DNA of 64,000 nt from Eledone cirrhosa (Eukaryota): NCBI GenBank assembly GCA_964016885.1, contig OZ024744.1, positions 115,816,001 to 115,880,000 on the forward strand, in the 5' to 3' direction. Position 1 is the stretch's first letter. The number at the start of each line of letters is the position of its first letter. Below, in pieces: positions 1-64,000 of this stretch. Both the position numbers and the translations under genes were made by a program. The notes beneath the pieces were generated by a model. The model saw only the letters and a program-made list of their open reading frames with translations. It searched no databases and had not been told where the DNA came from.

Positions 1-3000
1 CTAACTTAATAGTAACACCTGGTATAGTGTTGGACATGTCTAACTTAATAGTACCACCTGGTATAGTGTTGGCTTTATCTAACTTAATAACACCACCTGG
101 TATAGTGTTGGCTATGTCTAACTTAATAACACCACGTGGTATAGTGTTGGACATGTCTAACTTATTAGTAACACCTGGTATAGTGTTGGACATGTCTAAC
201 TTAATAGTATCACCTGGTATAGTGTTGGCTATGTCTAACTTAATAACACCACCTGGTATTGTGTTGGCTATGTCTAACTTAATAACACCACCTGATATAG
301 TGTTGGCTATATCTAACTTAATAGTAACACCTGGTATAGTGTTGGCTATGTCTAACTTAATAACACCACCTGGTATAGTGTTGGCTATGTCTAACTTAAT
401 AACACCACCTGGTATAGTGTTGGCTATGTCTAACTTAATAGTAACACCTGGTATAGTGTTGGACATGTCTAACTTAATAGTACCACCTGGTATAGTGTTG
501 GCTATGTCTAACTTAATAACACCAACTGGTATAGTGTTGGCTATGTCTAACTTAATAGTACCACCTGGTATAGTGTTGGCTATGTCTAACTTAATAACAC
601 CACCTGGTATAGTGTTGGCTTTGTCTAACTTAATAGTACCACCTGGTATAGTGTTGGCTATGTCTAACTGAATAACACCAACTGGTATAGTGTTGGACAT
701 GTCTAACTTAATAGTACCACCTGGTATAGTGTTGGCTATGTCTAACTTAATAACACCACCTGGTATAGTGTTGGCTATGTCTAACTTAATAACACCACCT
801 GGTATAGTGTTGGCTATGTCTAACTTAATAACACCAACTGGTATAGTGTTGGCTATGTCTAACTTAATAGTACCACCTGGTATAGTGTTGGCTATATCTA
901 ACTTAATAGTACCACCTGGTATAGTGTTGGCTATGTCTAACTTAATAGTACCACCTGGTATAGTGTTGGCTATGTCTAACTTAATAGTACCACCTGCTAT
1001 AGTGTTGGCTATGTCTAACTTAATAGTACCACCTGGTATAGTGTTGGCTATGTCTAACTTAATAACACCACCTGGTATAGTGTTGGACATGTCTAACTTA
1101 ATAACACCACCTGGTATAGTGTTGGCTATGTCTAACTTAATAGTACCACCTGGTATAGTGTTGGCTATGTCTAACTTAATAGTACCACCTGGTATAGTGT
1201 TGGCTATGTCTAACTTAATAACACCACCTGGTATAGTGTTGGCTATGTCTAACTTAATAGTACCACCTGGTATAGTGTTGGACATGTCTAACATAATAGT
1301 ACCACCTGGTATAGTGTTGGACATGTCTAACTTAATAGTACCACCTGGTATAGTTTTGGCTATGTCTAACTTAATAACACCACCTGGTATAGTGTTGGCT
1401 ATGTCTAACTTAATAACACCACCTGGTATAGTGTTGGCTATGTCTCACTTAATAGTACCACCTGGTATAGTGTTGGCTATGTCTAACTTAATAACACCAC
1501 CTGGTATAGTGTTGGACATGTCTAACTTAATAGTAACACCTGGTATAGTGTTAGACATGTCTAACTTAATAGTACCACCTGGTATAGTGTTGGCTATGTC
1601 TAACTTAATAACACCACCTGGTATAGTGTTGGACATGTCTAACTTAATAACACCACCTGGTATAGTGTTGGACATGTCTAACTTAATAGTAACACCTGGT
1701 ATAGTGTTGGACATGTCTAACTTAATAGTACCACCTGGTATAGTGTTGGCTATGTCTAACTTAATAACACCACCTGGTATAGTGTTGGCTATGTCTAACT
1801 TAATAACACCACCTGGTATAGTGTTGGCTATGTCTAACTTAATAGTAACACCTGGTATAGTGTTGGACATGTCTAACTTAATAATACCACCTGGTATAGT
1901 GTTGGCTATGTCTAACTTAATAACACCAACTGGTATAGTGTTGGCTATGTCTAACTTAATAGTACCACCTGGTATAGTGTTGGACATGTCTAACATAATA
2001 GTACCACCTGGTATAGTGTTGGACATGTCTAACTTAATAGTACCACCTGGTATAGTTTTGGCTATGTCTAACTTAATAACACCACCTGGTATAGTGTTGG
2101 ACATGTCTAACTTAATAGTAACACCTGGTATAGTGTTGGACATGTCTAACTTAATAGTAACACCTGGTATAGTGTTGGACATGTCTAACTTAATAGTAAC
2201 ACCTGGTATAGCGTTGGACATGTCTAACTTAATAGTACCACCTAGTACAGTGTTGGCTATGTCTAACTTAATAACACCACCTGGTATAGTGTTGGACATG
2301 TCTAACTTAATAGTAACACCTGGTATAGTGTTGGACATGTCTAACTTAATAGTAACACCTGGTATAGTGTTGGACATGTCTAACTTAATAGTACCACCTG
2401 GTATAGTGTTGGCTTTATCTAACTTAATAACACCACCTGGTATAGTGTTGGCTATGTCTAACTTAATAACACCACGTGGTATAGTGTTGGACATGTCTAA
2501 CTTATTAGTAACACCTGGTATAGTGTTGGACATGTCTAACTTAATAGTATCACCTGGTATAGTGTTGGCTATGTCTAACTTAATAGTACCACCTGGTATA
2601 TTGTTGGCTATATCTAACTTAATAACACCACCTGGTATAGTGTTGGCTATATCTAACTTAATAACACCACCTGGTATAGTGTTGGCTATATCTAACTTAA
2701 TAACACCACCTGGTATAGTGTTGGCTATGTCTAACTTAATAGTACCACCTGGTATAGTGTTGGCTATGTCTAACTTAATAGTACCACCTGGTATAGTGTT
2801 GGCTATGTCTAACTTAATAACACCACCTGGTATAGTGTTGGACATGTCTAACTTAATAGTAACACCTGGTATAGTGTTGGACATGTCTAACTTAATAGTA
2901 CCCCCTGGTATAGTGTTGGCTATGTCTAACTTAATAACACCACGTGGTATAGTGTTGGACATGTCTAACTTAATAGTACCACCTGGTATAGTGTTGGACA

Positions 3001-4940
3001 TGTCTCACTTAATAGTACCACCTGGTATAGTGTTGGCTATGTCTAACTTAATAACACCACCTGGTATAGTGTTGGACATGTCTAACTTAATAGTACCACC
3101 TGGTATAGTGTTGGACATGTCTAACTTAATAGTACCACCTGGTATAGTGTTGGCTATGTCTAACTTAATAACACCACCTGGTATAGTGTTGGCTATGTCT
3201 AACTTATTAGTAACACCTGGTATAGTGTTGGACATGTCTAACTTAATAGTACCACCTGGTATAGTGTTGGCTATGTCTAACTTAATAACACCACCTGGTA
3301 TAGTGTTGGCTATGTCTAACTTATTAGTAACACCTGGTATAGTGTTGGACATGTCTAACTTAATAGTACCACCTGGTATAGTGTTGGCTATGTCTAACTT
3401 AATAACACCAACTGGTATAGTGTTGGCTATGTCTAACTTAATAGTACCACCTGGTATAGTGTTGGCTATGTCTAACTTAATAACACCACCTGGTATAGTG
3501 TTGGCTTTGTCTAACTTAATAGTACCACCTGGTATAGTGTTGGCTATGTCTAACTTAATAACACCACCTGGTATAGTGTTGGCTATGTCTAACTTAATAG
3601 TACCACCTGGTATAGTGTTGGCTATGTCTAACTTAATAACACCACCTGGTATAGTGTTGGCTATGTCTAACTTAATAACACCACCTGGTATAGTGTTGGC
3701 TATGTCTAACTTAATAACACCAACTGGTATAGTGTTGGCTATGTCTAACTTAATAACACCACCTGGTATAGTGTTGGCTATGTCTAACTTAATAACACCA
3801 CCTGGTATAGTGTTGGCTATGTCTAACTTAATAACACCAACTGGTATAGTGTTGGCTATGTCTAACTTAATAGTACCACCTGGTATAGTGTTGGCTATAT
3901 CTAACTTAATAACACCACCTGTTATAGTGTTGGCTATGTCTAACTTAATAGTACCACCTGGTATAGTGCTGGCTATGTCTAACTTAATAGTACCACCTGC
4001 TATAGTGTTGGCTATGTCTAACTTAATAGTACCACCTGGTATAGTGTTGGCTATGTCTAACTTAATAGTACCACCTGCTATAGTGTTGGCTATATCTAAC
4101 TTAATAGTACCACCTGGTATAGTGTTGGCTATGTCTAACTTAATAGTACCACCTGGTATAGTGTTGGCTATGTCTAACTTAATAGTACCACCTGGTATAG
4201 TGTTGGCTATGTCTAACTTAATAGTACCACCTGCTATAGTGTTGGCTATGTCTAACTTAATAACACCACCTGGTATAGTGTTGGCTTTATCTAACTTAAT
4301 AACACCACCTGGTATAGTGTTGGCTATGTCTAACTAAATAACACCACCTGGCATAGTGTTGGACATGTCTAACTTAATAACACCACCTGGTATAGTGTTG
4401 GCTATGTCTAACTTAATAACGCCAACTGGTATAGTGTTGGCTATGTCTAACTTAATAGTACCACCTGGTATAGTGTTGGCTATATCTAACTTAATAACAC
4501 CACCTGGTATAGTGTTGGCTATGTCTAACTTAATAGTACCACCTGGTATAGTGTTGGCTATGTCTAACTTAATAGTACCACCTGCTATAGTGTTGGCTAT
4601 GTCTAACTTAATAGTACCACCTGGTATAGTGTTGGCTATGTCTAACTTAATAGTACCACCTGCTATAGTGTTGGCTATATCTAACTTAATAGTACCACCT
4701 GGTATAGTGTTGGCTATGTCTAACTTAATAGTACCACCTGGTATAGTGTTGGCTATGTCTAACTTAATAGTACCACCTGGTATAGTGTTGGCTATGTCTA
4801 ACTTAATAGTACCACCTGGTATAGTGTTGGCTATGTCTAACTTAATAACACCACCTGGTATAGTGTTGGACATGTCTAACTTAATAACACCACCTGGTAT
4901 ATTGTTGGCTATATCTAACTTAATAACACCAACTGCTATA
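1..4940. repeat. 39-bp minisatellite, ~126 units, runs off the window start
   Basis: Unit CTAACTTAATAGTACCACCTGGTATAGTGTTGGCTATGT repeated without indels; gives 13-aa periodic ORFs on both strands. Confidence 0.98.
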
Positions 4941-5081
4941 GATGACATAAAACAACAAAATAAATAAAATATTAAATGATAAAATAGAAACAGGTACAAA
5001 TATTGGCTGGAAGTAGGACTTTAATCTTTAGAAATGAGATATAAATAATATTACATCAAGTTAACGTCTAAATCAATACAA

Positions 5082-5082
<1 letters not shown>

Positions 5083-5154
<72 letters not shown>

Positions 5155-5475
5155 AATATATATATATATATATATACACCTATACATACATATGTAAATA
5201 CATATATACATACACATGCAAATACACAAGCATATGCACACACACATACACATACATACACACATACACATACATACACATGCCCACACAATCATACATA
5301 TATATAAATACACCTATACATACATATATAAATACATACGTACACACACATACGCATATGCACACACACATTCACATACATACACAAGCCCACACATGCA
5401 TACACATATACATACACATACACATGTATATACACATACATATACATACACACATACACACATACCTACATACAC
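5083..5475. repeat. (CA)n/(TA)n compound microsatellite
   Basis: Pure CA run followed by degenerate CATA/CACA; the TGCCCACACAATCATACA marker is shared with 7380, 18240 and 24975. Confidence 0.95.
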
Positions 5476-5489
5476 CGATACTCAAAAGA

Positions 5490-6420
5490 AAAAGGCCAGG
5501 AAATGTTACTTTGAGAGGTTTGTGAATGGAGAGAAAGGAATGGAGGAAGTGAGACAAACCCCAATTGAGCCAACAGAGGGACCAGCTATTAAAATAGACA
5601 TTCATAGGGTCATAAAAGCAATGAAGGAGTGGTAAAGCTGCTGGACCCTCAGAGATAGGTGCCAAGATGTTGAAATTATCTGTGGAAATAGGAGCTGAAC
5701 TAGTCACCCACATTGTCAATCAGGTAATACAGGACCTAGTGAATGTGACTGGCAATAGATCCAATGACAGGGGCAGCAGTACAATCATAAGTTGCTGCAA
5801 CGGTGATGCTCTAGAAAGGAGCAACTATTGAGGAATAAAACTTATGGACCAAATTATGAACGTCCCCGAAAGTGTTTTAGCACAACTAATTAGGGAAAGA
5901 GTCAAATTAGACGAGATGTGGTTCAGAGAATTTCCTAGCCAAGAATAAGCTTCTATATTTAGTTTTTGTTGGTCTAGAGAAGGCCTTTGATGGAGTACTC
6001 TGATCTATTATCTGGTGGTCCTTAAGGAAACTAGGTGTAGAAGTATGGCTTGTGAGGACAGTGCAAACTATGTAGAGGAGTTTAAAACTGGCTGTCCATG
6101 GCAACCACTCTAGACCAATGATCTGATCCTCATTGCTGAATCCATAAAATAAAACTAGAGAATAAATTCCAACTATGGAAACAGAATTTAGAATCAAAGG
6201 GTCTGAGAGTAAACTTACTTAAAACTAAAGTGCTGGTTAGTAAGTAGGGAGAAGACAGGACATTAATCCCTTCATGAGAAGTGGCTACATCTGTTGACAG
6301 CAAAATATTTCTCCCTACGTAGAAAAGGCCAGCTGTTTGATGCCTGTGTGTAAAGACTGGTATTGAATGGTACTGAGACATGGGCAGTAACTGCAGAGGA
6401 CATGTGATAACTGAGGATAA
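5490..6420 (+). pseudogene. Heavily decayed RTE-clade LINE ORF fragment (linker and RT remnants)
   Basis: PTEGPAIKID, GPSEIGAKMLK and KLGVEVWLVR-like remnants are colinear with the 27.3-30 kb RTE; many stops and deletions. Confidence 0.8.
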
Positions 6421-6559
6421 ATTAGATCATGATTTGTCATCACCAAATCCCTATTCTCTGCCTAAACCCCGCCCCACATATCAGACACAATCCTATCACC
6501 ACCACCGTCACCAATTTTTCATGATAAGCAATATATATATATGTGGAAGGTCAATGAAG

Positions 6560-7322
6560 GCAGACGTTAAACGGTGCTGGTGATGGTGATGATGATGGCA
6601 ATAATATAATTATAGTTTAATTTGATTCATAAAATGACTAATTTAGGTTGCCATGCCCCAATTCTAAAACAAATTGTAATATATGTAACAAGGGAGGTAA
6701 TCCAAGGCAACTGTTGTCTTAAATGATATTACTGTGTTATGACTTATTAAACTAAATATATTTTGAATTAAAACTAGACATAAATTATTCCCAATATATA
6801 CAGTGAGTCTATGTTTCGATGTACTTAAATAACATATACCCAATGACTGGTGCAATCGTAAATTGCTACAAGGGTAAAGGTGATACCCTAGAAAGGAGCA
6901 ACTATAAGGGAATATAATTAATGGACCAAGTTATGAAAGTAACAGAGTTATAGCACAACTAATTAGGGAAAGAGTTAAATTAGACGAGATGCAGCTCAGA
7001 GAAGTTCCTAGCTAATAATAAGCTTCTATATTTAGTTTTGTTTTGGTCTAGAAAAGGCTGAGTATCACGATCTATTATCTGGTGGTCCTTAAATAAATTG
7101 GGTGTAGAAGAATGGCTTGTGAGAGCAGTGCGAGTTTATTATAGTCCTTCAGGCCATAGCAAAGGAGTTTAAGACATGATGTATATGGAAACCTCTGTAC
7201 TCTGATGATCTAGTCTTCATAGCAGAATCCATAGAGAAACTAGAGAAGAAGTTCTGTTGAAACAGAATTTACAATCAAAAGGTTTTAGAGTAAAGTTAGC
7301 CAAAACTAAAGTGTTGGTAAGT
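6560..7322 (+). repeat. Duplicated segment copy A: RTE tail, ~240-bp AT-rich non-TE block, decayed RTE RT fragment
   Basis: Near identical to 17420-18180, 24155-24918 and 30062-30620; the same 63-aa minus-strand ORF occurs in all four copies. Confidence 0.95.
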
Positions 7323-7605
7323 AAATACACACCCATACACATACACACACACACATACGTACATACACATACATACACATGCCCACACAATCATACACAT
7401 TTATATATATATATACCTATACATACATATATAAATACATATGTACACACACGTACACATGCACACACATGCATACACACACACATACACATACATACAA
7501 AAGCCCACACATGCATACACATATATATATACATATATGTATATACACATACACACATACAGACACACATACACACACACATACATATACACATACATAC
7601 ATACC
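7323..7605. repeat. CA/TA-rich microsatellite
   Basis: Direct inspection. Confidence 0.9.
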
Positions 7606-7680
7606 ACCTTACGGGGTAGACTGGGTCTTTTTATCCATGATTGATGGACACTAATCAACGAAATTGATGATATATATATA

Positions 7681-7748
7681 CCCGTCTAACCCATGCTAGC
7701 ATGGAAGAACGGACGTAAAACGGTGATGATGATGATGATGATGATGAT
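7681..7748 (+). mobile_element. Extremely 5'-truncated RTE (3' tail only)
   Basis: CCCGTCTAACCCATGCTAGCATGGAAGAACGGACGTAAAACGGT(GAT)n is identical to the tail at ~20484-20543. Confidence 0.9.
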
Positions 7749-7766
7749 TGATGATATATATACATA

Positions 7767-8623
7767 CTAGCAGAATGGCCCGGTGTTGCTCGGGATTCTA
7801 AACATAGATTGGTATGTTTATCCCTCCTTTCTGAAACAGTACAGAGAAGTATGGAATACCTTGGCCTGGGGATGGTGACTACAATTTGTGCTTATTAAAA
7901 AAATTTGTTACAACAACCAGGGGTTTAACTTAATTGGGTGCCTGAGAGTAAAATGTTCAACCCACGAAAGCCAAGACAAAGGGTTAAGTAAAAAGACATT
8001 CGACAAACCGAACATGTATTTGTTGTGCTATGGTACAATGAAAGAAATAGTTACAGAGCAGTAAGTATGTGGGACTGCAGTGGTGGAGAGCATGAAGTAA
8101 TTTAGTTGGATACTTTTAAGGTTACAGGCCCTAACGCAACCAAAATGTTAAAAGATGTGGTCCCTGGGCAAAAATTCGAAATCTTTTTCAGTCTAGAAAA
8201 TTTGTGAAACATAAGTAATGCATATGCAAAGTTTAAACAAAATTGGTTGGGTACTTCTCGAGTTACGGGCCCTAACGCAATCAAAATGCTTTAAAAATTC
8301 AAATTTTCGCCTAATGCAGTCCCTGGGGCAAAACAGGAGAAAATCATTTTTGCTCAAAACACTTTAAACGACATAAGTAATGCAAATTTTGCAGAAATTG
8401 CCTGGATTATTCCGTTATGCTTCAAAAAAGCCTTTAAAGCCTAAAATATGCAGTTTTTCGCCTAATGCGGTCCCTAGGGCATTGAAAATTTGAAATATTT
8501 ATCGCTCAAAATACTCACATAACCATAAGTATTACATGTGTAAAGTTTGAAACAAATCAGTTGGGTGGTTCTCGAGTTTTAGGGGGACAGACAGACAGAC
8601 ATTCTCTGTTTTAGATATATAGA
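7767..8623 (-). mobile_element. Non-autonomous Helitron, copy A
   Basis: On the minus strand: A|TC start, (CTGT)n near the 5' end, internal ~130-bp repeats, CCCG..CGGG hairpin 8 nt before the CTAG|T 3' end, no TSD. Confidence 0.85.
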
Positions 8624-8640
8624 TATTGATGATATATATA

Positions 8641-9125
8641 TTTAGAATATTAGTATCAGTGTATATATTTAAGAATGACAATAATTGCAAGTGAGTCTTG
8701 TGACATGGTTTTACTTCAGTGAAGTCAAATAAATTGATATAAATAATTGTTACCACATGTTGATGGTCAGTTGGTCACAACTCCCAGACTGGAGTGTGTG
8801 GAGAAGAACAGAAATCTTCTCTTGGTAAGGTTCAAGTGTTTCTTTAGGCTGCCGTCGCAGGAACTGAGACAGGAGTCATCTCTTGAGTAGGTCTGAGGTA
8901 TTCTTGTTGCGGGCGAAGGAAGTGAGAGAGTTATGCCTTGATTGTCCTCAAATATATAGTCCCCAGGGGGATGCAACTCCATTTAGTACATGGATCTGCT
9001 ACAGGGAGTCGCTACCGTCACAAAGGGATGCAACTCCTATACGTATCTGCCACTGGGAGTCGCGACCGTCACAAAGGGACGCAACTCCTATGCGTGCTGA
9101 GTTACAGCCGTAAGGGGCCGCTACA
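8641..9125 (-). repeat. 3' LTR
   Basis: Direct repeat of 13100-13590; starts TGTAGCGGCC on the minus strand; PPT GGAGGAGGGTAC adjacent at ~9126-9137. Confidence 0.93.
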
Positions 9126-9289
9126 GTACCCTCCTCCAGACATTAGGCGAAAAGCCAGAAGGTAACTGTAGCGAACCCACAAGCATGGGCTCCCAGCACA
9201 GGCATGAAATGGTAACGAAAAGGTACATGGTAATACAATAAAGAGAAAAACAAAAAAAGGCTCCAGTGGCCAGTTCACATGAAAACAGT

Positions 9290-12200
9290 TTGGCAGAGTC
9301 TTTCGGGCCAGTGGACTCTTCAACCGGAACATCGGTGAAGGTGGGACAGAAGGAGCAGGTGTATGCACAAGAGAGAAAGATTGGGGTATTTGTGGCTCAG
9401 GTCTATTAGCGTCATTGTATGCCCTTTTTAGTCTACCCACCGAAATTGTCTCTCTGGACCCCTTAATGTCTACAGTGAAATGTTTGTCAGTACGTGCTAA
9501 CACACGGTAGGGTCCAGAGTACGGTTGTGTGAGGGGTGGAGTAACCGCATCGTTTCTGACAAATACATGTGTCCACGAGGCAATATCCCTCGGGACTGCA
9601 GCTTTAATAGTTTGTTTCCGAGTATTCATGGGCGGTAAGTCCTGAAAATAGGAGCGCAAACGAGATACATAGAAAACAGGGTCCTGGAAAGCATTTGCCC
9701 AGGCAACGCTAGAGGAGCACCATACAGTAATTCAGCCGGTGATGACCGAATTCCTAACAACACAAAAGGAAGGTACTCGCTCCAACGTTGAGAGTCTGAA
9801 TAGGCGCGAAGAGCGGCCTTTAATTGGCGGTGGAATTGTTCCACCATTCCATTTGAAGCAGGATGATAAGCTGTGGTGCGAATCCGTTGAGCACCAATGA
9901 TCTTTGTGAGCTCAGAGAAGAGATGAGACTCAAATTGTCTACCACGGTCTGTGGTGACTGTAGTTGGCACCCCAAAGCGGGTAATCCACCCTGATACGAG
10001 GGCACGCGCTACAGTCTCAGCAATTATATCTTTTAAGGGGATGGCCTCATGCCATCGCGAAAAACGATCGATACAGGTCAAGAGGTACGAATATCCACTG
10101 CTGAACGGCCAAGGTCCAACGATTATCAATGTGGATGTGCTGAAACCGAGCATCTGGAGTACTGAAAATACCAAGTGGAGTCCTGATGTGTCTGTGGATT
10201 TTAGATCTCTGACACTGTGTGCAGGAACGGCACCAGACAGTAATTTCTCGCCTCATGTTGGGCCAGAAAAAGCTTTACTGTGGCAGAAATTCCTGGGTGA
10301 GAAATGCTGTGCAAAGCAAGGAACACAATTCGACGGTGAGTCTCAGGAACAAATGGTCGTGGTGAATCCGTAGATACATCACATAGAATCTGCCTGTCGG
10401 TGGTCGAGAAGGGCAGATATTTGAAGATGCAAGTCACAAATTCGGCAGAAAGAGTATCCAACGATTAGAGTGCAGGTTGGTCTGCAGCTAAACGACCTAA
10501 GTCGATCTCCTGATGAGATGGAGCTGATTGGCAAATGTGGCAATGCGATATCATTTGTAAATTGCGAAATGTAGTCCAGGTGCCTTGTGTCTCTGGGCGA
10601 ATATCTGTCGGCTTTAGCCCTCAAAGCGAAGGTCAGGGGTTTGTGGTCAGTTAAAACAGTATAATTTCTCCCCTTAAGAATATGAGAGAAATGTTTCACC
10701 GACAGATATATGGCTAATAATTCCCGCCCAAACATGCTGTAACGCGTTTCTGCTGGTTTCAGCTTCCTCGAGAAAAATGCCATAGGTTGTTGGTTTCCAG
10801 CGTTGAACTGCTCCCACAGCGGTATCAGATGCATCAACACAAAGCGAAAGTTTGGCCTCTGGTACCGGCTGGGCTACCAAAGATGAACTAGAGAGTGCTG
10901 TCTTGGCAGTCTGGAAGTCTTGAAGCTGTCCTTGTGTCAAGGAAATATCCTCATTCTTCTTACAACGATTTTTCAAAATGTCAGTAAGGGAAGATAGGCA
11001 ATTAACACAATGAGGAACGAAACGCCTATAGAAATTGATGAGGCCTAAGAAGTGACGCAACTGGTGAAGTGTATTAGGCGGAGGTAAATTCTGTATGGCT
11101 TGAACTCGCTGAGGGAAACGGCCTAATACCTTCGGCATCCATGAGGTGGCCTAAAAAATTTAGCGAAGTGGAACCGAAAATACATTTTGCAGGATTCACA
11201 CGACCGTGGTAATCCTGAAGTCGCCGAAATAAGAGATGCATGGGCGCATATGCTCTTCCGGAGAGGAACTAGCGATGAGAATATCGTCTATGTATGCATA
11301 AACGAAGTCCAGACAACGAGTGACTTCGTCTATGAACCGCTGAAAAGTGCTAGCGGCGTGCCTGAGTCCGAAAGGCATGGTAAAAAATTCGAAGGATCCG
11401 AAAGGAGTTGTAATCGCCGTTTTCGGAATATCCTCCTCCCTGACCGGAATTTGGTGGTAGGCTCGCACTAAATCTAGTTTTGAGAAAATCTTACACCCCT
11501 GCAATGAAGATGCGAAATCCTGGAGATGGGGAATGGGATACCTATCCGGGACGATCATGGCATTTAACCTCCTATAATCCCCAGTGGGTCTCCAGTTGCT
11601 GGAAGTCTTGGGCACCATGTGTAACGGTGAAGCCCAAGGACTCGTAGATGGGCGAATAATGCCCAGCTGCAGCATATGGTTGAATTCGGACCGTGCTGTC
11701 TTTAATTTGTCCGCCGGTAAGCGGCGTGGACGCGAAAACACTGGAGCACCGGTGGTGGAAATTAAATGTTCGGTCGAGTGTGTTGGCTCAGTGACTCGAA
11801 AATTTCCATCGGTGAGCTCCGGGAAAGTACCCAGCAATGAATGGTAGGCGTCTCCAGTGGCAGCGATGAAGAATATGGGGTTGACTGTTGGAGCATTGGC
11901 TTTCCGGCCACGAATTGAAAAACCGGTGATGTCATCCACCAGGCGTTGGCCACGGACGTCCACAGTCAAAGAAAGGTTGTGGAGGAAATCCGCTCCTAAG
12001 ATAGGGTATGGCAAATCGGCAACCGTAAAAATCCACTTAAAATCCCTATGGAAGATTTAGGAATTTGAGAGGAAGCGAGATTTGCCCGTACGTCTTTATA
12101 GACGAGTGATTAACTGCCTGCAGAGTATTGGATGACTCTACGGGGGTATCTTTCAGGCAATGGACTGGCCAAATAATACAGGAGGCTCCTGTATCCACGT

Positions 12201-12420
12201 GGAAACCTCTTCCCGACCCAAGGTCCTTAATGAAGAAATGGCGGTTTGGTGGCTTTATGTTGAGGTCAACTGCCCCCATCAGCGGACCTCTTTGGCATTT
12301 CCTGCCTTATGAAACGAGCAAGGTTGCACGCAGTGGTTCGCGCTCTCGGCGAATCACTCATGGTACCAACATAAAGATGAAGTTGGTGATTTGGGACTGC
12401 GTCTAAAAGATTGAGATCTC
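9290..12420 (-). pseudogene. pol: Frameshifted gag remnant (CWYH) and pol (PR-RT-RH-IN)
   Basis: ORF pieces 12046-12279, 11196-12014, 10674-11138, 10379-10840, 10047-10256, 9626-10174 and 9102-9659 tile one polyprotein. Confidence 0.93.
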
Positions 12421-13085
12421 CTGCGGCTGCGCGAACGGGCACCACACCAGACCTTCATCTTCTGGAGCTCCCGGGTGAGTTCCTGAATGGACTTTTGCAT
12501 TGCCATAATGGCTGAACGAGATGCCATTGTTATACCATAGGTAATCTGCCAAAAAAAAAAAATCGTCTCTGTTTGGAAAAATGTCTCCAACACAACAGAA
12601 AAGGAAAACAAAATCGATTATTTTTCTCTGTCAAACAACTGGACAGAAAAAAGAATGTATCCGAGACTACTTGAAAAGGAGCGATTAACCAAGCGATGTC
12701 ATTAACAAGGTATAGGCAGGGAATTTTAAACTAAAACCAACATGGCGGACTATTTCGAGCCAAAAACACTATTGATGGAGAAGAAAACCACCATCTTGTC
12801 ATCCTCAAAATTTTTAGCCAGAGAAAAGAAGAAAAGGAGAAAAAAAAAGAATAAACATTCATACAATTGTTGTTTTGTGTTTGTCGGTAAATAAATGGAA
12901 TGTTCGCTTCGCTTTGCACATATGAGGAGTTTGACTGTTACAGATAAAGATGCTGAAATCAGTAAAATACAGCCAGATCGGAATGAAGCGAGTTGTTCTG
13001 TATTAAATGTTTTTTTTTTTTATTTTTTTTTTTATATACACATGGTACTATTTCCCATTCTTTTTTTTTTTTTTTTCTTTTAAAA

Positions 13086-13098
13086 TGTCAGGTCACCA
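13086..13098 (-). promoter_or_regulatory. Primer-binding site, tRNA-Trp-like
   Basis: TGGTGACCTGACA directly after the 5' LTR resembles the Trp PBS TGGTGACCCCGAC used by the CsRN1 clade. Confidence 0.75.
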
Positions 13099-13099
13099 A

Positions 13100-13590
13100 T
13101 TTAGGATATGTTCTGTATCAGTGTATATATATTAAAAGAATGACAATAATTACAGATGAGTGTTGTGACATGGTTTTACTTCAGTAAAGTCAAATAAATT
13201 GATATAAATAATTGTTACCACATGTTGATGGTCAATTGGTCACAACTCCCAGACTGGAGTGTGTGGAGAAGAACAGAAATGTTCTCTTGGTAAGGTTCAA
13301 GTGTTTCTTTAGGCTGCCACCGCAGGAAGTGAGACAGGAGTCATCTCTTGAGTAGGTCTGAGGTATTCTTGTTGCGGGCGAAGGAAGTCAGAGAGTTATG
13401 CCTTGATTGTCCTCAAATATATAGTCTCCAGGGGGACGCAATTCCATTTTGTACATGGATCTGCTACAGGGAGTAGCGACCATCACAAAGGGATGCAACT
13501 CCTATACGTGTCTGCCACTGGGAGTCGCGACCATCGCAAAAGGACGTAACTCCTATACGTGCTGAGTTACAGCCATAAGGGGCCGCTACA
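13100..13590 (-). repeat. 5' LTR
   Basis: Direct repeat of 8641-9125 with scattered substitutions and indels. Confidence 0.93.
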
Positions 13591-13676
13591 TATATATATT
13601 GATGAAAGGTATAAATATATATTTATGTGTGTATTTATGTGTATATGTATGTATTTATGTGTATATTTATGTGTGT

Positions 13677-14254
13677 AAAATTTGTCATAGATTACCAGGG
13701 GATTAACTTAATTGGGTGCCTGAGAGTAAAATGTTCAACCCACGAAAGCCAAAACGATAAGGTTTAAGTAAAAAGGTATTCGACAAACCGAACATGTATT
13801 TGTTGTGCTATGGTACACTGAAAGCAATAGTTACAGAGCAGTAAGCATGTGGGACTGCAGTGGTGGAGAGCATGAAGGAATTTAGTTGGATACTTTTATG
13901 GTTACAGGCCCTAACGCAACCAAAATGCTAAACAATGCGGACCCCGGACAAAAATTTGAAATCTTTTCCAGTGAAGAAAATTTGTGAAACATAAGTAATG
14001 CATATGCCAAGTTTTAAAAAATCGGTTGGGTACTTCTGGAGTTACGGGCCCTAACGCAACCAAAATGCTTTAAAAAATCAGATTTTCGCCTAATGCGGTC
14101 CCTAGGGCATTGAAATTTGAAATATTTGTTGCTCAAAACACTCACATGACCATAAGTATTACATGTGTAAAGTTTGAAAAAAATCAGTTGGGTGATTCTC
14201 TAGTTTTAGGGGGACAGACAGACAGACAGACATTCTCTGTTTTAGATATATAGA
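13677..14254 (-). mobile_element. Non-autonomous Helitron, copy B (3' hairpin/CTAG end missing)
   Basis: Near identical to 21380-21921; TC 5' end at 14254. Confidence 0.82.
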
Positions 14255-14586
14255 TATTGATGATATATATATATTGATGATAGATAGATATATATTTGTG
14301 TGTATATGTACGATATGTGTATGTATATTACATGTATGCTATATGTGTATGTCAGTTTTTGTGGTAAGCTAACACACTGACAGCATTGCCACAAATGATA
14401 GCGAGACTAAGATGCTAGAATAACCAAGCACCCTCAATAGTATCACCTGCTAACTCGGAAAGACTGAGTGATAGCATGGCTAAGATGTTGGAATATCCAA
14501 ACACCCTTGTCAGCATCACCTAACACATTGATATGGTGAGCCACCCTCAAAGACAAGAGTTTATATTTCAGTCAGAACTAGATTTA

Positions 14587-14708
14587 TCAACAATATTGTA
14601 TTGAACTGGAGCAAACACCTAACACCTGTCTGACCCCTGATTAGATACAACAATATTGTATTGAACTGGAGAAAACACCTAACACCTGTCTGACCCCTGA
14701 TTAGATAC
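14587..14708. repeat. 60-bp tandem repeat, 2 units
   Basis: CAACAATATTGTATTGAACTGGAGCAAACACCTAACACCTGTCTGACCCCTGATTAGATA; 6 units in the paralog at 22255-22616. Confidence 0.9.
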
Positions 14709-14727
14709 ACCCACAGAAATATTATTT

Positions 14728-15962
14728 ATGTCTAAGACTAAAGTTCTAGTTTGTAGGAAGGAAAATAGGGCGCCGGTCCCATCCAGGAAATGGCCATGCT
14801 CAGTGTGTAGGAAAGGAGTAGGTAGAAACTCCATTTTATGTCCCAAATGCAAAGTATGGGTGCATAAAAGATGTAGTGGGATCACAGGTAAGCTAACTAA
14901 GAACATAGATTTTACATGTGGCCGGTGCTCTGGTGCAATAAGTAGCAGCAAGTTCCCACAGAATACTAGCTTATTCCATTGCACAGATGGTTCTATAGAA
15001 ATAGTGGACAGCTTCCGTTACCTTGGTGACAAAATCAGCAGTGGGGGAGGGTGCTCTGAAAGTACAGTAGCTAGAGTCAGAACGGGATGGAAAAAGTTCA
15101 GAGGTCTTATACCAGTATTGGCCGCTAAAGGGTTCTCCCTAAAAATAAAAGGCAGGCTGTATGATGCCTGCATACGAACAGCAATGTTACATGGCAGTGA
15201 GACCTGGGCATTGTGTGCAGAGGATATATGCAGACTGGAGAGGAACGAAGCTTGCATGCTCCGCTGGATGTGTAATAGTAATATACGTGAACGGCAAAGC
15301 ATAAACGATCTAAGGGAGAAATTAGGAATAAGAGGGATCAGATGTTGTTTACTCGAGAGAAGACTATGTTGGTATGGTCACGTGATGCGCATGAAAGACG
15401 ACAGCTGTATAACAAAGTGTAGGGCAATAAAAATAGACGGTAGCCACGGAGTAGGCAGACCCAGAAAAACCTGGGACGACTTGATAAATTCCGACCACAC
15501 ACACACTTACACCTCTCCAAGACAATGTCACTGGACCGAGATCTTTGGCGCTACGTAGTAATACAGAAGACCCGCCTTACCTAAGTACAAAGTGAAACCT
15601 ACTACAGTCAGTAGGCACCTCTAATAAAATACACCCCCGTCCCACTACCCCCACCCCATCCACACCACCCCTTTCAATGTAAAGTTATGTTGGTACCACA
15701 ACATCCAGCCCGAAACAAATGAGGTCTTGTAGGTGTCACGACAAATAAACACGCTGTAATTTGGCCGTGTAGGCAACACGGTAAAAACCTCCCAGTCCAC
15801 ACTGTAAACGTGGTTGGTGTTAGGAAGGGCATCCAGCCGTAGAAAACCCGCCAGACAGTCCTATGTGAGCAAGACAACCAATCTTGCCTCAAGTGGGAAA
15901 ACTCCCGTCCAAACCCATGCAAGCGTGGAAGATGGATGTTAAACGATGATGATGATGATGAT
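14728..15962 (+). mobile_element. 5'-truncated RTE LINE (C-terminal ORF with PHD-like finger, 3'UTR, (GAT)n tail)
   Basis: 276-aa ORF with FRYLG, LHGSETW, RLCWYGHV, GRPRKTW; absent from the paralogous site at 22635. Confidence 0.93.
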
Positions 15963-16455
15963 GTCAGGTAAGGCTACTACTGATGCCCTCTTTCCACCGA
16001 GACAACTACAGAAGAAGTACTTAACTAAGTGTAAGTCACAGTACCTAGCGTTTGTGGATCTGAAGAAGGCTTTTTACAGGGTCCCTGGCTCTGTAATCTG
16101 GTGGGCCCACAGAAAGCTAGGGGTAAACAAATGGCCTGTGAGAGCTGTGCAGGCCATGTATGAAGGTGCAACCAGGAGAGAGAGAGTTGGCTATAAGAGA
16201 TGAATTTGAAATATGCTCTGATAGATGTGTAATGTTAATGTGTATGAACAATTTAGTATAAGTGAGCTGAGAGAAAATTTGACATAAGAGGAATCGATGT
16301 GCAAGAGAAAAGACTGTGTCAGTATGGACATATGATGTGTATGAAGGGTTAGAGCTTCATACAGAAATGCAGACAAATCCAGGAAGACAAGGGATGATGT
16401 TGTGAAGACTGACATGACAACAGTGAGGACTGCAGGTGCTGTGGTGGTAAACACC
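15961..16455 (+). pseudogene. Old, internally deleted RTE fragment
   Basis: TTDALF..QKKY..AFVDLKKAF; duplicate at 22635-23130. Confidence 0.85.
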
Positions 16456-16579
16456 CAGCCTATATTGTCACCTGTCTTGTGTCACTAGCACTAACAGTTA
16501 TATACAACACTTAGCTGTCTTAAAAACCTCTGGACACCCTCACTATTCACACTCTAGTAGCCATTCTCTGCACTATTGT

Positions 16580-17340
16580 GCACCCTAGCAGCTATCCCCA
16601 CCATCACTACACTCCCCCAACTTAGCAGCTATCCCCACCATCACTACACTCCCCCACCCTAGCAGCTATCCCCACCACCACATAACTCCCCCACCCTAGC
16701 AGCTATCCCCACCACCATTTAACTCCCCCACCCTAGCAGCTATCCTCACTACACTCCCCCACCCTAGCAGCTATCCCCACCATCACTACACTCCCCCAAC
16801 TTAGCAGCTATCCCCCACCATCACTACACTCCCGCACCCTAGCAGCTATCCCCACCACCACATAACTCCCCCACCCTAGCAGCTATCCCCACCACCATTT
16901 AACACCCCCACCCTAGCAGCTATCCGCACCATCACTACACTCCCCCAACTTAGCAGCTATCCCCCACCATCACTACACTCCCCCACCCTAGCAGCTATCC
17001 CCACCACCACATAACTCCCCCACCCTAGGAGCTATCCCCACCACCACATAACTCCCCCACCCTAGCAGCTATCCCCCACCATCACTACACTCCCCCACCC
17101 TAGCAGCTATCCTCACTACACTCACCCACCCTAGGAGCTATCCCCATCACCACTACACTCCGCCACCCTAGCAGCTATCCCCACCACCATTTAACTCCCC
17201 CACCCTAGCAGCTATCCCCACCACCATTTAACTCCCCTACCCATGCAGCTATCCCCACCATCACTATACTCCCCCACCTTAGCAATTATCCCCACCATCA
17301 CTACACTCCCCCACCTTAGCAGCTATCGCCACCATCACAC
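16580..17340. repeat. C-rich ~38-bp minisatellite within an RTE 3'UTR
   Basis: CCCTAGCAGCTATCCCCACCATCACTACACTCCCCCA units; paralog at 23256-23870. Confidence 0.93.
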
Positions 17341-17419
17341 CCTACTATCAGGCAGGTCTGTAGCCCTGCTTCACTAGGGCTCTATGTAGACCTGTCCAAC
17401 CCTGGTTAGCAGGGAAAGG

Positions 17420-18180
17420 GGACGTTAAACGGTGTTGGTGATGGTGGTGATGATGGCAATAATATAATTATAGTTTAACTTGATTCATGAAATGACTAAT
17501 TTAGGTCGCCATGCCCCAATTCTAAAACAAATTGTAATATATGTAACAAGGGAGGTAATCCAAGGCAACTGTTGTCTTAAATGATATTACTGTGTTATGA
17601 CTTATTAAACTAAATATATTTTGAATTAAAACTAAACATAAATTATTCCCAATATATACAGTGAGTCTATGTTTCGATGTACTTAAATAACATATACCCA
17701 ATGACTGGTGCAATCGTAAATTGCTACAAGGGTAAAGGTGATACCCTAGAAAGGAGCAACTATAAGGGAATATAATTAATGGACCAAGTTATGAAAGTAA
17801 CAGAGTTATAGCACAACTAATTAGGGAAAGAGTTAAATTAGACGAGATGCAGTTCAGAGAAGTTCCTAGCTAATAATAAGCTTCTATATTTAGTTTTGTT
17901 TTGGTCTAGAAAAGGCTGAGTATCACGATCTATTATCTGGTGGTCCTTAAATAAATTGGGTGAAGAAGAATGGCTTGTGAGAGCAGTGCGAGTTTATTAT
18001 AGTCTTTCAGGCCATAGCAAAGGAGTTTAAGACATGATGTATATGGAAACCTCTGTACTCTGATGATCTAGTCTTCATAGCAGAATCCATAGAGAAACTA
18101 GAGAAGAAGTTCTGTTGAAACAGAATTTACAATCAAAAGGTTTTAGAGTAAAGTTAGCCAAAACTAAAGTGTTGGTAAGT
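17420..18180 (+). repeat. Duplicated segment copy B
   Basis: Matches 6560-7322. Confidence 0.95.
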
Positions 18181-18474
18181 AAATACACACCCATACACAT
18201 ACACACACACACACATACGTACATACACATACATACACATGCCCACACAATCATACACATTTATATATATATATACACCTATACATACATATATAAATAC
18301 ATACGCACACCCATATACACATACATACACACACACATACACATGCACAGCATTGCATACGCACATGCACATACACACACATACACATACATACACAAGC
18401 CCACACATGTATACACATATATATATATACACACATACAATACATACACATATATATACACACATACACAAAAG

Positions 18475-19600
18475 ACTTATGGCGAAACTCTCTGCAATGG
18501 GTGTGAAGGATAATCTTTTTAACTTGTTGAAGTCCTTCATTCTCAGTCGAAGAGAGGTAGTCACGGTTCTAGGACAGCATTCTTCACCATATGAGATGTC
18601 ATCTGGTGTACCACAGGGATCTGTTCTTGGTCCCCTTTTGTTTGTGGCATATATTAATGACATAGATGCCAACTTACAGAATGCCACGGTACTGAAATAT
18701 GCAGATGACATCAAGCTGTACCTTGAAATCAAAAGGACTGATCCTGAAATCTACAACTCTTTCCTACAATCAGACCTGGACACAATGCAGCAATGGATCA
18801 CAGACTGGGAACTGAAGCTGGCTGTGGACAAGTGTACCACCATGCATTTTGGGAGGAAAATCCTGCGTCCACATACTCCCTCCACAACACTGATATCAAG
18901 AAGTCCTCTTGTGAACGTGACCTGGGCATTACTGTCAGCAGCGATTTGCGTTGGACAAAGCACGTCTCTAAGATTGTCAAGAAGGCCAAGGGTGTCTTGG
19001 CATCACTCAGCAAGACCTTTGTTAGCCGCTCTCCAGCCATCTATTTAAAGCTGTATACAGCTATGGTACAACCACACTTCGAATTTGGATCATCAATCTG
19101 GAACCCCTATCTTGCTCAGAACATTGACCTCCTGGAAACTGTTCAGAGACGTGCAACCAAGCGCATACCCTCCATCAGACACCTACCTTACTCTGAACGC
19201 CTTGCTTCCCTGGGCATGGATTCATTGAAACTCTGACGTCTGGCAATGGACTTGGTAAACACCCATAAAGTTATTAACCATCTCGCCAACAACAACCCTG
19301 AGCACCTTTTTGATCTCCATGTGTCTAACACACGTGGACATGCCTACAAAATCAGAAAACAGCACAGCTCCCATGACTTTCGGAAACATTTTTTCCCGCT
19401 TAGAGTTGCTGAAGCATGGAACAAACTGCCTGCGTCAGTTGTTAGTTGCCGAGAGACTGCATCCTTTAAAACCCTCATGCTTTGCGAAATTTGCCAAAAC
19501 TACACCTGATGTACCCCTTCCATACACATGCACACATGTTTATATCATGACTCATGCACTGTTGATTTTCCTGACGTTTGTACATTACTCTATGTACCAC
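18475..19600 (+). mobile_element. 5'-truncated CR1-clade LINE (RT C-terminal half), frameshifted; its 3'UTR resumes at ~20545-20620
   Basis: SGVPQGSVLGPLLF, KYADD, ERDLG, VQRRATK, WNKLP. Confidence 0.93.
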
Positions 19601-20543
19601 CAAGTACCACCAGGTACGACCAATCTCTGGGAGGGCTCTGTAGAAACAGTAGACAGCTTCTGCTACCTAGGTGACCGAATTAGCAGTAGAGGTGGGTGTT
19701 CAGAAAGTACAATAACTAGGGTAAGAACGGGATGGAAGAAGTTCAGGGAACTACTGCCACTGCTAGCTGCAAAAGGCTTTTCCCTCAAAATGAAAGGCAG
19801 ACTGTATGATGCGTGTATCTGAACAGCAATGTTACATGGTAGTGAGACCTGGGCGCTGTCTGTAGATGATTTGCGCAGATTAGAAAGAAACGAAGCCTGC
19901 ATGCTCCGATGGATGTGTAATAGTAATATACGCGAACGACAAAGCATAAATGAATTGAGAGAGAGACTGAGCATAAGAGGAATCAAATGCTGTGTGCAGG
20001 AGAGGTGGTTGCGTTGGTATGGACATGTGATGCGTATGAAGGATGACAGCTGCATAAAAAGGTGCAGAGCACTAGAAGTCAATGGAAACCGTGGAGTGGG
20101 GAGACCCAAGAAGACCTGGGATGAGGTGATAAAATCCGACCTTACCCAATTACACCTCTCAAAGGCGATGACACACGAACGTGACCTCTGGCGTCACGCA
20201 GTAATACAGAGTACCCGACCTCCCATGGGTACAAGCTGAAGCATATAGACAATATTCCCCCACACCCTCCCACTGCAAGGTGGTCGTGGAGGTGCCACGG
20301 CAAAAAAGCACCCAGCCCACACTGTAAAGTGGACGTATAGGCGCCACGGAAAAAAAGCACCCAGCACTCACTGTAAATGAGGTTGGTGTTAGGAAGGGCA
20401 TCCAGCTGTAGAAATCAAGCCAGATCAGTTCCTGTATGAACAAGGCATGGTCAGCCGACCAGACACTGCCCACAACAGGACAACCCGTCTAACCCATGCT
20501 AGCATGGAAGAACGGACGTAAAACGGTGATGATGATGATGATG
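19600..20543 (+). mobile_element. 5'-truncated RTE inserted in the CR1 3'UTR
   Basis: FCYLGD, LHGSETW, WYGHV, GRPKKTW, (GAT)n tail; empty site at ~26330. Confidence 0.92.
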
Positions 20544-20771
20544 ACTATACATACACTTTTGATGAGTTGTAGTGCACCTGAGCACTGTACATAATATTTT
20601 CATTATTATATTATTATATATACACACATATACATACATACATACATACACACATACACACATACACACACACACATATACATACATATATACACATACA
20701 TATATACCACCTTACAGGGTAGACAGGGTATTTTTATCCATGATTGATGGATGCTAATCAATGAGGTTGAT

Positions 20772-21218
20772 GATCATCATCATCATCATCGTTTAACGTC
20801 CATCTTCCACGCTTGCATGGGTTTGGACGGGAGTTTTCCCACTTGAGGCAAGATTGGTTGTCCTGCTCGTATAGGACTGTCTGGCGGGTTTTCTACGGTT
20901 GGATGCCCTTCCTAACACCAACCACATTTACAGTGTGGACTGGGAGGTTTTTACCGTGTTACCTACACGGCCACATTACAGCGTGGACTGTGTGTTTTTG
21001 TCGTGACACCTACACGATCTCATTTGTTTTGGACTGGATGTTGTGGTACCAACATAACTTCACATTGAAGGGGTGGTGTGGATGGAGTGGGGGTAGTGGG
21101 ACAGGGGTGTATTTTTGTTAGAGGTGCCTACTGACTGTAGGTTTTGCTTTGTACTTAGGCAAGGGGGGGGGTCTTCTGTATTACTGTGTAGCGCCAAAGA
21201 TCTCGGTTCAGTGACATT
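20772..21218 (-). mobile_element. RTE 3'UTR fragment, inverted
   Basis: Reverse complement of ~15525-15960; (CAT)n at the left end. Confidence 0.92.
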
Positions 21219-21244
21219 ATATATATATATTGATGATATACATA

Positions 21245-21921
21245 CTAGCAGAATGGCCTGGTGTTGCTCTGGTTTCTGAACATAGATTGGTATGTTTATC
21301 CCTCCTTTCTGAAACAGTACAGAGAAGTACGGAGTACCTTGGCCTGGGGATGGTGTCTACATTTTGTGCTTATAAAAAAAATTTGTCATAGATTACCAAC
21401 TTAATTGGGTGCCAAAACGATAAGGTTTAAGTAAAAAGGTATTCGACAAACCGAACATGTATTTGTTGTGCTATGGTACACTGAAAGCAATAGTTACAGA
21501 GCAGTAAGCATGTGGGACTGCAGTGGTGGAGAGCATGAAGGAATTTAGTTGGATACTTTTAAGGTTACAGGCCCTAACGCAACCAAAATGCTAAACAATG
21601 CGGACCCCGGACAAAAATTTGAAATCTTTTCCAGTGAAGAAAATTTGTGAAACATAAGTAATGCATATGCCAAGTTTTAAAAAATCGGTTGGGTACTTCT
21701 GGAGTTACGGGCCCTAACGCAACCAAAATGCTTTAAAAAATCAGATTTTCGCCTAATGCGGTCCCTAGGGCATTGAAATTTGAAATATTTGTTGCTCAAA
21801 ACACTCACATGACCATAAGTATTACATGTGTAAAGTTTGAAAAAAATCAGTTGGGTGGTTCTCGAGTTTTAGGGGGACAGACAGACAGACAAACAGACAT
21901 TCTCTGTTTTAGATATATAGA
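21245..21921 (-). mobile_element. Non-autonomous Helitron, copy C (degenerate hairpin)
   Basis: CTAG at 21245-21248, TC end at 21921, (CTGT)n. Confidence 0.85.
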
Positions 21922-22254
21922 TATTGATGATATATATATATTGATGATAGATAGATATATATTTGTGTGTATATGTACGATATGTGTATGTATATTACAG
22001 GTATGCTATATGTGTATGTCAGTTTTTGTGGTAAGCTAACACACTGACAGCATTGCCACAAATGATAGCGAGACTAAGATGCTAGAATAACCAAGCACCC
22101 TCAATAGTATCACCTGCTAACTCGGAAAGACTGAGTGATAGCATGGCTAAGATGTTGGAATATCCAAACACCCATGTCAGCATCACCTAACACATTGATA
22201 TGGTGAGCCACCCTCAAAGACAAGAGTTTATATTTCAGTCAGAACTAGATTTAT

Positions 22255-22616
22255 CAACAATATTGTATTGAACTGGAGCAAACACCTAATACCTGTCTGA
22301 CCCCTGATTAGATACAACAATATTGTATTGAACTGGAGCAAACACCTAACACCTGTCTGACCCCTGATTAGATACAACAATATTGTATTGAACTGGAGCA
22401 AACACCTAACACCTGTCTGACCCCTGATTAGATACAACAATATTGTATTGAACTGGAGAAAACACCTAACACCTGTCTGACCCCTGATTAGATACAACAA
22501 TATTGTATTGAACTGGAGCAAACACCTAACACCTGTCTGACCCCTGATTAGATACAACAATATTGTATTGAACTGGAGAAAACACCTAACACCTGTCTGA
22601 CCCCTGATAAGATACA
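22255..22616. repeat. 60-bp tandem repeat, 6 units
   Basis: Exact 60-nt period, visible line by line. Confidence 0.97.
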
Positions 22617-22634
22617 CCCACAGAAATATTATTT

Positions 22635-23130
22635 ATGTCAGGTAAGGCTACTACTGATGCCCTCTTTCCACCGAGACAACTACAGAAGAAGTACTTAACT
22701 AAGTGTAAGCCACAGTACCTAGCATTTGTGGATCTGAAGAAGGCTTTTTACAGGGTCCCTGGCTCTGTAATCTGGTGGGCCCACAGAAAGCTAGGGGTAA
22801 ACAAATGGCCTGTGAGAGCTGTGCAGGCCATGTATGAAGGTGCAACCAGGAGAGAGAGAGTTGGCTATAAGAGATGAATTTGAAATATGCTCTGATAGAT
22901 GTGTAATGTTAATGTGTATGAACAATTTAGTATAAGTGAGCTGAGAGAAAATTTGACATAAGAGGAATCGATGTGCAAGAGAAAAGACTGTGTCAGTATG
23001 GACATATGATGTGTATGAAGGGTTAGAGCTTCATACAGAAATGCAGACAAATCCAGGAAGACAAGGGATGATGTTGTGAAGACTGACATGACAACAGTGA
23101 GGACTGCAGGTGCTGTGGTGGTAAACACCC
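22635..23130 (+). pseudogene. Old RTE fragment (duplicate of 15961-16455)
   Basis: Near-identical sequence and ORFs. Confidence 0.85.
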
Positions 23131-23255
23131 AGCCTATATTGTCACCTGTCTTGTGTCACTAGCACTAACAGTTATATACAACACTTAGCTGTCTTAAAAA
23201 CCTCTGGACACCCTCACTATTCACACTCTAGTAGCCATTCTCTGCACTATTGTGC

Positions 23256-23870
23256 ACCCTAGCAGCTATCCCCACCATCACTACACTCCCCCAACTTAGC
23301 AGCTATCCCCACCATCACTACACTCCCCCACCCTAGCAGCTATCCCCACCACCACATAATCCCCCACCTTAGCAGCTATCCCCACCACCATTTAACTCCC
23401 CCACCCTAGCAGCTATCCTCACTACACTCCCCCACCCTAGCAGCTATCCCCACCACCACATAACTCCCCCACCCTAGGAGCTATCCCCACCACCACATAA
23501 CTCCCCCACCCTAGCAGCTATCCCCACCACCATTTAACACCCCCACCCTAGCAGCTATCCGCACCATCACTACACTCCCCCAACTTAGCAGCTATCCCCA
23601 CCATCACTACACTCCCCCACCCTAGCAGCTATCCTCACTACACTCCCCCACCCTAGGAGCTATCCCCACCACCACATAACTCCCCCACCCTAGCAGCTAT
23701 CCCCACCATCACTATACTCCCCCACCTTAGCAGTTATCCCCACCATCACTACACTCCCCCACCCTAGGAGCTATCCCCACCACCACATAACTCCCCCACC
23801 CTAGCAGCTATCTCCACCATCACTACACACACTCCCCCACCTTAGCATCTATCACCACCATCACACCCTA
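23256..23870. repeat. C-rich ~38-bp minisatellite
   Basis: Same unit as 16580-17340 with a different unit order and number. Confidence 0.93.
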
Positions 23871-24154
23871 CTCTCTTCACTGTAATGTCATGTCCCCTCC
23901 ATTACACCTCCTCACCCTGTCGTATCACACACCACCTACGATACATATCCCCTTCCTATCGCCTCACATATGGTTGGTGACAGGCAGGACACCCAGCAGT
24001 AGAAACCATGCCAGTAGTGTGAAAGATAAGACAACTGTCCCTTCGTGAGCCCACCATATGTAGACACCCAGCTCTGGCCTATCTGGCAGGTCTGTAGCCC
24101 TGCTTCCCTAGGGCTCTATGTAGACCTGTCCAACCCTGGCTAGCAGGGAAAGGG

Positions 24155-24918
24155 GACGTTAAACGATGCTGGTGATGGTGATGATGATGATGGCAATAAT
24201 ATAATTATAGTTTAACTTGATTCATGAAATGACTAATTTAGGTCGCCATGCCCCAATTCTAAAACAAATTGTAATATATGTAACAAGGGAGGTAATCCAA
24301 GGCAACTGTTGTCTTAAATGATATTACTGTGTTATGACTTATTAAACTAAATATATTTTGAATTAAAACTAGACATAAATTATTCCCAATATATACAGTG
24401 AGTCTATGTTTCGATGTACTTAAATAACATATACCCAATGACTGGTGCAATCGTAAATTGCTACAAGGGTAAAGGTGATACCCTAGAAAGGAGCAACTAT
24501 AAGGGAATATAATTAATGGACCAAGTTATGAAAGTAACAGAGTTATAGCACAACTAATTAGGGAAAGAGTTAAATTAGACGAGATGCAGCTCAGAGAAGT
24601 TCCTAGCTAATAATAAGCTTCTATATTTAGTTTTGTTTTGGTCTAGAAAAGGCTGAGTATCACGATCTATTATCTGGTGGTCCTTAAATAAATTGGGTGA
24701 AGAAGAATGGCTTGTGAGAGCAGTGCGAGTTTATTATAGTCTTTCAGGCCATAGCAAAGGAGTTTAAGACATGATGTATATGGAAACCTCTGTACTCTGA
24801 TGATCTAGTCTTCATAGCAGAATCCATAGAGAAACTAGAGAAGAAGTTCTGTTGAAACAGAATTTACAATCAAAAGGTTTTAGAGTAAAGTTAGCCAAAA
24901 CTAAAGTGTTGGTAAGTA
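24155..24918 (+). repeat. Duplicated segment copy C
   Basis: Matches 6560-7322. Confidence 0.95.
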
Positions 24919-25207
24919 AATACACACCCATACACATACACACACACACATACGTACATACACATACATACACATGCCCACACAATCATACACATTTATA
25001 TATATATATACACCTATACATACATATATAAATACATACGCACACCCATATACACATACATACACACACGCATACACATGCACAGCATTGCATACGCACA
25101 TGCACATACACACACATACACATACATACACAAGCCCACACATGTATACACATATATATATATACACACATACAATACATACACATATATATACACACAT
25201 ACACAAA

Positions 25208-26405
25208 AGACTTATGGCGAAACTCTCTGCAATGGGTGTGAAGGATGATCTTTTTAACTTGTTGAAGTCCTTCATTCTCAGCCGAAAAGAGGTAGTCACG
25301 GTTCTAGGACAGCACTCTTCACCATATGAGATGTCATCTGGTGTACCACAGGGATCTATTCTTGGTCCCCTTTTGTTTGTGGCATATATTAATGACATAG
25401 ATGCCAACTTAAAGAATGCCACGGTACTGAAATATGCAGATGACATCAAGCTGTACCTTGAAATCAAAAGGTCAGATCCTGAAATCTACAACTCTTTCCT
25501 ACAATCAGACCTGGACACAATGCAGCAATGGATCACAGACTGGCAACTGAAGCTGGCTGTGGACAAGTGTACCACCATGCATTTTGGGAGGAAAAACCCA
25601 GCGTCCACATACTCCCTTCACAACACTGATATCAAGAAGTCCTCTTGTGAACGTGACCTGGGCATTACTGTCAGCAGCGATTTGCGTTGGACAAAGCATG
25701 TCTCCAAGATTGTCAAGAAGGCCAAGGGTGTCTTGGCATCACTCAGCAAGACCTTTGTTAGCCGCTCTCCAGCCATCTATTTAAAGCTGTATACAGCTAT
25801 GGTGCGACTACACTTGGAATTCGCATCATCAGTCTGGAACCCCTATCTTGCTCAGAACATTGACCTCCTGGAAACTGTTCAGAGACGTGCAACGAAGCGC
25901 ATACCCTCCATCAGACACCTACCATACTCTGAACGCCTTGCTTCCCTGGGCATGGATTCATTGAAGCTCCGACGTCTGGCAATGGGCTTGGTAAACACCC
26001 ACAAAGTTATTAACCATCTTGCCAACAACAACCCTGAACACCTTTTTGATATCCATGTGTCTAACACACGTGGACATGCTTACAAAATCAGAAAACAGCA
26101 CAGCTCCCATGATTTTCGGAAACATTTTTGCCCGCTTAGAGTTGCTGAAGCATAAAACAAACTGCCTGCGTCAGTTGTTACCTGCCGAGACACTGCATCC
26201 TTTAAAACCCTCATGCTTCCCGAAATTCGCCAAAACTACACCTGATATACCCCTTCCATACACATGCACACATGTGTGTATCATGACTCATACACTGTTC
26301 ATTTTCCTGACGTTTGTACATTACTCTATGTACTGTACATATACTTTTGATGAGTTGTGGTGCACCTGAGCACTGTACACAATATTTTCATTATTATATT
26401 ATTAT
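25208..26405 (+). mobile_element. 5'-truncated CR1 LINE, reading frame largely open
   Basis: ORF 24974-26155 (microsatellite-derived N-terminus fused to CR1 RT: GVPQGSILGP, YADD); (ATT)n tail. Confidence 0.93.
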
Positions 26406-26584
26406 ATATACACACATATACATATATACATACATACACACATACACACACACACACACATATACATACATATATACACATACATACATACCACATTACA
26501 GGGTAGACAGGGTCTTTTTATCCATGATTGATGGACGCTAATCAACGAGGTTGCTGATATATATATATATTGATGATATAGATA

Positions 26585-27300
26585 CTAGCAGATTGGCTCG
26601 GCGTTGCTCGGGATTCTAAACATAGATTGGCATGTTTATCCCTCCTTTCTGAAACAGTACACAGAAGTACGGAATACCTTAGCCTCGGGATGGTGTCTAC
26701 ATTTTGTGCTTATAAAAAAAAATTGTCATAGATTACCAGGGGTTTAACTTAATTGGGTACCTGAGAGTGAAATGTTCAACCCACGAAAGCCAAGACAAAG
26801 GGTTAAGTAAAAAGACATTTGACAAACCGAACATGTATTTGTTGTACTATGGTACAATGAAAGCAATAGTTACAGAGCAGTAAGCATGTGGGACTGCAGT
26901 GGTGGAGAGCATGAAGTAATTTAGTTGGATACTTTTAAGGTTACAGGCCCTAACGCAACCAAAATGCTGTAAAAAATCAAATTTTCGCCTAATGCGGTCC
27001 TGGGGCAAAAAATGAGAAAATCATTTTTGCTTAAAACACTTTAAACGACATAAGTAATGCAAATTTTGAAGAAATTGCCTGGATTTTTCCGTTATGCTTC
27101 AAAAAAGCCTTTAAAGCCTAAAATATGCGGTTTTTCGCCTAATGCGGTCCCTAGGGCATTGAAAATTTGAAATATTTATTGCTCACAACACTCACACGAC
27201 CATTAGTATTACATGTGTAAAGTTTGAAAAAAATCAGTTGGGTGGTTCTCGAGTTTTAGGGGGACAGACAGACAGACATTCTCTGTTTCAGATATATAGA
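26585..27300 (-). mobile_element. Non-autonomous Helitron, copy D
   Basis: CTAG at 26585, CTCGGCGTTGCTCGGG hairpin, TC end at 27300. Confidence 0.85.
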
Positions 27301-27334
27301 TATTGATGATAGATATATATATATTTATGTGTGT

Positions 27335-30018
27335 ATTTACTGGGTGGGAAATGACGATGGGATGGGTGGTGTAGGTATACTATTAGCTGACAAGTGGGTA
27401 GATAAAGTAATCTCAGTGTACGGGGTAAATGCAAGAATCATTAAACTGAGACTAGTCCTGAATAAAACAATTACCACAATAATATCAGCTTACGCACCCC
27501 AATCGGGTCTGCCAGACGAACTTAAGGATAGATTTTACGAGTCCCTAATGCACACTACTGTTCTAACAAACGACAATGACTTCCTAATCATCGCAGGAGA
27601 TTTCAACGGACACGTAGGTAAACACTGTGATGGCTTCAATAGAGTCCATGGGGTTGGCACAAGAAATGAAGAAGGATTCAGACTTCTAGAATTCTGCGAC
27701 GCCAATGACATGTTGATATGTAACACAAACTTCAAAAAACCCGACAACGACCTGATCACCTATAGATCAGGGGAGCATTCTAGTCAGATAGATTTTATCC
27801 TCATCAGAGGACATGACAGATAGACGGTCGTAACCACAAAAGCCTACCCTAGTGAGGAAGGTACCTCCTAACATAGTTTAGTTGTCAGCGACCTCACTGT
27901 CAGAACTAGACGAACCTGGAAACAGAGGCCAACCTGGAGAAGAAAGATCTGGAAGCTGAAAGACCCTTCAGCCAGTAACAGATTTAAAGATACTTTACTC
28001 AACGCCTACGACAGTAAAGAAGAACAGATAGAGACATTCAATGTAGAAGAGCACTGGGAGTTCCTAAAAAATAACTTACCAGAGGTGACGGATGAGATCT
28101 GTGGCTGGAGTAAGACCACAAGCAGGAGGAGAGTGATTTGGTGGTGGAACAATAAGGTAGATGAGGCAGTTAAGGCCAAGAGACAGGCATGGAAAGAATG
28201 GAAGAACGGGGGGAGAAGGGTACATTACATAGAGACCAGGAGGGAAGCTAGGCGACAAGTGTACTTAGCTAGGAGGGAAGCAAAGGATAGAAAATTCAAG
28301 CATGTTTTGCAACAGGAGGACCAGAAACAGGAGGTGTTCAAGATTGCGAAGCAGTGTGTCAGAGAGAATTGTGATGTCATTGGAGAGAAGTGTATCCGGA
28401 ATGATAAAGGTGAGCTTGCCCTCACAAGTGCTGAGAAGAAAGATGCATGGAAGAGTCATTATGATAGATTACTAAATGAGGAGAATGCATGGGAAGAAGA
28501 GACCCTACCCCAAGTAGACCCTACAGAGGGGCCAGCAGTACAAGTCAGCAGCAGCGTAGTAAGTAAGGCAATCAAAGATATGAAGATGAGGAAGGCAACC
28601 GGTCCATCGGGTATAGCTGCCAAGATGCTGAAGGCATCTGGGTCTGTAGGTCACACTATAACCACACGTATTGTTAACCAGGTAATACTAGAAGGTGTCA
28701 TACCAAAAGATTGGTGCAGTAGCATCATTGTCAACTGCTACAAAGGGTAAAGGTGATGAACTCGATAGAGGAAACTATAGAGGTATAAAGCTGATGGGCC
28801 AGGTCATGAAAGTAACAGAAAGAGTTATAGCACAGTTGATTAGGGACTGGGGGAAACTAGATGAGATGCAATTTGGGTTTGTACCAGGAAGAGGCACCAC
28901 TGATGCCCTCTTCCTTATGAGGCAGTTACAGGAAAAGTACCTAGCTAAAAGTAAGCCACTCTACCTGGCATTCGTCGATCTCGAGAAAGCCTTTGACAGA
29001 GTTCCACGTGCTGTAATCTGGTGGGATCTTAGAAAACTAGGAGTAGATGAATGGCTTGTGAAAGCGGTACAAGCCATGTAGAGGGGAGCAGTCAGCAAAG
29101 TTAGGATTAGCAATGACTATAGCGAGGAATTTAGCGTACAGGTTGGTGTCCACCAGGGCTCTGTTCTTAGCCCTCTCCTGTTCATCATAGTTCTGCAGAC
29201 AATAACGGAGGAGTTTAAGACAGGATGCCCATGGGAACTCCTGTATGCTGATGACCTCGCACTTATAGCTGAATCTATGGTAGAACTAGAGAAGAAATTC
29301 AAAAACTTGGAAGCAGAGACTAGAAAGAAAGGGTCTCAAAGTCAACATGACAAAGACTAAGGTCCTTGTAAGTAGACGAGAAAACAGAACCCAGATCCCC
29401 TCAGGGAAATGGCCTTGCTCAGTATGTAGGAAAGGTGTAGGTAAGAACTTCATTCTCTGCCCCAAATGCAAACAATGGGTACACAAGAGATGTAGCAGGA
29501 TCTCAGGAAGCTTAATTAAGAATGTAGGCTTCACATGCAGCAGCTGTAGTGGGACAGCAAGCAGCAAACAGCCACAGGAAACAAGTACCACCAATTTCTG
29601 GGAGGGCTCTGTAGAGACAGTAGACAGCTTCTGCTACCTAGGTGACTGAATTAGCAGCGGAGGTGGGTGTTCAGAAAGTACAATAACTAGGGTAAGAACG
29701 GGATGGAAGAAGTTCAGGGAACTACTGCCACTGCTAGCTGCAAAATGAAAGGCAGACTGTATGATGCGTGTATCTGAACAGCAATGTTACATGGTAGTGA
29801 AACCTGGGCGCTGAAGGTGGAAGACTTACGTAGATTAGAGAGAAATGAAGCCTGCATGCTCCGATGGATGTGTAATAGTAATATACGTAATTGTAATTTC
29901 CTCGAACGACAAAGCATAAATGAATTGAGAGAGAGACTGAGCATAAGAGGAATCAAATAGTATGTGCAGGAGAGGCGGTTGCGTTGGTATGGACATGTGA
30001 TGCGTCTGAAGGATGACA
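27335..30018 (+). mobile_element. RTE LINE, APE endonuclease and RT, truncated at both ends, decayed
   Basis: GVGILL, SAYAPQ, GDFNGHVG, QIDFIL, NYRGIKL, FVDLEKAFDRV, GVHQGSVLSP, LYADD; stops and frameshifts. Confidence 0.95.
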
Positions 30019-30061
30019 TCTGGCTCTATGTAGACCTGTCCAACCCTGGTTAGCAGGGAAA

Positions 30062-30620
30062 GGGGACGTTAAACGATGCTGGTGATGGTGATGATGATGG
30101 CAATAATATAATTATAGTTTAATTTGATTCATAAAATGACTAATTTAGGTCGCCATGCCCCAATTCTAAAACAAATTGTAATACATGTAACAAGGGAGGT
30201 AATCCAAGGCAACTGTTGTCTTAAATGATATTACTGTGTTATGACTTATTAAACTAAATATATTTTGAATTAAAACTAGACATAAATTATTCCCAATATA
30301 TACAGTGAGTCTATGTTTCGATGTACTTAAATAACATATACCCAATGACTGGTGCAATCGTAAATTGCTACAAGGGTAAAGGTGATACCCTAGAAAGGAG
30401 CAACTATAAGGGAATATAATTAATGGACCAAGTTATGAAAGTAACAGAGTTATAACACAACTAATTAGGGAAAGAGTTAAATTAGACGAGATGCAGCTCA
30501 GAGAAGTTCCTAGCTAATAATAAGCTTCTATATTTAGTTTTGTTTTGGTCTAGAAAAGGCTGAGTATCACGATCTATTATCTGGTGGTCCTTAAATAAAT
30601 TGGGTGAAGAAGAATGGCTT
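30062..30620 (+). repeat. Duplicated segment copy D (continues at 33161 after a Gypsy insertion)
   Basis: Matches 6560-7120; colinearity resumes at ~33160. Confidence 0.93.
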
Positions 30621-33160
30621 TGAAATGTAGCCAGAGGCATTCGGAATTAACTTGTCTCTCTCTATCGCTGGTTCCACCATTCACGTGGGGTACTTTACAC
30701 TCGCGTCTGTCTTCACACGTCCATCACCTTGCAGGGAGTATGGCTAAGAGAGGGCTGTTCACGGCCTGATCCCTCGAGTTGCTTGCGTCCTCCTGTTTAC
30801 GATCAGGCGTCCCCCAACTTCCGGCAACCCCATTCACACGGCTGCTCTACACCCCCCTTTATCTCGCGGCAGCCCCACATGCATCCCTGATCCCAAGAAT
30901 CAATCCCCCCCCCCCCCATCACATTGCTCCATCTCAAAATCCGCCATGCACCTAGGTTGACGGCGGCTCCGTTGTGATCTCTGCACTGTTGGGGCGGCAC
31001 TTTCATTTTCCTCTTGCTTGGAGTCCATCACCACAACGACTCTACGGATGTCCGAGACGTGACGTGGCATTCCGTCCACAGACACGTTGTTTTGGGAATT
31101 TAAGGTGGCTACCATTCCCTTTCCGCAGATGTGCAACACGCGTTCGGGGGCTTGACCCATACCTCCTCGCCCTCTCATACGAATGCGTTCTCTTTCTCCA
31201 CGGACTGCTGTGGTACCGTGTACGGGTGTCGCCATCTCATATCTATATATTGCCCTGTGTGGCACCGACTCCTCGGCCTGTCTCATATTGTACCAGAGCA
31301 CTGCCTCCATTGGCGAAATGTGCCCCCTTTCCGCCATGGCCTTGATCGTGTGACGATGTCTCTCCACAATCCCATTTCCACTTGGCCTGTATGCCGCTCT
31401 GAAGAAGCGGTTCACCTTCCACTTGTCATGCATTTCCCTCAGCGCCTCCGAGCGAAACGTCGTGCTGTTGTCCATCAGCAGTTCATCTACAGGGCCCCGC
31501 TCCAAGAATATCTCTCTCAGCGTCCGCACGATTTCCTCCGCAGTCCCTGTCTTCATTTCCTTCCATATCTCCATCCGCCTCGGTCCACAATCGACCATCA
31601 AGAGATATGTTCCTTGTCGGTAATGTGTCACATCCACTGCTAATCGCTTCCAGTTGTGCTCCACCGGGATGCTGCCTGTCTCGTGCACATCCGGGGCAGG
31701 GTCAATAGACTGGCATCTATCGCAACCTCCGACCACTCTCTGGACACTCTGTCTGCTAACATCAGAGTCGATTCTTCTGGCTAGGAACAGGGTCCTACCC
31801 ACTCCCATAGGGTGCATGGTGTGCAACCCCCTAAACTCTGAGTCACTCAGCTGACACACTGCTGCTATCCCCTTCTCTGCGTCCTCTGGCATTTTCAGCC
31901 AGGCTTTCTTCACCCTGGTTAATACGCCTGCCCTGTTTCTCTCTGAGGGCACGAAAACGACACTCAACTCCAGGCCGAACTCAGTAGACAGCTCTCCCAG
32001 AGTTCCCAGGTGGCGCTTTATCAACATTTCTGTTGCCCCTCTCGTTCGCACCCTCCTCTCACTGGTAAGCACTGATCTCACCCATCCGAGTACAGTGGCC
32101 GAGTCAGTGCGGATTTCTATGGTGCGCAGTCCCCATCTGAGGGCGAGATTCACCCCTCTCAGCACAGCCTCCAGTTTGACCACATTGATCTGGTTGTAGT
32201 CCTCCTTCTACCTGAGCTAGGCTGCGTCCTCGACCTTGACGCCCCCTATCTCCAGAGTGACCCCTAGTGCTATGCTGCTGGTATCACACAATACATGCCG
32301 CTCTCCGATTTGGGGACGTACCAGCGTCCTCTCACTGGGTCATCCGCCTTTACTCTCTCCACGATTTCCTGCATCATGGCCACTGTCCTCTCTCCAACCC
32401 TGTCACCCTATCTCTTGACAGCTGCATGCCGTCCCGAACCACCCTGTGATCGGATAGTGGCTGACCAATTTACCACATATTGAGAAGAGTTCCCGTCTAT
32501 TCATATCGGGGCCCATTTCTGGGACTTCGTTACCCCTCCGAAACACCAGTGTGCCCGTCTGATCCCTTTGCAACTTGAGTCCTAGCGTGGCTCCTCCTTC
32601 CATCGACTCCGGCGGTTTCGCGGTCAGCCCGAACCTTCCGAAGTGGCCTGAGACCTCTGCTGTTGACACCATCGTCTCGTCCCCCAAGATATCGTCGATG
32701 TAGGAGTTGGTGGCCCTCTTCACCTTGTCCGCTTTCCCCAGAATGGCTTTGAGGACCGTCTCCATGATTTTTGGTGCAGAGTTCAACCTGAAGCTAAGCC
32801 TGGTCAGGCAGTATATCTGGCCCTTATATCTGACCAGCTGATATTTCCACAGCTTCTCATCCACGTGTAACTGCAGGTATGCCAAATTTAAGTCAACAAT
32901 TGTGGAGGCCCCCATCATTCATCTCCACTCTCGCAAAGTTTCCCCGCAAACATCCGTGACCTCACCACCTGTGTGGCATGACATGTGTTCGTTCAGCTCA
33001 CGAAAGTCCAACACTGGCCTAACCTTGTTCTTCGTGGGCTGCAACACTGCCATCAGCAGCAACACTCCACACTTCACCTCCCCCTTCCAAGGAATCAGTA
33101 TACCCTCCTTAATCCATCTCTGTACCTCTCCCTCAAACACACTTCTGGCAGCCCCACATG
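30621..33160 (-). mobile_element. Ty3/Gypsy-like LTR retrotransposon, 5'-deleted (RT-RH-IN, PPT and 3' LTR)
   Basis: RPVLDFRELN, YIDD, RTDS, HHCC remnant, VDVT/MDN/NGIVER integrase; poly-G PPT at 30905-30917; LTR 30621-30902 with TGA..TCA ends. Confidence 0.88.
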
Positions 33161-35325
33161 AGAACAGTGCAAGTTTATTATAGTCTTTCAGGCCATAACA
33201 GAGGAGTTTAAGACATGATGTATATGGAAACTTCTGTACTCTGATGATCTACTCTTCATAGCAGAATCCATAGAGAAACTAGAGAAGAAGTTCTGTTGAA
33301 ACAGAATTTACAATCAAAAGGTTTTAGAGTAAAGTTAGCCAAAACTAAAGTGTTGGTAAGTAGGAGAGAAGATAGGACCCTGACCCCATCAGGGAAGTGG
33401 CCCTACTCAATATGAGGAGGTAGTAACTCTATATTATGTACACAATGCAAATCTTGTGTACACAAAGGTTGTAGTAGAATAGCAAGCAGATTAACAGGAA
33501 GGGAAGATTTTGTATGTAACAGATGTTTAGGGCTAATCAATGGGAAGAGTGTCAGTGATATAAATCTTTTTTAATCCCTGGAAGGATCCATAGAAGTAGT
33601 TGATAGCTTCTGCTACCCAGGTGATCTAATTAGCAGTGAGGGAGGATGCTCCAATTACATAATTGCTAGAATAAAGACAAGATGGAAAAAGTTTACGGAG
33701 CTACTACCTCAGTTGATAACAAAAGGTTTCTCCCTATGTACAAAATGATGATGCCTGGGTACAAAGTGTGATATTACATGGTAGTGAAACAAGGGCGGTG
33801 ACTGTAGAAGACATGTGGTGCTACATGGTAGTGAAACATGGGCAGTGACTGTAGAAGACATGTGGTGCTACATGGTAGTGAAACATGGGCAGTGACTGTG
33901 GAGGACATGTGGGGTTACATGGTAGTGAAACATGAACTGTGACTGTGGAGGATACGTGGTGCTACATGGTAGTGAAACATGGGCAGTGACTGTGGAGGAC
34001 ATGTGGTGCTACATGGTAGTGAAACATGAACTGTGACTGTGGAGGATACGTGGTGCTACATGGTAGTGAAACATGGGCAGTGACTGTGGAGGACATGTGG
34101 TGCTACATGGTAGTGAAACATGGACTGTGACTGTGGAGGCCACGTGGTGCTACATGGTAGTGAAACATGGGCAGTGACTGTGGAGGACATGTAGTGCTAC
34201 ATGGTAGTGAAACATGGGCTGTAACTATGGAGGACATGTGGTGCTACATGGTAGTGAAACATGGGCTGTAACTATGGAGGACATGTGGTGCTACATGGTA
34301 GTGAAACATGGGCAGTGACTGTGGAGGACATGTGGTGCTACATGGTAGTGAAACATGGGATGTGACTGTGGAGGACATGTGGTGCTACATGGTAGTGAAA
34401 CATGGGCTGTAACTATGGAGGACATGTGGTGCCTCATGGTAGTGAAACATGAGTTGTGACTGTGGAGGACACGTGGTGCTACATGGTAGTGAAACATGGG
34501 CTGTAACTGTGGAAGACATGTGGTGCTACATGGTAGTGAAACATGGGATGTGACTGTGGAGGACATGTGGTGCTACATGGTAGTGAAACATGGGCTGTAA
34601 CTGTGTAGGACATGTGGTGCTACGTGGTAGTGAAACATGGGCTGTAGCTGTGGAGGACATGTGGTGCTACATGGTAGTGAAACATGGACTGTGACTGTGG
34701 AGGACATATGGTGCTACATGGTAGTGAAACATGGGCTGTGACTGTGGAGGACATGTAGTGCTACATGGTAGTGAAACATGGGCTGTGACTGTGGAGGACA
34801 TATGGTGCTACATGGTAGTGAAACATGGGATGTGACTGTGGAGGACATGTGGTGCTACATGGTAGTGAAACATGGGCTGTAACTGTGTAGGACATGTGGT
34901 GCTACATGGTAGTGAAACATGGGCTGTAGCTGTGGAGGACATGTGTAGACTGGAGAGAAATGAAGCAACCATGCTCCGTTGGATGTTTAATCTAAATGTG
35001 AGAGAGAGGCAGAACTGGGACAAGTTGAGGGAGAAGCTGGGTTTAAGAGGAATCGGAGGTGGTGTGTAAGAGAGAAGACTGCTTTGATATGGATATGAGG
35101 TGTGTATGGATGGTGATTGTTGGGTGAAGAAGTGTCAGGAAATGCCAGTGGAAGGTAGCTACAGAAGAGGTAGACCAAGAAAGACCTGGTTGGAAATGGT
35201 GAGAACTGACCCCAAATCACTGAGACTCACACAAGAGATGACAAAAGAACAGTTGAGTGGAGAGATGCTGGAAAAGACTCATTCAACCAATGTGGGCATG
35301 GAAAAAACAGACGTAAAAACGATGG
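33161..35325 (+). mobile_element. Decayed RTE 3' half, interrupted by a self-derived 47-bp array
   Basis: Colinear RT C-terminal motifs on both sides of the array (..RLERNEATMLRWM, GRPRKTW) and a GACGTAAAA tail. Confidence 0.88.
33774..34945 (+). repeat. 47-bp minisatellite (~25 units) from the RTE LHGSETWA coding segment
   Basis: CTACATGGTAGTGAAACATGGGCTGTGACTGTGGAGGACATGTGGTG. Confidence 0.96.
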
Positions 35326-35382
35326 TGATGATGATGATGGTAATGATGATGGTGATAGCGGTGATGATGATGATGGTGATGG

Positions 35383-35423
<41 letters not shown>

Positions 35424-35430
35424 GTGGTGG

Positions 35431-35472
<42 letters not shown>

Positions 35473-35571
35473 CGACGATGATGACGATGATGATGATGAT
35501 GGTGGCGATGATGATGGTGATGATGACGATGGTGATGGTGATGATGATGATGATGGTGGTGATGATGATGA
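35320..35571. repeat. Expanded (GAT/GGT)n LINE tail microsatellite
   Basis: Follows the RTE 3' terminal motif. Confidence 0.95.
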
Positions 35572-35611
35572 CATATATACTTCTGTTAATGGAATATATA
35601 TATCACCATCA

Positions 35612-36095
35612 TGTTGAGTTGGTATGGACATGTGATGCATATGAAGAATGACAACTGCATAAAAAGGTGCAGAGCACTAAAAGTTGATGGAGTGGGGAGA
35701 CCCAAGAAGACCTGGGATGAGGTGATAAAGGCCGACCTTATCCAATTACACCTCTCAAAGGCGATGACACACGACCGTGACCTCTGGCGTCACACAGTAA
35801 TACAGAAGACCCGACCCCCCCATGGGTACAAGCCGAAGGTGAAGCATATTGACAATATGCCCCCACACCCTCCCACTGTAAAGTGGTCGTGGAGGTGCCA
35901 CGACAAAAAAAGCACCCAGCCCACACTGTAAATGAGGTTGGTGTTAGGAAGGGCATCCAGCTGTAGAAATCAAGCCAGAATCAGTTTCTGTATCAGCAAG
36001 ACATGGTCAGCCGACCTGACACTGCCCACAACAGGACAACCCGTCTAACCCATGCTAGCGTGGAAGAACGGACGTAAAACGGTGATGATGATTAT
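35612..36095 (+). mobile_element. 5'-truncated RTE 3' end
   Basis: WYGHV..GRPKKTW; 3'UTR like 20220-20540. Confidence 0.9.
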
Positions 36096-36279
36096 GATCA
36101 TTGTCATTTAATATCCAGTTTGTCAGTGAGTCTCATCTACCTCTACCGTGGCTTCGCTCCACTGGGATTACTATGTATATAATATGTGGGGGGCAGTGAA
36201 TTGACAGTAGTGGTGGAGTGTCAGACAAACTTGTCTATTGCAAGATTTATCTTTTTAATAATTTAAGTAATGTAACTAG

Positions 36280-37320
36280 TAGAGGTATATGGCCTAGTGG
36301 TAAGGGTGTTAGACTGGGTTGTGTGTTGTGTTCTTGAACAAAACACTTCATTTCACATTACTCCAGTATACTACAGTGGAGGTATGTGGTGGCCTAGTGG
36401 TAAGGGTGTTAGACTGGGTTGTGTGTTGTGTTCTTGAAAAAAACACTACATTTCACATTACTCCAGTATACTACAGTGGCGGTATGTGGTGGCCTAGTGG
36501 TAAGGGTGTTTGACCAGGTTGTATGTTGTGTTCTTGAACAAAACATTTCATTTCACATTACTCCAGTATACTACAGTGGAGGTATGTGGTGGCCTAGTGG
36601 TAAGGGTGTTAGACTGGATTGTGTGTTGTGTTCTTGGACAAAACACTTCACATTACTCCAGTATACTACAGTGGAGGTATGTGGTGGCCTAGTGCTAAGG
36701 GTGTTAGACTGACTTGTGTGTTGTATTCTTGAACAAAACACTTCATTTCATATTACACCAGTATACTACAGTGGAGGTATGTGGTGGCCTAGTGGTAAGG
36801 GTGTTAGACTGGGTTGTGTGTTGTGTTCTTGAACAAAACATTTTATTTCACATTACTCCATTATACTACAGTAGAGGTATGGAGAGGCCTAGTGGTAAGG
36901 GTGTTAGACTGGGTTGTGTGTTGTGTTCTTGAACAAGACACTTCATTTCACATTACTCCAGTATACTACAGTGGAAGCATATGGTGGCCTAGTGGTAAGG
37001 GTGTTTGACTGGTATGTGTGTTGTGTTCTTGAACAAAACACTTCATTTCACATTGCTCTAGTATACTACAGTAGAGGTATGTGGTGGCCTAGTGGTAAGG
37101 GTGTGAGACTGGGTTGTGTGTTGTGTTCTTTAACAAAACACTGCATTTCACATTTGTTTCAGTATACTTAACTGAAAAAAGATTACCATCACCAATAATT
37201 GGGGCTTTAACTCTGTGATGGACTGGTGCCCTATCCAGGGTTCCACTCTCAGTCATTTAACAACACTGAAAGCCGGATAAGTACCTGCCTGATGGGCCTT
37301 CTTGTGTTGAGACAGACGTT
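36280..37320 (+). repeat. 100-bp tandem array (9 units) of a tRNA-derived SINE 5'/core region, followed by one SINE 3' half (~37170-37320)
   Basis: GGCCTAGTGGTAAGGGTGTTAGACT at 36291, 36391, 36491 etc.; CORE-like TTGTGTTCTTGAACAAAACACTT. Confidence 0.85.
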
Positions 37321-37999
37321 AGAATTTTCTAAAACTCTCAATTCTTGAATAAATGTATTTCAAAATTCATTATTTGATTACGGAAATGTTCACAATGTGT
37401 GTTCTAGATGTTCTATCAACAAAACCACAAACTTATGAAATTAAGGTGTGGCTGGGCATTTCATTGATGTATATCTTTCACATAATTCTCAGGGAGATTC
37501 AGCATGTGTGACAATGATGACCAGTTGAATTATAGGTACATTCCATCTGGATACCAAATCTCACACAGACTTGGAGGTGAGGTTATGGTAAATGACATTT
37601 ACCCAAGATGCCACAGGACTTAGTGTGAATTGATGGGCGTTCCCCTTTGTCCCTAGGTAAGAGGCTGGTGTCTCATCTGGGATACCACAGACTGACGCCA
37701 TTACTGACTCCTTTGCTCCCACCCACATCATGGATGTTCTGGTAAATGTGGGGGTCACTGCTTCTGTAAGCAAACGGAATAAAAGTGTAAAATATTGGGA
37801 ATTATCAAGAAATTATTTTTTGCCAACCTCTGGCATTTGAGATGCTTGGAGGAGCTGGGTCACTGACAGTGAAGTTCTTGTCATTGTTAGGAGCTCGTCT
37901 TTACTGAGGTATCACATGATACTCTAGGTGAGGGTACTTAGTTGTTCCAGGACCTTAGCCTCGCCATCACCCAGCCTTACTGAGGTGAGGGTGCTTGGT

Positions 38000-38415
38000 T
38001 GTCACACACAGAACGGATCTGGCCATCGGCCGAGTCCATAGTGAAGATCGACCCGCCGCCTTCTTTTGGTCAGGAAGAGCAGGCAATGTGTTCCTCTGTC
38101 TGGTGGCAGTAGCAAAAGAGGTTGCATGGTGGACCAGGTTTAAAGGACTGAAGACAGACACTTTTCTCTTCGGCCAATCCCTCATCAACTTCTTCAAGTT
38201 TCACCTGGAAAGGAAGGTGAGGGTGGAGAGAGAAGTGCTGCCCTGCCCCCAGTACATTTGCTAAAAGGTGGATGAATGTGGCGAGAATGGCCCGTGTGAA
38301 TGGGTCTACTCTGACCATGTGCCTATAGGCTAGCTAACTTGAGGAGAGGGGTGCCCTTCCTGGATGCCCTCTAGTGTCGGCTGGTTCAGGATTGGTGGAG
38401 TACCTGAACTGACCC
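38000..38415 (+). mobile_element. Probable 3' end of an L1/Tx1-like LINE
   Basis: LVAVAKEVAWWTR..FFKFHLERKVRVERE resembles Tx1 ORF2 C-termini; followed by a (GTTGTTACT)n tail at 38416-38505. Confidence 0.45.
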
Positions 38416-38689
38416 TGTTGTTACTGTTGTTGTTGTTACTGTTGTTGTTACTGTTGTTGTTACTGTTGTTGTTACTGTTGTTGTTACTGTTGTTGTTACT
38501 GGTGTTGTATATTTGGTGGAACCTATAACTAAAATTAAGCTAAACTATAGTAATATAAGTATATAAAGTAATATAGGTATATACAATATAAACTACAGTT
38601 ATATATTATATAATATAAGCTATAGATGTATGTATAATATAGACTATAGGTATATATAATATAGACTATAGGTGTATATATAATATATA

Positions 38690-40445
38690 TGGAGGTTTTA
38701 AAGGATGCAGTCTCTCGACAGCTAATAACTGATGCAGGTAGTTTGTTCCATGGAGGTTTTAAAGGATGCAGTGTCTCGACAGCTAACAACTGATACAGGT
38801 AGTTTGTTCCATGGAGGTTTTAAAGGATGCAGTGTCTCGACAGCTAACAACTGATGCAGGTAGTCTGTTCCATGGAGGTTTTAAAGGATGCAGTGTCTCG
38901 ACAGCTAACAACTGATGCAGGTAGTCTGTTCCATGGAGGTTTTAAAGGATGCAGTGTCTCGACAGCTAACAACTGATGCAGGTAGTCTGTTCCATGGAGG
39001 TTTTAAAGGATGCAGTGTCTCGACAGCTAACAACTGATGCAGGTAGTCTGTTCCATGGAGGTTTTAAAGGATGCAGTGTCTTGACAGCTAACATCTGATG
39101 CAGGTAGTCTGTTCCATGGAGGTTTTAAAGGATGCAGTGTCTTGACAGCTAACAACTGATGCAGGTAGTCTGTTCCATGGAGGTTTTAAAGGATGCAGTG
39201 TCTCGACAGCTAACAACTGATGCAGGTAGTCTGTTCCATGGAGGTTTTAAAGGATGCAGTGTCTCGACAGCTAACAACTGATGCAGGTAGTCTGTTCCAT
39301 GGAGGTTTTAAAGGATGCAGTGTCTTGACAGCTAACATCTGATGCAGGTAGTCTGTTCCATGGAGGTTTTAAAGGATGCAGTGTCTTGACAGCTAACAAC
39401 TGATACAGGTAGTCTGTTCCATGGAGGTTTTAAAGGATGCAGTGTCTTGACAGCTAACAACTGATGCAGGTAGTCTGTTCCATGGAGGTTTTAAAGGATG
39501 CAGTGTCTTGACAGCTAACATCTGATGCAGGTAGTCTGTTCCATGGAGCTTTTAAAAGATGCAGTGTCTCGACAGCTAACAACTGATGCAGGTAGTCTGT
39601 TCCATGGAGCTTTTAAAAGATGCAGTGTCTCGACAGCTAACAACTGATGCAGGTAGTCTGTTCCATGGAGCTTTTAAAAGATGCAGTGTCTCGACAGCTA
39701 ACAACTGATGCAGGTAGTTTGTTCTATGGAGGTTTTAAAGGATGCAGTGTCTTGACAGCTAATAACTGATACAGGTAGTTTGTTCCATGGAGGTTTTAAA
39801 GGATGCAGTGTCTTGACAGCTAATAACTGATGCAGGTAGTCTGTTCCATGGAGGTTTTAAAGGATGCAGTGTCTTGACAGCTAACAACTGATACAGGTAG
39901 TTTGTTCTATGGAGGTTTTAAAGGATGCAGTATCTCGACAGCTAACAACTGATACAGGTAGTCTGTTCCATGGAGGTTTTAAAGGATGCAGCGTCTCGAC
40001 AGCTAACAACTGATACAGGTAGTCTGTTCCATGGAGGTTTTAAAGGATGCAGTGTCTCGACAGCTAATAACTGATACAGGTAGTTTGTTCTATGGAGGTT
40101 TTAAAGGATGCAGTGTCTTGACAGCTAATAACTGATGCAGGTAGTCTGTTCCATGGAGGTTTTAAAGGATGCAGTGTCTTGACAGCTAACAACTGATACA
40201 GGTAGTTTGTTCTATGGAGGTTTTAAAGGATGCAGTGTCTCGACAGCTAACAACTGATACAGGTAGTCTGTTCCATGGAGGTTTTAAAGGATGCAGTGTC
40301 CCGACAGCTGACAACTGATGTAGGTAGTTTGTTCCATGGAGGTTTTAAAGGATGCAGTGTCCCGACAGCTGACAACTGATGTAGGTAGTTTGTTCCATGC
40401 TTCAGCAACTCTGAGTGTGAAAAAATGTTTTCGAAAGTCATGAGA
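38690..40445 (-). repeat. 61-bp satellite (~28 units) from the CR1 3' coding end, with single-copy CR1 flank at 40400-40445
   Basis: Minus-strand unit encodes WNKLPASVVSCRDTASFKT, as in CR1 at ~19415-19478. Confidence 0.96.
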
Positions 40446-40804
40446 TTGACATGTCGACCAAGCTTAATTTTTGTAATCGGTTGTAAATAAAACTTGTAAA
40501 ATATTATAAAGTCTTGTAATATTTTTCTACAAAGCCTACAACTACTTTTTCTAACATTCATCTTTAATACTAACATACCTTTAATTCAACAGACATTCAC
40601 TTTAATACAAACATTCTTTTACTTCAACCAACATTCACTTTATGACCAACTTTGCCTCCCTCACTTAACAAACCTTACATTTCTCACTATAACAAATAAC
40701 AACAATAACTTTATATTCTTAATATTATGCCAACATGGCATAATATTATTTTTCTGTTAAAGTTGTATATATTATAAACTTTAGGTGTATATAATATATA
40801 CTAT

Positions 40805-40893
40805 CATTTTGCCTTTCATCCTTACGGGGTCGATAAAATAAAGTACCAGTAATGCACTGGGCAATTGCTGGCCTTGTGCCTAAAGTAGAAATA
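40805..40893 (+). mobile_element. SINE 3' fragment
   Basis: TTTGCCTTTCATCC..GGGTCGATAAAATAAAGTACCAGT..GGCCTTGTGCCTA; same family as 48990-49176. Confidence 0.85.
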
Positions 40894-40894
40894 A

Positions 40895-41046
40895 TTATCA
40901 TCATTGTTTAACACCTATTTTCCATCCTAGCATGGGTTAGATGGTTTGTCCCATTTAGAGGCAGGTTAGGTCAGGTGACCATATCTTGCTCATACAGAAA
41001 TGTTTCTGGCTATGTTTCTACAGTTGGATTCCCTTCCTAATGCCAA
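40895..41046 (-). mobile_element. RTE-family 3' tail abutting the 48-bp array
   Basis: TTTTCCATCCTAGCATGGGTTAGATGG..TTTCTACAGTTGGATTCCCTTCCTAATGCCAA matches the reverse complement of local RTE tails. Confidence 0.85.
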
Positions 41047-44000
41047 CCACTTTACAGTGTGTACTGGGTACTTTTTGTTGTGACACCTACATGACCACTT
41101 TACAGTGTGTACTGGGTACTTTTTGTTGTGACACCTACATGACCACTTTACAGTGTGTACTGGGTACTTTTTGTTGTGACACCTACATGACCACTTTACA
41201 GTGTGTACTGGGTACTTTTTGTTGTGACACCTACATGACCACTTTACAGTGTGTACTGGGTACTTTTTGTCGTGACACCTACATGACCACTTTACAGTGT
41301 GTACTGGGTACTTTTTGTCATGACACCTACATGACCACTTTACAGTGTGTACTGGGTACTTTTTGTTGTGACACCTACATGACCACTTTACAGTGTGTAC
41401 TGGGTACTTTTTGTTGTCACACCTACATGACCACTTTACAGTGTGTACTGGGTACTTTTTGTCATGACTCCTACATGACCACTTTACAGTGTGTACTGGG
41501 TACTTTTTGTTGTGACACCTATATGACCACTTTACAGTGTGTACTGGGTACTTTTTGTCATGACATCTACATGACCACTTTACAGTGTGTACTGGGTACT
41601 TTTTGTCATGAGACCTACATGACCACTTTACAGTGTGTACTGGGTACTTTTTGTTGTGACACCTACATGACCACTTTACAGTGTGTACTGGATACTTTTT
41701 GTCATGACACCTACATGACCACTTTACAGTGTGGACTGGGTACTTTTTGTCATGACACCTACATGACCACTTTACAGTGTGTACTGGGTACTTTTTGTTG
41801 TGACACCTACATGTCCACTTTACAGTGTGTACTGAGTAGTTTTTGCCGTGACACCTACATGACCACTTTACAGTGTGTACTGGGTACTTTTTGTCATGAC
41901 ATCTATATGACCACTTTACAGTGTGTACTGGGTACTTTTTGTCATGACATCTACATGACCACTTTACAGTGTGTACTGGGTATTTTTTGTCATGACACCT
42001 ACATGACCACTTTACAGTGTGTACTGGGTACTTTTTGTTGTGACACCTACATGACCACTTTACAGTGTGTACTGGGTACTTTTTGTCATGACACCTACAT
42101 GACCACTTTACAGTGTGGACTGGGTACTTTTTGTCATGACATCTACATGACCACTTTACAGTGTGTACTGGGTACTTTTTGTCATGACACCTACATGACC
42201 ACTTTACAGTGTGCACTGGGTACTTTTTGTCATGACATCTACATGACCACTTTACAGTGTGACTAGGTACTTTTTGTCATGACATCTACATGACCACTTT
42301 ACAGTGTGTACTGGGTACTTTTTGTCATGACACCTACATGACCACTTTACAGTGTGTACTGGGTATTTTTTGTCATGACACCTACATGACCACTTTACAG
42401 TGTGCACTGGGTACTTTTGTTATGACACCTACATGACCACTTTACAGTGTGTACTGGGTACTTTTTGTCATGACATCTACATGACCACTTTACAGTGTGT
42501 ACTGGGTACTTTTTGTTGTGACACCTACATGACCACTTTACAGTGTGTACTGGGTACTTTTTGTGAGACACCTACATGACCACTTTACAGTGTGGACTGG
42601 GTACTTTTTGTCATGACATCTACATGACCACTTTACAGTGTGTACTGGGTACTTTTTGTTGTGACACCTACATGACCACTTTACAGTGTGTACTGGGTAC
42701 TTTTTGTTGTGACACCTACATGACCACTTTACAGTGTGTACTGGGTACTTTTTGTTGTGTCACCTATATGACCACTTTACAGTGTGTACTGGGTAATTTT
42801 TGTTGTGACACCTACATGACCACTTTACAGTGTGTACTGGGTACTTTTTGTTGTGACACCTACATGACCACTTTACAGTGTGTACTGGGTACTTTTTGTT
42901 GTGACACCTACATGACCACTTTACAGTGTGTTCTGGGTACTTTTTGTTGTGACACCCACATGACCACTTTACCGTGTGCACTGGGTAATTTTTTGTTGTG
43001 ACACCTACATGACCACTTTACAGTGTGTACTGGGTACTTTTTGTTGTGACACCTACATGACCACTTTACAGTGTGTACTGGGTACTTTTTGTCGTGACAC
43101 CTACATGACCACTTTACAGTGTGTACTGGGTACTTTTTGTCGTGACACCTACATGACCACTTTACCGTGTGTACTGGGTAATTTTTGTTGTGAAACCTAC
43201 ATGACCACTTTACCGTGTGTACTGGGTAATTTTTGTCGTGACACCTTCATGACCACTTTACAGTGTGTACTGGGTACTTTTTGTTGTGACACCTACATGA
43301 CCACTTTACAGTGTGTACTGGGTACTTTTTGTCATGACACCTACATGACCACTTTACAGTGTGTACTGGGTACTTTTTGTCATGACATCTACATGACCAC
43401 TTTACAGTGTGTACTGGGTACTTTTTGTCATGACACCTACATGACCACTTTACAGTGTGCACTGGGTACTTTTTGTCATGACATCTACATGACCACTTTA
43501 CAGTGTGACTAGGTACTTTTTGTCATGACATCTACATGACCACTTTACAGTGTGTACTGGGTACTTTTTGTCATGACACCTACATGACCACTTTACAGTG
43601 TGTACTGGGTATTTTTTGTCATGACACCTATATGACCACTTTACAGTGTGCACTGGGTACTTTTTGTCATGACATCTACATGACCACTTTACAGTGTGAC
43701 TAGGTACTTTTTGTCATGACATCTACATGACCACTTTACAGTGTGTACTGGGTACTTTTTGTCATGACACCTACATGACCACTTTACAGTGTGTACTGGG
43801 TATTTTTTGTCATGACACCTACATGACCACTTTACAGTGTGCACTGGGTACTTTTGTTATGACACCTACATGACCACTTTACAGTGTGTACTGGGTACTT
43901 TTTGTCATGACATCTACATGACCACTTTACAGTGTGTACTGGGTACTTTTTGTTGTGACACCTACATGACCACTTTACAGTGTGTACTGGGTACTTTTTG

Positions 44001-44974
44001 TGAGACACCTACATGACCACTTTACAGTGTGTACTGGGTACTTTTTGTCATGACATCTACATGACCACTTTACAGTGTGTACTGGGTACTTTTTGTCGTG
44101 ACATCTACATGACCACTTTACCGTGTGTACTGGGTAATTTTTGTTGTGACACCTACATGACCACTTTACCGTGTGTACTGGGTAATTTTTGTCGTGACAC
44201 CTTCATGACCACTTTACAGTGTGTACTGGGTACTTTTTGTTGTGAGACCTACATGACTACTTTACAGTGTGTACTGGGTACTTTTTGTTGTGACACCTAC
44301 ATGACCACTTTACCGTGTGTACTGGGTAATTTTTGTTGTGACACCTACATGACCACTTTACCGTGTGTACTGGGTAATTTTTGTCGTGACACCTTCATGA
44401 CCACTTTACAGTGTGTACTGGGTACTTTTTGTTGTGACACCTACATGACTACTTTACAGTGTGTACTGGGTACTTTTTGTTGTGACACCTACATGACCAC
44501 TTTACAGTGTGTACTGGGTACTTTTTGTTGTGACACCCACATGACCACTTTACAGTGTGTACTGGGTACTTTTTGTCGTGACACCTACATGACCACTTTA
44601 CAGTGTGTACTGGGTACTTTTTGTCGTGACATCTACATGACCACTTTACAGTGTGTACTGGGTACTTTTTGTCGTGACACCTACATGACCACTTTACAGT
44701 GTGTACTGGGTACTTTTTGTCGTGACACCTACATGACCACTTTACAGTGTGTACTGGGTACTTTTTGTCGTGACATCTACATGACCACTTTACAGTGTGT
44801 ACTGGGTACCTTTTGATGTGACATCTACATGACCACTTTACAGTGTGTACTGGGTACTTTTTGTTGTGACACCTACATGACCACTTTACAGTGTGTACTG
44901 GGTACTTTTTGTTGTGACACCTACATGACCAATTTACAGTGTATACTGGGTACTTTTTGTTGTGACACCTACAT
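41047..44974 (-). repeat. 48-bp satellite (~82 units) from the RTE 3'UTR
   Basis: CCACTTTACAGTGTGTACTGGGTACTTTTTGTTGTGACACCTACATGA; homologous to 20270-20375 and 35875-35935 on the opposite strand. Confidence 0.96.
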
Positions 44975-45140
44975 AAAACATACAAATCAACACATTCAAC
45001 AACATCCATACCATACAGACATACATATATACCTAGTTGATGTTGTGTAAATTCCAATTAGAGAGTCTTGTAACTATGTTAGAAACTGACTCTCTCTCTA
45101 TTGGTAAAAAAATTTATGAAATTATAATATACATACATAT

Positions 45141-48100
45141 ATGATGATGATGGCTGCCCCTTCGTTATCGAGTATGGCCATTGCAAGAAAAAAAAAAAAA
45201 AAATTTTTTTATATATATATACATATATATATACATATATATATATATACATACACATACACATACATATATATTAATAACAATAATAATAATAATAACA
45301 ACAATAATAATAACGACAACAACAACAATAATAATATACATATATATATACACAAACACGCACACACATAAACATATCTATACACACACACACACACGAT
45401 AGCAACTAACAGCGCTGTGATCGAATGTGGCTTTTTAGCCCAGCCAATGATCTAAAATGTCTTGCACAGAGTCGGCAACCAAAACATTCACTGGGAATAG
45501 CTGGCTGTGGTTGGAGTTCATGTACTTTTGCATGTCGCTTGAGCCCTCCTGCTGATTTACATTCTCTACCACATGTTTGGCAAGCATGATGAGTAGCATC
45601 TCCAACAGCAGCCTGGTAGTCAATCACTGGTCTCAGTTTATGACTGCGAAGATGACTTTCGAGTCCAGCTTTGCTTAGGCAGAGTCTCGCACAGACGCTG
45701 CATGTCAGCACCATAGGAGGACCCTCGCCGTCTGGAAGTGCAACAGCAATGCCCTTCCTCACATCCCGCTTTACTTTCTCGTATGCGATTCGAGATGCCT
45801 CAAAGGCAACTTTCCCTCATATACAGTCTTTCTCCATTTATTACGATCAGCAGCAATATTCTCCCATGTATCAACAGAGATGTTAGCATCTTTCAAAGAG
45901 GCTTTCAAGGAATCCTTATACCTCTTTTTTGGTTTATGTGGCGGTTGTTTTCCTTTAACTAACTCTCCATAAAAGAGTTGTTTTGGTATTCTAGAATCCT
46001 TCATCCTGGCAAGGTGACCACTCCAACGGAGTCGTTGCTTAAGCACAAGAGCTTCTATACTGTCACACATAGAGCTTTCCAAAATCTCGACATCACTGAT
46101 GTGGTCCCTCCAGTGAACGCCGTGGATCCGTCTGAGACACATCTGATGGAAACGCTCCAATTGCTTAAGGTGGCGTCGATATGTGACCCAGGTCTCGCAG
46201 GCATAAAGAAGACAAGAGAGTACACATGCCCTGTACACCTTTACCTTTGTCCTCCTGCATATGTCTCGCCGACCCCAGAGTTGCCTTTCTAGCTTTCCGA
46301 AAGCATCACTTGCTTTCCTAATCCTAAGTGAGATTTCACTGTCAAGGTTGCCGTATCGATTGACAGTGCTTCCCAGGTAGACAAACTGATCAACCACTCC
46401 AAGTCGTTTGCCATACACATAGATGTTTGGTTCAGTGTACTGCTTACCAGGGGCAGGTTGGTACATGACGACGGTTTTCTTGAGACTGACAGTCAATCCT
46501 AGGGCAGTGCAAGCATCAGAAAATGCATTCAAAATGTGCTGCATATCACTCTCTGTGTTCGCTATAAGATCGCAATCATCTGCATACAAGAGGTCTCTTA
46601 TGACTGATGTAAATACTTTTGTCTTCGCAGCAAAGCTCCTGATGTTAAATATGCTGCCTAAGGTCCGATATCGGATGTAAACACCATGCTCGCAATTTCT
46701 GAATGCAATATAGAAAACCATTGCAAAGTATATGGCAAACAGGGTCGGTGCTGGAATATCCACCTGTTTCACTCCATTTTTTACTGAGATAGGCTCCAAC
46801 ATGTTACCTCCGACATTAGCCCAAGCCTTCATGTTGTCATGGAAAGACCTAACCAAAGCAAGGAACTTATCAGGGCAACCAAGTTTCTGGAGAACCTTCC
46901 ATAATGCATTTCTGTTAACAGTATTGAAAGCTTTTGTCAGATCGACAAAAACCTGATACAGATCCAAACCTTGTTCCATGCACTTCTCCTGGAGCTGTCT
47001 AGCTGAGAAGATCATGTCAATAGTGACACGTCCAGCACGAAAACCAGATTGACTTTCAGGAAGAACACAATCTGCAATGTGTGTCAGCAGACGGTCCAGA
47101 AGCACCCTACATAAAACTTTCCCTACGACAGAAAGCAATGGCATACCTCTGTAGTTCCCACAATCATTCCTGTTACCGTTTCCCTTGTACAAGACCACCA
47201 TTACTGCATCTCTCTAGTTCTCAGGTACGGATTCATTAGCCCATATCCTGCCAAACAAAGAGTGAAGATGTTGCAGGAGTCTCTCACCATATTGTAGGAG
47301 CTCAGCATGTATGCCATCCATACCTGGAGACCTTCCACTGTTCAGCTTCGAGATAGCCACTGCAACCTCCACAAGCATCGTAGGTTCTGCGAGAGCTACT
47401 TTCACAGGACTTTCTGGAATGAGATTGAGGAAATCTTTATTGACGACATACGGCTGATTCAAAAGATCATCAAAGTGCTCTCGCCACCTTCATAGAATTC
47501 CTTGCGAGTCACGAAGAAGTTCTCTGCTATCCCTGCTGCGAAGCGGTGTCACCAGAGAAGAAGACGGCCCATAAACTTCACGCAAGAGACTGTACAACAG
47601 CTTTGTGTTGTTGGAATCTGACGCAGTTTGTATCTCACCAGCCTTCTCACTCCACCACTGATCCTTCATCTGAGAAAGACTCCGCCTAACACGTGATTTC
47701 AAATCCTTGAGTTCCTCATGCAATGTATTCCTCTCCTGTGGTTTTGCCGTCAATTAGCGTGACAGTGCACGCCTCTTATCAGCCAACAAGTCTTCTATAT
47801 GTACATCATTCTCATTAAACCAGTCCTGATGTTTTCTCTGCACCAATCCCAGAACACGCCTGCCTACATCATAAACCGACTTTTTAAGGGTCGGCCAATC
47901 CTCACCAAGATCTGCATCTCTTCTTGCAATGTTTCTCTTCACATTTTTATCCTTAAGACGAGCAGCATTCAATCTTTTGGGCAGGGCAACACCAGGAGCC
48001 TGGATTTTACGTTTAGTGATTAGTTTCACTTTTGCGCATACCAGGCGGTGGTCCGTACAGCACTCAGCTCTATGAAGAGCACGAACACACTGCACATCCT

Positions 48101-48860
48101 GTCTGTCACGCATCCTGACTAGGACGTAGTCCAAAAGATGCCATTCCTTAGATGCAGGATGCATCCATGTGGTCTTGAATTTGTTCTTTTGTTGGAACAT
48201 GGTGTTGGTACCACACAGATCCAGCTCCTCACACATCTGCAGCAGGAGCATACCATTGTTGTTACACTTTCCTACCCCATTATTACATTCCATGTGTTAA
48301 AATCCCTACCCACTCTAGCATTAAAGTCACCAAGCACGATGACTTTGTCTGCCTGAGGGATATTTCTTAAAATACCTTTCAAGGCATGGTAAAAGGACAC
48401 TTTTTCTTCATCGACAGAATTCATAGTTGGAGCATACACATTAACCAGGGTTGCATATCTTCCTTTGTCCAGCGGAATTCTCATGGACATAAGACGCTCA
48501 CTAATCCCTACTGGGAATTCTTCTAATTTATTCACAAGTACAGTCTTAACAGCAAATCCTACCCCAGCCTCTCTTCTGGTTCCTTCATCTCTTCCTTTCC
48601 AGAAGAATGTATATTCTCCACACAATTCTGTAAGATGACCATCTCCAACTAACCTCGTCTCAGATAAAGCCACGATGTCAAGATCGTAACGTCGAAGCTC
48701 CTTTGCAACAAGAGCGGTCCTTCGTTCAGGATGCTCCATGGAATCCCTGTCAAGCAGTGTCCGTACGTTCCAGCAGCCAAGAGTAAATGCCTTGTTTGGC
48801 TCTATTACAATGGCACGATGACGAGCGGGCCCAGGCTGTGATAACCTGGGGCCCCTGCCC
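45141..48860 (-). mobile_element. Near-full-length RTE (BovB/RTE-1-like) LINE, decayed, with three C2H2 zinc fingers at the C-terminus
   Basis: WNVRTL, ALSETR, YAPT, GDFNARVG, TDH, NYRG, ESQSGFR, LLYADD, FVYLGS, RWSGH; tail CTCGATAACGAAGGGGCAGC(CAT)n; microsatellite block 45187-45400 in the 3'UTR. Confidence 0.95.
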
Positions 48861-48989
48861 TTATTGCCAATTATCTTTTTTGTTCCAGAACCTAAATTGC
48901 CAATTATCTCTTTTATATTGTTCTGGAACATCATTGAATTGGGAAAAAAAAGAAAAAAAAGTAATAATAATAGTAACAATAATAATAAT

Positions 48990-49176
48990 TGTTTCTACGT
49001 TAGGCACAAGGCCAGCAATTACCCAGTACATTACTGGTACTTTATTTTATCGACCCTGTAAGGATGAAAGGCAAAGTTAACCTCGGCAGGATTTGAACTC
49101 AGAATGGCAAGGGCCGTAACTCTATACGTCAAAGCATGGCGTCCGACCCTCTCCCAATACTGCCAATCCACCGCCC
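48990..49176 (-). mobile_element. tRNA-derived SINE, full length
   Basis: Minus strand GGCGGTGGATTGGCAG (A-box-like) .. GAGTTCAAATCC (B box) .. CTTTGCCTTTCATCC; inserted in (AAT)n. Confidence 0.88.
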
Positions 49177-49188
49177 TACAATAGTAAC

Positions 49189-49258
<70 letters not shown>

Positions 49259-49526
49259 TTTTCTTTATTAACCACAAGGGTTCACATAAAGTGACGAATA
49301 TTTTTAAAGTGAGGAAAGACTGTGCACTGAACCAATCCCATTCTCTGAGTGACAGTAGCTATAACCCGAAAAGAAGAAAAGATCAACATCATCGGTAACT
49401 ACTGAGCCGTAGGTTTTATGTCGGAGTTAACCCAGTTTCCTGAGATGCCTTCTCCTAGAAGAATACCCTGACAAGGGCTAGGGGTTCTTCACTCCCAGTG
49501 GTTTAACTGCGCGATCGAGCATCCAT

Positions 49527-49725
49527 ATGTATGTATATATGTATATACATACATATATACATACATATATACATACATATATACATACATATACATACAT
49601 ACATATATACATATATAGATATATACACACATATATACATACATATATACATACATATATACATAGATACATATATACATATACACACATATATACATAC
49701 ATATATGCATACATAAATACACATA
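49527..49725. repeat. (TACA/TA)n microsatellite
   Basis: Direct inspection. Confidence 0.9.
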
Positions 49726-49809
49726 GATTAACTCTAAATTATAATAAAAGACACTACCTGTGGTTGTCAAATCATTTTGAGAATAATCAAGATTTCACAT
49801 TTTTAAGCT

Positions 49810-51680
49810 GGTGTTTGGAACATAACTTAACAAAAGTTCTTACATAAAATTATGATGGAAGGTTTTTAGATAAATATAAACACTTTAACATAAAGAGTTT
49901 TGTATGATAGAACTGGGGGTGTTTGGAACATAACTTAACAAAAGTTCTTACATAAAATTATGATGGAAGGTTTTTAGATAAATATAAACACTTTAACATA
50001 AACAGTTTTGTATGATAGAACTGGGGGTGTTTGGAACATAACTTAACAAAAGTTCTTACATAAAATTATGATGGAAGGTTTTTAGATAAATATAAACACT
50101 TTAACATAAACAGTTTTGTATGATAGAACTGGGGGTGTTTGGAACATAACTTAACAAAAGTTCTTACATAAAATTATGTTGGAAGGTTTTTAGATAAATA
50201 TAAACACTTTAACATAAACAGTTTTGTATGATAGAACTGGGGTGTTTGGAACATAACTTAACAAAAGTTCTTACATAAAATTATGATGGAAGGTTTTTAG
50301 ATAAATATAAACACTTTAACATAAATAGTTTTGTATGATAGAACTGGGGGTGTTTGGAACATAACTTAACAAAAGTTCTTACATAAAATTATGATGGAAG
50401 GTTTTTAGATAAATATAAACACTTTAACATAAACAGTTTTGTATGATAGAACTGGGGGTGTTTGGAACATAACTTAACAAAAGTTCTTACATAAAATTAT
50501 GATGGAAGGTTTTTAGATAAATATAAACACTTTAACATAAACAGTTTTGTATGATAGAACTGGGGGTGTTTGGAACATAACTTAACAAAAGTTCTTACAT
50601 AAAATTATGTTGGAAGGTTTTTAGATAAATATAAACACTTTAACATAAACAGTTTTGTATGATAGAACTGGGGGTGTTTGGAACATAACTTAACAAAAGT
50701 TCTTACATAAAATTATGATGGAAGGTTTTTAGATAAATATAAACACTTTAACATAAATAGTTTTGTATGATAGAACTGGGGGTGTTTGGAACATAACTTA
50801 ACAAAAGTTCTTACATAAAATTATGATGGAAGGTTTTTAGATAAATATAAACACTTTAACATAAACAGTTTTGTATGATAGAACTGGGGGTGTTTGGAAC
50901 ATAACTTAACAAAAGTTCTTACATAAAATTATGATGGAAGGTTTTTAGATAAATATAAACACTTTAACATAAACAGTTTTGTATGATAGAACTGGGGGTG
51001 TTTGGAACATAACTTAACAAAAGTTCTTACATAAAATTATGATGGAAGGTTTTTAGATAAATATAAACACTTTAACATAAATAGTTTTGTATGATAGAAC
51101 TGGGGGTGTTTGGAACATAACTTAACAAAAGTTCTTACATAAAATTATGATGGAAGGTTTTTAGATAAATATAAACACTTTAGCATAAATAGTTTTGTAT
51201 GATAGAACTGGGGGTGTTTGGAACATAACTTAACAAAAGTTCTTACATAAAATTATGATGGAAGGTTTTTAGATAAATATAAACACTTTAGCATAAATAG
51301 TTTTGTATGATAGAACTGGGGGTGTTTGGAACATAACTTAACAAAAGTTCTTACATAAAATTATGATGGAAGGTTTTTAGATAAATATAAACACTTTAAC
51401 ATAAATAGTTTTGTATGATAGAACTGGGGGTGTTTGGAACATAACTTAACAAAAGTTCTTACATAAAATTATGATGGAAGGTTTTTAGATAAATATAAAC
51501 ACTTTAACATAAATAGTTTTGTATGATAGAACTGGGGGTGTTTGGAACATAACTTAACAAAAGTTCTTACATAAAATTATGATGGAAGGTTTTTAGATAA
51601 ATATAAACACTTTAGCATAAATAGTTTTGTATGATAGAACCAGGGGGGTTCGGAACATAACTTAACAAAGGTTCTTAAGC
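49810..51680. repeat. 108-bp AT-rich satellite, ~17 highly homogeneous units
   Basis: GTTTGGAACATAACTT at 49813, 49921, 50029 etc. Confidence 0.97.
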
Positions 51681-52124
51681 ATATTCCCACACTCTCACTC
51701 CCACACCCACCCAGAAACAAACATACGCCCCCCCCCCCCCCCGCAAAAAAAAATACAACAACACCACGGCCACACACTCACACCCACAACCAAACCCACC
51801 ACAACCCCACACACTGTCACACCCCCAGGCCGCCACACACTATCACACCCCATACCCTACATCCCCACACACCCCAACAATCACCCACACTCTATCCTCC
51901 CCACACTCACCTACACTTTATCTCATGCTCTAATGCACTCACATCTTAATTACTAAATTGTCATAAGTTCCACTAATTAGATAACATACTGTATCAACTA
52001 TCAGAAGACATGCTTTATTTTTCCTGGTTCCTTCATCACTTTCTTAGCCGTAACCACTCAACGAGAAAATAAATGTTGTGAGTTAGGCTGTCTTCTGCTA
52101 TTGAGAAATACTTACTGATGGACA

Positions 52125-55100
52125 TATATAATGTCTCTCATATCTTGTCTCTCTCTATATATATAATGTCTCTCATATCTTGTCTCTCTCTCTATATATA
52201 ATGTCTCTCATATCTTGTCTCTCTCTCTCTATATATATAATGTCTCTCATATCTTGTCTCTCTCTCTCTATATATAATGTCTCTCATATCTTGTCTCTCT
52301 CTCTATATATATAATGTCTCTCATATCTTGTCACTCTCTCTCTATATATATATAATGTCTCTCATATCTTGTCTCTCTCTCTCTATATATATAATGTCTC
52401 TCATATCTTGTCTCTCTCTCTATATATATATAATGTCTCTCATATCTTGTCTCTCTCTCTCTATATATAATGTCTCTCATATCTTGTCTCTCTCTCTATA
52501 TATAATGTCTCTCATATCTTGTCTCTCTCTCTCTATATATATATAATGTCTATCATATCTTGTCTCTCTCTCTCTATATATAATGTCTCTCATATCTTGT
52601 CTCTCTCTCTCTCTATATATAATGTCTCTCATATCTTGTCTCTCTCTCTCTATATATATAATGTCTCTCATATCTTGTCTCTCTCTCTCTATATATATAT
52701 AATGTCACTCATATCTTGTCTCTCTCTCTCTATATATATATAATGTCTCTCATATCTTGTCTCTCTCTCTCTATATATATATATAATGTCTCTCCTATCT
52801 TGTCTCTCTCTCTCTATATATATAATGTCTCTCATATCATGTCTCTCTCTCTCTATATATATATAATGTCACTCATATCTTGTCGCTCTCTCTCTATATA
52901 TATAATGTCACACATATCTTGTCGCTCTTTCTCTATATATATAATGTCTCTCATATCTTGTCTCTCTCTCTATATATATGTAATGTCTCTCATATCTTGT
53001 CTCTCTCTCTCTCTATATATAAAATGTCTCTCATATCTTGTCTCTCTCTCTATATATATATAATGTCTCTCATATCTTGTCTCTCTCTCTCTCTATCTAT
53101 ATATAATGTCTCTCATATCTTGTCTCTCTCTCTATAAATATAATGTCTCTCATATCTTGTCTCTCTCTATATATATAATGTCTCTCATATCTTGTCACTC
53201 TCTCTCTATTTATATAATGTCTCTCATATCTTGTCTCTCTCTATATATATATAATGTCTCTCATATCTTGTCTCTCTCTCTCTATATATATAATGTCTCT
53301 CATATCTTGTCTCTCTCTCTATATAAACAATGTCTCTCATATCTTGTCTCTCTCTCTATATATACAATGTCTCTCATATCTTGTCTCTCTCTCTATATAT
53401 AATGTCTCTCATATCTTGTCTCTCTCTCTTTCTATATATATAATGTCTCTCATATCTTGTCTCTCTCTCTATATATATATAATGTCACTCATATCTTGTA
53501 TCTATCTCTATGTATATATAATGTCTGTCATATCTTTTCTCTCTCTCTCTCTCTATATATAATGTCTCTCATATCTTGTCTCTCTCTCTCTATATATATA
53601 ATGTCTCTCATATCTTGTATCTCTCTCTCTATATATATATATATAATGTCTCTCATATCTTGTCTCTCTCTCTCTATATATATATAATGTCTCTCATATC
53701 TTGTCTCTCTCTCTATATATATATAATGTCTCTCATATCTTGTCTCTCTCTCTCTATATATATAATGTCTCTCATATCTTGTCTCTCTCTCTCTCTATAT
53801 ATAATGTCTCTCATATCTTGTCTCTCTCTCTATATATATATAATGTCACTCATATCTTGTATCTATCTCTATGTATATATAATGTCTCTCATATCTTTTC
53901 TCTCTCTCTCTCTATATATAATGTCTCTCATATCTTGTCTCTCTCACTATATATATAATGTCTCTCATATCTTGTCTCTCTCTCTCTATATATATATAAT
54001 GTCTCTCATATCTTGTCTCTCTCTCTCTATATATATAATGTCTCTCATATCTTGTCTCACTCTCTATATATATATATAATGTCTCTCATATCTTGTCTCT
54101 CTCTCTCTCTATATATAATGTCACTCATATCTTGTCGCTCTCTCTCTATATATATAATGTCACTCATATCTTGTCGCTCTCTCTCTATATATATAATGTC
54201 TCTCATATCTTGTCTCTCTCTCTATATATATATAATGTCTCTCATATCTTTTCTCTCTCTCTCTCTCTATATATAATGTCTCTCATATCTTGTCTCTCTC
54301 TCTCTATATATATAATGTCTCTCATATCTTGTCTCTCTCTCTCTCTATCTATATATAATGTCTCTCATATCTTGTCTCTCTCTCTATAAATATAATGTCT
54401 CTCATATCTTGTCTCTCTCTATATATATAATGTCTCTCATATCTTGTCACTCTCTCTCTATTTATATAATGTCTCTCATATCTTGTCTCTCTCTCTATAT
54501 ATATATAATGTCTCTCATATCTTGTCTCTCTCTCTATATATACAATGTCTCTCATATCTTGTCTCTCTCTCTATATATACAATGTCTCTCATATCTTGTC
54601 TCTCTCTCTATATATATAATGTCTCTCATATCTTGTCTCTCTCTCTATATATATATAATGTGTCTCATATCTTGTCTCTCTCTCTATATATATAATGTCT
54701 CTCATATCTTGTCTCTCTCTCTCTATATATAATCTCTATCATATCTTGTCTCTCTCTCTCTCTATATATAATGTCTCTCATATTTTGTCTCTCTCTCTAT
54801 ATATATATAATGTCTCTCATATCTTGTCCCTCTCTCTCTATATATAATGTCTCTCATATCTTGTCTCTCTCTCTCTATATATAATGTCTCTCATATCTTG
54901 TCTCTCTCTCTATATATATAATGTCTCTCATATCTTATCTCTCTCTCTATATATAAAATGCCTCTCATATCTTGTCTCTCTCTCTCTATATATATATAAT
55001 GTCTCTCATATCTTGTCTCTCTCTCTATATATATATAATGTCACTCATATCTTGTATCTATCTCTATGTATATAAAGTCTCTCTCTCTATATATAATGTC

Positions 55101-58100
55101 TCTCATATCTTGTCTCTCTCTCTATATATATATAATATCTCTCATAACTTGTCTCTCTCTCTATATATATATATAATGTCTCTCATATGTTGTCTCTCTC
55201 TCTCTATATATATAATGTCTCTCATATCTTGTCTCTCTCTCTCTCTATCTATATATAATGTCTCTCATATCTTGTCTCTCTCTCTATAAATATAATGTCT
55301 CTCATATCTTGTCTCTCTCTATATATATAATGTCTCTCATATCTTGTCACTCTCTCTCTATTTATATAATGTCTCTCATATCTTGTCTCTCTCTCTCTAT
55401 ATATATATAATGTCTCTCATATCTTGTCTCTCTCTCTATATATATATAATGTCTCTCATATCTTGTCTCTCTCTCTCTATATATATAATGTCTCTCATAT
55501 CTTGTCTCTCTCTCTATATATACAATGTCTCTCATATCTTGTCTCTCTCTCTATATATATAATGTCTCTCATATCTTGTCTCTCTCTCTCTATATATATA
55601 ATGTCTCTCATATCTTGTCTCTCTCTCTATATATATAATGTCTCTCATATCTTGTCTCTCTCTCTATATATATAATGTCTATCATATCTTGTCTCTCTCT
55701 CTCTATATATATAATGTCTCTCATATCTTGTCTCTCTCTCTCTATATATATAATCTCTCTCATATCTTGTCTCTCTCTCTATATACAATGTCTTTCATAT
55801 CTTGTCTCTCTCTCTCTATATATATATAATGTCTCTCATATCTTGTCTCTCTCTCTATATATATATAATGTCTCTCATATCTTGTCTCTCTCTCTATATA
55901 GATAATGTCTCTCATATCTTATCTCTCTCTCTCTATATATATATAATGTCTCTCATATCTTGTCTCTGTCTCTCTATATATATATATAATGTCTCTCATA
56001 TCTTGTCTCTCTCTCTATATATATGTAATGTCTCTCATATCTTGTCTCTCTCTCTATATATATAATGTCTCTCATATCTTGTCTCTCTCTCTATATGTAT
56101 ATAATGTCTCTCATATCTTGTCTCTCTCTCCCTATATATATAATGTCTCTCATATCTTGTCTCTCTCTCTATATATATATAATGTCTCTCAAATCTTGTC
56201 TCTCTCTCTCTATATATAATGTCTCTCATATCTTATCTCTCTCTCTATATATATAATGTCTCTCATATCTTGTCTCTCTCTCTATATATATATAATGTCT
56301 CTCATATCTTGTCTCTCACTCTCTATATATAATGTCTCACATATCTTGTCCCTCTCTCTCTATATATATAATGTCTCTCATATCTTGTCTCTCTCCGTCT
56401 CTCTATATAATGTCTCTCATATCTTGTCTCTCTCTCTCTCTATATATATATAATGTCTCTCATATCTTGTCTCTCTCTCTATATATATAATGTCTCTCAT
56501 ATCTTGTCTCTCTCTCTATATACATATAATGTCTCTCATATCTTGTCTCTCTCTCTATATATATAATGTCTCTCATATCTTGCCTCTCTCTCTCTCTATA
56601 TATATAAAATGTCTCTCATATCTTGTCTCTCTCTCTATATATATATAATGTCTCTCATATCTTGTCTCTCTCTCTATATATATATAATGTCTCTCATATC
56701 TTGCCCCTCTCTCTCTATAAATAATGTTTCTCATATCTTGTCCCTCTCTCTCTCTATATATATAATGTCTCTCATATCTTGTCTCTCTCTCTATATATAT
56801 AATGTCTCTCATATCTTATCTCTCTCTCTCTATATATATAAAATGCCTCTCATATCTTGTCTCTCTCTCTCTATATATATATAATGTCTCTCATATCTTG
56901 TCTCTCTGTCTATATATATAATGTCTCTCATATCTTGTCTCTCACTCTATATATATATATAATGTCTCTCATATCTTGTCTCTCTCTCTCTCTATATATA
57001 ATGTCTCTCATATCTTGTCTCACTCTCTATATATATATAATGTCTATCATATCTTGTCTCTCTCTCTCTATATATATATAATGTCTCTCATATCTTGTCT
57101 CTCTCTCTCTCTATATATATAATGTCTCTCATATCTTGTCTCTCTCTCTATATATATATTATGTCTCTCATATCTTGTCTCTCTCTCTCTATATATATAT
57201 AATGTCTCTCATATCTTGTCTCTCTCTCTATATATACAATGTCTCTCATATCTTGTCTCTCTCTCTCTCTATATATATAATGTCTCTCATATCTTGTCTC
57301 TCTCTCTATATATATATAATGTCTCTCATATCTTGTCTCTCTCTATATATATAATGTCTCTCATATCTTGTCGCTCTCTCTCTCTATATATAATGTCTCT
57401 CATATCTTGTCTCTCTCTCTATATATATAATGTCTCTCATATCTTGTCTCTCTCTCTATATATATATAATGTCTCTCATATCTTGTCTCTCTCTATATAT
57501 ATAATGTCTCTCATATCTTGTCACTCTCTCTCTATTTATATAATGTCTCTCATATCTTGTCTCTCTCTCTATATATATAATGTCTCTCATATCTTGTCTC
57601 TCTCTCTATATATATATAATGTCTCTCATATCTTGTCTCTCTCTCTATATATACAATGTCTCTCATATCTTGTCTCTCTCTCTATATATACAATGTCTCT
57701 CATATCTTGTCTCTCTCTCTATATATATAATGTCTCTCATATCTTGTCTCTCTCTCTATATATATATAATGTCTCTCATATCTTGTCTCTCTCTCTATAT
57801 ATATAATGTCTCTCATATCTTGTCTCTCTCTCTCTATATATAATCTCTATCATATCTTGTCTCTCTCTCTCTATATATATAATGTCTCTCATATTTTGTC
57901 TCTCTCTCTATATATATATAATGTCTCTCATATCTTGTCCCTCTCTCTCTATATATAATGTCTCTCATATCTTGTCTCTCTCTCTCTATATATAATGTCT
58001 CTCATATCTTGTCTCTCTCTCTATATATATAATGTCTCTCATATCTTATCTCTCTCTCTATATATAAAATGCCTCTCATATCTTGTCTCTCTCTCTCTAT

Positions 58101-61100
58101 ATATATATAATGTCTCTCATATCTTGTCTCTCTCTCTATATATATATAATGTCACTCATATCTTGTATCTATCTCTATGTATATAATGTCTCTCTCTATA
58201 TATATAATGTCTCTCATATCTTGTCTCTCTCTCTATATATATATAATGTCTCTCATATCTTGTCACTCTCTCTATATATATATATAATGTCTCTCATATG
58301 TTGTCTCTCTCTCTCTATATATATAATGTCTCTCATATCTTGTCTCTCTCTCTCTCTATCTATATATAATGTCTCTCATATCTTGTCTCTCTCTCTATAA
58401 ATATAATGTCTCTCATATCTTGTCTCTCTCTATATATATAATGTCTCTCATATCTTGTCACTCACTCTCTATTTATATAATGTCTCTCATATCTTGTCTC
58501 TCTCTCTCTCTATATATATAATGTCTCTCATATCTTGTCTCTCTCTCTCTATATATATAATGTCACTCATATCTTGTCTCTCTCTCTATATAGATAATGT
58601 CTCTCATATCTTAACTCTCTCTCTATATATATATATATATAATGTCTCTCATATCTTGTCTCTGTCTCTCTATATATATATATAATGTCTCTCATATCTT
58701 GTCTCTCTCTCTATATATATGTAATGTCTCTCATATCTTGTCTCTCTCTCTATATATATAATGTCTCTCATATCTTGTCTCTCTCTCTATATGTATATAA
58801 TGTCACTCATATCTTGTCTCTCTCTCCCTATATATATAATGTCTCTCATATCTTGTCTCTCTCTCTATATATATATAATGTCTCTCAAATCTTGTCTCTC
58901 TCTCTCTATATATAATGTCTCTCATATCTTATCTCTCTCTCTATATATATAATGTCTCTCATATCTTGTCTCTCTCTCTATATATATATAATGTCTCTCA
59001 TATCTTGTCTCTCACTCTCTATATATAATGTCTCACATATCTTGTCCCTCTCTCTCTATATATATAATGTCTCTCATATCTTGTCTCTCTCCGTCTCTCT
59101 ATATAATGTCTCTCATATCTTGTCTCTCTCTCTCTCTATATATATATAATGTCTCTCATATCTTGTCTCTCTCTCTATATATATAATGTCTCTCATATCT
59201 TGTCTCTCTCTCTATATACATATAATGTCTCTCATATCTTGTCTCTCTCTCTATATATATAATGTCTCTCATATCTTGCCTCTCTCTCTCTCTATATATA
59301 TAAAATGTCTCTCATATCTTGTCTCTCTCTCTATATATATATAATGTCTCTCATATCTTGTCTCTCTCTCTATATATATATAATGTCTCTCATATCTTGC
59401 CCCTCTCTCTCTATAAATAATGTTTCTCATATCTTGTCCCTCTCTCTCTCTATATATATAATGTCTCTCATATCTTGTCTCTCTCTCTATATATATAATG
59501 TCTCTCATATCTTATCTCTCTCTCTCTATATATATAAAATGCCTCTCATATCTTGTCTCTCTCTCTCTATATATATATAATGTCTCTCATATCTTGTCTC
59601 TCTGTCTATATATATAATGTCTCTCATATCTTGTCTCTCTCTCTATATATATATATAATGTCTCTCATATCTTGTCTCTCTCTCTCTCTCTATATATATA
59701 ATGTCTCTCATATCTTGTCTCACTCTCTATATATATATAATGTCTATCATATCTTGTCTCTCTCTCTCTCTATATATATAATGTCTCTCATATCTTGTCT
59801 CTCTCTCTCTCTATATATATAATGTCTCTCATATCTTGTCTCTCTCTCTATATATATATTATGTCTCTCATATCTTGTCTCTCTCTCTCTATATATATAT
59901 AATGTCTCTCATATCTTGTCTCTCTCTCTATATATACAATGTCTCTCATATCTTGTCTCTCTCTCTCTCTATATATATAATGTCTCTCATATCTTGTCTC
60001 TCTCTCTCTATATATATATAATGTCTCTCATATCTTGTCTATCTCTATATATATAATGACTCTCATATCTTGTCGCTCTCTCTCTCTATATATAATGTCT
60101 CTCATATCTTGTCTCTCTCTATATATATATAATGTCTCTCATATCTTGTCTCTCTCTCTATATATATATAATGTCTCTCATATCTTGTCTCTCTCTATAT
60201 ATATAATGTCTCTCATATCTTGTCACTCTCTCTCTATATATATAATGTCTCTCATATCTTGTCTCTCTCTCTCTCTCTATATATATAATGTCTCTCATAT
60301 CTTGTCTCTCTCTCTATATATACAATGTCTCTCATATCTTGTCTCTTTCTCTATATATATATAATGTCTCTCATATCTTGTCTCTCTCTCTATATATATA
60401 TAATGTCTCTCATATCTTGTCTCTCTCTATATATATAATGTCTCTCATATCTTGTCACTCTCTCTCTATTTATATAATGTCTCTCATATCTTGTCTCTCT
60501 CTCTATATATACAATGTCTCTCATATCTTGTCTCTCTCTCTATATATACAATGTCTCTCATATCTTGTCTCTCTCTCTATATATATAATGTCTCTCATAT
60601 CTTGTCTCTCTCTCTATATATATATAATGTCTCTCATATCTTGTCTCTCTCTCTATATATATAATGTCTCTCATATCTTGTCTCTCTCTCTCTATATATA
60701 ATCTCTATCATATCTTGTCTCTCTCTCTCTCTATATATAATGTCTCTCATATTTTGTCTCTCTCTCTATATATATATAATGTCTCTCATATCTTGTCCCT
60801 CTCTCTCTATATATAATGTCTCTCATATCTTGTCTCTCTCTCTCTATATATAATGTCTCTCATATCTTGTCTCTCTCTCTATATATATAATGTCTCTCAT
60901 ATCTTATCTCTCTCTCTATATATAAAATGCCTCTCATATCTTGTCTCTCTCTCTCTATATATATATAATGTCTCTCATATCTTGTCTCTCTCTCTATATA
61001 TATATAATGTCACTCATATCTTGTATCTATCTCTATGTATATAATGTCTCTCTCTATATATATAATGTCTCTCATATCTTGTCTCTCTCTCTATATATAT

Positions 61101-61905
61101 ATAATGTCTCTCATATCTTGTCTCTCTCTCTATATATATATATAATGTCTCTCATATGTTGTCTCTCTCTCTCTATATATATAATGTCTCTCATATCTTG
61201 TCTCTCTCTCTCTCTATCTATATATAATGTCTCTCATATCTTGTCTCTCTCTCTATAAATATAATGTCTCTCATATCTTGTCTCTCTCTATATATATATT
61301 GTCTCTCATATCTTGTCACTCTCTCTCTATTTATATAATGTCTCTCATATCTTGTCTCTCTCTCTCTCTCTATATATAATGTCTCTCATATCTTGTCTCT
61401 CTCTCTATATATATATAATGTCTCTCATATCTTGTCTCTCTCTCTATATATATACAATGTCTCTCATATCTTGTCTCTCTCTCTATATATACAATGTCTC
61501 TTATATCTTGTCTCTCTCTCTATATATATAATGTCTCTCATATCTTGTCTCTCTCTCTCTATATATATAATGTCTCTCATATCTTGTCTCTCTCTCTATA
61601 TATATAATGTCTCTCATATCTTGTCTCTCTCTCTATATATATAATGTCTATCATATCTTGTCTCTCTCTCTCTATATATATAATGTCTCTCATATCTTGT
61701 CTCTCTCTCTCTATATATATAATCTCTCTCATATCTTGTCTCTCTCTCTATATACAATGTCTTTCATATCTTGTCTCTCTCTCTATATATATATATAATG
61801 TCTCTCATATCTTGTCTCTCTCTCTATATATATATAATGTCTCTCATATCTTGTCTCTCTCTCTATATAGATATTGTCTCTCATATCTTATCTCTCTCTC
61901 TATAT
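52125..61905. repeat. Compound ~36-40-bp satellite AATGTCTCTCATATCTTG(TC)n(TA)n with kb-scale higher-order repeats
   Basis: Constant 18-nt core with variable dinucleotide runs; identical ORF strings recur about 2.7-3.1 kb apart. Confidence 0.97.
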
Positions 61906-62827
61906 AAAATAATAATGAAATTATTCTGTACAGTGCTCAGGTGCACTACAACTCATCAAAGGTGCATGTATAGTACATAGAATAACGTACAAATGTCAGG
62001 AAAATAAACAGTGTATGAGTCATGATATAATAACAATAACAATAATGAAATATTGTGCACAGTGCCCAGGTGCACCACAACCCATCAAAAAAGTGCATGT
62101 ACAGTACATAGGGCAATGCACAAACATCAGTAAAATGAACAGTGCACACATGTGTGCATGTGTATGGAAGGGGCACATCAGGTGTAGTTTTGGCGTATTT
62201 CGGGAAGCATGAGTGTCTTAAAGGATGCAGTGTCTCGGCAGCGAACAATTGACGCAGGCAGTTTGTTCCATGTTTCAGCAACTCTGAGCGTGAAAAAATG
62301 TCTGCGAAAGTCATGGGAGCTGTGCTGTTTTCTTATCTTGTAGGCATGTCCACGTGTGTTAGACACATGGAGATCAAAGAGGCGCTCAGGGTTGCAGTTG
62401 GCGAGATGGTTAAAAACTTTGTGGGTAGTCACCAAGTCCACTGCCAGACGTCGGAGCTTCAATGAATCCATGCCCAGGGAAGCAAGGCGTTCAGAGTATG
62501 GTAGGTGTCTGATGGAGGGTATGCGCTTGGTTGCACGTCTCTGAACAGTTTCCAGGAGGTCAATGTTCCGAGCAAGATAGGGGTTCCAGACTGATGATGC
62601 GAATTCCAAGTGTGGTCACACCATAGCTGTATACAGTTTTAAATAGATGGCTGGAGAGCGGCTAACAAAGGTCTTGCTGAGTGATGCCAAGACACCCTCG
62701 GCCTTCTTGACAATCTTAGAGACATGCTTTGTCCAACGCAAATCGTTGCTGACAGTAATGCCTAGGTCACGTTCACAAGAGGACTTTTTGATGTCAGTGT
62801 TGTGGAGGGAGTATGTGGACGCTGGAT
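61906..62827 (-). mobile_element. 5'-truncated CR1 LINE with a doubled 3'UTR, inserted in the satellite
   Basis: EFASSVWNPY..VQRRATK..WNKLP; same family as 18475 and 25208. Confidence 0.93.
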
Positions 62828-64000
62828 TATATATATATAATGTCTCTCATATCTTGTCTCTGTCTCTCTATATATATATAATGTCTCTCATATCTTGTCT
62901 CTCTCTCTATATATATGTAATGTCTCTCATATCTTGTCTCTCTCTCTATATATATAATGTCTCTCATATCTTGTCTCTCTCTCTATATGTATATAATGCA
63001 TCTTATATCTTGTCTCTCTCTCCCTATATATATAATGTCTCTCATATCTTGTCTCTCTCTCTATATATATATAATGTCTCTCAAATCTTGTCTCTCTCTC
63101 TCTATATATAATGTCTCTCATATCTTATCTCTCTCTCTATATATATAATGTCTCTCATATCTTGTCTCTCTCTCTATATATATATAATGTCTCTCATATC
63201 TTGTCTCTCACTCTCTATATATAATGTCTCACATATCTTGTCCCTCTCTCTCTATATATATAATGTCTCTCATATCTTGTCTCTCTCCGTCTCTCTATAT
63301 AATGTCTCTCATATCTTGTCTCTCTCTCTCTATATATATATAATGTCTCTCATATCTTGTCTCTCTCTCTATATATATAATGTCTCTCATATCTTGACTC
63401 TCTCTCTATATACATATAATGTCTCTCATATCTTGTCTCTCTCTCTATATATATAATGTCTCTCATATCTTGCCTCTCTCTCTCTCTATATATATATAAA
63501 ATGTCTCTCATATCTTGTCTCTCTCTCTATATATATATAATGTCTCTCATATCTTGTCCCTCTCTCTCTATAAATAATGTTTCTCATATCTTGTCCCTCT
63601 CTCTATATATATATATATAATGTCTCTCATATCTTGTCTCTCTCTCTATATATATAATGTCTCTCATATCTTGTCTCTCTCTCTATATGTATATATAATG
63701 TCTCTCATATCTTGTCTTTCTCTCTATATATATAATGTCTCTCATATCTTATCTCTCTCTCTCTATATATATAAAATGCCTCTCATATCTTGTCTCTCTC
63801 TCTCTATATATATATAATGTCTCTCATATCTTGTCTCTCTGTCTATATATATAATGTCTCTCATATCTTGTCTCTCTCTCTCTATATATATATAATGTCT
63901 CTCATATATTGTCTCTCTCTCTCTATATATACAATGTCTCTCATATCTTGTCTCTCTCTCTATATATATATAATGTCTCTCATATCTTGTCTCTCTCTAT
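62828..64000. repeat. Continuation of the compound satellite, runs off the window end
   Basis: Same unit; the variant pattern matches ~55940-56950. Confidence 0.97.

What the first reader, a model, noticed from the sequence alone, without database searches (positions are those of the whole stretch)
33774..51680. Satellite nursery: consecutive arrays each amplified in place from a slice of a different mobile element
Seen: within 18 kb, arrays of 47 bp (RTE ORF), 100 bp (SINE head), 61 bp (CR1 ORF end) and 48 bp (RTE 3'UTR) each run directly into single-copy parent sequence. A 108-bp array has a probable MITE parent. Single-unit RTE and CR1 parents lie elsewhere in this window. TE-derived satellites are known in general. 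Inference: several independent births from unrelated templates at one locus point to a sequence-agnostic local amplification process (microhomology-seeded slippage or microcircle rolling-circle reinsertion), not an element-specific one. This is the strongest candidate for an undescribed process here.
Basis: partly seen in the sequence, partly recalled or inferred. Interest (0 to 1): 0.75.

Follow-up and report, generated by a model that had tools for sequence, protein, structure and literature searches.

The report
Minisatellites invading old transposon copies
Five short-unit tandem repeats here are slices of jumping genes, but the same repeats sit inside many other copies of those genes, mostly toward chromosome ends, so most were likely copied in from other sites by DNA repair rather than born at this spot.

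Summary
The five arrays are real and transposon-derived, but this is not a nursery. Every unit recurs in the same register at other loci. The surrounding 5 Mb is about half tandem array. The 48-bp array grew from a two-unit repeat native to the LINE tail. The 100-, 61-, 108- and probably 47-bp arrays look imported into older parent copies:
- Derived 100-bp units 8% apart sit in SINE hosts 35% apart.
- 63 arrays exit into an old-type CR1-like end through a young-type junction, and 0 through the old type's own junction.
- The window's 47-bp array shares a 280-base conversion-like tract with an otherwise 73%-identical copy 0.8 Mb away.
Arrays favour contig ends (8 of 11 copies near ends against 0 of 13 far). 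Likely route: rare birth at a microhomology, spread by ectopic gene conversion, then local expansion. Closest known: squamate SINE satellites and Drosophila Rsp-like spread. Earlier unreviewed notes of this scan reached a similar reading on other DNA of this genome. Raw reads were not tested.

The parts
33248..33774 (+). Decayed RTE-like LINE ORF, host on the left of the 47-bp array
   Evidence: 73% identical over 519 columns to the left flank of L012
33775..34945 (+). 47-bp array, 24.9 units; first unit starts parent-type (A), later units carry the shared derived junction base (G)
34946..35225 (+). LINE right flank, conversion-like tract shared with L012 (G000:C28, 115.06 Mb)
   Evidence: 3 mismatches in 280 bases, then 13 mismatches and 1 gap in the next 46 columns inside continuing LINE homology
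36290..37154 (+). 100-bp array, 8.7 units, from a SINE head with the B-box region deleted; majority unit equals the majority of the other arrays
37155..37320 (+). Old SINE body (host), best other copies 72-80% identical
38689..40399 (-). 61-bp array, 28 units, slice of a CR1-like ORF end bounded by CATG direct repeats; 3' UTR of the host absent
40400..40445 (-). 46 bases of CR1-like ORF upstream of the array
40897..41045 (-). 3' end of an RTE-like tail (host of the 48-bp array)
41046..44974 (-). 48-bp array, 82 units, expansion of a short repeat native to the tail; far end is not parent sequence
49728..49809 (+). Left end of a TTAA-bounded MITE-like element (host)
49810..51677 (+). 108-bp array, 17.3 units, GGTG-bounded internal slice of the MITE-like element; does not return to the element's right end
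14722..15555 (+). Single-unit RTE-like parent ORF (others at 19601-20218 and 29290-29957)
19369..19473 (+). Single-unit, old-type CR1-like parent slice (others at 26105-26209 on + and 62215-62318 on -)
20271..20377 (+). RTE-like tail that already holds 2.2 units of the 48/49-bp repeat (another, 2.0 units, at 20922-21016)

Best explanation
These arrays belong to multi-locus minisatellite families cut from a SINE, two LINEs and a MITE-like element, and most likely reached this spot by ectopic recombination that copies array units into older parent copies in chromosome-end regions. Step 1 (inferred): a slice bounded by a 4-5 base direct repeat is duplicated rarely, in one or a few copies. Step 2 (chimeric products shown, pathway inferred): a break in another parent copy is repaired on an array as template, and re-annealing in a shifted register leaves foreign units, or only a foreign junction, between the host's own ends. 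Step 3 (length variation shown, cause inferred): each array grows and homogenises in place. The 48-bp array skips steps 1-2: its two-unit seed is part of the LINE tail. No function is implied.
For: 100 bp: five independent SINE insertions with an intact head lead into deletion-bearing units (6 of 19 fetched stretches, two a duplicated pair). Five host tails differ by 25-43% (mean 35%), inner units between 9 SINE-hosted loci by 8.2%; hosts do not group (5 changes of 5, shuffled mean 4.8; AU p 0.044). Of 315 exact junction matches, the 100 listed are 3 on C17 and 97 on C28 from 115.0 Mb.

61 bp: 63 exact matches for young-type junction plus old-type exit, 0 for old-type junction plus old-type exit. 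25 of 30 fetched have an old-type 3' UTR; the junction site is young-type in 138 of 152 inner units; last units show six mosaic states. L329 is old-type on both flanks around 47 young-type units; L078 has the host variant in only the last of 21 units.

47 bp: shared derived junction base with parent-type first unit in 11 of 11; tract shared with L012; a unit variant shared with C28 neighbours and 0 in the 5 scored arrays on other contigs.

108 bp: inner units 8.6% apart, host flanks about 31% (10 loci, gappy alignment).

Position: arrays in 8 of 11 CR1-like copies within 25 Mb of a contig end against 0 of 13 farther (P 2e-4; 5 truncated copies of 29 dropped); RTE-like 5 of 11 against 0 of 18 (P 0.004); 47-bp junction 0 of 19 far; 0 of 63 farther than 30 Mb.
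Against: 47 bp: units are not clearly younger than flanks (0.05-0.11 from the array majority against 0.11 for flanks). The flank tree needs 7 changes but well-supported branches force only 1, so one carrier lineage is not excluded.

61 bp: dimer L227 has a minority variant in both units, as an in-place duplication would. L359 holds 11 inner units with the old-type junction. The old/young labels are crude: the two 5' markers read old then young in 11 of 28 hosts, so intermediate subfamilies exist. The window's own 61-bp host is too short to type.

Loci found with array queries are the best 38-40 of 1,800-4,100 candidates, which inflates unit similarity. Nearby hits are not independent. The AU test is marginal and involves long branches. 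Seven of 19 stretches have 100-bp arrays with no SINE end on either side, or only a fragment, which homology with a parent copy does not explain. Raw reads, recombination maps and circles were not examined.
Confidence: 0.68

Rival explanations
1. Repeated independent births: the same microhomology-bounded slice is duplicated afresh in many copies, more often in distal domains, with no traffic between loci.
For: Direct repeats bound the slices. Young single copies and arrays share the same 61-bp sequence; dimer L227 fits an in-place duplication. TE-internal hotspots are reported in human (PMC3389668, section 3.3 read).
Against: Old-type copies have the same CATG pair yet give 0 exact old-junction exits against 63 foreign-junction exits. 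The 100-bp unit has a deletion, a 3-base duplication and a junction absent from the parent consensus, and follows intact heads. The 47-bp junction base is shared across loci.
Confidence: 0.12
2. Carried in: subfamilies that already held a short array transposed, and arrays then grew in place.
For: True for the 48-bp array: two-unit tails in the window, 24 of 24 other loci with 3-34+ units, many ending inside the array, 6 of 38 hits far from ends. Not excluded for 47 bp. Known in oyster (PMC7492417, search listing only).
Against: Parent copies are common in interiors but arrays and dimers are not (0 of 13, 0 of 18, 0 of 19, 0 of 63). SINE hosts do not group. Crossover points vary.
Confidence: 0.12
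3. Arrays spread as extrachromosomal circles that integrate by homology or microhomology; the products resemble gene conversion.
For: 100-bp arrays without SINE ends start and stop at varied unit positions, and two abut unrelated arrays. Proposed for Rsp-like (PMC7403614, passages read).
Against: The 280-base flank tract shared with L012 and dimers where only the junction site is foreign (L352) fit short conversion tracts better. Confinement of the 100-bp family mainly to one 20-Mb region favours proximity.
Confidence: 0.06
4. One reading: a locus-specific process made five new arrays here from local templates.
For: Five arrays in 18 kb, P 0.03 uncorrected. The 108-bp array has private variants, so it was homogenised here.
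Against: All five recur elsewhere in register; similar clusters in 2 of 20 neighbouring tiles.
Confidence: 0.02

Closest known systems
SINE-derived satellites (sSat1-3) of squamates, PMC10702118 (read: abstract, passages, snake section and Discussion; supplements not read)
   Same: Arrays of a SINE slice with a terminal unit running into the SINE; many loci share one unit; units 89% alike against 64% for the SINE; subtelomeric preference.
   Different: The sections read invoke duplication and concerted evolution and never use 'gene conversion' (0 occurrences). Here host/unit chimeras are counted directly, and the pattern spans a SINE, two LINEs and a MITE-like element.
Rsp-like spread into 1.688 clusters on the Drosophila X, PMC7403614 (passages read)
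   Same: A derived repeat seeds new loci where a homologous repeat already lies; shared junctions; interlocus conversion or circles proposed; regional spread.
   Different: There the landing sites are clusters of an unrelated satellite reached through a hybrid repeat. Here they are single dispersed copies of the unit's own parent element.
TE-derived tandem repeats of the human genome, PMC3389668 (abstract and sections 3.3-3.4 read)
   Same: Minisatellites cut from TE slices, some between short direct repeats, some from repeats already in the element.
   Different: It reports mostly two-unit repeats, local expansion and no obvious genomic hotspots; here there is a strong end bias and traffic between loci.
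Helentron-carried satellite-like arrays of oyster, PMC7492417 (search listing and start of abstract only)
   Same: Short arrays dispersed inside mobile elements; matches the 48-bp case.
   Different: Carried by transposition, whereas the 100- and 61-bp arrays sit in hosts older than their units.

Membership tests
TE-derived minisatellite | Head-to-tail array whose unit aligns to a dispersed element | tested here: met
TE-derived minisatellite | Array continuous with the parent on at least one side | tested here: met
   5 of 5 on one side, 2 of 5 on both
SINE-derived satellite (sSat type) | One unit shared by many loci, units more alike than the SINEs | tested here: met
   8.2% against 35% (hosts) and 20% (same slice in single copies)
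SINE-derived satellite (sSat type) | Subtelomeric preference | tested here: inconclusive
   Bias toward contig ends at the 25-30 Mb scale; window is 20.6 Mb from the contig end; telomeres not located
tRNA-derived SINE parent | tRNA-like head with A and B boxes | tested here: inconclusive
   Box-like motifs visible in single copies (box identity recalled); no Rfam tRNA match on the head itself in 5 loci
RTE and CR1 clades of LINEs | Endonuclease and reverse transcriptase ORF | tested here: met
   RVT_1 and Exo_endo_phos_2 in in-window parents
RTE and CR1 clades of LINEs | Placement in a reverse transcriptase tree | not tested
TE-carried arrays (Helentron or SVA type) | Array-bearing hosts form a subfamily and are dispersed like the parent | tested here: not met
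   Not met for 100 bp and 61 bp; fits 48 bp; open for 47 bp
Interlocus-conversion spread (Rsp-like type) | Shared derived junction at sites where homologous sequence pre-existed | tested here: met
Interlocus-conversion spread (Rsp-like type) | Empty orthologous site in relatives; units on extrachromosomal circles | not testable with these tools
   No relatives held; no run held half the words
Locus-specific nursery | Junctions unique to the locus and excess over neighbours | tested here: not met

The most novel reading that the evidence does not exclude
Homing minisatellites: enzyme-free selfish repeats that use the dispersed copies of their own parent transposon as landing pads. A junction born once converts empty copies one way, whatever their age or subfamily, wherever recombination is high, and so turns SINE, LINE and MITE families into satellite families across chromosome ends and small chromosomes.
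Probability: 0.35. Interest if true: 0.75.

Novelty: new variant of a known kind. Interest (0 to 1): 0.5.

Why it matters
An array flanked by its parent element is usually read as born in place; here that anatomy is shown to arise also by import. Old and young LINE subfamilies act as natural markers, so the route by which satellites reach new loci becomes countable (63 foreign-junction exits against 0 native) and crossover points can be mapped. It offers a mechanism for the unexplained between-locus uniformity of SINE-derived satellites in snakes. It also predicts that array state of TE copies tracks recombination rate in this genome.

Tried and rejected
Locus-specific nursery: rejected. Assembly artefact: unlikely from unit heterogeneity and recurrence with locus-private variants, but not tested on reads: the run search gave only shares of 0.07 and reduced-representation runs, so no reads were laid. 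Unit-versus-flank age test for the 47-bp family: no clear signal. Flank trees for the 47-bp family: star-like, inconclusive. Rfam on the SINE head: no match. Matching tile arrays to parents in the fetched DNA: 19 of 38 tile arrays had no hit, so many arrays of the region have no identified TE parent; the library was only 593 kb and its hits include remnants of arrays. Additional interior tiles from C1, C2 and C4 were not obtained, so the interior baseline rests on C3 and C28. Eight literature searches returned no listing whose title or abstract start describes this in cephalopods or describes array import into the parent element's copies; one search returned 0 papers. The library lacks most subscription journals. 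Older mouse and Alu minisatellite papers were seen only as references in PMC9659126 (passages). PMC8327921 (passages) added only the subtelomeric location of human VNTRs.
Full report
Setting. The window is G000:C28:115,816,001-115,880,000 in a 3.0-Gb assembly; C28 is 136.5 Mb. The repeat content looks like an octopod's; that label is recalled and echoed by earlier notes, not tested.

Observation. TRF finds all five arrays. Each aligns to a dispersed element and is bounded by a short direct repeat (TGTG, CATG, GGTG). Only the 47-bp and 100-bp arrays are enclosed by their parent; the 61-, 48- and 108-bp arrays touch it on one side. The parent of the 48-bp array is not single-unit: two tails in the window hold about two units.

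Is this place special? Arrays were counted with period at least 25, at least 4 copies, at least 80% matches. Twenty 10-kb tiles from C28 114-119 Mb held 20 arrays covering 101,837 of 200,000 bases. Twenty tiles along C3 held 7 arrays, 14,006 bases, 10,000 of them in the tile at 2 Mb. On C28 the eight tiles from 50 to 99 Mb held none. Twenty-one tiles at 5 Mb of other contigs held 24 arrays, 23,430 bases. Blind tiles contained the window's own families: 61 bp x164, 48 bp x209, x59, x10 and x8, 100 bp twice. The five-array cluster has P 0.03 uncorrected against the local rate. The window is an ordinary piece of an array-rich distal domain.

Were the arrays born here? 47 bp: 9 of 9 other fetched loci carry the array in register; an exact junction-plus-exit pattern has 20 matches including the window's. 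61 bp: 29 of 29 other loci, 3 to 27+ units. 48 bp: 24 of 24. 108 bp: 14 of 14 fetched stretches, mostly on C27 and C28. 100 bp: 19 of 19 stretches; 315 exact junction matches, of which the 100 listed lie on C17 (3) and C28 from 115.0 Mb (97). Array-led searches score only the best 38-40 candidates, so these show recurrence, not frequency.

Were they carried by transposition? Flank-only queries give the frequency. RTE-like: 5 of 29 copies have the array, 5 of 11 near ends and 0 of 18 far. CR1-like: 8 of 29; after dropping 5 copies lacking the whole slice, 8 of 11 near and 0 of 13 far. None of 29 SINE-tail hits shows tandem 100-bp units directly upstream. About 60% of the large contigs lies more than 25 Mb from an end, yet 0 of 19 placed 47-bp junctions do, dimers included. 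Clustered hits are not independent, so the P values overstate. Only the 48-bp family behaves as carried: native seed, and 6 of 38 hits far from ends.

Evidence for import. 100 bp: the unit differs from the parent by a deletion of the B-box region, a 3-base duplication, a new junction and substitutions. Five independent insertions show an intact, diverged head followed by these derived units; a sixth has its own different deletion. Host tails are 25-43% apart and do not group (5 hosts, 26 single copies; L306 and 3 of 29 tail hits left out; AU p 0.044), while inner units are 8.2% apart and the window's majority unit equals the overall majority. 61 bp: old and young subfamilies differ at the last bases of the slice. 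In-place duplication in an old copy would give an old-type junction. Exact patterns gave 63 young-junction and 0 old-junction arrays exiting into an old-type end. In 30 fetched, 25 have an old-type 3' UTR, 2 young, 3 unclassified; 138 of 152 inner units have the young junction site, 11 the old (all in L359), 3 unclassified; inner and last units are mosaics. L329 is old on both flanks around 47 young-type units. 47 bp: the window's right flank matches L012 at 277 of 280 bases, then falls to background within continuing homology, while the left flanks are 73% alike. That is the shape of a conversion tract. 108 bp: units 8.6% apart in hosts about 31% apart (rough).

Evidence against or limiting. 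The 47-bp units are not clearly younger than their flanks and its trees cannot exclude one lineage. Dimer L227 fits an in-place birth. Subfamily markers are few and partly discordant. A swap of flanks rather than of arrays would give some of the same chimeras, though it is also ectopic recombination. Some 100-bp arrays have no SINE at either end. The window's 61-bp and 108-bp arrays are assigned by family membership, not by their own chimeric marks. Reads were not available.

Mechanism. Shown: multi-locus families, end bias, host/unit chimeras, variable lengths. [quoted passage not shown] A link to high crossover rates near ends and on small chromosomes is inferred, not measured. Circles remain possible.

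Comparison and novelty. TE-derived minisatellites are known (PMC3389668; review PMC9659126). Squamate SINE satellites show the same anatomy, uniform units and subtelomeric bias. Rsp-like shows spread into pre-existing homologous sites. What is added is marker-based evidence that arrays enter single old copies of their own parent, across several element classes in one genome. Unread supplements of PMC10702118 may already show such chimeras. My reading was entered before the look-up; five unreviewed notes there say similar things about other DNA of this genome and are not counted as support. Verdict: new variant of a known kind; interest 0.5.

Noticed in passing
window 13748-19597 against 21411-26333: Recent local duplication (95-99% identical blocks) whose copies differ in array length: 60-bp unit 2 against 6 copies, 37-bp unit 20.7 against 16.7. 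Shows in-place length change after duplication.
   Followed up: partly
window 1-4941, 52124-61913, 62828-63998: Two unrelated 39-bp arrays; the second is interrupted by a CR1-like fragment (about 61920-62827) and recurs in tile L199 at C28 116.0 Mb. No TE parent found.
   Followed up: partly
L005, L007, L020, L031, L040, L019: Single RTE-like copies carry several different arrays (31, 44, 52, 115 bp) besides the 47-bp one; L019 has a 61-bp array beside a single-unit RTE slice.
   Followed up: no
L303 and L301 (C28 117.24 and 116.20 Mb): 100-bp arrays abut other repeats directly (a 64/65-bp array with a short overlap; RTE-derived sequence), suggesting template switching or deletion between arrays.
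   Followed up: no
tiles L204, L207, L311, L326, L328; L168, L192: Further recurrent families of 72/73 bp and 64/65 bp appear in blind tiles on several contigs.
   Followed up: no
window 14722-15555: The RTE-like ORF carries a PHD-finger match after the reverse transcriptase region (PF00628, E 3e-6).
   Followed up: no
window 45560-48800 (minus strand): Near-full-length LINE with endonuclease- and reverse-transcriptase-like frames broken by a few stops; holds no array.
   Followed up: partly
window about 9150-12500 and 30650-33170: Two decayed LTR-retrotransposon-like stretches, judged by eye; not analysed.
   Followed up: no
L292 and L293 (C28 124.49 and 135.44 Mb); L103 and L104: Duplicated loci about 11-12 Mb apart in opposite orientation with different array lengths (52 against 23 hits; 7 against 6 units).
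   Followed up: no
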